Origin: Macrostomum lignano
Taxonomy: Eukaryota
NCBI GenBank assembly: GCA_002269645.1
Contig: NIVC01000298.1
Span: forward strand, 142,971-206,970
Reading direction: 5' to 3'
Length of the DNA stretch: 64,000 nucleotides
Under the pieces are notes generated by a model. That model was not told the DNA's origin. It did not search any database and saw nothing but the letters and a program-made list of their open reading frames with translations. A program made the position numbers and the translations under genes. Of the stretch, positions 1 through 64,000 are shown in pieces; the stretch's first letter is position 1; the number at the start of each line of letters is the position of its first letter.

Positions 1-133
1 ATATATGACCAGTGTTTCTGAAACTTTACAAACATTGTACTTATATTATAATGTACTTGACACCTATGGTGTCAGATTTTGTCAGCCGCCTCTCAACTAT
101 GCACATCCAGAAACTTATTGCTCAGCCCTCGTA
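1..133 (-). mobile_element. Possible mariner-type terminal inverted repeat at the window edge
   Basis: Minus strand reads TA-CGAGGGCTGAGCAATAAGTTT, resembling the TACGAGGG start of many mariner TIRs. The partner end is not in the window. Confidence 0.35.
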
Positions 134-1183
134 TACTGAATCCTGCATGTGAATGGGGTGAAAAAGGCCATGAAGACTATTCTATCAACCGGTACCCCCT
201 TTCTGCAGCTGAACAGCGAAAGCCATTGCTCTTTACACGATGGAAACTTGGTCGTGTAACTCCTGGAGAAGTTAATGATTGTTCTGGTGCGCATTGGATA
301 TTAGATTTAAATTTCCCAGCAATCTTAAGTGCAGCCTGGGGATCAGGTGATGGTGCAGCTGCCGCACATTCAAGGGAACTAGAAGCACCACCATCCCAAT
401 GTTCAGCAAACTCACACAGAGAGGGACTGTTAATGGCAGTACAAATCCAGAGGTTGTGTTTCTAATAGAGATCTATCCGTGCAGAATGCAAAAAATTGAG
501 ATTCATGGCGCAGATGCAACAACCCACGCATATTGCTCTTCTCAAATAATTTCAGCTGAAAGAGAAGCTGTTTTTGAAATGAATGAAGAAACTATAGACG
601 TCTTGAGACAGAATTTGTACGACAGGGCAATGCTCATGCTGAATCTATTGCTATAGAATCTTGCCCATCAACTGATGCTGATACTGAAGCGCAGATCCAA
701 CGACCACATACAGCCATTCATTTGGACTCAGATTCGGAGACTGAGACTGATGGCCAAAGAAGTGAGAGTCCTCCAAGAAAAAGATATATAGTTATACAAA
801 CAGTTACAAATAGTTACCTAATGATATATTTCCGGATGCTTGAGAAGAGCAAACCAATAATGTACTTCTATAGATTTAAGCAACTGTCAGTCACAGAAAC
901 AAGTCAAAGCATGATATGCTAAAATATTTATTTACTCAAGATAGTATTGTGACAGTTGTTTTGCAAGACTATAGGGCATTACAACAGATAAAGCATCTGT
1001 GATGACAGGAAGTTGAGTTGGACTTACAAGTTTGCTAAAACCATGGGCAAGAAACAATTTCTTCCAACACCATTGTGCTGCACACAAATTGGAGCCTTCT
1101 ATGTATAATGCCTTCGAAAATTTGCCATGTATACAACGCCTAGATACCTACTGCAACACCTAGAGGACAGGCAAAAAATCTCC

Positions 1184-1882
1184 CGATTGCAACTTACGAG
1201 CGTATTTCCTCCCGATTGCGACTTACTTCCTCCTAATTGTGACTTAGTTCTTCCTGATTGCTACTTAGTTCCTCCCAATTGCGACTTAGTTCCTCCCGAT
1301 TGCGACTTAGTTCCTTCCGATTGCGACTTAGTTCCTTCCGATTGCTACTTACGAGCTAGTTCCTCTTGATAGCGAATTAGTTTCTCCCGATTGCGACTTA
1401 GTTCCTCCTGATTGCGACTTAGTTCCTCCCGATTGCGACTTAGTTCCTTCCGATTGCGACTTAGTTCCTTCCGATTGCTACTTACGAGCTAGTTCCTCTT
1501 GATAGCGAATTAGTTTCTCCCGATTGCGACTTAGTTCCTCCCGATTGCGACTTACTTCCTCCCAATTGCGACTTAGTTCCTCCCGATTGCGACTTAGTTC
1601 CTCTTGATTGCGACTTAGTTCCTCCCGATTGCGACTTAGTTCCTCCCGATTGCGACTTAGTTCCTCCCGATTGCGACTTAGTTCCTCCTGATTGCGACTT
1701 AGTCCCTCCCGATTGCGACTTAGTTCCTTCCGATCGCGACTTACGAGCTAGTTCCTCTTGATAGCGAATTAGTTCCTCCTGATTGCGACTTAGTTCCTCC
1801 CGATTGCGACTTAGTTTTTCTTCATTGCGACTTAGTTCCTCTTGATTGCGACTTAGTTTTTCTTGATTGCGACTTAGTTCCT
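1184..1882. repeat. 21-bp minisatellite (GATTGCGACTTAGTTCCTCCC)n, left part
   Basis: Directly visible tandem units; interrupted at 1883 by the LTR element. Confidence 0.95.
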
Positions 1883-2172
1883 TGTTACATCCGACTTCCG
1901 TTACCAACTCGAAGTCCAGGTGAATTATGGTTAGAAATCTCAAGCTTAGTAGCGGGCTCTTGCCATGCCGTTGTTAACATTCATTTCCTTTATATTTGCT
2001 CTCCTTATATTAGCTTTAGAACGCAGGGTTAACAGGGGCAGTGTCTATGGCCAATGTGTGTGAAATGAAATATACTTTATATGCGCATATACCACATATG
2101 TCTCCCCTTAGAAAATTTGTTCGTCATTGTGCAAAGAGTAAGTTTTCCTTCTCAACAAAAATTTCCGTCACA

Positions 2173-3430
2173 TCAAGTTGCAGCTCGGGGTCTCAGTCTG
2201 GTCTGAGTTAGAGGCACATCCTCATGCTTGTAGCGATGCCTCCTGGCCTGGACAGTCTCCGCACATCTAGTCTTGGTTGTCGCTCCTCCGCCTGAGTTAA
2301 CTGCCTGCGACTCGCTATTGCCTTTCCCGATTAGCTGCTCCAGTAATTCATGGGACAAAGCGGCCTTGCTCTCCGTTTGAAGTCCTGTCGAAGTAATGTG
2401 GTCCACGTGCCGTTTCCAGACCATGCGGCCTACTTTCACCAGATATGAGAGTTGTGCACGGCGTTTAAGAATTTCTCCGACGGCCCATTTGTCCTCTCCT
2501 TGCTTCCTGAAGTCGAGCACGAGCACAGATTCTCCAGGTTCAAACTCACGGGAGCGAGCGTTAATGCCCGCTCTTAACGCTCTTTTGGCGGTCTGAACCA
2601 TTCGTTCGGCTAGTCCATTCGATCTTGGATGCCCCACCGACGTCAGAATTTGTGTGATGCGGCAGCTTCGAAGGTAGTTTTTAAATTCCTCAGCAGTGAA
2701 CTGCGACCCATTGTCAGAGAGGATTTGCCTCGGATAACCATATCTCGCGAAAGTTTCCTGCAGCTTGCTGATCGTGCCATGGGCAGTCGCCGACCTCATC
2801 GGGTAAATTTCAACCCATTTGGTTGTGGCATCGACAACGACAAGCCACATGAACCCGTAGCATGGATCAAAAAAGTCCAATTGAAGTCGAGTCCATGCCT
2901 TTTCTGGCCAGAGCAACGGCTGCAGTGGCGCCTGTGGCGGCAGGTTCCTCTGCGCTTGGCAGCCCTTGCATTTGGTTAGAGCCGTCTCGATGTCTTTATC
3001 AATCCCTGGATACCATACATGCAGCCGTGCCAGGGACTTCATGCCCACAATGCCGGGGTGCCCTTCGTGTAGCAGTTGCAGTAGCTGCTGCTTCAGTGAA
3101 ACAGGGATCAACATCCTGATGCCCCAAAAAATGACTCCATCTTCAACACTCAGCTCGTTTCGCCTCGAGTGGTAGGGCTGAAGCTCTTGTTCGCTATGTT
3201 CTGGCCACCCAAAACGACAGTATCGCAGAACACGGGACAGATTTTCGTCCATCGCTGTTGCTCTCTTTAACTCTCCATGGTCGATTGGTTGAGCCTCTAT
3301 GCGATTCTGGAACACACCATCCTCCGTGGACTTAGTATTCTCCAGCGGCAGTCTTGACAACGCGTCCGCATTTCCATGTTCGTCTGTCCGCCTGTATCGA
3401 ATCTCGAACTGATAGGCTGACAGAATCACT
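2173..3430 (-). pseudogene. pol: Gypsy pol fragment: RNase H tail, HHCC zinc finger, integrase core (appears internally deleted)
   Basis: ILSAYQFEIRY..HGNADALSR; LHEGHPG...CKGC; LQLDFF, SDNGSQF and SNGLAER (DDE motifs). The region expected after KRAL appears to be missing. Confidence 0.9.
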
Positions 3431-3476
3431 GGCTGACAGAAACATTGGCGACGAGGATTCTTCAGAAGAAGACAAA

Positions 3477-4930
3477 ATGACCGCGCCAAATACTGCTTCG
3501 AAAATCAGCACATTTGATCCGGCACGACCTGAAAGGTGGACTGTATACGAGGAGCGTCTGGAACAATACTTCATCGCTAAATCCATCACCAAAGAGGAGA
3601 TTAAGCGAGCCGAGCTCATCACAGTAATTGGTGAAGACTGCTATACGTTGCTCAGAGACTTACTGTCTCCAGACTCCCTGAAGGACAAATCCTACGATGA
3701 TTTAATTGAAAAGTAACGAACGAATTTCACCCCAACGCCGAAAAGAATCGTCGAGAGATACAACTTTCATCACCGAAGCCAGCAGGAAGGCGAATCCATT
3801 GCAGAGTACGTCGCGCAGCTACGGAAGTTGGCGGCGACCTGTTCGTTTGGAGGCTTTTTATCGGAGGCGATCAGAGACAGACTGGTTTGTGGACTACGAA
3901 GCAAGCTGACACAGCAAAGGCTGCTACAGGAGGACGATGTTTCACTGGACGACGCAGTTAAAATCTCGACAGCAATCGAAATCGCAGAGAAGGGTGCAAT
4001 GCAGATCCACACTGGAAGAGACATTGTCGGCCTGGCTCAGGCCAATGCGGTATATGGAAGATCATCTGCTAAGGGATCGGGACCGACGAATCCGGCCAGT
4101 TCAGACGACCGGTGCTACAGGTGCCTCTCTTCTGGGCACTGGGCGAGAAGCTGTCCCAAAAGATCGCATGTCTGCAGTCGATGCAATAAACCAGGTCATG
4201 TTGAGAAGGCGTGCAGGACGAAGCAGAAGCAGTTCAGCGGAAACCAACCGCCGCACAGCAAGAAGAAGTTCGAACCCAAGCAGAGCTACAAAGGTAGGAA
4301 AATAAAGCATCTGAGCGCAAATGGAAGCCCCGGCAGTAGTGAGGAGTCGTACGATTTCTCTGATGTCAAGAACGTCGCTGTCAATTCAAATTACGAGGCT
4401 AAACGAATGAGCGCACAGAAGGCTCGGTTCAAGCCTTTCACAGAGACACTGCAAGTCAACGGGTCTCCGATTAAATTCGAAGTGGACACCGGCGCCGAGC
4501 GCACAATTGTAAACAAATCGACAGCGGAACTAATCCGAGTTAAACCGCGCGGCACGACCTTGGTCCTCACATCTTATTCTAACGAACAGATTCCCCTACT
4601 TGGAGAGGCTGTGGTTCAGGTTGTAATTGGCGACATTGCGACGGAGCTGCAGGTCGTCGTCACTGACGGCACAAAGCAGAACCTGCTAGGTCGCGATTGG
4701 ATAACGCAGCTTGATCCCCTGGCCCGGAAATACGCGAGAGAAGCGTCAGCAGTGGGAATTCTTTCCCTCGATGCTGATCACGAGCTCAAGACGATTTTAG
4801 AAGAAAATTCGGAATTATTCTCAGATGGTCTTGGGAAGATAAAACATTATACAGCCAGACTGCATCTCAAGGAGAACACAACTCCAAAGTTCTGTAAAGC
4901 ACGACCGGTACCATTTGCTCTTAAGCCAAA
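3477..4930 (+). pseudogene. gag: Gypsy gag, aspartic protease and start of the RT linker; one in-frame stop
   Basis: A single frame from ATG 3477 with TAA at 3714-3716. Two CCHC knuckles (CYRCLSSGHWARSC, CSRCNKPGHVEKAC), protease motif FEVDTGA, and PKFCKARPVPFAL. Preceded by TGGCGACGAGGAT at 3446-3458. Confidence 0.9.
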
Positions 4931-4983
4931 GCAGAAAGGCACAAAGCAGAACCTGCTAGGTCGCGATTGGATAACGCAGCTTG

Positions 4984-5001
4984 ATCCCATCCTCGTCGCC
5001 A
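4984..5001 (-). promoter_or_regulatory. Primer-binding site complementary to the 3' end of a tRNA (most like tRNA-Ser GCU)
   Basis: TGGCGACGAGGATGGGAT next to the LTR; complement of ...ATCCCATCCTCGTCGCCA, recalled as the eukaryotic tRNA-Ser(GCU) 3' end. Confidence 0.8.
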
Positions 5002-5216
5002 ATGTTACATCCGACTTCCGTTACCAACTCGAAGTCCAGGTGAATTATGGTTAGAAATCTCAAGCTTGGTAGCGGACTCTTGCCATGCCGATGTTAACAT
5101 TCATTTCCTTTATATTTGCTCTCCTTATATTAGCTTTAGAACGCAGGGTTAACAGGGGCAGTGTCTATGGCCAATGTGTGTGAAATGAAATATACTTTAT
5201 ATGCGCATATACCACA

Positions 5217-5400
5217 TTCCTCTGGATTGCGACTTAGTTCCTCTTGATTGCGACTTAGTTCATCCTAATTGCGACTTAGTTCCTCCTAATTGCGACTTAG
5301 TTCCTCCTTTCTCTTTTTCTCTCCTCTTTCTCTCTCTCTCTCTTCTTCCTCCTTTCTTTTCCTTTTCTCTTCCTCTCCTTTCTTCCCCCAATTTTTCGTT
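5217..5400. repeat. Continuation of the 21-bp minisatellite, followed by a CT-rich low-complexity tract
   Basis: GATTGCGACTTAGTTCCTC units resume after the right LTR. Confidence 0.9.
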
Positions 5401-7603
5401 TTCCCATTTTCGATTTTGCGACTTACCTTGGCCGGCGGCCATTTCACCCGTCCGGTTCGGACGGGTGTTGGGCATGTATGCTGCAGAATATTCATATACT
5501 GATAACCTCTGCTTTATATACCTCAATTATAACTTATTAATAAAAAATCAAATAATTTCCAAAAAATGTTTTGCACAAAAATGTGAATATTAACCTGTAT
5601 GTAAGTGGGACTGTCACATTTTTACTGTGACCATTTTGTGACACTCAAATGTGACAGTCAAATAGATCGTCCCTCATGTGACCATCAATGTGACCCTAGT
5701 GTGTTTGGTTAGTGTAAGTAAAGCAAAAGTCAATAAACTAACAACTTAGTAGAGAATTTCTTCCATCAAATTTTCAATCAAAAGGTGGTATCATTAGACA
5801 TGCTAATTACGAGTTATTAATTTCCATGATTATGGAGTCAATGTATTTCCACATCATATTTCTATACTAACCCAGCAACAATCCTGGTAATGACAATCCA
5901 ATAGTCATTCACTATTTCACTGTCGTGGCATCCCGCTTGGAGACCCTTTCATAAACCTAAATTTCTGTATTTAATAGCAGCTTCACTGTTGTCGCATGTC
6001 GAGGCTGATGAAGCTGATCTACGATGTTGACGAATTTGAAAGTCTGCTTTGTTGAGTAGACCATTTGTCACTGCCTGTACGACAATCCCGCAGGCTCGGA
6101 TGTAGACAGCAGTAATGACAGCTCCGACTGTAGCGACAATACTGTTGCACAGGCGGTGGCTCAGACGAAGCTGTCGTTACTGCTGTCGGCGTCTGGGCCT
6201 GCAGGATTGTCGCTTTGACAAACAAGGTGTGCCTACCGGAATTTTAGGATCCATAGAGCTGAAAGTTTTTTTTGTTAAAAAAATTGAAAAGCCGCTTTCT
6301 GCCGTGATAACGCATCAAACCTTCAAAATCGTCATTTGCCATTGTCAGGCCCTGTCTGTATTTGGAATAGTTTATTTATATTTGTACGGGTAAACATTGA
6401 TTGATAACAGCTAAAATATTTAGCCAGACAAAATAACTCATACTGCGAAATCATAATGATTTGGCCATCACAGTAGTTGCACTTGGCCACTTAATATGAT
6501 TTTTTGTTTGCATTTGGTTTGCTGCTTTCTGTTGGTTGGCCAAAAATGTTTATGTTTTTAAATTGTTGATTAATTGCTGGCAAGGGATTTATTTCTGAAT
6601 GAGATTTTATTTCCTTTGTTTTCCAACTCTAGGAGTCAGTGTTTCTTATTTAGTTGGCTTATAAAGACCCCCAGGAAAGGTACCTCCTGTGGTGCTCAAA
6701 GGTGTGGGGCTTATTAAGTAGGTGGTACACCTGTTCCATGGTGCCTTCTGCAGGTAAGCTTAAAATTGCTGTGCACTTTAGTCTTAAAAAACCGTCGCCT
6801 ATGGTTACCATGACTGCATAGATCACACCTTTGTTGCTTTTGCTTCTGTCCTCATTTTCTCCGTATTGCTTGTCTGTATTAGTTTGAAATTAAGTGCCTG
6901 TATTTGTTGTTATTTTTGTTGGTGATGCCGACTACCTATTGTGTCTGCCTCCCCAGGATGGGATGGGATGGGGTGCTTTCACAAGCTCAAACTTTCACAA
7001 CATCGAAAACTTAGTATAACATTAACCTGCAGTACTTTCGGCGTTGTGAAGTTTCAAGTTTGTGAAGCCCTCTTTCACAGATCAGCGGATTGGGCAGCAT
7101 CGTCTCAGTGCTGTTTGTGGGACACGATGTCGCCAAAGGCGTTGCGCCAGGGGTGCTACGAGCGTAATAAGCCTTGAATATTTACATTTTGCAGTTTGTG
7201 CAACGTTCAAGGCGAAATTGGATCTTAGCTTCGTTATCTTCTTATTACGTATCATCAGTTCTAACATTCTTACCTTGTTACAAGCACACAAATTTTCATA
7301 TTTATTGTTTTGCTACATTTTCTAATTTCCTTTTTTAGTAGTGTATGTCGAATATTTCGCTAACAAATATTTTATTACGTGATCGTAATCTATAGATATG
7401 TATGTATGCCATTGTAAAGTAAGCTGGTTTGTTTCTATTTCGACTTCATACAATAATACGCGATTTTGTAGCGCCAGATAAATTATATTTTTATGCTTGA
7501 CCGGTACTGTTTCAAAGTTAACTGTCGTCGTTGTACCACTAGACTACAGAGACAAAAAAAATAAGTCACACAGTATTTGACTCATTTGCTCGCCACAATG
7601 GCA

Positions 7604-8399
7604 TGTTATGAAAATCAATAAGTTTTATTTCCTAAAAATCATTTTTCAATTGGAAGCCTTCAATAGTTGCGTCGGTAGTTCTAGTTGCTACCACCAGTTC
7701 CTTCGGGTCTCAGTCTTCGGTAAGGTAAGAGTTCCGTTGGAACGAAAATAAACAAGACGAGCGAAATCGGCAATTCGTGCAGATTTACGACTCCAACGAC
7801 TACTCAGCATATCCTGCCGGGCTCAGTAGGTGGTTGGGAGGGCGGTGTTAGCCTCAGGTCCGACTAAGAGATCTGGGTCACTTGGGACTAGCAATAGAAC
7901 TAGAAAAATGAAAATCGAACTGGAAAACTAGACGAATTGAGGAAAAGACTCGTGAATCGTGCTGGAAACATGGCTTGAGGGGGTCCGTATTTATAGTTTG
8001 GGAAACCCCAATGGGTCTGTGTCAAAGAAAGATCATGTGACAAACTCACGTGGTATCTATTTTTAGCAACTGACGTCAATGCCTGCCTTGAATGGCAAGT
8101 GTGCCGGAGCACGTGAGCCCCGTCTTAAACACAGCCCAATAAGAGTAGTAAACATTTTTACGGCGCTTCGGCGTCCAAGAAAACAAGGCTCAAGGCTCAA
8201 ACGCTTGTCACGTGACTGGCTCACACAAGGGAACAGCGTGCCACCAGTGACAGCTAGACGCAGAATGAACAAAGAGCAGGCCACAGGCAGAGGGGCATCA
8301 AAAAAAGAAAAATGGCAACTCCTTTCCATCAACAACCTGAAATATAACTCCGATAGTGTTAGCAACGCTCAACACTATTTCGATTTTCAACGCTCAACA
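7604..8399 (-). mobile_element. Possible solo LTR
   Basis: TGTTA...CAACA ends; the minus strand has CTATAAATA (TATA-like) and AATAAA shortly before the terminal TAACA. No TSD found. Confidence 0.35.
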
Positions 8400-8614
8400 C
8401 TAGCTCCTTGCGGCGGCCATTGAAGCGCTGCCACCGGCGAAGGATGGCTGCAGTGCTCCGCGTCCCCCCATGGGCTGCCATCTTAGTAGCCGTACGCCCT
8501 GGTAGAGGGCGACCCCGTTAGCCTCTGGCCCGCGCTTAGGGGCCGGAGGAGGGCTCTAATCCTTCACTCCAGTTGGAATGAAAAATTAGATGCTAAAATA
8601 TGCACTTAATGTTG

Positions 8615-8660
8615 TACGAGGGTTGTCGCTAAATACGACGTATCCTACCTAATAGCTACG
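8615..8660 (+). mobile_element. Possible mariner-type TIR start
   Basis: TA-CGAGGGTTGTCGCTAAATA; no recognisable transposase follows. Confidence 0.25.
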
Positions 8661-9229
8661 TCTCGCGCAGATGGGTGGCGAGCAATAAGTTTATGCGCCT
8701 GCAGCAGCAATAGACTCACAACTGACTAAGTCTAACAGCTATTTCTTAGAATCTCGCACGAGTGCTGCGTCTGCACACTCACTCTTACTCTTATATTCGC
8801 GCCTGTGTCGCGAATAGACAAACAGCAGAATGGCTTCAGCCAACTGGTTTCCTGATACCAAGACCTGCTCAGGAGCTTTGCTTCGCTGTTAACCGGCGCT
8901 AGAACTTGGAGATATCTCTCGACAAGTCCCTCAAGACGGTTCTGAGGATAAATTAGACAGACCGGCCTGCATTCATTGATATAGAACGCGGAGGGTGGAG
9001 CGTTTGGGCATTCCGTGGACTGACCATGGAACGGCAGCCCGAAAAGTGTGGATAATGATGCACAACAGATATTGATCAAACATGGGGGGAGAGAGTAGCT
9101 TGTTCAAAGCGCCGACAGTCGCTTCAAGCCACTAGTGAAATTAGCATGCCAAACTAGCAATCTACGCCCCCCGTTGGGGAGCCAAATAAATGCAATACAC
9201 GTTTTTTTAATAAGCTACATGTATCCTTG

Positions 9230-10230
9230 AAATCTTAAAAAATCTCCTGTCAAACCTTGTAAGCCTTGACATGTCAGTAATTCCCCCCCCCCACAAGCTT
9301 TGACATATCAACTTCCCCCCTTGACATCTCAGCAATGCCCCCAATAAGCCTTGGAAATCTAAAAATATCTGTCAACCTTCTAACCCTAGCCTAACCCTAA
9401 CCCTAACCCTAGCCCTAACCCTAACCCTAACCCTAACCTAACATTGAAATTTCAGTAATTCTCTCTAAGAGTCACTATAGCACTACTACAGCATTATAGC
9501 GATTTCCTGCAAGCCTCGACATCGTAGGGATTCCCAAATGAATCTCTTAACTTCGACATGAAGCTTCTTTTATTTTTTACATTACGCTTTTTTATCAGCG
9601 ATCCCTCCCCTGAGGAGGCATCAAATAATGTAATAAAAAGTTTTCAATAAACTACATGTAGCTTCTGACTTTAGCCTTGAAATCTCATTTATACCCCGTG
9701 AGCCTTGACATCTCAGCTATTCCCCCGTAAGCCTTAACATGTCAGCGATGGCCTCCATAAACCTTGAAATCTAAAAAATCCCCTGTTATTCTGTTAACCT
9801 TGAAACCCGATAAAATATAACCCTCAACCCACACCTGACCTAAACCTAACTTTAACCCAACCTAAAGCCTTGAAATCTCAGCAATTCTTCTCCCCTAAGC
9901 CTTGACATTTTAGTGATTCCTTCTTTAAGAATCACAGCACTATAACGATTTCCACCAAGCTTTGACATCGTAGCAATTCCCAAATGAATCTTTTAACTTG
10001 AACATGACTTTTCTTTTATGTATAGCTCGTACATACGCTCGTAGTGCTACTTTTATTTTTTACATGACTCTTCTTCTATAAGCGCCTCCCGTGGCGAGCC
10101 AACAAAGAATGCAATAAAAAAATTGAGTAAAGTACATGAACTTTGAAGTAGCTTCTGACTTTTGCTTTGACATCTCAGAAACCCCCCCGTAATCTCAGCA
10201 GTTATTCTCTGAGAGCCTTTACGTCTCAGT
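9230..10230. repeat. Degenerate repeats of GCCTTGA(C/A)ATCTCAGC...CCCCC with an embedded (TAACCC)n tract at about 9381-9440
   Basis: Recurrent motif plus about 9 telomere-like hexamers. Confidence 0.75.
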
Positions 10231-10274
10231 TTTTCTCCCCAGCACAGCATTATAGCTGCATTTAATTTTTGATT

Positions 10275-11250
10275 TTTATGATTTTCTATGATTTTTAAAT
10301 GACGCTTCTACGATTTTTACATGACGCTTCTATGATTTTTTACATGACGCTTCTATGATTTTTTACATGACGCTTCTATGATTGTTTACATGACGCTTCT
10401 ATGATTGTTTACATGACGCTTCTATGATTCTTTACGTGACGCTTTTATGATTTTCACATGACGCTTCTATGATTTTTTAAATGACGCATCTATGATTTTT
10501 ATATGACGCTTCTATGATTTTTTTAAATGACGCTTCTATGATTGTTTACATGATGCTTCTATGATTTTTTAAATGACGCATCTATGATTTTTTTACATGA
10601 CGCTTCTATGATTCTTTACATGACGCTTCTATGATTGTTTACATGACGCTACTATGATTTTTTTACATGATGCTTCTATGATTGTTTACATGATGCTTCT
10701 ATGATTGTTTACATGACGCTACTATGATTTTTTTACATGATGCTTCTATGATTGTTTACATGACGCTTCTATGATTGTTTACATGACGCTTCTATGATTT
10801 TTTCATGACGCTTCTATGATTGTTTACATGACGCTTCTATGATTTTTTACATGACGCTTCTATGATTTTTATATGACGCTTCTATGATTTTTTACATGAC
10901 GCTTCTATGATTGTTTACATGACGCTTCCATGATTTTTTAAATGACGCATCTATGATTTTTTTAAATGACGCTTCTACGATTTTTTACATGACGCTTCTA
11001 TGATTGTTTACATGACGCTTCTATGATTTTTATATGATGCTTCTATGATTTTTTAAATGACGCTTCTATGATTGTTTACATGATGCTTCTATGGTTTTTT
11101 AAATGACGCATCTATGATTTTTATATGATGCTTCTATGATTTTTTAAATGACGCATCTATGATTTTTATATGACGCTTCTATAATTTTTTATATGACGCT
11201 TCTACGATTTTTTACATGACGCTACTATGATTTTTACATGACGCTTCTTT
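10275..11250. repeat. 21-23-bp minisatellite (ATGACGCTTCTATGATTTTTTAC)n
   Basis: About 44 visible tandem units with variable T-runs. Confidence 0.95.
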
Positions 11251-12801
11251 TTAAAAAGTCTTTTAGTTTTCCTGACGTTGAAAAGCTTTAATTAAAAAAT
11301 TATACTCTATGAAAATTCGAACCATCGTCGCTGCATTTAGCAGTTCAGTCTGTTCACCTCTAGGCTAGTTCTCATCTTTTTGATAACATCAAATTTTGCA
11401 CTTATATATATATATAATTCAACAGTTTAAAATCCAAGCATAGAGTAAATCACACGAAGCAGTTATGACATAATCAGTTTCTCAGTCAGTCAGTATCAGT
11501 TAACAATATGGTTACGCAATTTAAATCAAGTCTGGTGCTACGCTTCCACACTGCATTTTCAATTCAAGTCGGAGTTACAATTCAGTGATGATGCAATCTA
11601 TTTCAGAACCAGAATTCAACCAGTCAGTTTTTTCTCTAGCATTCTTACAATGCATTTCAAGTCGAAAAGTTTGCTTGACCTTTGCAAAAAAGCATGTTTT
11701 TCGAATATTTAATGCCTTTAGCATCGAGCAATTTCTTAGCCGCGATGCATGTACAGTCACGGGAAAATTTCTGATCGAACAGTGCAAGTTTGAACAAAAT
11801 CGGTCCAGCCATTTTTTCTCTAATCGATCACATAGATAGATAGATAGATAGATAGATAGACACAGACAGACCATTTTTAGTATTTAGTATATAGGATTTG
11901 GGCTTGTGCGCACAAGGCTGCACAAAGGGAGGGTTCGGCTCGGGACACGGGGTCCGCGAAACCCTCAGTCTAAAAATAGAATGGCATGGGGAGAGGCTCG
12001 GACGGCGGAGGAACGAGAGAGCAGAAGGGGAGAGGGTCCAGCGAGCGCACAAGGAGAGGAGTGCAGCCAACTAGACTTGCGTACACTGAGCGATCGTACG
12101 CGGCAGGCAACAACAGTACAGGCAAGCGCCAAACCCCAGGCAGGCAGTCCCCACCAACTAACCCTAAGGCCAGGAAAACCTCCCAATATCCTATCCTATG
12201 TTAATGAGCCTCATTTATGATGTCTCGATTGCGCCATATTGTGCAACTTCTAGCTAAGCGCCAATGAAGGCTGCTCAGAGCGCAGTGAGGCCGCAGAACA
12301 GTTCCCACTCCAGCCACCAGCAGCGGACAGCAGTGCCCAAGATATGACTGCGGCCCCATGCCCGCAGCAGAAAGCCGCGGCCACATCACAATTAATAAAT
12401 TGTCTATGGCCAAACTCAAAGCAAATTTGTCTATGGCAATAAATATAGCCAATTAAATAGAACTAGTAAGACAAGGATGCTAAAACTCGGTTTCATGTAC
12501 GCAAAAAATAACTAAAGAGCTTCAACTATTTAGATAATTTCAACACACGTACATGTAGGCCAACTACAAGGAAGATTAGAACTTTGGCCTTTTGTATTTA
12601 TTACTGGCATGAACAATGTACATGTTCGTCCTGGGGCCAGACTTGACTGCTAGCCATTTTATTGTCTGACATTTTTCTGCCAGTTATTTTACTGCCAGTT
12701 ACTTTTTTGCTAGTCATTTTACAATTTACTGCAAGCTTTTTTGTAACCATAATTTATAAATAAATCAGTAATTTTTCGCCCCTTTTTAAATTTGCAGTTC
12801 T

Positions 12802-13443
12802 ATGCAGTGGTGTATTAAAATGGTCGTTTGGATTTGGAAATTGGTCGTTGCATGTACACTTGGTGGAACTGTCGCCGCTACCATTGCTCAGGCTCTATGC
12901 GAGCCTCCAACATATCGGAATGACGAGACAGGGCAGCAAGACACTTGCCTTAAGGCGTGTTACAATCCTAAACACGCTCACCTGCTGTCCGACCCAGCGT
13001 ACTATGAGGCATGCTATGCGCTTTGGAAGAAAGGCTATTGTCGAATGGATCAACGATTTGCCACGGACTGTATCGACACTACCCTCAGTGTAACAGAAAG
13101 TTTAACAACTGCAGACAGAGTTTGTCCGCCCTGTCCAGAACCGACTCCAACGATTTATTCTGTTAATGAGCTAATAAACATGTATAATAATAATACAAAG
13201 TCTGCTTATAGTTGTGTGAAATCGTTGATTTCGTTAATTGTTTGTGTCTGCGTGATGCTACTACCAGCTGTGTACGGAGTAAAACACTTCTATCAGCACC
13301 ATGGTCACAAGTTTGGAAAACGCGATATTGGTGGTAAGATTACAAAATTATGCAACTATATTTTAACCTATTTGCAAAAGGTTATACATTTATTAATTAA
13401 ATCTATTGATGGTATCCGATTATCCGGGCACTTCGTTTCTTAG
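12802..13443 (+). CDS. Cys-rich single-pass membrane protein, divergent member (type D) of the TNFR-like cluster
   Basis: Hydrophobic N-terminus; CEPPTYRN...C-x3-C-x17-C-x8-C; TM LISLIVCVCVMLLPAVYGV. Shares PTY.N, AH.L and C..LW..G.C with the 15135 gene. Confidence 0.75.
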   Translation: MQWCIKMVVWIWKLVVACTLGGTVAATIAQALCEPPTYRNDETGQQDTCLKACYNPKHAHLLSDPAYYEACYALWKKGYCRMDQRFATDCIDTTLSVTESLTTADRVCPPCPEPTPTIYSVNELINMYNNNTKSAYSCVKSLISLIVCVCVMLLPAVYGVKHFYQHHGHKFGKRDIGGKITKLCNYILTYLQKVIHLLIKSIDGIRLSGHFVS

Positions 13444-15134
13444 AATGAATTTTAAAGGCTGACTTGCTTTACGCCGAAAAGTATACTATCATCTCTTTAA
13501 GACAACAATCGCTATAGTGTTTTTTATGAAAAGCAGATTGAATGCTGATCTCCTATCCTAACCCAAAGCAAGCCTACAAAGCTCTTCTTAAAGGAACGAG
13601 TTGTAAGCATCCTTAATCTTACCTTGATAGGAAAAGTCGCAATTATATTTACTGTTTTCATCCGGGATTTCTGTTAGAAATTGAGGTGCCTTGGGACTTA
13701 GAAGACTTCCTAATATAATAACTTCCTAATATGCTAAATTACCAGCTCCCGCAGAGCAGCGAGAGATGCAAAATTCGTCACCTGGTCCCGACGACTCGCA
13801 GGCAGATGAGAACGGTAAAGACGCAAAGCCAACAGACCCTCTGCGCGGAAACCGGGCTCCTTCGTCAACGCACGACTTTTCGTCCTGTTCAACCGTGAAC
13901 AATTGATTTTTTCTTGGACGTTTAAACTAGATAATGCTGCACTGTTACTAGGGTGCGGTTTCTAGGCAAAGTTTATTAGTCGACATGGAGAGTTAGTAAT
14001 TTGTAAACAAAAAGGCGCTAAATACTTGCGTCTCGGAAGCGATATCGTTCCACAAAAACAGCGCTTACGGCAATTCTGTCCATTCCGCTGACTCCTGAGC
14101 ACATACAAGCGTGCCAATACTGTACGCAGGCGCGCATTCATGCACACGCTCACACAGGGTGTACAGCTGCCCTGACTCAGGCATCGTCAGGCATGTGCAC
14201 TCTCTGTGCTTTGGGGTTGGCCCCATAGCTTGTGAATCGCACGGCAACCCGTTTGGGCCATTGTTTAGTGCACACAAGCCCCATCTAACCAACTAAGCGG
14301 CATCATGTTCAAACTTTGTTATAGTCATCAATGTTTGCCTTATACAGTTATACGCAATGTTTTCCCACAGTTGCATATCGTACTTTTCAATTCTCATGTA
14401 CTATATTTGTATTTATTACTTTTATATTGGTAAAAATAAAAAATATAACGCGAAATATTTATGAGCATCTGTCACTAGAGATAGGTTAGCACTTGGTTCT
14501 TTATTGAAAAGACAGACAAACATCGCGTCAGTTTTAGTATTAGTAGAGGCTTATTGAAAAGCCATAGACACAAACAAATTTCTAACGTCCTGAGTTGCTA
14601 AGCAGTCCTTGTACACATTTTCTTTCAAAACTTTGTTTTGCTCCGCTTTTGCAGTGCTTTTGGCTTATACTTTGCTGCTCATAGTTGTGATAACAACTGC
14701 CAATTGTTTTATACGTACTAAGTTTTCAACAAATTAATTTAGTGAAATAAATGAAGCACATGTGTGTTATTTTTATAAGTACGTATTTGATCTTGTCTTT
14801 TCATTTTTTGCCCCATAACTATAGATATCAAGCTATCATAAGTATGAAGTTTTTTTCCTAACAGAGCTACAATCTAAATACATTCGAGCTAGCTAGGATC
14901 CAAGTTAGAAGTCAGTTATAAATTGTTAAAGAACACAATTTATGAAGCAACCCCAAGTGTGGCCCAACCTGTCTTAGCTCTGTAGACTTTCAATTTTTCG
15001 TGTCCATTTTGTAAAATTGCATGACAATAGCCGAAATTAATATTTTGGTAATGTTTTACATGTCAAACTCCACTGCTTCTTTCAGCCCAGCGCAGCAAAC
15101 CACAGAACAACCGCAACCTAAATCTGAGCTAAAA

Positions 15135-15941
15135 ATGCGTATCATAAGCTACGCATATGAATGCATTGTCGCTGCACAGTTGGTCGCCTTCTGCCAAGCC
15201 CGAGTGCCGACTGTTCCTACGTACTGGAACAACAACGCTAAACAGAATAGTCACTGTCCACGCGTGTGCTTCGACTGCAGTCAAGCGCACCGATTGATGG
15301 AGAAATTTTGGGGCTGGAAGTGCCAACAACTCTGGAATCAAGGCGTGTGTCGTCTTCCCAACTGTTCCACTTTGGCTGGCTCGCGAGATGCTGAGACGGC
15401 TTCATCATCTCATAATTCCAACAGTAGCGCCAAGCAGCCTGGCAATGCATCTCATGTGAACACTGGTGTCGCGTGTAACTGCAACTGTCCCTCAGATTCC
15501 CGGCAAAGAAGCAACACCTCATCACTAATTGGTAAATCAGTGACTGAGGCGCCAAATCTCGCTGAGAATGCGCCACGTAGCGGCTCCGACATCAGTGGTG
15601 TTGCTGTGAGCAATAAGCCTAGCTGTGGAGAATCTCTGCAACCCAATGCCACCACTGAAGGATCAAATATTGATGCGGCTGGAAAAGTAGATCCTTGGCC
15701 AATCGTCTGGGTTTTAGCTGTACTTTTATTGGTCTGCGTGATCGTCCTATCCTGTGTTATTTACAAACAGTGCAAAAATGCTCGCACTGCAGTTAAATCC
15801 AGTGCAGACAGGCAATGCAAGTTTAATAAAGGCGAAAGTTGTGTAAGCCAGTTGCTGACCAAGGACGAGCAGACAGCTGCCCATACAGATGCCGATGATT
15901 CCGCTGTCTTTATTGATGGCGAAGAATCTCAATCCAGCTAA
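15135..15941 (+). CDS. TNFR-like receptor paralog (type D domain, stalk X+Y, tail T1)
   Basis: Signal-like MRIISYAYECIVAAQLVAFCQA; Cys cluster; stalk and DPWPIVW TM/tail clearly homologous to the 24200 and 34534 genes. Start chosen downstream of TTTCAG rather than the ORF-track start at 15021. Confidence 0.8.
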   Translation: MRIISYAYECIVAAQLVAFCQARVPTVPTYWNNNAKQNSHCPRVCFDCSQAHRLMEKFWGWKCQQLWNQGVCRLPNCSTLAGSRDAETASSSHNSNSSAKQPGNASHVNTGVACNCNCPSDSRQRSNTSSLIGKSVTEAPNLAENAPRSGSDISGVAVSNKPSCGESLQPNATTEGSNIDAAGKVDPWPIVWVLAVLLLVCVIVLSCVIYKQCKNARTAVKSSADRQCKFNKGESCVSQLLTKDEQTAAHTDADDSAVFIDGEESQSS

Positions 15942-17674
15942 CTTTGATTGTGACAGCCTAACATTTTATCAATTACTTATTACTTCATCATAGTAATAAG
16001 TATTAAGTATAAATACTTATTATAATTATACTTATAGTATATAGTATATATAGTATAGTATATATATAGTATATATAGTATATATACTTATTATAAATAC
16101 ATAGTAATAAGTATAAATTGGCAATGGAAGTAGTTGGCATTAGAAGTAATTTACCTTTATATTCGTTATTTTAACTATTGCTTGCTAATATATATATTTA
16201 TGATTCTTTTTTAGCTATTATGGATTTTTTGTTTGCAATTTACCGATATTATTTCTGTTAGTAACATGGCAATGTTAATGATTATTGTTTTGCTTGCCCC
16301 GAATTTACATAAGCGTATTTCCTTACATTTTTACTATGAGTAGTGCAGTTAGTCATTTCAGTTATAATTTTCCTGCTTGAAGTTTTCTAATATAATTACT
16401 ACTGTGAGTAAAGGAGAATTTTAAAATGTGGAATTTGTCATCATTTGCTCCGAATTTTCTGATGTTTGATTACTGTATAGCATTGTTATTTTTATGATCG
16501 CTTTTTGATACACTGGAACTAGCTAACGAAAATTTGCACATTGAAATTTGTAGCTCGTATTATAAAATGCATTCCCATAACTGGCATTTTAGTCTATGGC
16601 TTCTTACTGGCACTATTTTCATAACTCATTAAATCTTTTATTTATATTTTTGTGTGCTGCTTTAGTAGCTTTCAATACTGTAATAGATAAACTATTTGCT
16701 ATATCCAGCTGAAGTTAGACAGTTGTCTTTCTTACCGACAGTTTACTACACAATATTACTCATTTTAACCTGCTTTGCAATCCGTGCGTTTGTGTGCCTT
16801 TGTTTTAAATAACTAGGCTTTCCAACTCGATAAAGTCCAATTTGCTTTTGTTTTATTGCTTAGAAATATATCCTAATAGCACTTTTATTACATGATTTCA
16901 GCAAGAAGAAATTGCTTGATAGAATGGATTGCTAATATAATCTATTCCCTCAGATACTTTCAATTATATTTTTATTCTAAAACTATAAAGAGGTTGTCGT
17001 CTCTGCAATTCACTAGTACATGTAGTTATTTTTTAATTAGTACGGTATATAACCTCCTTTGTGTCTTTATTGTTTTTTTCTGCGTAAAATAAATGAAATA
17101 AAGTAGCATATTTAGTGAATAAGTAATACATTTTAATCAAAATTCTTTCTAACAATTACCTACGATATTATTATTAAAGTTAAGCACTTCAAAGATTAAA
17201 TAACTACGTTTTCTGTGTGCAACTGCCTTATGATGTCATTCCCATTTTTTGACATACTGACACCAACGACTTTTTGTTTACTATTTTACAATTCATAGTG
17301 TTTTGAATAATTCTTACTCTGAAAACAAGTATTGCAAAAAATGATACTTATCAATAATGAACAAATATATCTATCTAGTCCTGCATGAACAGCAACCATA
17401 TTTTTCATTTACTATCATTCGTGATGTGTTTATTTATTAAATTCGACTGACCTTCAAATTTTAAATCAACTATATAGGAATTTGTGAAATCTTTAGTGCG
17501 AGCTACTCTACCAGAATTATATTTTGACATTAGTGCAGGAAGCTGAAGATAATTCTTAGCGGGCGTGGAAAAAAGAAAGACAGACAAACAGACACGGACG
17601 GACGGACAGGCAGACACCGGAAGCAATCATTGATAACATTCTCCATACAATTTCAGATATACGAGTAAAACGCC

Positions 17675-17851
17675 ATGCGGTTGGCAATATTAGTCACACT
17701 GGCGCTGGTGCTGCCGAGGCTGGCAGGTCCACTGCCTGCCTGTCCGCCTGGCCACTACCGCGACAGAGAGGGCGCTATGGATTGCAAGAATTGCCCCAGT
17801 CCAGCGCAGTGCCAATGCCAGCACAATTGTAAGCATGTACACTGTCGATAG
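17675..17851 (+). pseudogene. Truncated type-A paralog (58 aa; [30 protein letters not shown]...), cut off by inserted DNA carrying a MULE
   Basis: Hand translation (below the ORF-track cutoff). Signal peptide plus LPACPPG.Y..C..CPS...C matches the 21348 and 31850 genes; homology is lost at about 17815. Confidence 0.85.
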
Positions 17852-17915
17852 ATACTGCGACTTAGATAAATAAGACAACCTCTGTCTCAGTCGCAGTTGG
17901 AGTGTTTGAAACGCA

Positions 17916-18488
17916 ATGGAGCCAATCGAAGGGAAAAGAATCGGCTCAGTAGGCTATACGCACGGCGTCTGCATTTATCAGAAAGATAGAGTTAGAAATG
18001 GGACAGTCAGCTATCGCTGCACTAACAAGAACTGTCCGGGACGCGCCGTCGAGAAGGATGGTGTGCTGAGACTCATCGCGCACAACCACGACGGTGATTC
18101 AAAGGAGAAGGAAATACTTCGGCTACGAGCCAATTTGAAGCGGAAGGCCGGTGAGAGCAGTTCATCCCTTCGTGATCTGTTCGACCGAGAGACACAGGCC
18201 AGCTCCGTCGGCAATCGGATCGGATTTGCTGAAGTGGAGTCGTCGATGTATCGACAAAGAAGATGCCTGCTGCCACCTCTTCCAAAAGCAGCTGTCGACG
18301 CGTATGCAGCAATATGCGATGCTCCAGACCGCTTCAGGTGCGTCAACAGCGTCATCATTATTCAGGGTGGTGTATCATCTGCTGATGACGGCCATGGACT
18401 CATCTTTGCTCACCCTGACATGCTGAGTCGTCTGAGTCAGGCTACATTCAGAACCGTGCCTAATATCTTCTGGTCGAAAGGATTTTAA
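17916..18488 (+). mobile_element. MULE (Mutator-like) transposase fragment with FLYWCH-like zinc finger
   Basis: YRC...CPGRA...HNH. This copy lacks the 21 nt encoding CWHMDGT (first catalytic Asp) that is present in the 37 kb copy. Confidence 0.8.
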
Positions 18489-18549
18489 TTCGATTTCATT
18501 CGTACAAATACAATCGACTACTTTGTGACAGACGATGGAGCAACTTGAC

Positions 18550-18780
18550 TGCGCGCTTTTGCAACACAGAGCCAGAAGTGCGCGCTTGTGCCAAACTCTG
18601 ACAGCGCGCTTATGCCAGTGCGGTCTTGTGATGGTGCGCGCTTATGCCAATGCTGAGCACTTTCTACCGCGCTCTTGTGCAAGTCAAAACGTGCGCGCTT
18701 ATGCCTCTGCGCGCCTGTGCCAGACTTTGACATAAAATACACAGGCGCGCTTGTGCCGGTGCGCGCTTATGATGGCGACT
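18550..18780. repeat. Clustered GCGCGCTT(A/G)TGCC repeats with hairpin GCGCGCCTGTG...CACAGGCGCGC
   Basis: Directly visible; also at about 37700-37945, where one unit is duplicated. Confidence 0.75.
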
Positions 18781-18981
18781 CACCGCGGCGACTCTGGCAA
18801 AGCCTGGGAAGCCAGGTGTGATAGGGCTTCCATTAAGTCTGCTTGCGCAGATTTTTGGAAAAATGAAGTTACGACTCAAAAAATGATGGAGCTGCATTGA
18901 TAAAAAATTTATTTCTTGGACGATCGCTGGCGTTTTATTCCTGTTTGTTATGTTTAAAAACATTTAAGCATCAAAAACCGC

Positions 18982-19937
18982 TAATGGTCATTCTAAAAGT
19001 TCGTGCAATTAAGTTTTAACAAATTTCAGTAAAATCGCCCAGACAGACTAAATAATGTAAAAGAATTGAAGTGCTCGTGCGAGCCCAACTTGAAATTGCA
19101 AAACGCAGATTGGCTGTCCCGTATCTCCGCTGAGCCCCGCACCAGGCCTGTGGTGCTGAGGTGGAGCAGGGGTGAGGAGATGAGGTTAGTTGTCTGCTAC
19201 TTGTTCACCATGTGCCTGATGGTCTGACTGTCAACTAACACTGCTACAGGTGCTTCATCATCCAGCATCTTCGCCCTGCACTGCTCAAAAAGCGCCAAAA
19301 GATCCTTGACGATGGCATTCTCCTTCTGCACAACAATGCCAGCCCCCTCACCAGCAAGATTGTGCAGGAGTTGCAATTAATTAGGTCCTACCCAAGGAGG
19401 CAGGCAAAAGCTGCCCCACCCACCGTACTCACCTGACATGATCGTCCCTGTGACTACGAACTTTTTCCGAAGATGTATACTTCTTCTGTGTCGCCACTTT
19501 TGAGAGTGCAGGTGTAAAGTCTCTCAATCTTTGCGAGTGACGCAAATCAGCTACGCCACGGCAGACTTGAGTTGAGGAATGAGTGGAGGAGCGGTGTGCG
19601 AGGGTTGGACGGATTAAAGCTACCCCGATCAGGTTTCTCGTATCTTTTATTTCAGAATAGTCCAAGAGAAACTGCTCACTGGAGCACATAGAGTGGCGAC
19701 TTTTCAATGTTGCTGAGTATAGAATCGTCCTCGTTTTGACTGCTTAGACAAGCTGATTGCAGAGATAGTCCGTCTATTGAAACAACTTGGTGACTTTAGG
19801 GGCTATTAACGGAATTTAGAAGCTTCCAGACCAATGGCAAAGTGTCATTGCATCCAGTGAATACTTTTGAAACACAAACTTTTCATTCACTTGTTAGCAC
19901 TTAAATTCGATTGCACGAACTTTTGCAATGGCCCTAA
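18982..19937 (+). mobile_element. Internally deleted mariner element with a nested MITE (19478-19719)
   Basis: Imperfect TIRs (..AAAAGTTCGTGCAAT / ATTGCACGAACTTTT..). Degenerate translation TVN..Y..L.PAL.KKR...ILLLHNNASP...LPHPPYSPDM/PCDY.LFPKM, then after the MITE GI.KLPDQWQSVI...EYF. Confidence 0.85.
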
Positions 19938-20582
19938 GACCAATATACAGCAATGAACTGTACAATTTTTTATATAAGTAATTAACAATTTACAACAGCA
20001 ATTAAGCATTCTCCTAACAGTTATTATTTTTATTATTATTAGCTGTTAACAGTTATTTTAAGTAATTAATTAATTATTATAATTCAATTTGGCCTTTTTC
20101 CCATAGTTTATATTGTTCCCTTGCCAACAGTAGTATTTAATATATTTGATAATCACAATATACAAAATCCCTAAGATCCTCATTACTAACTGCAATACGT
20201 AGAGTAGACATTTTGGATATTTTGTTTTGATACATTTTTATCGTATATTTTCCTACTTATTTATGTGCTTTAGTACTCGTATTTTTACTAGCTATTTTTA
20301 GATTCCAAGTAAACCCCTATGTGAATATGTGCGAGCGTAAATTGCCTCTTCTTTTAGTTATAGCTATTATTAACATCGTACTTTTACTCCTTCGTAATTT
20401 GTAAGTAAAACAGGTTTTATTCTATTAGATAAATGCTATTTGAAACTTTTATTTATTTTTTAATTCTGATTTATTGCTTTCAAAGATAGAAGTTTCATCT
20501 GCTGATTGTAGGAAATGACAAACAAAATCACAGATAACCAAATTCATTCCCTTAGATACAAATCAGAACAGAATGGATTGCT

Positions 20583-20674
20583 GACAGACAGACAGACAGA
20601 CAGACAGACACTAAGAAGACAGACAGACAGACAGACAGACAGACACTAAGAAGACAGACAGACAGACACTAAGA

Positions 20675-20727
<53 letters not shown>

Positions 20728-20756
20728 CTAAGAAGACAGACAGACAGACACTAAGA

Positions 20757-20801
<45 letters not shown>

Positions 20802-20830
20802 CTAAGAAGACAGACAGACAGACAATAAGA

Positions 20831-20867
<37 letters not shown>

Positions 20868-20896
20868 CTAAGAAGACAGACAGACAGACACTAAGA

Positions 20897-20981
<85 letters not shown>

Positions 20982-21010
20982 CTAAGAAGACAGACAGACA
21001 GACACTAAGA

Positions 21011-21051
<41 letters not shown>

Positions 21052-21080
21052 CTAAGAAGACAGACAGACAGACAATAAGA

Positions 21081-21113
<33 letters not shown>

Positions 21114-21142
21114 CTAAGAAGACAGACAGACAGACAATAAGA

Positions 21143-21179
<37 letters not shown>

Positions 21180-21185
21180 CTAAGA

Positions 21186-21273
<88 letters not shown>

Positions 21274-21296
21274 GGAAAGACAGACAGACAGACACA
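20583..21296. repeat. (GACA)n microsatellite with CTAAGAA interruptions
   Basis: Directly visible; ends about 50 bp before ATG 21348. Confidence 0.97.
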
Positions 21297-21347
21297 GGAA
21301 ACAAGCATTCATAGACAGTCTCCATCAAATTTTAGCCACCCACCGCA

Positions 21348-21845
21348 ATGCATCTGGCGCTTTCAACAACATTGGCGCTGGTGTCGCCCATGCTGGCGGC
21401 TCCCCTGCCTGCCTGCCCCCCTGGCCAGTATCGGGACAGCGAGGGAGCCAGCAATTGCAAGGACTGCCCAAGTTTATCGAAGTGCCGCGGCGACTTTGGC
21501 AGAGCCTGGGCAGCCAGGTGCGACAGGCCGTTGATTAAGTCCGCTTGCTCAGATTATTGGTCGTCAGGTAGCAGCTCCGACATCAGTGATGTTGCTGTGA
21601 GCAGTAATTCTGGCTCTGCAGAAGCGGGCGAGTCTCTGCAAAGCATGAATGCCATCACTCGAGCTGCTGGGACGGCTTCCAACAGTAGCGCCAAACTAGC
21701 TGGCGATGCCTCTGATATGACTACGGGTGTCGCATGTGATTGCAACTGTGAAAATGTTCTGCCATATCAGATTGCCATCGCCATCCTTGCCATCATCGGG
21801 CCAGGGTTTTTATTGCACAAACTTTATAAATATGTTCGCAATTGA
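21348..21845 (+). CDS. TNFR-like paralog (type A, stalk Y+X, TM T2) with a stop right after the TM
   Basis: Signal peptide; C-x13-C-x2-C-x5-C-x11-C-x8-C; TM QIAIAILAIIGPGFLL. TGA at 21843 aligns with AGA in the 43502 gene, and a homologous tail continues in frame to 21980. Confidence 0.85.
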   Translation: MHLALSTTLALVSPMLAAPLPACPPGQYRDSEGASNCKDCPSLSKCRGDFGRAWAARCDRPLIKSACSDYWSSGSSSDISDVAVSSNSGSAEAGESLQSMNAITRAAGTASNSSAKLAGDASDMTTGVACDCNCENVLPYQIAIAILAIIGPGFLLHKLYKYVRN

Positions 21846-22429
21846 ATAAAGAACAGACAGAAATCTACGGCGAATAATGAAAATGGCAATTATGACGACG
21901 AGAATGGACTGCTTATGCAGGAGCGGCAGTCACCAAATTCTGCTAAAAGTGGTGGCACTCGAAGTGGTAAACGAAACAAAGTAAGTGAAAAAAAATTCTT
22001 GATTAAAGCTGCCCTGAATGTCTTCTATACATGTAGTTGAAAACGTTTCTTCGCTAAAATTCTCAAGTTTTAAGGTATGCTAGCGAATCATTTATCCAAG
22101 TGTGGGATCTCCTTGTATGATTAATCTCTGCATGTGGGGTCTCTGTAGAGTGTGATTCTTAGGGTGTGGTATCTCCCTTTTTCAAGCTGTGAAAGTCTTT
22201 CTCCAGCACAGCATTGCGCACAAAAAAATTTTTTTTCAGCGTCGGAACTCGTAAAACGAATTAAAATAAAAAACCTTTTTTCAGCGTCGGAACTCGTAAA
22301 ACGAATTAAAATAAAAAAACCGTTGAAGTTTGGATTGGATCGGCCAGCTGGTTGATCACCGATTCTACTTGACTCTGACAGTGACTATTTTTAATTGTGC
22401 TATAACTTTTTTTTAGTTATGTAACGTTC

Positions 22430-22980
22430 TGGCTTAGGCGCATTAGCGCTTGTATCAGCAGAGTCAGCGGAATGGGTAGAATTTCGCATTGCTTGATAAT
22501 TGCATAACAATTTATCCATCCGTGCTGAGTTGTTACGTATATATTGGTAGCCAACTCATATTTTATTAGTTTGCGAATTCAATATTTTTTAGATTCTCCT
22601 TCCTGTCTTTCTGAAGCTTAAGAGCTCTGCCATTTTTGTGATATAATATTCAATACAGTACTATAGATTGGTTTCTTCAGTAGTATAACTCTGCGTATCT
22701 GGAATTTTATCTTTCTCAAATTTTGCAGAGTTATCTGCGATGCACACACAGCATGCTGTTTCAGAATTTTTAACTAATAATGGCAGAAAAACTATAATGC
22801 CAAAATTCTACCTACGCCTTTTATTTATTTTATTCTTTACATTCTCAAAGCAAATATGTCTTTGACAAGTCGTAATCGTTAAAACAAAACTTCTCTCTGA
22901 TCGTTTTTATTAGTTATTGATTTTCTTTAGAAGAAAAATACCGCGTCTCATTTGGGGCATGCTGTGGTTAATACAGGCAA
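22430..22980. repeat. Unclassified ~550-bp dispersed repeat (also about 45470-46080 and 47610-48050; a short part at about 14065-14160, inverted)
   Basis: Shared blocks such as GCAGAAAAAC..AATGCCAAAATTC and CACACAGCAT. The three main copies are each followed by a GACA tract. Confidence 0.7.
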
Positions 22981-22982
22981 CA

Positions 22983-23790
<808 letters not shown>

Positions 23791-24199
23791 TTCTTACTGA
23801 CCTTCACCAAAGCTCATTCAATCGTTTATTCATATTTTTGTCTTACTTTAGTACTTTTAAAGTCTATCGATTAACTACTTGCTATATCCAGCTGAAGTTA
23901 GACAGTTGTCCTTCTTACCAACAGTTTGATACACATAATTACTCATTTTAACCTGTTTTTCAATCCGTGCGTTTGTGTGCCTTTGTTTTAAATAACTAAG
24001 CTTTCCAACTCGATAAAGTCCGATTTGTTTTTGTTTTATTGCTTAGAAATATAGCACATGATTTAGCAATAATAAAAACGTTTGATGGAGTGGATTGCTA
24101 ATCTATTCCCTTTGATACAAAGCAGAATAGAATGGATTGCTAATCTATTCAATTCTACATATAATTTCAGTGACTTCACCAATCTTGCTACAGATCAAG

Positions 24200-24969
24200 A
24201 TGTCGTTAAAAATAATTCAGGCATGCCATGTCTCACTGCCGGGCTGCCGTCAAAAAACTGCCCACTGGGCACCTATCACAATAAGGGCGCTACTGACAAC
24301 TGTGATAAATGCCCAACATGGCAGCAGTGCATCGGAGAACATAAATTTTGGCGAGCTCAGTGCGAGCAGGAGATTATTAGAGCTGGCTGTCAGGAATTTT
24401 GGAACCAGTCTCGAGATGCTGAGACGGCTTCATCAGCTCATAATTTCAACAGTAGCGCCAAGCTGCCAGGCAATGCCTCTGATGTGAATACAGGTGCCGC
24501 ATGTGATTGCAAGTGCAACTGTCCATCAGATTCCTGGCGAAGAAGAAACGCCTCATCACTAATTGGTAAATCAGTGACTGAAGCGCCAAATCTCGCTGAG
24601 AATGCGCCAGGTAGCAGCTCGGACATTGGTGGTGTTGCTGTGAGCAATAATTCTAGCTCTGCAGAATCTCTGCAACCCAATACCACCGAAGGATCAAAGA
24701 ATGGTGCAGCCTGCCAGGATAGCAGAGTAGATCCTTGGACAATCGTTTTAGCTGTCCTTTTATTCATTTCCTTAATCGCTATTGCCGTCCTATCGTGTGT
24801 TATTTACAAACTGTGCAAAAATGCTCGAACTGCAGTTGAATCCAGTGCAGACAAGCAATGCAAGTTTATTAAAGGCGAAAATTCTTTCAGCCAGTTACTG
24901 ACGAAGGACGAGCAGACAGCTGGCCCCACAGATACCGATGGTGCTGACAAAGAATCTCTATCCAAATAA
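24200..24969 (+). pseudogene. TNFR-like paralog (type B, X+Y, T1) with a frameshifted signal peptide
   Basis: ATG 24200 gives MSLKIIQ, then a 19-nt deletion relative to 43502. The rest (CPLGTYHNK...DPWTIVL...) is open to 24969. Confidence 0.75.
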
Positions 24970-26124
24970 CTTTGATTGTGACAGCCAAACTACTTAATAA
25001 CTTGACCTAATATTCGATATCGTAGCTTGTGCTTGTTAATACATTTTATAATTGTTTTTAGCAAGTATGGATTTCGTGCTTACAAGTTTCCGATATATTA
25101 TTACTGTTAGTAATATGGCAATATTTATTATTGTTTGCTTGCCCCGAATTACAATAAGCTGAATTCCTTACATTTTTACTATAAGTAGTGCAGTTAGTCA
25201 TTCTCTGTTACGAATTTCCCCTGTTTTTACTTTTCTAATATTTGCTACTATTTTTAAAGAATACAACAGTAATTAAATAGTGGAATTTCTGTCATAATCT
25301 GCCTAGAGTTTTTTATCTATGTGCACTATTATTTTATTGGACTTTGACACACTTACGCGCATACGTACACTATATTTTTTTGTATTATTTACTGCATTCT
25401 CTAACTGGCATTTTAACATATAGCTCTTTCTGGCGCTATTTTTTAGCTCATTCAATCTTGTATTAGTGTAGCTTTCAATCCTATCAAGATCAACAAATTA
25501 TTTTATCCAGCTGAAATTTTATTACAATTTTTTTACTTGTTTTGCAATCTGCGAATTTGCGTGCGGGTGTTTCGGTGCCTTTGTTTTAATTAACTAAGCT
25601 TTCCAACTCTTGATGAAAACCGACTTGTTTTTGTTTTATTGATTAGAAACATATATCACATGATTTTAGCAATAAAATAAATTGCTTGATAGGGTGGATT
25701 GCTAATCTATTCCATAGATACTTTCAATCAATTCTATATTTATTCTTAAAACTACAGAGGTTGTCGTACACAATTCACAAGTGCATGTAGTTATTATTTT
25801 TTATTAGTCCGATAAATAATGTCTTTTTGTGTCTTTATTGTTCTTTGGCGGCGGTAGACAACTGACTGACAACGTATTTTGTTGTTGTTGTTTACTAATA
25901 TACCAGTAGCAGTACAAATGTACAAATATATCTATTAAGTCCAGCAAATGCATATATAATCTTTTCATCATTCGTAATCTGAATATTTATGCGTTTATTA
26001 TTCAACGTGATTGACCTTGGGAGTTTTAAATTAGCCTATTTAAAACTTTAGAATTCGAATTTTTTATGAAATCTTTAGTGCAGGAATCTGTAAGACCCAC
26101 GGTAAAATGTCCTCTTATTAAGGA

Positions 26125-26700
26125 TAAGCGATAGGGTGTGAGATCTCCTTGTAGGATTTAATCTCAGGATGTAGGATCTCATCGGAGGATGAGTCTCATG
26201 GTGTGGGATCTCAATGGAGGATTCTCATGGTGTAGGATCTCAATGGAGGATTCTCATGGTGTGGGATCTCAATGGAAGAGGATTATCATGGTGTGGGATC
26301 TCAATGGAGGATTCTCATGGTGTGGGATCTCAATGGAGAAGAATTCTCATGGTGTGGGATCTCAATGGAGGAGGATTCTCATGGTGTGGGATCTCATCGG
26401 AGGGTGATTCTCATGGTGTTGGATCTCAATGGAAGAGGATTCTCATTTCTCATGGTGTGGGATCTCAATTGAGGAGGATTCTCATGGTGTGGGATCTCAA
26501 TGGAGGAGGATTCTCATTTCTCATGGTGTGGGATCTCAATGGAGGAGGATTCTCATTTCTCATGGTGTGGGATCTCAATGGAGGAGGATTCTCATTTCTC
26601 ATGGTGTGGGATCTCAATGGAGGAGGATTCTCATGGTGTGGGATCTCAACGGAGGATGATTCTCATGGTGTGAGATCTCATCGGAGGATGATTCTCATGA
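26125..26700. repeat. ~27-37-bp minisatellite with core ATGGTGTGGGATCTCAATGGAGGAGGATTCTC
   Basis: Tandem units upstream of the 26838 gene; related arrays at 28742-29320, 44195-44505 and about 22098-22170. Confidence 0.9.
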
Positions 26701-26837
26701 TGTTCTTTTTTGCTAAAAGAAAAATAATTTGTGTAGCTAGTGCATTTTGCGTCAAGCTTTTAGAGATGTTCCAAGAAACATCAGTTCACACTATAATGCA
26801 AGCATTTCTTCTTTGATTTGCATGCCAGCAAGCAAAT

Positions 26838-27902
26838 ATGAAAGCAGGTTTGCTTTCTCTGGCTGTGATTGTACCGTTGTGGTTTTCCATCAACCCAGAG
26901 GCCAGAACCATGGGCGATTGGCCTCCAAAATGTGAGCCAGGCAGATACCCTGACATGAGCACCCATGACTGCAAACTGTGTCCTACTCTTGACCGGTGCC
27001 GCAGCAATCCCACAGTGAGGCACGAGTGCAGGCGGACCTTTGTCCGCAAATACTGCAAGTTCACCTTGGATGAGCTGCAGCCGCGGATGGCTGGAACCAT
27101 CGAGGCCTCTGTTGAACCAGCTGAAGCCGCTGCTAATAAACCTATTGGTAGTACTGCGAAACCATCTGGTAGTATTGATAAATCTGCTAGTACTGCCGAT
27201 AAATCTGCTGAGACTGCCGATAAATTTGCTGGAACTGCCGATAAATCTGCTGGTACTGCCGATAAATCTGCTGGAACTGCCGATAAATCTGCTGGCACTG
27301 CCGATAAATCTGCTGGTACTGCCGATAAATCTGCTGGTACTGCCGATAAATCTGCTGGAACTGCCGATAAATCTGCTGGCACTGCCGATAAATCTGCTGG
27401 TACTGCCGATAAATCTGCTGGTACTGCCGATAAATCTGCTGGTACTGCCGATAAATCTGCTGGTACTGCCGATAAATCTGCTGGCACTGCCGATAAATCT
27501 GCCATTCCGCTCTACGCAAAGATACTGATTGGTTTGATGGTACCAATAGTGATCCTTCTCACTGCCATCCTGATTGCTATCCTAGTCTTCTACTATCAAT
27601 GGTGGAAGAACAATAAACAGAAGCAGAAATTTCAACAGAAGCTGAAACAGGCTTCAAGTCTGTCTACCAACAGCCTGCAGCGCTCCTCTGGCAACCGTAA
27701 GAGAACTCCATCTTCCACTAGTGAGTTGCCGAAGAATGAGCTAGACAACTTGATGCCGTCTGATGATAATCAAAGGAATGGCGGTGATGAGTCATCTAAC
27801 ATGCTGTCATCTAATGATCTTCAAAGGAATGGCGGCGATGAGTCATCTAACATAAAGTTACAACTGGATTCTGATGAAATCATGTTAAGTACCGAAGTGT
27901 AG
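26838..27902 (+). CDS. TNFR-like paralog (type C) with about 15 TADKSAG heptad repeats in the stalk; tail ends in STEV
   Basis: Signal peptide; C-x12-C-x2-C-x5-C-x9-C-x8-C; 21-bp coding repeat at about 27191-27503; TM ILIGLMVPIVILLTAILIAILVFYY; intact ORF. Confidence 0.88.
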   Translation: MKAGLLSLAVIVPLWFSINPEARTMGDWPPKCEPGRYPDMSTHDCKLCPTLDRCRSNPTVRHECRRTFVRKYCKFTLDELQPRMAGTIEASVEPAEAAANKPIGSTAKPSGSIDKSASTADKSAETADKFAGTADKSAGTADKSAGTADKSAGTADKSAGTADKSAGTADKSAGTADKSAGTADKSAGTADKSAGTADKSAGTADKSAGTADKSAGTADKSAIPLYAKILIGLMVPIVILLTAILIAILVFYYQWWKNNKQKQKFQQKLKQASSLSTNSLQRSSGNRKRTPSSTSELPKNELDNLMPSDDNQRNGGDESSNMLSSNDLQRNGGDESSNIKLQLDSDEIMLSTEV

Positions 27903-28741
27903 ATTTATTAAAATAACGTTGACTTCTTTCACATTCCATAACTTTACGACCATGAGAAACCCAACATGGCTTGTACCTTAAAAATTGTTTTCGATGTGCA
28001 AAAACAATATTTTCTTTTAGATAAAAAATTGTACACTTACGCTTACAGATTTACTAGTAGTAAATATTTTTGTTCCGATCTGTCTTTTACCGGTACGAGC
28101 GTATAATGTACTCGATTTTTTACAATGCAGTTTGCGCCGCTTCCTATAAAAATATTTTTTAACTTTAAAACTTTAATAGTGTAATTACTTTAACATGAAA
28201 ATATTTTGAGTTGATTTTTTCTACAATCACAAAGCTGAGTTGGTTGTGCACTCATTACGCAAGTACATTTAGTTATATTTTTTGATTTTATTTTATCACG
28301 TTTCTTTCTTTTTCTGCCTTTATTGTTTTTTCTGCATAAAATAGCTTATATATAGAGTCTCAAAATAAGTGAATAAAGTAATAAATGTTAATCAAAATTC
28401 TTCTATGAATTACCTACGATATTATTAAAGTTAAGCACTTTAAAGATCAAGTTACCTAAATTATGTAGACCACGTTATCCGTATGAAACTGCCTTAAGAT
28501 GTCATTCCCTATTTTAACAAAACTGACACAAGCAACACTTTCCTCTTTTTACTGTTTTATTACTTCCAGTGTTTTAAACAACTCATAATCTGGAAAGTAT
28601 TATCGCAAATTATTATTTTATACTTATCAAATAATAAATAAATATATCTATCCAGTCGTGCATGAGCAGCAACCAAATTACTATCATTCGTGATGTGTTT
28701 ATCGTGTTTATTAATTATTAATTTGAAGAACATTGGAGTTT

Positions 28742-29320
28742 TGGTGTGAGATCTCATCGGTGGATGATTCTCATGGTGTGAGATCTCATTGGATGCTGAT
28801 TCTCATGGTGTGAGATCTCATTGGATGCTGATTCTCATTGTGTGAGATTTCATTGGATGCTGATTCTCATGGTGTGAGATCTCATTGAATGCTGATTCTC
28901 ATGGTGTAAGATCTCTTCGGTAGATGATTCTCATGGTGTGAGATCTCATTGAATGCTGATTCTCATGGTGTAAGATCTCTTCGGTAGATGATTCTCATGG
29001 TGTGAGATCTCATTGGATGCTGATTCTCGTGGTGCGAGGTCTCATTGGATGTTGATTTTCATGGTGTGAGATCTCATTGGATGCTGATTCTCATGGTGTG
29101 AGATCTCATTGGATGCTGATTCTCGTGGTGCGAGGTCTCATTGGATGTTGATTTTCATGGTGTGAAATCTCGTTGGATGCTGATTCTCATGGTGTGAGAT
29201 CTCACCGGAGAATGATTCTTATGGTGTGGGATCTCACCGGAGAATGATTCTTATGGTGTGGGATCTCACCGGAGAATGATTCTTATGGTGTGAGATCTCA
29301 TCGGAGGATGATTCTCATTG
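28742..29320. repeat. ~29-bp minisatellite (ATGGTGTGAGATCTCATTGGATGCTGATTCTC)n
   Basis: Tandem units upstream of the 29568 gene. Confidence 0.9.
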
Positions 29321-29567
29321 TGCAGGTAAAAATGCACACGATTTTTACTATTGCTAGTAATTGGTTAGCAAAATAGGTTTTAGTGACAATAAGACAGGCA
29401 AGTCATACCTGAAAGTGAAAATAGAAAGTGGTGCTATTTTTGCTGAAAGAAAAGGAATTTCTATAGCCAGTGTATTTTGCGCAAAGCTTTTAGGAATTTT
29501 TTCCAAGAAACATCACTTCAAACTAATGAAAGCATTTCTTCTTTTATTTGCATGCAAACAAACAAAC

Positions 29568-30455
29568 ATGAAGGCAATTTTGCTTTCTCTAGCTATGATT
29601 GTACTGTTATGGTTGTCCGTCAACCCAGAAGCCAGAACCATGGGTAATTGGCCTCCAAAGTGTCAGCCAGGCGAATACCCTGACATGAGCACCCATGACT
29701 GCAAGCGCTGTCCTAGCCTTGACCGGTGTCGCAGCAATCCCACTGTAGGACATGAGTGCAGACGGAGCCATGTTCGTGAATACTGCAAGTTCACCTTGGA
29801 TGAGCTGCAGCCGCGGATGGCTGGCACCAGCGACGCCTCTGTTGAACCAACTAAAGAGGCTGCTATCCAATCCACGACAGAAATGCCTGGTTCTACTGAT
29901 AGACCGGCTGGTTCTACTGATAGACCGGCTAGTTCTACTAATAGACCGGCTGGTTCTGCTGGTAGACCGGTTGGTTCTGCTGGTAGACCGGTTGGTTCTG
30001 CTGGTAGACCGGTTGGTTCTGCTGGTAGACCGGTTGGTTCTGCTGGTAGACCGGTTGGTTCTGCTGGTAGACCGGTTGGTTGTACTGATAAGCCTGCTGG
30101 TTTTTCCTTTCCGGTCTACGAAAAGATAAAAATTGGTTTGGGCGTACTAATAATGATCCTTCTGATGCTCATCCTAATTTCTTTCCTCGCCTTCTTCTAC
30201 AAATGGTCAAAGAACAATAAACAAAAGCAGAAGTTTCAACAGCAACTGAAACAGGCTTCAAATCTGTCTACCAAAAGACTACAGCGTTCCGCTGGAAACC
30301 GTAAGAGAACTCCATCCTCAAATAGTGAGTTGCCAAGCCATGAGCTAGAAAATTTGATGCCGTCTGATGATAATCAAACGAATGTCGGCTATGAGTCATC
30401 TAAGATTAAAGAACAACCGTATTCTAAGGAAGACATCCTGACAACTGCGTTGTAA
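29568..30455 (+). CDS. TNFR-like paralog (type C) with about 10 STDRPAG/SAGRPVG heptads; tail ends in TTAL
   Basis: Tandem duplicate of 26838. Start taken at MKAILL by homology, not at the ORF-track start of 29361. Confidence 0.88.
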   Translation: MKAILLSLAMIVLLWLSVNPEARTMGNWPPKCQPGEYPDMSTHDCKRCPSLDRCRSNPTVGHECRRSHVREYCKFTLDELQPRMAGTSDASVEPTKEAAIQSTTEMPGSTDRPAGSTDRPASSTNRPAGSAGRPVGSAGRPVGSAGRPVGSAGRPVGSAGRPVGSAGRPVGCTDKPAGFSFPVYEKIKIGLGVLIMILLMLILISFLAFFYKWSKNNKQKQKFQQQLKQASNLSTKRLQRSAGNRKRTPSSNSELPSHELENLMPSDDNQTNVGYESSKIKEQPYSKEDILTTAL

Positions 30456-31146
30456 CTGTAAATTTATTGAATAAGACCCCCGTCGAGGGCTAGAACTTGT
30501 TGACTGGTTCAATAACTTTGCAACCATGAGAAACCTATTGTGGTACCAACAGCATGGCTTGGACCTTAAATCAGAATTATTTTCTGGCGTCCCAATACAA
30601 TTTTTTTAACAATCTTTTTGAAATAACAACTTTTATACACTTATAGATTTGGTAGGTGGATATTTTTTGTTCTAATCTGTTTTTACCGGTTTAATAAAAT
30701 AGAATTTTTGCAATACAATTCGCCACGCTTGCTAAAACAATCTTTTTAACAAAAAAAAATTTTTTTAATATTGTCTAAATATTTTACTTCAAAATCTCCA
30801 CTTGTACCAAAATCGAAGGCTGTTAATCATATTTATTCCAAAATTCTAAAGTACACGTACTTGTCATTTTATTTTTTGGAATCACGTTTTATTGTGTCTT
30901 TAATGTTTTTCTCTGTGCAAAAAATCTTATAGAATAGCTTAGTCGATTAGTTATTTGACTAGTTATTGCAACAATTGAGTTTTAAAATTTAGAAATTGGG
31001 TAATGAGTTTTAATCGAATTGTGTTCCTATTTTATATAGTGTTATTATTAAGTTAACCACTTTAAAGATTAAATAAACTTCCTAGATAGGTACGTTTTCT
31101 GTGATAATGAACAAATATATCTATCAGGGTGCGCGAAGAAGGGCAG

Positions 31147-31817
<671 letters not shown>

Positions 31818-31849
31818 CATGAAACAAGACAGATTTCATCAAATTTCAG

Positions 31850-32224
31850 ATGGTAAAGGCAATTCAGTTGCTCGCTATATTTATTCTGGTGCTGCCCATG
31901 CCGGCAGATCCCCTGCCTGCCTGTCCGCCTGGCAAATATCGCCACCCTGGAGCCAACGATTGCAGGCTCTGTCCGAGCCTTTCACTGTGCCGCTCTGACG
32001 AAGCCTGGGCAGCCAGGTGCGAGTGGCAGTCGATTAAGTCGGCTTGCTCGCAATTTTGGGGAAATAATCAGCCGCCTAATCCCGCTGAGAATGCGCCAGG
32101 TAACGGCTCTGACACCAGTGGCGTTGCTGTGAGCAATAGTTCTAGCGACTTCAGTGCTACTACTAAACCATCAAATGAAGGTGCGGCTGGCAAAGTAGAT
32201 CCTTGGATTTTAGGTGTAATTTAA
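31850..32224 (+). CDS. TNFR-like paralog (type A, stalk Y) with a stop inside the TM; predicted secreted, or a pseudogene
   Basis: TAA after DPWILGVI. The frame continues FFCSIVIAVLSCVIAKMRR...FIDK* to 32425, homologous to T1 tails. Confidence 0.8.
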
Positions 32225-33181
32225 TTCTTTTGCTCTATCGTTATTGCCGTCCTATCGTGCGTTATTGCCAAAATGCGCAGAAATTCTGGCACTGCAGATG
32301 AATCCGGTACAGAGAACCAAAGCAAATTTATTGAAGGCGAAAATTCTGTAGGCCAGCTCCTGACCGGTGACAAGCAGACTGGTTCCACAGATGCCGAAGA
32401 TGCCGCTGTCTTTATTGACAAATAATCTTAATCCAACTAGCTTGATTGTGACAGCCAAACGGCTTATTAATTTAACCTATATTCGTTATTTTAGCTTGTG
32501 CTTGTTAATATATTTTATAATTGTTTTTTAGCAATTAGGGATTTTATGCTTGCAATTTTCCGATATTATTACTGTTAGTAATATGGCAATGTTAATTATT
32601 ATTGTTTTGCTTGCCCCGAATTTACATATACGTATTTCCTTTCATTTTTACTATAAGTAGTGCAGTTAGTTACTATCAGTTTAGGATTTTCTCTGCTTGT
32701 ATTTTTTATATTTGCTACTTACAATATGGGAGAATAAAAATTTGGATTTTTTGTCATTATTTCCTGTGAGTGTGTGATCTGGACTTTGACACACTGGCGC
32801 ACATACGTACACATAACTTTTTGTATTATCAACTGCATTCCCATAACTGGCTTTTGAGCCTATGTCTTCTTACTGCCTCTATTTTTGAGCTCATTCAGTC
32901 TTGTATTTATATAGCTTTCAATACCAGATATTAACAAATTGGTTTATCCAGCTGAAACTAGACAGAACAGTCTTTCTTACCAAACTGTGTGCTGCACGTA
33001 TTATACATATTTTTTACTTATTTTGCAATCTGTGCATTTGCGTGTTTTCGTGCATTTTGTTTTAATAAATAACTAAGCATTCCAGCTCTTGATGAAGTCC
33101 AATTTGTTTTTGTTTTATTGATTAGAAACATAATAGCTCTTTTATCACATGATTTTAGCAATAAGAAGTTGTTTGATAAAG

Positions 33182-33445
33182 TGGATTGCTAATCTATTCC
33201 CTCAGATACAAAACAGAATAGAATGGATTGCTAATCTATTCCCTCAGATACAAAACAGAATAGAATGGATGGCTAATCTATTCCCTCAGATACAAAACAG
33301 AATGGAATGGATTGCTAATCTATTCCCTTTGATATAAGACAGAATAGAATAGACTGCTAATCTATTCCCTTAGATTCAAAACAGAATGGAATGGATTGCT
33401 AATCTATTCCCTTCGATACAAAACAGAATAGAATGGATTGCTAAT
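33182..33445. repeat. 42-bp tandem repeat (TGGATTGCTAATCTATTCCCTCAGATACAAAACAGAATAGAA), about 6 copies
   Basis: Directly visible; the same motif recurs in 1-2 copies at many other sites in the cluster. Confidence 0.92.
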
Positions 33446-34400
33446 GGAATGGGCGTGCACCGCGGTTTAGGCTACTGGTTTTACACTAAGGATTTTAAGT
33501 GGATGTACTGGTTTGAGATTGGTAGATTCGCTGCCACCAGGCTTCCTGCTTCCCTAATCCTATTATTTAGTGATAAAGGAATGACTCAGGAAAACGAAAA
33601 TATTTAACAAAAAGAAAAGGTTATACAAAAAAATAGAACAGCAATGCAATGGTTATTGTGCACAAGAGTTTTAGGCATTGACTACCTGGTAGTGTACTGT
33701 CTTAGGCATTGACTACCGTCAACAGTTTTACGTATTTTCCCAATATTTCCCCGCCTCTTACCTATTCTTACTTTGGAGACTTCACGCAAGTCAGTGAACA
33801 TCTGCTTTTCCAAGCCTAAAAAAAACTAAAAATAAGTGCTTCCATTGCCTCAGCCATTGAGTAGGCTCTTACGCCACTAGTGATAAATAAAGTTCCAAGT
33901 TGGGAGTGTACTAATGTACACTGAAAGCTAAATTAGACTAAAGAGGACTGTACATCGAGCAAATGACAAATCAAAACCTACCCGGGGGACAGTGAGGGTT
34001 CGACGAACCAGTCAGGAAGCCCGTGCCCAAAAACCTGGTTAGTAAGCCCCTGTATATTAGGGTTGGTCCGAAGACCGAGAGCCGTGGCTATCAGGCTGGG
34101 GCCGACCACCCACCACCCCCGGGTACTCTTGCCAAAACAGTCTCTTATCTTTGAAGCGGCAGGAGGGCTAATCGCCGGGACTGTTTCACCCTTTGCTTCT
34201 CCAACCCGCCATTTCTATTAGGGACCGTGCCAACGGTCTCGTCCTGGTCAGACTCAGTCCTGGTTCTGGCACACTCCAGCTTTAATAGGGTCGCTGGCTG
34301 TTCGCTCAGAGGGCACTCCGAGGGGGACCGTCAGAGCACCAACTGGAATAGGTATAGGCCTGCCTTCCTATACAGCTACCCACAGCCTGTGGGTTCTGTA
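33446..34400. mobile_element. Unclassified ~950-bp insertion splitting the 42-bp array
   Basis: 42-bp units resume at 34401. The distal half is more GC-rich and ends in two hairpins; no transposase ORF or TSD. Confidence 0.5.
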
Positions 34401-34533
34401 CCTTAGATATAGAACAGAATAGAATGGATTGCTAATCTATTCCCTTAGACACAAAACAGAATAGAATGGATTGCTAATCTTTTCCTTACTATTTTTAATT
34501 TCAATTACTCAACCAATCATGCTACAGTTCCAG

Positions 34534-35265
34534 ATGTCAGCCCTAACAGTTATCCAGTCATTTATAGTGTTGACAGCAGTGCTTTGTCTCACCGCTGTGC
34601 TGCCGTTAATCAGCTGCCCAATGGGCACTTATTTCAATAAGGGCTCTACAAACAACTGTGATAAGTGCCCAAATTGGCAGCAGTGCAACTCAGAAAATAA
34701 ATTTTGGCGCGCGCAGTGCAAGCAGGAGATTATTAGAGCTGGCTGTCAGGAATTTTGGAACCAGTCTCGAGATGCTGAGATGGCTTCATTGTCTCATAAT
34801 TCCAACAGTAGCGTCAGGCAGGCTGGCAATGCATCTCATGTGAACATCACCTGTAACTGCAAGTGCCCATCAGTGACTGAAGCGCCTAATCCCGCTAAGA
34901 ATGCGCCACTTAACGGCTCCGACATCAGTGGTGTTGCTGCAAGCAATAAGTCTAGCCGTGGAGTATTTCTGCAGCCCAACGCCACCACTGAAGGATCAAA
35001 GAATGGTGCGGCTGGCAAAGTAGATCCTTGGCCAATCGTCTGGGTTTTAGGGGTATTTTCATTCGTTTGCTTAATCGTTATTGTCGTCCTATCGTGTGTT
35101 ATTTACAAACTGCGCAGAAATTCTCAACCTGCAATTGAATCCAGTGCAGACAAGCACCGCAAATTTACTACAGGCGAAAGTTGTGTATTCCACTTGCTGA
35201 CCAGACAGCAGACAGCTGGCCCCACAGATGCCGATGGTGCTGACAAAGAATCTCCATCCAAATAA
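34534..35265 (+). CDS. TNFR-like paralog (type B, X+Y, T1), intact
   Basis: TTCCAG-ATG; signal MSALTVIQSFIVLTAVLCLTA; CPMGTYFNK..CDKCPNWQQC...C..IIRAGC; TM DPWPIVWVLGVFSFVCLIVIVVLSCVIY. Confidence 0.88.
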   Translation: MSALTVIQSFIVLTAVLCLTAVLPLISCPMGTYFNKGSTNNCDKCPNWQQCNSENKFWRAQCKQEIIRAGCQEFWNQSRDAEMASLSHNSNSSVRQAGNASHVNITCNCKCPSVTEAPNPAKNAPLNGSDISGVAASNKSSRGVFLQPNATTEGSKNGAAGKVDPWPIVWVLGVFSFVCLIVIVVLSCVIYKLRRNSQPAIESSADKHRKFTTGESCVFHLLTRQQTAGPTDADGADKESPSK

Positions 35266-36786
35266 CTTTAATTCTGAAAGCCAAACAGCCAAACTATTTA
35301 TTAATTTAACCTAATATTTTTATTTTAACTATTGCTTCTTAATATATTTATAATAGTTTTTAGCAATTATAGATTCGGTGCTTACAAGTTTGCTTGCCCC
35401 GAATTTACAATAAGCTTATTTCCTTTCATTTTTACTATGAGTAGTGCAGTTAGTCATGTCAGTTATGATTTCCCCTGCTTAAAGTTTTCTGATATAATAA
35501 TTACTACTGTTAGTAAAGGAGAATTTTAAAATGTGGAATTTGTCATCATTTGCTCCGGATTTTCTGATGTCTGACTACTATATAGCATTGTTATTTTTAT
35601 GATTGCTTTTTGATACACACATATTTGGAACTAGCTAACAAAAATGTGCACATTGAAATTTGTAGCTCGTTTTTTAAAATGCATTCCCATAACTGGCATT
35701 TTAGTCTATGGCTTCTTACTGACGCTATTTTCAAAAGTCGTTGAATCTTTTATTTATATTTTTGTGTGCTGCTTTAGTAGCTTTCAATACTGTAATAGAT
35801 AAACTATTTGTTATATCCAGCTGAAGTTAGACAGTTGTCTTTCTTACCAACAGTTTACTACACAATATTACTCATTTTAACCTGCTTTGCAATCCGTACG
35901 TTTGTGTGCCTTTGTTTTAAATAACGAAGCTTTACAACTCTTGATAAAATCCGACTTGTTTTTGTTTTATTAATTAGAAATATAGCTCTTTTATCACATG
36001 ATTTTAGCAATAAGAAATTGCTTGATAGAGTGGATTGCTAATCTACGAGCTATACCCTCAGATACTTTCAATTATATTTTTATTCTAAAACTATAAAGAA
36101 GTTGTCGTACCCTGAAATTCACTAGTACATCTAGTTATTTTTAATTAGTACGGTATATAACCTTTGTGTGCTATTATTGTTTCTTCTGCATAAAATAAAT
36201 GATATAAAGTAGCATATTTAGTGAATAAGTAATACATTTTAATCAAAATTCTTACTAACAATTACCTACGATATTATTATTAAAGTTGAGCACTTCAAAG
36301 ATTAAATAACTACGTTTTCTGTGTGCAACTGCCTTATGATGTCATTCCCATTTTTCGACATAACTGACACCAACGACTGTTTGTTTACTGTTTTACAATT
36401 GATAGTGTTTTGAATAATTCATACTCTGAAAACAAGTATTGCAAAAAAATTATACTTATCAATAATGAACAAATATATCTATCCAGTCCTGCATGAACAG
36501 CAACCATATTTTTCATTTACTATCATTCGTGATGTGTTTATTTATTCAATTCGACTGACCTTCAAATTTTAAATCAACTATATAGGAATGTGGGAAATCT
36601 TTAGTGCGAGCTACTCTACCAGAATTATATTTTGACATTAGTGCAGGAAGCTGAAGATAATTCTTAGCGGGCGTGGAAAAATGACAGACAGACAGACAGA
36701 CAAACAGACACGGACGGACAGGCAGACACAGGAAGCAAGCATTGATAACATTCTCCATACAATTTCAGATATACGAGTAAAACGCC

Positions 36787-36963
36787 ATGCGGTTGGCAAT
36801 ATTAGTCACACTGGCGCTGGTGCTGCCGAGGCTGGCAGGTCCACTGCCTGCCTGTCCGCCTGGCCACTACCGCGACAAAGAGGGCGCTATGGATTGCAAG
36901 AATTGCCCCAGTCCAGCGCAGTGCCAATGCCAGCACAATTGTAAGCATGTACACTGTCGATAG
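36787..36963 (+). pseudogene. Second truncated 58-aa type-A paralog
   Basis: Same ORF as 17675-17851 with one R/K difference. Confidence 0.85.
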
Positions 36964-37027
36964 ATACTGCGACTTAGATAAATAAGACAACCTCTGTCTC
37001 AGTCGCAGTTGGAGTGTTTGAAACGCA

Positions 37028-37621
37028 ATGGAGCCAATCGAAGGGGAAAGAATCGGCTCAGTAGTCTATACGCACGGCGTCTGCATTTATCGGAAAGATA
37101 GAGTTAGAAATGGGACAGTCAGCTATCGCTGCACTAACAAGAACTGTCCGGGACGCGCCGTCGAGAAGGATGGTGTGCTGAGACTCATCGCGCACAACCA
37201 CGACGGTGATTCAAAGGAGAAGGAAATACTTCGGCTATGAGCCAATTTGAAGCGGAAGGCCGGTGAGAGCAGTTCATCCCTTCGTGATCTGTTTGACCGA
37301 GAGACACAGGCCAGCTCCGTCGGCAATCGGATCGGATTTGCTGAAGTGGAGTCGTCGATGTATCGACAAAGAAGACGCCTGCTGCCACCTCTTCGAAAAG
37401 CAGCTGTCGACGCGTATGCAGCAATATGCGATGCTCCAGACCGCTTCAGGTGCGTCAACAGTGTCATCATTATTCAGGGTCGTGTATCATCTGCTGATGA
37501 CGGCCATGGACTCATCTTTGCTCACCCTGACATGCTGAGTCGTCTGAGTCAGGCTACATGCTGGCACATGGATGGCACATTCAGAACCGTGCCAAATATC
37601 TTCTGGTCGAAAGGATTTTAA
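37028..37621 (+). mobile_element. MULE transposase fragment, copy 2 (CGA to TGA stop at 37238; retains WHMDGTF)
   Basis: FLYWCH-like N-terminus and the DGTF motif typical of MULE transposases. Confidence 0.85.
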
Positions 37622-38153
37622 TTCGATTTAATTCTTACAAATGCAATCGACTACTTTGTGACAGACGATGGAGCAACTTGACTGCTTTTATTTATTGCAT
37701 TGCGCGCTTGTGCCAAACTTTGACTGCGCGCTTATGCCAGTGCGGTCTTGTGATGGTGCGCGCTTATGCCAATGCTGAGCACTTTCTACCGCGCTCTTGT
37801 GCAAGTCAAAACGTGCGCGCTTATGCCTCTGCGCGCCTGTGCCAGACTTTGACATAAAATACACAGGCGCGCTTGTGCCGGTGCGCGCCTGTGCCAGACT
37901 TTGACATAAAATACACAGGCGCGCTTGTGCCGGTGCGCGCTTATGATGGCGACCCGCCGCGGCGACTCTTGCAAAGCCTGGGAAGCCAGGTGTGATAGGG
38001 CTTCCATTAAGTCTGCTTGCGCAGATTTTTGGAAAATGAAGTTTCGACTCAAAAAATGATGGAGCTGCATTGATAAAAAATGTATTTCTTGGACGATCGC
38101 TGGCGTTTTATTCCTGTTTGTTATGTTTAAAAACATTTAAACATCAAGACCGC

Positions 38154-39146
38154 TAATGGTCATTCTAAAAGTTTGTGCAATCAAGTTTTAACAAATTTCA
38201 GTAAAATCGCCCAGACAGACTATATAATGTAAAAGAATTGAAGTGCTCGTGCGAGCCCAACTTGAAATTGCAAAATGCAGATTGGCTGTCCCGTAGCTCC
38301 GCTGAGCCCTGCACCAGACCTGTGGTGCTGAGGTGGAACAGGGGTGCGGAGATGAGGTTAGTTGTCTGCTACTTGTTCACCATGTGCCTGGATAGCCTGA
38401 CTGTCAACTAACACTGCTACAGGTGCTTCATCATCCAGCATCTTCGCCCTGCACTGCTCAAAAAGCGCCAAAAGATCCTTGACGATGGCATTCTCCTTCT
38501 GCACAACAATGCCAGCCCCCTCACCAGCAAGATTGTGCAGGAGTTGCAATTAATTAGGTCCTACCCAAGGAGGCAGGCAAAAGCTGCCCCACCCACCGTA
38601 CTCACCTGACATGATCGTCCCTGTGACTACGACCTTTTTCCGAAGATGTATACTCAGCAACATCGAAAAGTCGCCATCACAGAAGATTCCGTCTGTGGTC
38701 GCCACTTTTGAGAGTGCAGGTAAAGTCTCTCAATCTTTGCGAGTGACGCAACTCCAGCTACGCCACGGCAGACTTGAGTTGAGGAATGAGTGGAGGAGCG
38801 GTGTGCGAGGGTTGGATGGATTTAAGCTACCCCGATCAGGTTTCTCGTATCTTTTATTTCAGAATAGTCCAAGAGAAACTGCTCACTGGAGCACATAGAG
38901 TGGCGACTTTTCAATGTTGCTGAGTATAGAATCGTCCTCGTTTTGACTGCTTAGACAAGCTGATTGCAGAGATAGTCCGTCTATTGAAACAACTTGGTGA
39001 CTTTAGGGGCTATTAACGGAATTTAGAAGCTTCCAGACCAATGGCAAAGTGTCATTGCATCCAGTGAATACTTTTAAAACACTGTAACTTTTCATTCACT
39101 TGTTTGCGCATAAATTCGATTGCACGAACCTTTGAAATGGCTCTGA
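38154..39146 (+). mobile_element. Deleted mariner, copy 2
   Basis: Same motifs and TIRs as 18982-19937. Confidence 0.85.
38651..38926. mobile_element. MITE nested in the mariner, TA target duplication
   Basis: TIRs TACTCAGCAACATCGAAAAGTCGCCA / TGGCGACTTTTCAATGTTGCTGAGTA, flanked by TA. The mariner coding remnant resumes after it. Confidence 0.8.
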
Positions 39147-39686
39147 GACCAATATACAGCAATGAACTGTATGATTTTTTATATAAGTAATTAACAATTT
39201 ACAACAACAATTGAGAGTTTATATTGTCCCCTTGCCAACAGTAGTATTTAATATATTTGATAATCACAGTATACAAAATCCCTAAGATCTTCATTACTAA
39301 CTGCAATACGTAGAGTAGACATTTTGGACATTTTGTTTTGATACATTTTTATCGTATATTTTCCTACTTATTTATGTGCTTTAGTACTCGTATTTTTACT
39401 AGCTATTTTTAGATTCCAAGTAAACCCGCTGTGTGAATATGTGCGAACTTAAATTGCCTCTTCTTTTAGTTATATTATTAACATCGTACTTTTACTCCTT
39501 CGTAAATTGTAAGTAAAACAGGTTTTATTCTATTGGATAAATGCTATTTGAAACTTTTATTCTTTTTTTATTCTGATTTATTGCTTACAAAGATAGTTTC
39601 ATCTGCTGATTGTAGAAAATGACAAACAAAATCACAGACAACCAAATTCATTCCCTTAGATACAAATCAGAACAGAATGGATTGCT

Positions 39687-39752
<66 letters not shown>

Positions 39753-39903
39753 AACACAGACAGACAAACAGAAACACAAACAGAAACACAGACAGACACA
39801 CAGACAGACAGACAAACAGAAACACAGACAGACACACAGACAGACAGACAGACAAACAGAAACACAGACAGACACACAGACAGACAGACAGACAAACAGA
39901 AAC

Positions 39904-39992
<89 letters not shown>

Positions 39993-40187
39993 AACACAGA
40001 CAGACACACAGACAGACAGACAAACAGAAACACAGACAGACACACAGACAGACAGACAGACAAACAGAAACACAGACAGACACACAGACAGACAGACAGA
40101 CAAACAGAAACACAGACAGACACACAGACAGACAGACAAACAGAAACACAGACAGACACACAGACAGACAGACAGACAAACAGAAAC

Positions 40188-40232
<45 letters not shown>

Positions 40233-40311
40233 AACACAGACAGACACACAGACAGACAGACAAACAGAAACACAGACAGACACACAGACAGACAGACAGA
40301 CAAACAGAAAC

Positions 40312-40348
<37 letters not shown>

Positions 40349-40351
40349 AAC

Positions 40352-40388
<37 letters not shown>

Positions 40389-40391
40389 AAC

Positions 40392-40428
<37 letters not shown>

Positions 40429-40507
40429 AACACAGACAGACACACAGACAGACAGACAAACAGAAACACAGACAGACACACAGACAGACAGACAGACAAA
40501 CAGAAAC

Positions 40508-40544
<37 letters not shown>

Positions 40545-40587
40545 AACACAGACAGACACACAGACAGACAGACAGACAAACAGAAAC

Positions 40588-40624
<37 letters not shown>

Positions 40625-40627
40625 AAC

Positions 40628-40668
<41 letters not shown>

Positions 40669-40743
40669 AACACAGACAGACACACAGACAGACAGACAGA
40701 CAAACAGAAACACAGACAGACAGACAGACAGACAAACAGAAAC

Positions 40744-40788
<45 letters not shown>

Positions 40789-40831
40789 AACACAGACAGA
40801 CACACAGACAGACAGACAGACAAACAGAAAC

Positions 40832-40868
<37 letters not shown>

Positions 40869-40911
40869 AACACAGACAGACACACAGACAGACAGACAGA
40901 CAAACAGAAAA

Positions 40912-40948
<37 letters not shown>

Positions 40949-40987
40949 AACACAGACAGACACACAGACAGACAGACAAACAGAAAC

Positions 40988-41024
<37 letters not shown>

Positions 41025-41067
41025 AACACAGACAGACACACAGACAGACAGACAGACAAACAGAAAC

Positions 41068-41104
<37 letters not shown>

Positions 41105-41147
41105 AACACAGACAGACACACAGACAGACAGACAGACAAACAGAAAC

Positions 41148-41184
<37 letters not shown>

Positions 41185-41223
41185 AACACAGACAGACACA
41201 CAGACAGACAGACAAACAGAAAC

Positions 41224-41264
<41 letters not shown>

Positions 41265-41267
41265 AAC

Positions 41268-41302
<35 letters not shown>

Positions 41303-41351
41303 CACAGACAGACAGACAGACACACAGACAGACAGACAGACAAACAGAAAC

Positions 41352-41384
<33 letters not shown>

Positions 41385-41447
41385 AACACAGACAGACAGA
41401 TAGACAGACAGACAGACACACAGACAGACAGACAGACAAACAGAAAC

Positions 41448-41484
<37 letters not shown>

Positions 41485-41487
41485 AAC

Positions 41488-41524
<37 letters not shown>

Positions 41525-41587
41525 AACACAGACAGACACACAGACAGACAGACAGACACACAGACAGACAGACAGACAAACAGAAAC

Positions 41588-41618
<31 letters not shown>

Positions 41619-41743
41619 CACAGACAGACAGACAGACACACAGACAGACAGACAGACAAACAGAAACACAGACAGACAGACAGACAGACACACAGACAGA
41701 CAGACAGACAGACACACAGACAGACAGACAGACAAACAGAAAC

Positions 41744-41780
<37 letters not shown>

Positions 41781-41903
41781 AACACAGACAGACACACAGA
41801 CAGACAGACAGACAAACAGAAACACAGACAGACACACAGACAGACAGACAGACAAACAGAAACACAGACAGACACACAGACAGACAGACAGACAAACAGA
41901 AAC

Positions 41904-41948
<45 letters not shown>

Positions 41949-42055
41949 AACACAGACAGACACACAGACAGACAGACAGACAAACAGAAACACAGACAGA
42001 CACACAGACAGACAGACAGACAAACAGAAACACAGACAGACACACAGACAGACAC
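39687..42055. repeat. 2.4-kb GACA-based array with CAAACAGAAACA higher-order units
   Basis: Directly visible; same unit type as 31147-31817. Confidence 0.97.
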
Positions 42056-42095
42056 ATGAAACAAGCATTCATATACATATTTCATCAAATTTCAG

Positions 42096-42617
42096 ATGGT
42101 AAAGGCAATTCAGTTGCTCGCTATATTTATTCTGGTGCTGCCCATGCCGGCAGATCCCCTGCCTGCCTGTCCGCCTGGCAAATATCGCCACCCTGGAGCC
42201 AACGATTGCAGGCTCTGTCCGAGCCTTTCACAGTGCCGCTCTGACGAAGCCTGGGCAGCCAGGTGCGAGTGGCAGTCGATTAAGTCGGCTTGCTCGCAAT
42301 TTTGGGGAAATAATCAGCCGCCTAATCCCGCTGAGAATGCGCCAGGTAACGGCTCTGACACCAGTGGCGTTGCTGTGAGCAATAGTTCTAGCGACTTCAG
42401 TGCTACTACTAAACCATCAAATGAAGGTGCGGCTGGCAAAGTAGATCCTTGGCCAATTGTCTGGATTTTAGGTGTACTTTTATTGGTCTGCTTGATCGTT
42501 ATTGTCGTGGTACCCTGTGTTATTAGAGGCGAAAACTCTGTATGCCAGCTGCTGACGGATGACAACCCGACTGGACCCACAGATGCCGAAGATGCTGTCT
42601 ATAATGATGGGGATTAA
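42096..42617 (+). CDS. TNFR-like paralog (type A, stalk Y, shortened T1 tail)
   Basis: Ectodomain nearly identical to 31850; intact TM WPIVWILGVLLLVCLIVIVVVPCVI; tail about 22 aa shorter than the 31850 fossil tail. Confidence 0.88.
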   Translation: MVKAIQLLAIFILVLPMPADPLPACPPGKYRHPGANDCRLCPSLSQCRSDEAWAARCEWQSIKSACSQFWGNNQPPNPAENAPGNGSDTSGVAVSNSSSDFSATTKPSNEGAAGKVDPWPIVWILGVLLLVCLIVIVVVPCVIRGENSVCQLLTDDNPTGPTDAEDAVYNDGD

Positions 42618-43501
42618 TCTCCATCTAACTGACTTTGACTGCGACTGCCAAGCATTTTATCAATTGCTTATTATTCATGCAACTTAATACTCATTATTTA
42701 ACTTGTGTATCCTAGTATATATTTATAATTGTTTTTTTGCAATTATGGATTCCATGCTTGCAATTTTCCGCTAGTTTCACTACTAGTATTATGGCTATTT
42801 TAGTTATTATTATTGCTTGAAATTTTCTGATCTTTTTGTCACTGCTAGTAAAGGAAAATTTTTTAATTGTAGAATTTCTGTCATTATTTTTCACGGATGT
42901 TCTTATGCGTGACTACTATATAGCATTGTTGTTTCTCTGATTGTTTTTGACTCATTGGAACCAACAGATTCGTACACATAATGCATTCCATAAGGCATTT
43001 TTGCGTCTTATTGGCACTATTTTTGCGCTCATTTAATCTTATATTTATATATTTGTATTTTTTAGTAGCTTTCAATACCAAGGACAACTTAAGTATTGTC
43101 CCCTTGCAATACAAATATATATATATTACCAGTAAGTAGTCCTTGTTTCAATATTGCTTGCACATCCACAATTTGTTATCCAGCTAAAGCTAGACAGCTG
43201 TCTTTCCTACAAAACTGTGGGCTACACATAATTACTCATTTTAGCCTTTTTTGCAATTGTGCGTTTGTTTTAAATAACTAAGCTTTACAACTCTTGATAA
43301 ATTCCGACTTGTATTTGATTTTATGATTAGAAAGATTTATCACAATTTTGCTTTTATCACAATATTTAGCGATAATAAAAAAACGTTTTGATAAAGTGGA
43401 TTGTTAATCTATGCCCTTAGACACTAAGCAGAATAGAATGGATTGCTAATCTATACCCTCATAATTTTCAGTTACTTTTACCAATCATGCAAAAATTTCA
43501 G

Positions 43502-44119
43502 ATGTCGTCGATAAAAATTATCCAGTCATTTATAGTGTTGACAGGAGTGCCGTGTCTCACCGCCGCGCTGCCGTCAATCAGCTGCCCAATGGGCACCTAT
43601 CATAACAAAGAGGCGACCGGTAAATGCGATAAATGCCCAACCTGGCAGCAGTGCATCGGCACAGATAAAGTTTGGCGAGCTCAATGTGAGCAAGAGATTA
43701 TTAAATCTGGCTGTCAGGAATACTGGGAGCAAACTCGAGATGCTGAGACAACTTTATCGTCTTATAATTTCAACAGTAGCGCCAAGCTGGCTGGCAATGG
43801 CTCTGATATGAACACAAGTGCTACCTATGATTGTAACTGCGAACATGTTCTGTCATGTCAGATTGGCATAGCCATTCTTGCGCCGCTTGCCCTCATCGGG
43901 TTATTTGTTTCATTGCATAAAATTTATGAATATGTTTGCAATACCGGTAGAATGAAGAACGAACCGAAAGCTACGTGTACGCCAAATATGGAAAATGGCA
44001 ATCGTGACGACACAAAAGGGCTGGTCATGCAGGAGCTGCCGTCAGCAAATTCTGGTGAAAGTGGCGGCGCTCGACGTCGTAAAAAGAACAAGGTACGTAG
44101 ATATTTGTTTGTTATATAA
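43502..44119 (+). CDS. TNFR-like paralog (type B, stalk X, TM/tail T2); may splice at 44092
   Basis: TTTCAG-ATG; C-x13-C-x2-C-x5-C-x10-C-x8-C; TM QIGIAILAPLALIGLFVSL; AAG|GTACGT donor at 44093. Confidence 0.87.
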   Translation: MSSIKIIQSFIVLTGVPCLTAALPSISCPMGTYHNKEATGKCDKCPTWQQCIGTDKVWRAQCEQEIIKSGCQEYWEQTRDAETTLSSYNFNSSAKLAGNGSDMNTSATYDCNCEHVLSCQIGIAILAPLALIGLFVSLHKIYEYVCNTGRMKNEPKATCTPNMENGNRDDTKGLVMQELPSANSGESGGARRRKKNKVRRYLFVI

Positions 44120-44194
44120 AGCCGTCTAGATTAGTCTTCTATAGTTTAATTTACCATTCTCAGGTTGGAAGGTATGCTAGAGATTCATTCTCCG

Positions 44195-44505
44195 GGGTGG
44201 GATCTCCTTGTAGGATTAATCTCAGGGTGTGGCATCTCCTTGTAGGATTAATCTCAGGGTGTGGCATCTCCTTGTAGGATTAATCTCAGGGTGTGGGATC
44301 ACCTTGTAGGATTAAACTCCGGGTGTGGGATCTCCTTTTATGGTTAACCTTAGGCCGTGTGGGATTTCCTTGTAGGATTAATCTCAGGGTCCTGGATCTC
44401 TGGAGAGTGTGATTCTCAGGCAGTGGGATCTCTGCAAAGTTTGATTCTCAGGGTGTGGGACCTCTGGAGAGTGTGATTCTCAAGGTTTGGGATCTCTGCA
44501 ATGTG
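44195..44505. repeat. ~30-bp minisatellite (GGGTGTGG(G/C)ATCTCCTTGTAGGATTAATCTCA)n
   Basis: Related to the 26125 and 28742 arrays. Confidence 0.85.
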
Positions 44506-44888
44506 GGGGTCTGCACTTCTCTGGGTTCTGTCAGGCTGTCCTATGTCAAGCTGTCAAAAGTCTCACTGCAGCTCAGCATTTCCCACTCACCCTGGAAATT
44601 TTTTTCAGCGTCCTTGGAAAACGACTTGAATCCTTGGACAATTTAATAACCATTGAAATGTGGATTGGATCGGCCAGCTTGTTGAGTTATCGTAAATTTC
44701 TTCTAAGAAACTTCTGGTTAATGATTCCTCTCGACTTAAACAGCTGGTGACAAATTTATAAATTGTATTATTATTTATTTTTAATTATTTAACGTTCTAG
44801 CTTGGCGAACTCTGGTTCGATTCTTTGCGCGGCCCCGCATTCATTTGGGGTCGGTTATCGTGCGGTTCACAGCCATGAGGGCCGAGAC

Positions 44889-45387
44889 CACAGATACTAG
44901 AATAACTAGGGTGGGCCACCCAGCGAATTTGCGTGTAAGCTACTTTCAGTTCAGTAGCAAGTTAAACTGAAGCATTTTAATGTATTTTTAAAGCCAAAAC
45001 TCATCTTATTGACTCTTACCCCCCCCCTGCTTAAACCCTCCAACCGCGCCTTTCCACATTACCCCCCGCTCCGCCCCATTTTTATTGCCTTTCTTACCAA
45101 ACTGACCCCCCCGCCCCGCCCCCATTTTTATTGCCTTTCTCGGAATTTCCAGCCTAAAGCTGCCATGTACATTTCAGTGGACTGGCCAATGTACATTATT
45201 GCTGAACCAATTAGCAAGTTGTTTACGTCTACAAGCTTGGGCTTCAAAACTTATTAAAGTCATTTCAGCTGCCTCTATTTTTATAAAATAGCTTTTGTAT
45301 TCTTCTTTGCTACTGAACTGAAAGTAGAAGGCGGTTTTACTAAGTGTATGTGCCTGAGAGGCCCATCTAGTTATTTTAGTATCTGTG
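44889..45387. mobile_element. ~500-bp MITE with ~29-bp TIRs and an 8-bp TSD (P- or hAT-type)
   Basis: CACAGATACTAGAATAACTAG / CTAGTTATTTTAGTATCTGTG; flanks GCCGAGAC and GCCAAGAC (1 mismatch). Confidence 0.7.
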
Positions 45388-46095
45388 GCCAAGACACATA
45401 GTGTACTTGTACATGCCTAATGATTAGGAAGTCAGGGCTGTGTGAGCGTTTGGTATACGAGTGCTTCATTGCGCACAGTATTGGCGCGCTTGTGTGTGCT
45501 CAGGTATCAGCGAAATGAGCAAAATTTCACATTGCTTGATAATGCATAACATTTATATATCCAAGTGATATGTTTTGATTTTTTAATATACACAATTAGA
45601 ACCAATTATTATTGATCCATTTGGTTTCCAGTTGTGTATTTTGGTCGTATCTTTTTACAGATCTATTTTTTAAAGCTTTTCCTTCCGTCCTTTCTGAGGC
45701 TCAAGTGCCTTTTTGCCTAATATAATCATTCAATGCAGTAGTAAAGTCCAGTTTATCCAGTAGTATAATAATTCCTAGCCATTTGGAATTTTACCTTCGT
45801 CAATTTTTTCAGAGTTTATTTGCGATGTACACACAGCATGTTGTTTCATAGTTTTAACTAATACGCTCCTAGTTGCAGAAAAACCTGAATGCCAAAATTC
45901 TTCCTTACACCTTTACATTTATTCTTTTTTATATTCTCGAACCAGATGTCTGTGACAAGTCGTAATCGTTGAAATAAAACTTCTCTGATGACAGAATAAT
46001 ACTCGTATTTTTTAGTTATTGGTTTTTCTATGCCTATAGAAGGTAAATACTAAGTATCATTTGAAATATTATGTTATAGGAGATGGCCAACCAAG

Positions 46096-46096
<1 letters not shown>

Positions 46097-46173
<77 letters not shown>
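46097..46173. repeat. (GACA)n
   Basis: Directly visible. Confidence 0.95.
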
Positions 46174-46364
46174 CTATAATTTATTTTTTGATTATGAAAC
46201 GTTCTCGCTTAGGGGCATAGCTATATTGGTGCGCTGGTATGTGCTCAGGAGTGAGCGGAATGGGCAGAATTTCACTTTGTTTGATGATTGTGCAGGGGCT
46301 TTGCCACCACCCCCACCCCGCCCCGCTTTTTGAACTGTTATCGAAATCAATAATTTCACTTCAG

Positions 46365-47610
46365 GGCGCCAAAATGAGTGCCTGTCTGCGGCGCCACAAT
46401 GAGCGCCTGTCTGCGGCGCCAAAATGAGTGCCTGTCTGCGGCGCCACAATGAGCGCCTGTCTGCGGCGCCAAAATGAGTGCCTGTCTGCGGCGCCACAAT
46501 GAGCGCCTGTCTGCGGCGCCAAAATGAGTGCCTGTCTGCGGCGCCACAATGAGCGCCTGTCTGCGGCGCCAAAATGAGCGCCTGTCTGCGGCGCCAAAAT
46601 GAGTGCCTGTCTGCGGCGCCAAAATAAGTGCCTGTCTGCGGCGCCACAATGAGCGCCTGTCTGCGGCGCTAAAATGAGAGCCTGGCTGTGGCGCCAAAAT
46701 GAGAGCCTGGCTGTGGCGCCAAAATGAGCCCCTGTCTGTGGCGCCAAAATGAGAGCCTGGCTGTGGCGCCAAAATGAGCCCCTGTCTGTGGCGCCAAAAT
46801 GAGAGCCTGGCTGTGGCGCCAAAATAAGAGCCTGGCTGTGGCGCCAAAATAAGAGCCTGGCTGTGGCGCCAAAATGAGCTCCTGTCTGTGGCGCCAAAAT
46901 GAGAGCCTGGCTGTGGCGCCAAAATGAGCCCCTGTCTGTGGCGCCAAAATGAGAGCCTGGCTGTGGCGCCAAAATGAGCCCCTGTCTGTGGCGCCAAAAT
47001 GAGAGCCTGGCTGTGGCGCCAAAATAAGAGCCTGTCTTTGGCGCCAAAATGAGAGCCTGGCTGTGGCGCCAAAATGAGAGCCTGTCTGTGGCGCCAAAAT
47101 GAGAGCCTGGCTGTGGCGCCAAAATGAGCCCCTGTCTGTGGCGCCAAAATGAGAGCCTGGCTGTGGCGCCAAAATAAGAGCCTGTCTGTGGCGCCAAAAT
47201 GAGAGCCTGGCTGTGACGCCAAAATGAGCCCCTGTCTGTGGCGCCAAAATGAGAGCCTGGCTGCGGCGCCAAAATGAGCCCCTGTCTGTGGCGCCAAAAT
47301 GAGAGCCTGGCTGTGGCGCCAAAATGAGCCCCTGTCTGTGGCGCCAAAATGAGAGCCTGGCTGTGGCGCCAAAATAAGAGCCTGTCTGTGGCGCCAAAAT
47401 GAGAGCCTGGCTGTGGCGCCAAAATAAGAGCCTGTCTGTGGCGCCAAAATGAGAGCCTGGCTGTGGCGCCAAAATGAGCCCCTGTCTGTGGCGCCAAAAT
47501 GAGAGCCTGGCTGTGGCGCCAAAATAAGAGCCTGTCTGTGGCGCCAAAATGAGAGCCTGGCTGTGGCGCCAAAATAAGAGCCTGTCTGTGGCGCCAAAAT
47601 GAGTGCCTGG
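46365..47610. repeat. 25-bp satellite (GGCGCCAAAATGAG(A/T/C)GCCTG(G/T)CTG(T/C))n with alternating-dimer structure
   Basis: About 50 units in two sub-domains with different variants. Confidence 0.96.
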
Positions 47611-48069
47611 CTCCTGAATTTTTAGGATTCTCCTTTCGGTCTTTCTAAAGCAAGTGCCTCTCTACCATTTTTCGTGATATAATATATTATTCAATGCAGT
47701 AGTATAGCTAAATTTATTAATTCGTATTTTACATGTAATTCCTTGCCATTTGGAATTTTACCTTTGTCAAATTTCAAAAAGTTTATCTGCGACGTACACA
47801 CAGCATTGTGATTCTATAATTTTAACTGATAATTGCAGAAAAACCTGAATGCCAAAATTCTTACTGACATTTTTACTTTATTTGATTATTTATATTCTCG
47901 AACAAGATGTCTGTGATAATTTATAATCGCAAATAAAGGACTTGTCTCTGCTGACAGATCCAGTTCTTTGGTTATTGATTTTTCATTGCATGTAAAAGGA
48001 AAATAGAAAGTATCATTTGGAGTATGATATGATAAAGACGGGCACCAAGTCAGCCAAATACACAGAAAA

Positions 48070-48070
<1 letters not shown>

Positions 48071-48140
<70 letters not shown>

Positions 48141-48282
48141 CTAATACAGACAGGCAGACAGACAGACAGACAGAAAGACAGACAGGCAGACAGACAGACA
48201 GGCAGACAGACAGACACTAAGACAGGCAGAAAGACAGACGGACAGACAGGCAGACAGACAGACACACACACACACACACACA
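48071..48282. repeat. GACA/CA microsatellite
   Basis: Directly visible. Confidence 0.93.
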
Positions 48283-48899
48283 AACGTGCACGAGGCACTT
48301 ATTGGCCAAGTGTGCAAAAACTTGCACATATTGGGACTGCTCCGACACACGAAAAATCACACACACACACGTCCCCACACAGGCAATTTTCAACCCACCA
48401 AATAGATTTTTATTGACAACATGCTTTTGGCTTACTGAAAACAGTTGGAAAGCATTTTTCGAGGTGCATTGAACTCACAACAGATTGTACATGTATACTT
48501 GTCTAAAACAGAATTTAAAAACCCTGGTGTCTTGCTGAATTCCACTAAGGCAATAATATCAGCGCGTCAAATTTCACCAGATAATTTCAGCGATCATAGA
48601 TTATAGAAGACAGGATGGTAAATGGCAAGGGACTTTAAGGTTATCGAAGACAAACGACATTGACACATATCAAAAAAATTTTACGATCTGAATAAACAAA
48701 ATTTGCTACATTTAGTGCCACTGGGAAAAAACAATTCTGTAGCGAAACTCCACTGTTCATAAAAATGTACTTTATTGATTATGACACAATCACTAGAATT
48801 ACTCAAAAGGTACATGTCAGCTATTCGGACCCACAGAATGCTACGTAAAAGGATGCGGAAATGAACCACACTATAGCAGAAGCCAGCACACACTATAGT

Positions 48900-49765
48900 A
48901 TGGGGCTGTCCCAACAATTCCACCATAGCCAGTGTGGATAGGGCTGTCCCAACAATTCCACCATAGCCAGTGTGGATAGGGCTGTCCCAACAATTCCAGC
49001 ATAGCCAGTGTGGATGGGGCTGTCCCAACAATTCCAGCATAGCCAGTGTGGATGGGGCTGTCCCAACAATTCCACCATAGCCAGTGTGGATAGGGCTGTC
49101 CCAACAATTCCAGCATAGCCAGTGTGGATGGGGCTGTCCCAACAATTCCAGCATAGCCAGTGTGGATAGGGCTGTCCCAACAATTCCACCATAGCCAGTG
49201 TGGATAGGGCTGTCCCAACAATTCCACCATAGCCAGTGTGGATAGGGCTGTCCCAACAATTCCACCATAGCCAGTGTGGATGGGGCTGTCCCAACAATTC
49301 CAGCATAGCCAGTGTGGATGGGGCTGTCCCAACAATTCCACCATAGCCAGTGTGGATGGGGCTGTCCCAACAATTCCAGCATAGCCAGTGTGGATGGGGC
49401 TGTCCCAACAATTCCACCATAGCCAGTGTGGATGGGGCTGTCCCAACAATTCCAGCATAGCCAGTGTGGATGGGGCTGTCCCAACAATTCCAGCATAGCC
49501 AGTGTGGATGGGGCTGTCCCAACAATTCCAGCATAGCCAGTGTGGATGGGGCTGTCCCAACAATTCCACCATAGCCAGTGTGGATGGGGCTGTCCCAACA
49601 ATTCCAGCATAGCCAGTGTGGATGGGGCTGTCCCAACAATTCCAGCATAGCCAGTGTGGATGGGGCTGTCCCAACAATTCCACCATAGCCAGTGTGGATG
49701 GGGCTGTCCCAACAATTCCACCATAGCCAGTGTGGATGGGGCTGTCCCAACAATTCCAGCATAGC
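48900..49765. repeat. 38-bp satellite (TGTCCCAACAATTCCA(G/C)CATAGCCAGTGTGGAT(G/A)GGGC)n
   Basis: About 23 units with a period of 38. Confidence 0.96.
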
Positions 49766-49916
49766 TTGAAAAAGAATATACACAAATACTATAAAAAGCA
49801 AATGCTAGAGCTCTACCGCGGTCATTGCACCGGATTTTATTAGAAAAAGACTGCAAAAAATGCGTCTTCTAAATAATATTCCAGTGAAGCACACAACAGT
49901 TAATCGGCTTCTCGAT

Positions 49917-52900
49917 TCAGAAAATTAAAAAAATAACCAGCTCCGCCAGAAAACTCATGAAATAACTGACTGCTGCACAGTTAGCGGCTGCTGCTGCTGC
50001 TGCTGCTGCTGCTGATGCTGCTGCAGCTTGGCAGCAGCAAGTGAACCAAATGACGGATGCAGCGGCGAGATCAGAATGCTCGCTGCTGATCGTTAAAGCG
50101 TATTCTTGTCTCTTAGGCATGTCGCTGGCGTGGCTGACTTCAGAATCTGCGAGGAAAAGAAATCAATTAAGATAGGCTTGCTTTAGTAATCATTAATAGG
50201 CTATAAAGGAACCCTTTAATAGAACGTGTTCAACTAATGCTGGGTCTGTTTTGAAAAGTCAGAACTCAGAAGTAGTCGCGATTAGAATCAGTATTGTCCC
50301 AATAAGTGCGACCCAACAAATGCTGTTCAAAAAATAGGCCTGGCTGCAATGTCCCAATAAATGCCCAACAAATTACTAGCCTTTAGCTAGGCTGGGCTGT
50401 GTTTACTATTCATTGCGTTTGTAGCTTGTGTCCCAACAATGCCACTGAGATTGTTGCATTGCTTTTGAATTGTGCTCTACCAAGTAACACAAGTACTCTG
50501 GTGTACAATACTTCTACAGCAGATAATACTCACCCAAAACAGATCGTCTCTTTCTCTTTAATCCTGTGCCGGACGGGTTTTCTTCAGATCCACCAGAAAA
50601 TTCACAAATAGACTGACTGCCTGCACGGATAGCGGCTGCTGCTGCTGCTGCTGCTGCGGCTTGTGAGCAGCAAGTGAACCAAATGACGGATGCAGCGGCG
50701 AGATCAGAATGCTCGCTGCTGATCGTTAAAGCGTATTCTTGTCTCTTAGGCATGTCGCTGGCGTGGCTGACTTCAGAATCTGCGAGGAAAAGAAATCAAT
50801 TAAGATAGGCTTGCTTTAGTAATCATTAATAGGCTATAAAGGAACCCTTTAATAGAACGTGTTCAACTAATGCTGGGTCTGTTTTGAAAAGTCAGAACTC
50901 AGAAGTAGTCGCGATTAGAATCAGTATTGTCCCAATAAGTGCGACCCAACAAATGCTGTTCAAAAAATAGGCCTGGCTGCAATGTCCCAATAAATGCCCA
51001 ACAAATTACTAGCCTTTAGCTAGGCTGGGCTGTGTTTACTATTCATTGCGTTTGTAGCTTGTGTCCCAACAATGCCACTGAGATTGTTGCATTGCTTTTG
51101 AATTGTGCTCTACCAAGTAACACAAGTACTCTGGTGTACAATACTTCTACAGCAGATAATACTCACCCAAAACAGATCGTCTCTTTCTCTTTAATCCTGT
51201 GCCGGACGGGTTTTCTTCAGATCCACCAGAAAATTCACAAATAGACTGACTGCCTGCACGGATAGCGGCTGCTGCTGCTGCTGCTGCTGCTGCTGCGGCT
51301 TGTGAGCAGCAAGTGAACCAAATGACGGATGCAGCGGCGAGATCAGAATGCTCGCTGCTGATCGTTAAAGCGTATTCTTGTCTCTTAGGCATGTCGCTGG
51401 CGTGGCTGACTTCAGAATCTGCGAGGAAAAGAAATCAATTAAGATAGGCTTGCTTTAGTAATCATTAATAGGCTATAAAGGAACCCTTTAATAGAACGTG
51501 TTCAACTAATGCTGGGTCTGTTTTGAAAAGTCAGAACTCAGAAGTAGTCGCGATTAGAATCAGTATTGTCCCAATAAGTGCGACCCAACAAATGCTGTTC
51601 AAAAAATAGGCCTGGCTGCAATGTCCCAATAAATGCCCAACAAATTACTAGCCTTGAGCTAGGCTGGGCTGTGTTTACTATTCATTGCGTTTGTAGCTTG
51701 TGTCCCAACAATGCCACTGAGATTGTTGCATTGCTTTTGAATTGTGCTCTACCAGGTAACACAAGTACTCTGGTGTACAATACTTCTACAGCAGATAATA
51801 CTCACCCAAAACAGATCGTCTCTTTCTCTTTAATCCTGTGCCGGACGGGTTTTCTTCAGATCCACCAGAAAATTCACAAATAGACTGACTGCCTGCACGG
51901 ATAGCGGCTGCTGCTGCTGATGCTGCTGCGGCTTGTGAGCAGCAAGTGAACCAAATGACGGATGCAGCGGCGAGATCAGAATGCTCGCTGCTGATCGTTA
52001 AAGCGCATTCTTGTCTCTTAGGCATGTCGCTGGCGTGGCTGACTTCAGAATCTGCGAGGAAAAGAAATCAATTAAGATAGGCTTGCTTTAGTAATCATTA
52101 ATAGGCTATAAAGGAACCCTTTAATAGAACGTGTTCAACTAATGCTGGGTCTGTTTTGAAAAGTCAGAACTCAGAAGTAGTCGCGATTAGAATCAGTATT
52201 GTCCCAATAAGTGCGACCCAACAAATGCTGTTCAAAAAATAGGCCTGGCTGCAATGTCCCAATAAATGCCCAACAAATTACTAGCCTTTAGCTAGGCTGG
52301 GCTGTGTTTACTATTCATTGCGTTTGTAGCTTGTGTCCCAACAATGCCACTGAGATTGTTGCATTGCTTTTGAATTGTGCTCTACCAAGTAACACAAGTA
52401 CTCTGGTGTACAATACTTCTACAGCAGATAATACTCACCCAAAACAGATCGTCTCTTTCTCTTTAATCCTGTGCCGGACGGGTTTTCTTCAGATCCACCA
52501 GAAAATTCACAAATAGACTGACTGCCTGCACGGATAGCGGCTGCTGCTGCTGATGCTGCTGCGGCTTGTGAGCAGCAAGTGAACCAAATGACGGATGCAG
52601 CGGCGAGATCAGAATGCTCGCTGCTGATCGTTAAAGCGCATTCTTGTCTCTTAGGCATGTCGCTGGCGTGGCTGACTTCAGAATCTGCGAGGAAAAGAAA
52701 TCAATTAAGATAGGCTTGCTTTAGTAATCATTAATAGGCTATAAAGGAACCCTTTAATAGAACGTGTTCAACTAATGCTGGGTCTGTTTTGAAAAGTCAG
52801 AACTCAGAAGTAGTCGCGATTAGAATCAGTATTGTCCCAATAAGTGCGACCCAACAAATGCTGTTCAAAAAATAGGCCTGGCTGCAATGTCCCAATAAAT

Positions 52901-55074
52901 GCCCAACAAATTACTAGCCTTGAGCTAGGCTGGGCTGTGTTTACTATTCATTGCGTTTGTAGCTTGTGTCCCAACAATGCCACTGAGATTGTTGCATTGC
53001 TTTTGAATTGTGCTCTACCAGGTAACACAAGTACTCTGGTGTACAATACTTCTACAGCAGATAATACTCACCCAAAACAGATCGTCTCTTTCTCTTTAAT
53101 CCTGTGCCGGACGGGTTTTCTTCAGATCCACCAGAAAATTCACAAATAGACTGACTGCCTGCACGGATAGCGGCTGCTGCTGCTGCTGCTGCTGCGGCTT
53201 GTGAGCAGCAAGTGAACCAAATGACGGATGCAGCGGCGAGATCAGAATGCTCGCTGCTGATCGTTAAAGCGCATTCTTGTCTCTTAGGCATGTCGCTGGC
53301 GTGGCTGACTTCAGAATCTGCGAGGAAAAGAAATCAATTAAGATAGGCTTGCTTTAGTAATCATTAATAGGCTATAAAGGAACCCTTTAATAGAACGTGT
53401 TCAACTAATGCTGGGTCTGTTTTGAAAAGTCAGAACTCAGAAGTAGTCGCGATTAGAATCAGTATTGTCCCAATAAGTGCGACCCAACAAATGCTGTTCA
53501 AAAAATAGGCCTGGCTGCAATGTCCCAATAAATGCCCAACAAATTACTAGCCTTGAGCTAGGCTGGGCTGTGTTTACTATTCATTGCGTTTGTAGCTTGT
53601 GTCCCAACAATGCCACTGAGATTGTTGCATTGCTTTTGAATTGTGCTCTACCAAGTAACACAAGTACTCTGGTGTACAATACTTCTACAGCAGATAATAC
53701 TCACCCAAAACAGATCGTCTCTTTCTCTTTAATCCTGTGCCGGACGGGTTTTCTTCAGATCCACCAGAAAATTCACAAATAGACTGACTGCCTGCACGGA
53801 TAGCGGCTGCTGCTGCTGCTGCTGCTGCTGCTGCGGCTTGTGAGCAGCAAGTGAACCAAATGACGGATGCAGCGGCGAGATCAGAATGCTCGCTGCTGAT
53901 CGTTAAAGCGCATTCTTGTCTCTTAGGCATGTCGCTGGCGTGGCTGACTTCAGAATCTGCGAGGAAAAGAAATCAATTAAGATAGGCTTGCTTTAGTAAT
54001 CATTAATAGGCTATAAAGGAACCCTTTAATAGAACGTGTTCAACTAATGCTGGGTCTGTTTTGAAAAGTCAGAACTCAGAAGTAGTCGCGATTAGAATCA
54101 GTATTGTCCCAATAAGTGCGACCCAACAAATGCTGTTCAAAAAATAGGCCTGGCTGCAATGTCCCAATAAATGCCCAACAAATTACTAGCCTTGAGCTAG
54201 GCTGGGCTGTGTTTACTATTCATTGCGTTTGTAGCTTGTGTCCCAACAATGCCACTGAGATTGTTGCATTGCTTTTGAATTGTGCTCTACCAGTAACACA
54301 AGTACTCTGGTGTACAATACTTCTACAGCAGATAATACTCACCCAAAACAGATCGTCTCTTTCTCTTTAATCCTGTGCCGGACGGGTTTTCTTCAGATCC
54401 ACCAGAAAATTCACAAATAGACTGACTGCCTGCACGGATAGCGGCTGCTGCTGCTGCTGCTGCTGCGGCTTGTGAGCAGCAAGTGAACAAATGACGGATG
54501 CAGCGGCGAGATCAGAATGCTCGCTGCTGATCGTTAAAGCGCATTCTTGTCTCTTAGGCATGTCGCTGGCGTGGCTGACTTCAGAATCTGCGAGGAAAAG
54601 AAATCAATTAAGATAGGCTTGCTTTAGTAATCATTAATAGGCTATAAAGGAACCCTTTAATAGAACGTGTTCAACTAATGCTGGGTCTGTTTTGAAAAGT
54701 CAGAACTCAGAAGTAGTCGCGATTAGAATCAGTATTGTCCCAATAAGTGCGACCCAACAAATGCTGTTCAAAAAATAGGCCTGGCTGCAATGTCCCAATA
54801 AATGCCCAACAAATTACTAGCCTTGAGCTAGGCTGGGCTGTGTTTACTATTCATTGCGTTTGTAGCTTGTGTCCCAACAATGCCACTGAGATTGTTGCAT
54901 TGCTTTTGAATTGTGCTCTACCAAGTAACACAAGTACTCTGGTGTACAATACTTCTACAGCAGATAATACTCACCCAAAACAGATCGTCTCTTTCTCTTT
55001 AATCCTGTGCCGGACGGGTTTTCTTCAGATCCACCAGAAAATTCACAAATAGACTGACTGCCTGCACGGATAGC

Positions 55075-55107
<33 letters not shown>

Positions 55108-55716
55108 GGCTTGTGAGCAGCAAGTGAACCAAATGACGGATGCAGCGGCGAGATCAGAATGCTCGCTGCTGATCGTTAAAGCGCATTCTTGTCTCTTAGG
55201 CATGTCGCTGGCGTGGCTGACTTCAGAATCTGCGAGGAAAAGAAATCAATTAAGATAGGCTTGCTTTAGTAATCATTAATAGGCTATAAAGGAACCCTTT
55301 AATAGAACGTGTTCAACTAATGCTGGGTCTGTTTTGAAAAGTCAGAACTCAGAAGTAGTCGCGATTAGAATCAGTATTGTCCCAATAAGTGCGACCCAAC
55401 AAATGCTGTTCAAAAAATAGGCCTGGCTGCAATGTCCCAATAAATGCCCAACAAATTACTAGCCTTGAGCTAGGCTGGGCTGTGTTTACTATTCATTGCG
55501 TTTGTAGCTTGTGTCCCAACAATGCCACTGAGATTGTTGCATTGCTTTTGAATTGTGCTCTACCAAGTAACACAAGTACTCTGGTGTACAATACTTCTAC
55601 AGCAGATAATACTCACCCAAAACAGATCGTCTCTTTCTCTTTAATCCTGTGCCGGACGGGTTTTCTTCAGATCCACCAGAAAATTCACAAATAGACTGAC
55701 TGCCTGCACGGATAGC

Positions 55717-55802
<86 letters not shown>

Positions 55803-58800
55803 GTGAGCAGCAAGTGAACCAAATGACGGATGCAGCGGCGAGATCAGAATGCTCGCTGCTGATCGTTAAAGCGCATTCTTGTCTCTTAGGCATGTCGCTG
55901 GCGTGGCTGACTTCAGAATCTGCGAGGAAAAGAAATCAATTAAGATAGGCTTGCTTTAGTAATCATTAATAGGCTATAAAGGAACCCTTTAATAGAACGT
56001 GTTCAACTAATGCTGGGTCTGTTTTGAAAAGTCAGAACTCAGAAGTAGTCGCGATTAGAATCAGTATTGTCCCAATAAGTGCGACCCAACAAATGCTGTT
56101 CAAAAAATAGGCCTGGCTGCAATGTCCCAATAAATGCCCAACAAATTACTAGCCTTGAGCTAGGCTGGGCTGTGTTTACTATTCATTGCGTTTGTAGCTT
56201 GTGTCCCAACAATGCCACTGAGATTGTTGCATTGCTTTTGAATTGTGCTCTACCAAGTAACACAAGTACTCTGGTGTACAATACTTCTACAGCAGATAAT
56301 ACTCACCCAAAACAGATCGTCTCTTTCTCTTTAATCCTGTGCCGGACGGGTTTTCTTCAGATCCACCAGAAAATTCACAAATAGACTGACTGCCTGCACG
56401 GATAGCGGCTGCTGCTGCTGCTGCTGCTGCTGCTGCGGCTTGTGAGCAGCAAGTGAACCAAATGACGGATGCAGCGGCGAGATCAGAATGCTCGCTGCTG
56501 ATCGTTAAAGCGCATTCTTGTCTCTTAGGCATGTCGCTGGCGTGGCTGACTTCAGAATCTGCGAGGAAAAGAAATCAATTAAGATAGGCTTGCTTTAGTA
56601 ATCATTAATAGGCTATAAAGGAACCCTTTAATAGAACGTGTTCAACTAATGCTGGGTCTGTTTTGAAAAGTCAGAACTCAGAAGTAGTCGCGATTAGAAT
56701 CAGTATTGTCCCAATAAGTGCGACCCAACAAATGCTGTTCAAAAAATAGGCCTGGCTGCAATGTCCCAATAAATGCCCAACAAATTACTAGCCTTGAGCT
56801 AGGCTGGGCTGTGTTTACTATTCATTGCGTTTGTAGCTTGTGTCCCAACAATGCCACTGAGATTGTTGCATTGCTTTTGAATTGTGCTCTACCAAGTAAC
56901 ACAAGTACTCTGGTGTACAATACTTCTACAGCAGATAATACTCACCCAAAACAGATCGTCTCTTTCTCTTTAATCCTGTGCCGGACGGGTTTTCTTCAGA
57001 TCCACCAGAAAATTCACAAATAGACTGACTGCCTGCACGGATAGCGGCTGCTGCTGCTGCTGCTGCTGCTGCTGCGGCTTGTGAGCAGCAAGTGAACCAA
57101 ATGACGGATGCAGCGGCGAGATCAGAATGCTCGCTGCTGATCGTTAAAGCGCATTCTTGTCTCTTAGGCATGTCGCTGGCGTGGCTGACTTCAGAATCTG
57201 CGAGGAAAAGAAATCAATTAAGATAGGCTTGCTTTAGTAATCATTAATAGGCTATAAAGGAACCCTTTAATAGAACGTGTTCAACTAATGCTGGGTCTGT
57301 TTTGAAAAGTCAGAACTCAGAAGTAGTCGCGATTAGAATCAGTATTGTCCCAATAAGTGCGACCCAACAAATGCTGTTCAAAAAATAGGCCTGGCTGCAA
57401 TGTCCCAATAAATGCCCAACAAATTACTAGCCTTGAGCTAGGCTGGGCTGTGTTTACTATTCATTGCGTTTGTAGCTTGTGTCCCAACAATGCCACTGAG
57501 ATTGTTGCATTGCTTTTGAATTGTGCTCTACCAAGTAACACAAGTACTCTGGTGTACAATACTTCTACAGCAGATAATACTCACCCAAAACAGATCGTCT
57601 CTTTCTCTTTAATCCTGTGCCGGACGGGTTTTCTTCAGATCCACCAGAAAATTCACAAATAGACTGACTGCCTGCACGGATAGCGGCTGCTGCTGCTGCT
57701 GCTGCTGCGGCTTGTGAGCAGCAAGTGAACCAAATGACGGATGCAGCGGCGAGATCAGAATGCTCGCTGCTGATCGTTAAAGCGCATTCTTGTCTCTTAG
57801 GCATGTCGCTGGCGTGGCTGACTTCAGAATCTGCGAGGAAAAGAAATCAATTAAGATAGGCTTGCTTTAGTAATCATTAATAGGCTATAAAGGAACCCTT
57901 TAATAGAACGTGTTCAACTAATGCTGGGTCTGTTTTGAAAAGTCAGAACTCAGAAGTAGTCGCGATTAGAATCAGTATTGTCCCAATAAGTGCGACCCAA
58001 CAAATGCTGTTCAAAAAATAGGCCTGGCTGCAATGTCCCAATAAATGCCCAACAAATTACTAGCCTTGAGCTAGGCTGGGCTGTGTTTACTATTCATTGC
58101 GTTTGTAGCTTGTGTCCCAACAATGCCACTGAGATTGTTGCATTGCTTTTGAATTGTGCTCTACCAAGTAACACAAGTACTCTGGTGTACAATACTTCTA
58201 CAGCAGATAATACTCACCCAAAACAGATCGTCTCTTTCTCTTTAATCCTGTGCCGGACGGGTTTTCTTCAGATCCACCAGAAAATTCACAAATAGACTGA
58301 CTGCCTGCACGGATAGCGGCTGCTGCTGCTGTGCTGCTGCGGCTTGTGAGCAGCAAGTGAACCAAATGACGGATGCAGCGGCGAGATCAGAATGCTCGCT
58401 GCTGATCGTTAAAGCGCATTCTTGTCTCTTAGGCATGTCGCTGGCGTGGCTGACTTCAGAATCTGCGAGGAAAAGAAATCAATTAAGATAGGCTTGCTTT
58501 AGTAATCATTAATAGGCTATAAAGGAACCCTTTAATAGAACGTGTTCAACTAATGCTGGGTCTGTTTTGAAAAGTCAGAACTCAGAAGTAGTCGCGATTA
58601 GAATCAGTATTGTCCCAATAAGTGCGACCCAACAAATGCTGTTCAAAAAATAGGCCTGGCTGCAATGTCCCAATAAATGCCCAACAAATTACTAGCCTTG
58701 AGCTAGGCTGGGCTGTGTTTACTATTCATTGCGTTTGTAGCTTGTGTCCCAACAATGCCACTGAGATTGTTGCATTGCTTTTGAATTGTGCTCTACCAAG

Positions 58801-59588
58801 TAACACAAGTACTCTGGTGTACAATACTTCTACAGCAGATAATACTCACCCAAAACAGATCGTCTCTTTCTCTTTAATCCTGTGCCGGACGGGTTTTCTT
58901 CAGATCCACCAGAAAATTCACAAATAGACTGACTGCCTGCACGGATAGCGGCTGCTGCTGCTGCTGCTGCTGCTGCTGCGGCTTGTGAGCAGCAAGTGAA
59001 CCAAATGACGGATGCAGCGGCGAGATCAGAATGCTCGCTGCTGATCGTTAAAGCGCATTCTTGTCTCTTAGGCATGTCGCTGGCGTGGCTGACTTCAGAA
59101 TCTGCGAGGAAAAGAAATCAATTAAGATAGGCTTGCTTTAGTAATCATTAATAGGCTATAAAGGAACCCTTTAATAGAACGTGTTCAACTAATGCTGGGT
59201 CTGTTTTGAAAAGTCAGAACTCAGAAGTAGTCGCGATTAGAATCAGTATTGTCCCAATAAGTGCGACCCAACAAATGCTGTTCAAAAAATAGGCCTGGCT
59301 GCAATGTCCCAATAAATGCCCAACAAATTACTAGCCTTGAGCTAGGCTGGGCTGTGTTTACTATTCATTGCGTTTGTAGCTTGTGTCCCAACAATGCCAC
59401 TGAGATTGTTGCATTGCTTTTGAATTGTGCTCTACCAAGTAACACAAGTACTCTGGTGTACAATACTTCTACAGCAGATAATACTCACCCAAAACAGATC
59501 GTCTCTTTCTCTTTAATCCTGTGCCGGACGGGTTTTCTTCAGATCCACCAGAAAATTCACAAATAGACTGACTGCCTGCACGGATAGC

Positions 59589-59627
<39 letters not shown>

Positions 59628-60864
59628 GGCTTGTGAGCAGCAAGTGAACCAAATGACGGATGCAGCGGCGAGATCAGAATGCTCGCTGCTGATCGTTAAA
59701 GCGCATTCTTGTCTCTTAGGCATGTCGCTGGCGTGGCTGACTTCAGAATCTGCGAGGAAAAGAAATCAATTAAGATAGGCTTGCTTTAGTAATCATTAAT
59801 AGGCTATAAAGGAACCCTTTAATAGAACGTGTTCAACTAATGCTGGGTCTGTTTTGAAAAGTCAGAACTCAGAAGTAGTCGCGATTAGAATCAGTATTGT
59901 CCCAATAAGTGCGACCCAACAAATGCTGTTCAAAAAATAGGCCTGGCTGCAATGTCCCAATAAATGCCCAACAAATTACTAGCCTTGAGCTAGGCTGGGC
60001 TGTGTTTACTATTCATTGCGTTTGTAGCTTGTGTCCCAACAATGCCACTGAGATTGTTGCATTGCTTTTGAATTGTGCTCTACCAAGTAACACAAGTACT
60101 CTGGTGTACAATACTTCTACAGCAGATAATACTCACCCAAAACAGATCGTCTCTTTCTCTTTAATCCTGTGCCGGACGGGTTTTCTTCAGATCCACCAGA
60201 AAATTCACAAATAGACTGACTGCCTGCACGGATAGCGGCTGCTGCTGTGCTGCTGCGGCTTGTGAGCAGCAAGTGAACCAAATGACGGATGCAGCGGCGA
60301 GATCAGAATGCTCGCTGCTGATCGTTAAAGCGCATTCTTGTCTCTTAGGCATGTCGCTGGCGTGGCTGACTTCAGAATCTGCGAGGAAAAGAAATCAATT
60401 AAGATAGGCTTGCTTAGTAATCATTAATAGGCTATAAAGGAACCCTTTAATAGAACGTGTTCAACTAATGCTGGGTCTGTTTTGAAAAGTCAGAACTCAG
60501 AAGTAGTCGCGATTAGAATCAGTATTGTCCCAATAAGTGCGACCCAACAAATGCTGTTCAAAAAATAGGCCTGGCTGCAATGTCCCAATAAATGCCCAAC
60601 AAATTACTAGCCTTGAGCTAGGCTGGGCTGTGTTTACTATTCATTGCGTTTGTAGCTTGTGTCCCAACAATGCCACTGAGATTGTTGCATTGCTTTTGAA
60701 TTGTGCTCTACCAAGTAACACAAGTACTCTGGTGTACAATACTTCTACAGCAGATAATACTCACCCAAAACAGATCGTCTCTTTCTCTTTAATCCTGTGC
60801 CGGACGGGTTTTCTTCAGATCCACCAGAAAATTCACAAATAGACTGACTGCCTGCACGGATAGC

Positions 60865-60900
<36 letters not shown>

Positions 60901-62139
60901 GGCTTGTGAGCAGCAAGTGAACCAAATGACGGATGCAGCGGCGAGATCAGAATGCTCGCTGCTGATCGTTAAAGCGCATTCTTGTCTCTTAGGCATGTCG
61001 CTGGCGTGGCTGACTTCAGAATCTGCGAGGAAAAGAAATCAATTAAGATAGGCTTGCTTTAGTAATCATTAATAGGCTATAAAGGAACCCTTTAATAGAA
61101 CGTGTTCAACTAATGCTGGGTCTGTTTTGAAAAGTCAGAACTCAGAAGTAGTCGCGATTAGAATCAGTATTGTCCCAATAAGTGCGACCCAACAAATGCT
61201 GTTCAAAAAATAGGCCTGGCTGCAATGTCCCAATAAATGCCCAACAAATTACTAGCCTTGAGCTAGGCTGGGCTGTGTTTACTATTCATTGCGTTTGTAG
61301 CTTGTGTCCCAACAATGCCACTGAGATTGTTGCATTGCTTTTGAATTGCTGCTCTACCAAGTAACACAAGTACTCTGGTGTACAATACTTCTACAGCAGA
61401 TAATACTCACCCAAAACAGATCGTCTCTTTCTCTTTAATCCTGTGCCGGACGGGTTTTCTTCAGATCCACCAGAAAATTCACAAATAGACTGACTGCCTG
61501 CACGGATAGCTGCTGCTGCTGCTGCTGCTGCGGCTTGTGAGCAGCAAGTGAACCAAATGACGGATGCAGCGGCGAGATCAGAATGCTCGCTGCTGATCGT
61601 TAAAGCGCATTCTTGTCTCTTAGGCATGTCGCTGGCGTGGCTGACTTCAGAATCTGCGAGGAAAAGAAATCAATTAAGATAGGCTTGCTTTAGTAATCAT
61701 TAATAGGCTATAAAGGAACCCTTTAATAGAACGTGTTCAACTAATGCTGGGTCTGTTTTGAAAAGTCAGAACTCAGAAGTAGTCGCGATTAGAATCAGTA
61801 TTGTCCCAATAAGTGCGACCCAACAAATGCTGTTCAAAAAATAGGCCTGGCTGCAATGTCCCAATAAATGCCCAACAAATTACTAGCCTTGAGCTAGCTG
61901 GGCTGTGTTTACTATTCATTGCGTTTGTAGCTTGTGTCCCAACAATGCCACTGAGATTGTTGCATTGCTTTTGAATTGTGCTCTACCAAGTAACACAAGT
62001 ACTCTGGTGTACAATACTTCTACAGCAGATAATACTCACCCAAAACAGATCGTCTCTTTCTCTTTAATCCTGTGCCGGACGGGTTTTCTTCAGATCCACC
62101 AGAAAATTCACAAATAGACTGACTGCCTGCACGGATACT

Positions 62140-62175
<36 letters not shown>

Positions 62176-62787
62176 GGCTTGTGAGCAGCAAGTGAACCAA
62201 ATGACGGATGCAGCGGCGAGATCAGAATGCTCGCTGCTGATCGTTAAAGCGCATTCTTGTCTCTTAGGCATGTCGCTGGCGTGGCTGACTTCAGAATCTG
62301 CGAGGAAAAGAAATCAATTAAGATAGGCTTGCCTTTAGTAATCATTAATAGGCTATAAAGGAACCCTTTAATAGAACGTGTTCAACTAATGCTGGCGTCT
62401 GTTTTGAAAAGTCAGAACTCAGAAGTAGTCGCGATTAGAATCAGTATTGTCCCAATAAAGTGCGACCCAACAAATGCTGTTCAAAAAATAGGCCTGGCTG
62501 CAATGTCCCAATAAATGCCCAACAAATTACTAGCCTTGAGCTAGCTGGGCTGTGTTTACTATTCATTGCGTTTGTAGCTTGTGTCCCAACAATGCCACTG
62601 ATTGTTGCATTGCTTTTGAATTGTGCTCTACCAAGTAACACAAGTACTCTGGTGTACAATACTTCTACAGCAGATAATACTCACCCAAAACAGATCGTCT
62701 CTTTCTCTTTAATCCTGTGCCGCGACGGGTTTTCTTCAGATCCACCAGAAAATTCACAAATAGACTGACTGCCTGCACGGATAGCGG

Positions 62788-62819
<32 letters not shown>

Positions 62820-64000
62820 GCTTGTGAGCAGCAAGTGAACCAAATGACGGATGCAGCGGCGAGATCAGAATGCTCGCTGCTGATCGTTAAAGCGCATTCT
62901 TGTCTCTTAGGCATGTCGCTGGCGTTGGCTGACTTCAGAATCTGCGAGGAAAAGAAATCAATTAAGATAGGCTTGCCTTTAGTAATCATTAATAGGCTAT
63001 AAAGGAACCTTTAATAGAACGTGTTCAACTAATGCTGGGTCTGTTTTGAAAAGTCAGAACTCAGAAGTAGTCGCGATTAGAATCAGTATTGTCCCAATAA
63101 GTGCGACCCAACAAATGCTGTTCAAAAAATAGGCCTGGCTGCAATGTCCCAATAAATGCCCAACAAATTACTAGCCTTGAGCTAGCTGGGCTGTGTTTAC
63201 TATTCATTGCGTTTGTAGCTTGTGTCCCAACAATGCCACTGAGATTGTTGCATTGCTTTTGAATTGTGCTCTACCAAGTAACACAAGTACTCTGGTGTAC
63301 AATACTTCTACAGCAGATAATACTCACCCAAAACAGATCGTCTCTTTCTCTTTAATCCTGTGCCGGACGGGTTTTCTTCAGATCCACCAGAAAATTCACA
63401 AATAGACTGACTGCCTGCACGGATAGCTGCGCGCTGCTGCTGCTGCTGCTGCTGCTGCGGCTTGTGAGCAGCAAGTGAACAAATGACGGATGCAGCGGCG
63501 AGATCAGAATGCTCGCTGCTGATCGTTAAAGCGCATTCTTGTCTCTTAGGCATGTCGCTGGCGTGGCTGACTTCAGAATCTGCGAGGAAAAGAAATCAAT
63601 TAAGATAGGCTTGCCTTTAGTAATCATTAATAGGCTATAAAGGAACCCTTTAATAGAACGTGTTCAACTAATGCTGGGTCTGTTTTGAAAAGTCAGAACT
63701 CAGAAGTAGTCGCGATTAGAATCAGTATTGTCCCAATAAGTGCGACCCAACAAATGCTGTTCAAAAAAATAGGCCTGGCTGCAATGTCCCAATAAATGCC
63801 CAACAAATTACTAGCCTTGAGCTGGCTGGCTGTGTTTACTATTCATTGCGTTTGTAGCTTGTGTCCCAACAATGCCACTGAGATTGTTGCATTGCTTTTG
63901 AATTGTGCTCTACCAAGTAACACAAGTACTCTGGTGTACAATACTTCTACAGCAGATAATACTCACCCAAAACAGATCGTCTCTTTCTCTTTAATCCTGT
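49917..64000 (-). CDS. Putative multi-exon gene: 21 full tandem ~246-nt poly-Ala exons, one partial exon, and a terminal exon (50146-49917); 5' end outside the window
   Basis: Each unit has TTTCTTTTCCTCGCAG|AT...TTG G|GTGAGT, e.g. exon 50779-50534 (246 nt, phase 1/1) with a 387-nt intron. Only the poly-Ala frame is open across the exon. The terminal copy ends with a stop at 49917 and AATAAA at 49841-49836. No transcript evidence. Confidence 0.55.
49985..64000. repeat. ~630-690-bp tandem array (about 22 units), each with a variable (CTG)n tract
   Basis: The period is visible in the sequence and in the repeated ORF track; the array runs off the window end. Confidence 0.98.

What the first reader, a model, noticed from the sequence alone, without database searches (positions are those of the whole stretch)
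50534..64000. The 635-bp satellite is built from a splice-bounded, in-frame exon: possible amplified exon array
Seen: on the minus strand each unit has a polypyrimidine acceptor (TTTCTTTTCCTCGCAG) and a consensus donor (G|GTGAGT) enclosing about 246 nt. The exon begins with 2 nt and ends with 1 nt, so neighbours would join as GAT (Asp). The joined frame reads DSEVSHASDMPKRQECALTISSEHSDLAAASVIWFTCCSQ(A)nIRAGSQSICEFSGGSEENPSGTGLKRKRRSVL without a stop; the poly-Gln and poly-Ser frames are closed by stops. There are 21 complete units and 16 appear frame-intact. Inference: either a repeat protein of more than 1,300 aa or a cassette of selectable exons hidden in what repeat maskers would discard. 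Caveat: phase symmetry follows automatically once a real intron is duplicated, so it supports a gene origin but not current use.
Basis: partly seen in the sequence, partly recalled or inferred. Interest (0 to 1): 0.85.

Follow-up and report, generated by a model that had tools for sequence, protein, structure and literature searches.

The report
Tandemly amplified spliced exon–intron cassette
The 635-bp "satellite" in this Macrostomum lignano (flatworm) window is a real exon plus its intron, copied at least 22 times at the 3' end of a species-only orphan gene; public RNA-based gene models splice it as predicted, but its reading frame is often broken and shows no selection, so a giant repeat protein is unlikely.

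Summary
On the minus strand there are 22 exact acceptors and 22 exact donors. They bound 21 complete exon-like segments of 242-303 nt, separated by 387-nt introns. Seventeen segments are frame-intact and four are frameshifted with stops. The finding's coordinates miss a 22nd, terminal exon (50146 down to 49917) with a stop codon and an AATAAA signal.

All protein hits are from Macrostomum lignano. Three paralogous arrays in the GenBank Mlig_3_7 assembly have 7, 10 and at least 16 units. They share the same 5' half-exon and 3' terminal exon, so this is one duplicated locus, not a dispersed satellite. GenBank gene models there come from stranded RNA-seq, and they remove exactly the predicted 387-nt introns (RSVL|DSEVSH junction).

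The coding reading is weak:
- The longest spliced open frame in the window is 628 codons, not more than 1,300.
- One paralog carries an in-frame TAG in 11 of 15 units.
- The exon is no more conserved than its intron.
- Clean exon substitutions are 8 nonsynonymous to 2 synonymous.
- The three terminal exons end in three different peptides.
- Intact exons differ almost only in poly-Ala length, so a cassette of selectable exons would add no diversity.

Best reading: an exon-intron repeat made by unequal crossing-over, transcribed and spliced, probably not encoding a conserved protein.

The parts
50147..64000 (-). Tandem array of the ~635-bp exon+intron cassette: 21 complete units plus a partial exon at the window edge. 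It continues beyond the window.
63967..64000 (-). 3' end of a further exon, cut by the window edge and ending at a donor.
50534..50779 (-). Representative intact internal exon, 246 nt, phase 1-1. It reads DSEVSHASDMPKRQEYALTISSEHSDLAAASVIWFTCCSQ(A)10IRAGSQSICEFSGGSEENPSGTGLKRKRRSVL.
50147..50533 (-). Representative 387-nt intron, from GTGAGT to TTTCTTTTCCTCGCAG. It holds three copies of the motif TGTCCCAAYAA (written on the + strand), which it shares with the adjacent 38-bp minisatellite.
49917..50146 (-). Terminal exon, coding part. It matches the internal units up to the poly-Ala tract, then diverges to ...NCAAVSYFMSFLAELVIFLIF* with the stop at 49919-49917.
49836..49841 (-). AATAAA polyadenylation signal, about 75 nt downstream of the stop. 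It is conserved in paralogs L001 and L002.
62685..62941 (-). Broken exon, 257 nt, with an early frameshift and several stops.
60137..60378 (-). Broken exon, 242 nt, with a frameshift inside the (GCA)n tract and a stop.
58218..58462 (-). Broken exon, 245 nt, with a frameshift inside the (GCA)n tract and a stop.
54343..54587 (-). Broken exon, 245 nt, with a 1-nt deletion before the (GCA)n tract and a stop.
63328..63579 (-). Exon with two compensating frameshifts. Its internal segment reads CSLAAHKPQQQQQQQQRA.
55617..55919 (-). Longest exon, 303 nt. Its (GCT)28 microsatellite gives a 29-Ala run.
48900..49765 (.). 38-bp minisatellite, 22.8 copies, directly 3' of the terminal exon. The same flank follows the array in paralogs L001 and L002.

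Best explanation
This is an intragenic repeat whose unit is a complete internal exon plus its 387-nt intron. It lies at the 3' end of a Macrostomum lignano-specific orphan transcription unit on the minus strand.

Locus structure:
- a first half-exon with its own acceptor (...CCCACGCACAG|GTTCATCC...), seen only in the paralogs because it lies outside the window
- N identical internal exons
- a diverged terminal exon with a stop codon and AATAAA

Origin (inferred). The first exon, the internal exons and the terminal exon share a ~150-nt core that contains a (GCA)n microsatellite. [quoted passage not shown] Repeated rounds, with homogenisation, would give arrays of 7, 10, at least 16 and at least 22 units in the paralogous copies of the locus.

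Expression. Splicing of neighbouring units is supported indirectly, by public RNA-seq-derived models at paralogous arrays. No reads were examined for this window.

Coding status (inferred). The open frame is a legacy that is not being maintained. Frameshifts, mostly at the microsatellite, and a nonsense codon spread freely through arrays. The product is most likely a repetitive spliced RNA with only short, variable ORFs, in other words a neutral or non-coding by-product rather than a conserved repeat protein.
For: Exon reality:
- Exact consensus sites are present in all units.
- They match the M. lignano cis-splice motifs GT[G/A]AG and CAG (PMC8629364).
- Such an acceptor-donor-ORF combination is absent from 99 kb of control sequence.

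Splicing:
- GenBank models P0004, P0001 and P0003 at paralogous arrays remove exactly the 387-nt introns.
- That annotation is RNA-seq-based and strand-specific.

One locus, duplicated:
- L001, L002 and L003 share the same 5' edge, and L001 and L002 share the 3' edge (L003 runs off its contig at the 3' end). The window shares the 3' edge.
- The flanks differ by 1.2-3.3% between copies.

Unequal-crossover origin:
- The three-way alignment of first, internal and terminal exons shows the shared core.

No protein constraint:
- Intact units number 17/21 in the window, 8/9 in L001, 5/6 in L002 and 3/15 in L003. In L003 a TGG-to-TAG change sits in 11 units.
- Variable columns are 16/225 in the exon against 15/387 in the intron.
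- Clean exon substitutions are 8 nonsynonymous, including 1 nonsense, against 2 synonymous.
- Non-3n indels occur at a similar density in exon and intron.
- The three terminal exons give three different C-termini.
- No homolog exists outside M. lignano among 5.8 billion clusters and 1.84 billion representatives, apart from one non-significant PKD look-alike.
- There is no Pfam domain.
Against: - The frame is open in most units, and the exon has the 1-1 phase typical of coding modules.
- A 51%-identical diverged copy of the exon (P0033, UniProt A0A1I8FV09) keeps the same frame and an identical GLKRKRRSVL end. That could reflect constraint.
- Substitution counts are small, about 10 events, so neutrality is not proven.
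- The splicing evidence comes from multi-mapping short reads at paralogous arrays, not from this window.
- TransDecoder did call ORFs in the transcripts.
Confidence: 0.6

Rival explanations
1. It is a functional repeat-protein or polyprotein gene. Each exon would encode an ~82-aa module ending in a multibasic KRKRR site. The protein, or peptides cleaved from it, would be used, and copy number would tune dosage. Broken units would be skipped, or would belong to decaying paralogs.
For: - One frame is open in 33 of 51 units across four arrays.
- The exon is phase 1-1.
- KRKRR sits at every unit end.
- The diverged copy P0033 conserves GLKRKRRSVL 10/10 while the rest is about 45% diverged.
- UniProt models that start at the internal Met are auto-named 'Secreted protein'.
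- The longest spliced ORF in the window still reaches 563 codons from an ATG.
Against: - A nonsense codon has been homogenised through L003.
- The exon is no more conserved than the intron, and substitutions are 8 nonsynonymous to 2 synonymous.
- The three paralogs have three different C-termini.
- The first half-exon has no ATG in the poly-Ala frame (read from the sequence).
- There is no domain, no homolog outside the species and no confident fold; mean pLDDT is 56.5.
Confidence: 0.2
2. It is a relic array. The exon structure is real, but this particular copy, and perhaps most copies, is transcriptionally silent. The annotated transcripts would come from one paralog, with multi-mapped reads painting the others.
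For: - STAR was run allowing up to 1000 multi-mappings.
- Array consensus sequences differ by only 0-1.3%, so short reads cannot be assigned to one array.
- No gene model from the window itself was returned.
Against: - Three separate contigs carry models whose locus-specific variants match their own DNA: the D/H type in L001, the A/N type in L002 and L003, and the L002-specific terminal peptide IRAGSQLIDEFSGRAGYFLSF in P0003.
- The splice sites, the AATAAA signal and the 3' flank of the window copy are intact.
Confidence: 0.15
3. It is an ordinary satellite that resembles an exon only by chance, and the gene models are annotation artefacts.
For: - One open frame in three occurs in 13% of shuffles.
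- The unit is invisible to TRF, whose longest period is 500, so it would have escaped repeat filtering.
- The older UniProt models jump between frames.
Against: - No comparable acceptor-donor-ORF combination occurs in 99 kb of control sequence.
- The models are RNA-derived and their spans fit the 387-nt introns exactly.
- The arrays sit at one duplicated locus with gene-like first and terminal exons and a poly(A) signal.
Confidence: 0.05

Closest known systems
Exon-containing coding repeats such as the human LPA kringle IV type 2 repeat (own knowledge)
   Same: The repeat unit carries complete exon(s) plus intron. It is phase-symmetric, so any copy number stays in frame. Copy number varies between copies of the locus, units are homogenised, and the likely origin is unequal crossing-over.
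   Different: LPA units encode a folded kringle domain that is translated. Here there is no recognisable domain, many units are frame-broken, there is no sign of purifying selection, and the unit is much smaller (635 bp with one exon).
NBPF / Olduvai (DUF1220) exon-doublet amplifications (own knowledge)
   Same: A lineage-specific, rapid tandem amplification of exon-intron modules inside a gene, with paralogous loci differing in copy number.
   Different: Olduvai modules are conserved protein domains with expression and selection evidence. This one is an orphan sequence limited to a single species in the databases searched.
Transcribed macrosatellites (DXZ4, D4Z4/DUX4) (own knowledge)
   Same: A locus-specific tandem array of large units that is transcribed, and an ORF can be read in the units.
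   Different: Those units are kilobases long and are not spliced unit-to-unit. Here each unit supplies an acceptor and a donor, so neighbouring units are joined in the RNA.
Multi-copy prohormone or neuropeptide precursors with dibasic cleavage sites (own knowledge)
   Same: A repeated peptide module ending in a multibasic site (KRKRR).
   Different: No signal peptide or 5' coding exon has been identified, the module is long (82 aa), there is no C-terminal Gly for amidation, and the frames are broken and unconstrained.
Mutually exclusive exon clusters (Dscam-type) (own knowledge)
   Same: A tandem series of homologous exons, each with its own splice sites.
   Different: Dscam exon variants differ in sequence and only one is chosen. 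Here the exons are essentially identical, and the available models splice consecutive units together.

Membership tests
Cis-spliced internal exon | Canonical acceptor (polypyrimidine tract + CAG) and donor (GTRAGT) on one strand, at exon-like spacing | tested here: met
   There are 22/22 exact sites. They match the M. lignano motifs GT[G/A]AG and CAG. No comparable pair with an open frame occurs in 99 kb of control sequence.
Cis-spliced internal exon | Transcripts that use the junctions | tested here: met
   The evidence is indirect. The spans of the RNA-seq-derived GenBank models P0004 and P0001 equal CDS length plus two 387-nt introns, and the proteins contain RSVL|DSEVSH or RSVL|ASEVSN. Reads themselves could not be inspected.
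Exon-intron cassette amplification (coding repeat type) | Unit = whole exon + whole intron, phase-symmetric | tested here: met
   Exon of 246 nt, phase 1-1, with a 387-nt intron.
Exon-intron cassette amplification (coding repeat type) | Copy number differs between copies of the same locus | tested here: met
   Arrays of 7, 10, at least 16 and at least 22 units lie between shared 5' and 3' edges; the window and L003 each show only one edge.
Exon-intron cassette amplification (coding repeat type) | Amplified module is a translated, constrained protein module | tested here: not met
   A nonsense codon sits in 11/15 L003 units. Exon variability is at least that of the intron. Substitutions are 8 nonsynonymous to 2 synonymous. 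C-termini vary between paralogs. The numbers are small.
Classical satellite DNA (dispersed or heterochromatic high-copy repeat) | Many arrays in unrelated genomic contexts | tested here: not met
   The three fetched arrays share one 5' edge, and L001, L002 and the window share one 3' edge; L003 and the window each run off the sequence at the other end. A genome-wide census was not possible.
Transposable element | Terminal repeats, target-site duplications or transposition proteins; insertion at different sites | tested here: not met
   The flanks are the same in all copies, and there is no TE domain in the unit.
Mutually exclusive exon cluster (Dscam-like) | Exon variants that differ in sequence, with one chosen per transcript | tested here: not met
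   The intact exons are identical apart from Ala-run length and one C/Y change. The models join adjacent units.
Prohormone polyprotein | N-terminal signal peptide upstream of the repeated peptides | not testable with these tools
   The 5' end lies outside the window. In the paralogs the first half-exon has no ATG in the poly-Ala frame and no upstream exon is annotated.
Prohormone polyprotein | Dibasic or multibasic sites flanking each repeated peptide | tested here: met
   KRKRR is present at the end of every intact unit.
PKD / Ig-like domain repeat | Significant match to a PKD profile | tested here: not met
   Pfam reports no PKD hit in either register. The hhalign probability is 18.9%. The phmmer hit to the PKD protein P0032 is inflated by repeat-on-repeat matching.

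The most novel reading that the evidence does not exclude
The array is a very young, species-specific gene in which each amplified exon adds one copy of a peptide released at the KRKRR sites. In this reading the internal Met plus the hydrophobic LAAASVIWFTCC(A)n stretch acts as a signal-like segment. Copy number, differing between the homeologous loci of this recently polyploid genome, would set the dose. That would be a de novo polyprotein caught during amplification. A variant reading: the SL trans-spliced leader, which ends in ATG, lands on the first half-exon and opens the poly-Gln frame, giving a ~55-aa peptide (MVHPHSNSPLHPSFGSLAAHKPQ(n)PLSVQAVSLFVNFLVDLKKTRPAQD*).
Probability: 0.12. Interest if true: 0.6.

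Novelty: new member of a known kind. Interest (0 to 1): 0.3.

Why it matters
Practical points:
- It shows that a repeat a masker would discard, or that TRF misses because the period exceeds 500 bp, can be a spliced exon array.
- It explains a cluster of odd 'hypothetical', 'Secreted', 'UCH domain' and 'Dymeclin' M. lignano proteins in UniProt and GenBank. They are fragments of one repetitive locus.

Biological points:
- It is a clean, very young example of exon-intron amplification by unequal crossing-over at a microsatellite-containing core.
- Four copy-number states are visible across the homeologous copies of a recent polyploid.
- It could serve for studying concerted evolution, or how spliced repetitive RNAs and possibly de novo proteins arise.
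- It does not by itself reveal a new mechanism or function.

Tried and rejected
1. Rfam scan of 48000-53000, both strands: only sub-threshold chance hits in the CTG run.
2. Pfam on two units and on a circularly permuted unit: nothing above cut-off.
3. PDB sequence search: only E>0.2 noise.
4. AlphaFold2 on two units without an alignment: mean pLDDT 56.5, uninformative. No fold search was run on it.
5. PKD-domain lead. The exhaustive phmmer search gave one non-flatworm hit, P0032, a 4xPKD protein, with E=5e-7 summed over 3 repeats. Pairwise identity is 30%. It was rejected because repeat-on-repeat matching inflates the score, the Pfam PKD profiles do not match, and the hhalign probability is 18.9%.
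6. The diverged exon copy P0033 (51% identity). Its locus could not be retrieved, it is absent from the fetched loci, and a second homology search returned only P0033 itself. No dN/dS could therefore be computed on a properly diverged pair.
7. Expression look-ups for Mlig029855, Mlig003618 and Mlig026960 in paper texts and in two sets of supplements: no occurrences.
8. Literature search for a described M. lignano satellite of this kind: none found.
9. Homology of the terminal flank to a whole unit beyond the core: the alignment is too weak to decide.
10. UniProt names such as 'UCH domain', 'Dymeclin', 'BAF250_C' and 'Rho-GAP' on 100-250-aa models made only of this repeat were treated as automatic mis-naming, not as evidence of a host gene.
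Full report
**What is in the sequence.** From about 49.9 kb to the window end there is a tandem array of 22 copies, spaced 629-690 bp, mostly 99-100% identical. TRF, limited to periods of 500 or less, reports only the embedded (GCT)n runs. On the minus strand TTTCTTTTCCTCGCAG occurs exactly 22 times and TTTTGG|GTGAGT exactly 22 times, and neither occurs on the plus strand. These sites bound 21 complete exon-like segments of 242-303 nt, separated by 387-nt introns. The exon is phase 1-1, so neighbours join as G|AT = Asp. The joined frame reads DSEVSHASDMPKRQECALTISSEHSDLAAASVIWFTCCSQ(A)nIRAGSQSICEFSGGSEENPSGTGLKRKRRSVL.

Seventeen exons are stop-free with a length divisible by 3. Sixteen of them are canonical and one has two compensating frameshifts. 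Four are frameshifted and run into stops. The other two frames are closed.

**Is it more than chance?** An open frame alone is weak evidence. It appears in 13% of dinucleotide-preserving shuffles for any frame, and in 4.5% for a given frame. In the 49.7-kb non-array part of the window, on both strands, only one strong acceptor-donor pair lies 100-400 nt apart, and none has an open frame. The full combination is therefore not a chance feature. The 22 repeats of it count as one observation, because the units are near-identical copies.

**What the finding missed.** A 22nd acceptor opens a terminal exon at 50146. It matches the unit up to the poly-Ala tract and then diverges. It reaches a stop at 49919-49917 and is followed by AATAAA at 49841-49836, then by a 38-bp minisatellite at 48900-49765. 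So the window holds the 3' end of a minus-strand gene. Its 5' end lies beyond position 64000.

**Organism and existing annotation.** All 29 protein hits are from the flatworm Macrostomum lignano. They are GenBank BOX15_Mlig... 'hypothetical proteins' and UniProt A0A1I8... entries at up to 100% identity. Several contain exactly the predicted junction RSVL|DSEVSHASDMPK, or the variant RSVL|ASEVSNASDMPK.

The GenBank annotation of assembly Mlig_3_7 was built from stranded RNA-seq with STAR, StringTie (--rf) and TACO, plus a de novo transcriptome. CDSs were called by TransDecoder, and weaker antisense transcripts were removed (PMC5730564).

I fetched the three GenBank loci. The model spans fit exactly. 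For P0004, 1197 nt minus two 387-nt introns equals 423 nt, or 141 codons. For P0001, 1341 nt minus 774 nt equals 567 nt, or 189 codons. The exon pieces start and end at the motif positions found. P0001's CDS ends where its third exon carries a TAG, so these CDSs are simply the longest ORFs in longer spliced transcripts. This is indirect but real evidence that the units are transcribed from the exon-sense strand and spliced to one another. The donor and acceptor also match the species' cis-splice motifs GT[G/A]AG and CAG (PMC8629364).

**One locus, several copies.** The three GenBank loci are:
- L001, from NIVC01000257, with 10 units
- L002, from NIVC01000487, with 7 units and both edges present
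- L003, from NIVC01001277, with at least 16 units, running to the contig end

All three share the same 5' edge. L001 and L002 share the same 3' edge, and the window shows that 3' edge too. L003 reaches the contig end and the window ends inside its array, so each of those two shows only one edge.
- The 5' edge is a first half-exon with its own acceptor, ...CCCACGCACAG|GTTCATCCGCATTCAAACTCGCCGCTGCATCC...
- The 3' edge is the terminal exon, AATAAA and the 38-bp minisatellite.

The flanks differ by 1.2-3.3% between copies. The array consensus sequences differ by 0-1.3%. This is therefore not a dispersed satellite or a transposable element. It is one locus present in several homeologous or segmental copies of this recently polyploid, highly redundant genome, with array sizes of 7, 10, at least 16 and at least 22 units.

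**How the array arose (inference).** The alignment of first, internal and terminal exons shows a shared core of about 150 nt that includes the (GCA)n tract.
- The first exon is a unique 5' end, the core, and a 3' part carrying the donor.
- The terminal exon is an acceptor with a 5' part, the core, and a unique 3' end.
- The internal exon is the terminal exon's 5' part, the core, and the first exon's 3' part.

That is the expected product of unequal crossing-over between two adjacent homologous exons. It duplicates the 3' part of exon 1, the intron, and the 5' part of exon 2. The microsatellite in the core is a plausible misalignment point, and it is also the main source of length variation and frameshifts. 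The intron carries three copies of TGTCCCAAYAA. That motif is otherwise found in the window only in the adjacent 38-bp minisatellite: 89 matches against 0.08 expected. Intron and 3' flank may therefore be related, but the alignment beyond the core is too weak to decide.

**Is it coding?** The evidence leans against a maintained protein.
- With every unit spliced, the window's transcript is cut into open stretches of 628, 565, 392 and 299 codons. The longest ORF from an ATG is 563 codons, not more than 1,300 aa.
- Across 51 units from four arrays, intact exons number 17/21 in the window, 8/9 in L001, 5/6 in L002 and 3/15 in L003. In L003 a TGG-to-TAG nonsense change has spread to 11 units.
- Substitution-variable columns are 16/225 in the exon outside the microsatellite, against 15/387 in the intron.
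- The unambiguous exon changes are 8 nonsynonymous, including the nonsense change, against 2 synonymous. That is close to the neutral expectation.
- Non-3n indels are about as frequent per site in the exon as in the intron.
- The terminal exons of the window, L001 and L002 end in three unrelated peptides...NCAAVSYFMSFLAELVIFLIF*...ICAAVS* and ...IRAGSQLIDEFSGRAGYFLSF*.
- There is no Pfam family, no PDB relative and no confident predicted fold.
- There is no homolog outside M. lignano in either large protein search.

The counts are small, so this shows 'no sign of constraint'. It is not proof of neutrality.

Two points favour the other side. The KRKRR multibasic site closes every unit. A 51%-identical diverged copy (P0033) keeps the frame and an identical GLKRKRRSVL. 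Its DNA could not be retrieved for a dN/dS test.

**The 'cassette of selectable exons' idea.** The intact exons encode the same peptide apart from the Ala-run length and one Cys/Tyr change. Choosing among them would generate almost no diversity. The available models also join consecutive units rather than selecting one.

**A lead that failed.** The exhaustive search returned one bacterial-type PKD-repeat protein, P0032, at 30% identity and E=5e-7. Both sequences are periodic, so the same weak similarity is counted several times. The PKD profiles do not match the unit in either register, and the profile-profile probability is 18.9%. I do not count it as homology.

**Context.** In L001 the array lies within the span of a 981-aa TIR_2-domain gene model on the opposite strand. 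The window differs from L001 by about 36 kb between the array's 3' flank and a 23-bp minisatellite. That stretch holds a tandem family of small Cys-motif transmembrane genes and long (GACA)n tracts.

**Verdict.** The more ambitious readings, a giant repeat protein or a selectable exon cassette, are not supported. This is a young exon-intron repeat in an orphan locus that public databases already carry as fragmentary hypothetical proteins. It is a new member of a known kind, of modest interest.

Noticed in passing
window 12802-13443, 15021-15941, 21348-21845, 24082-24969, 26838-27902, 29361-30455, 34471-35265, 42096-42617, 43487-44119 (+): A tandem family of at least 9 small single-pass membrane proteins on the + strand, with an N-terminal motif CPxGxY...C..CP....C. 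Pfam gives only sub-threshold Ephrin_rec_like and TNFR_c6 hits. In paralog L001 the region is spanned by a TIR_2-domain gene model.
   Followed up: partly
window 27177-27502 and 29888-30081: In-frame 21-bp minisatellites inside two of those membrane-protein ORFs. They encode ADKSAGT x15 and GSAGRPV x9, which are coding repeats in the ectodomain stalk.
   Followed up: no
window 48900-49765 and every 387-nt intron of the array: The 11-mer TGTCCCAAYAA occurs 89 times against 0.08 expected. It is found only in the 38-bp minisatellite (23 times) and three times in each intron, so intron and 3' flank may share ancestry.
   Followed up: partly
window 2173-3489 (-) and 3828-5054 (+): Fragments of an LTR retrotransposon in opposite orientations: an integrase (rve, Integrase_H2C2) and a gag/aspartic protease with a zinc knuckle.
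   Followed up: partly
window 17916-18488 (+): A 190-aa ORF with a weak FLYWCH zinc-finger match.
   Followed up: no
window 9380-9442: An interstitial telomere-type repeat, (CTAACC)n, which is (TTAGGG)n on the other strand.
   Followed up: no
window 20583-21294, 22983-23790, 31144-31819, 39687-42054, 46097-46173, 48062-48280: Very long (GACA)n/(AGAC)n tracts, up to 2.4 kb, interspersed between the membrane-protein genes.
   Followed up: no
window 10284-11248; L001 1-5100: A 23-bp minisatellite (TTCTATGATTTTTTACATGACGC) of about 1 kb in the window is more than 5 kb in paralog L001. L001 also lacks window 11832-48251. This is either large structural variation between copies or an assembly difference.
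   Followed up: partly
window 46365-47612: A 50-bp minisatellite of 25 copies at 95% identity, lying between the gene family and the array.
   Followed up: no
L001 8763-14768 and L002 7001-11120 (antisense to the exons): Each unit carries a 101-codon antisense ORF across the intron and the exon's 3' part. It has a GTG start only and no ATG, so it is probably meaningless.
   Followed up: no
protein P0033 (UniProt A0A1I8FV09), locus not retrieved: A 51%-identical diverged copy of the exon, spliced to a canonical ASEVSNASDMP exon, with GLKRKRRSVL fully conserved. An older unit therefore exists somewhere in the genome and would allow a proper selection test.
   Followed up: partly
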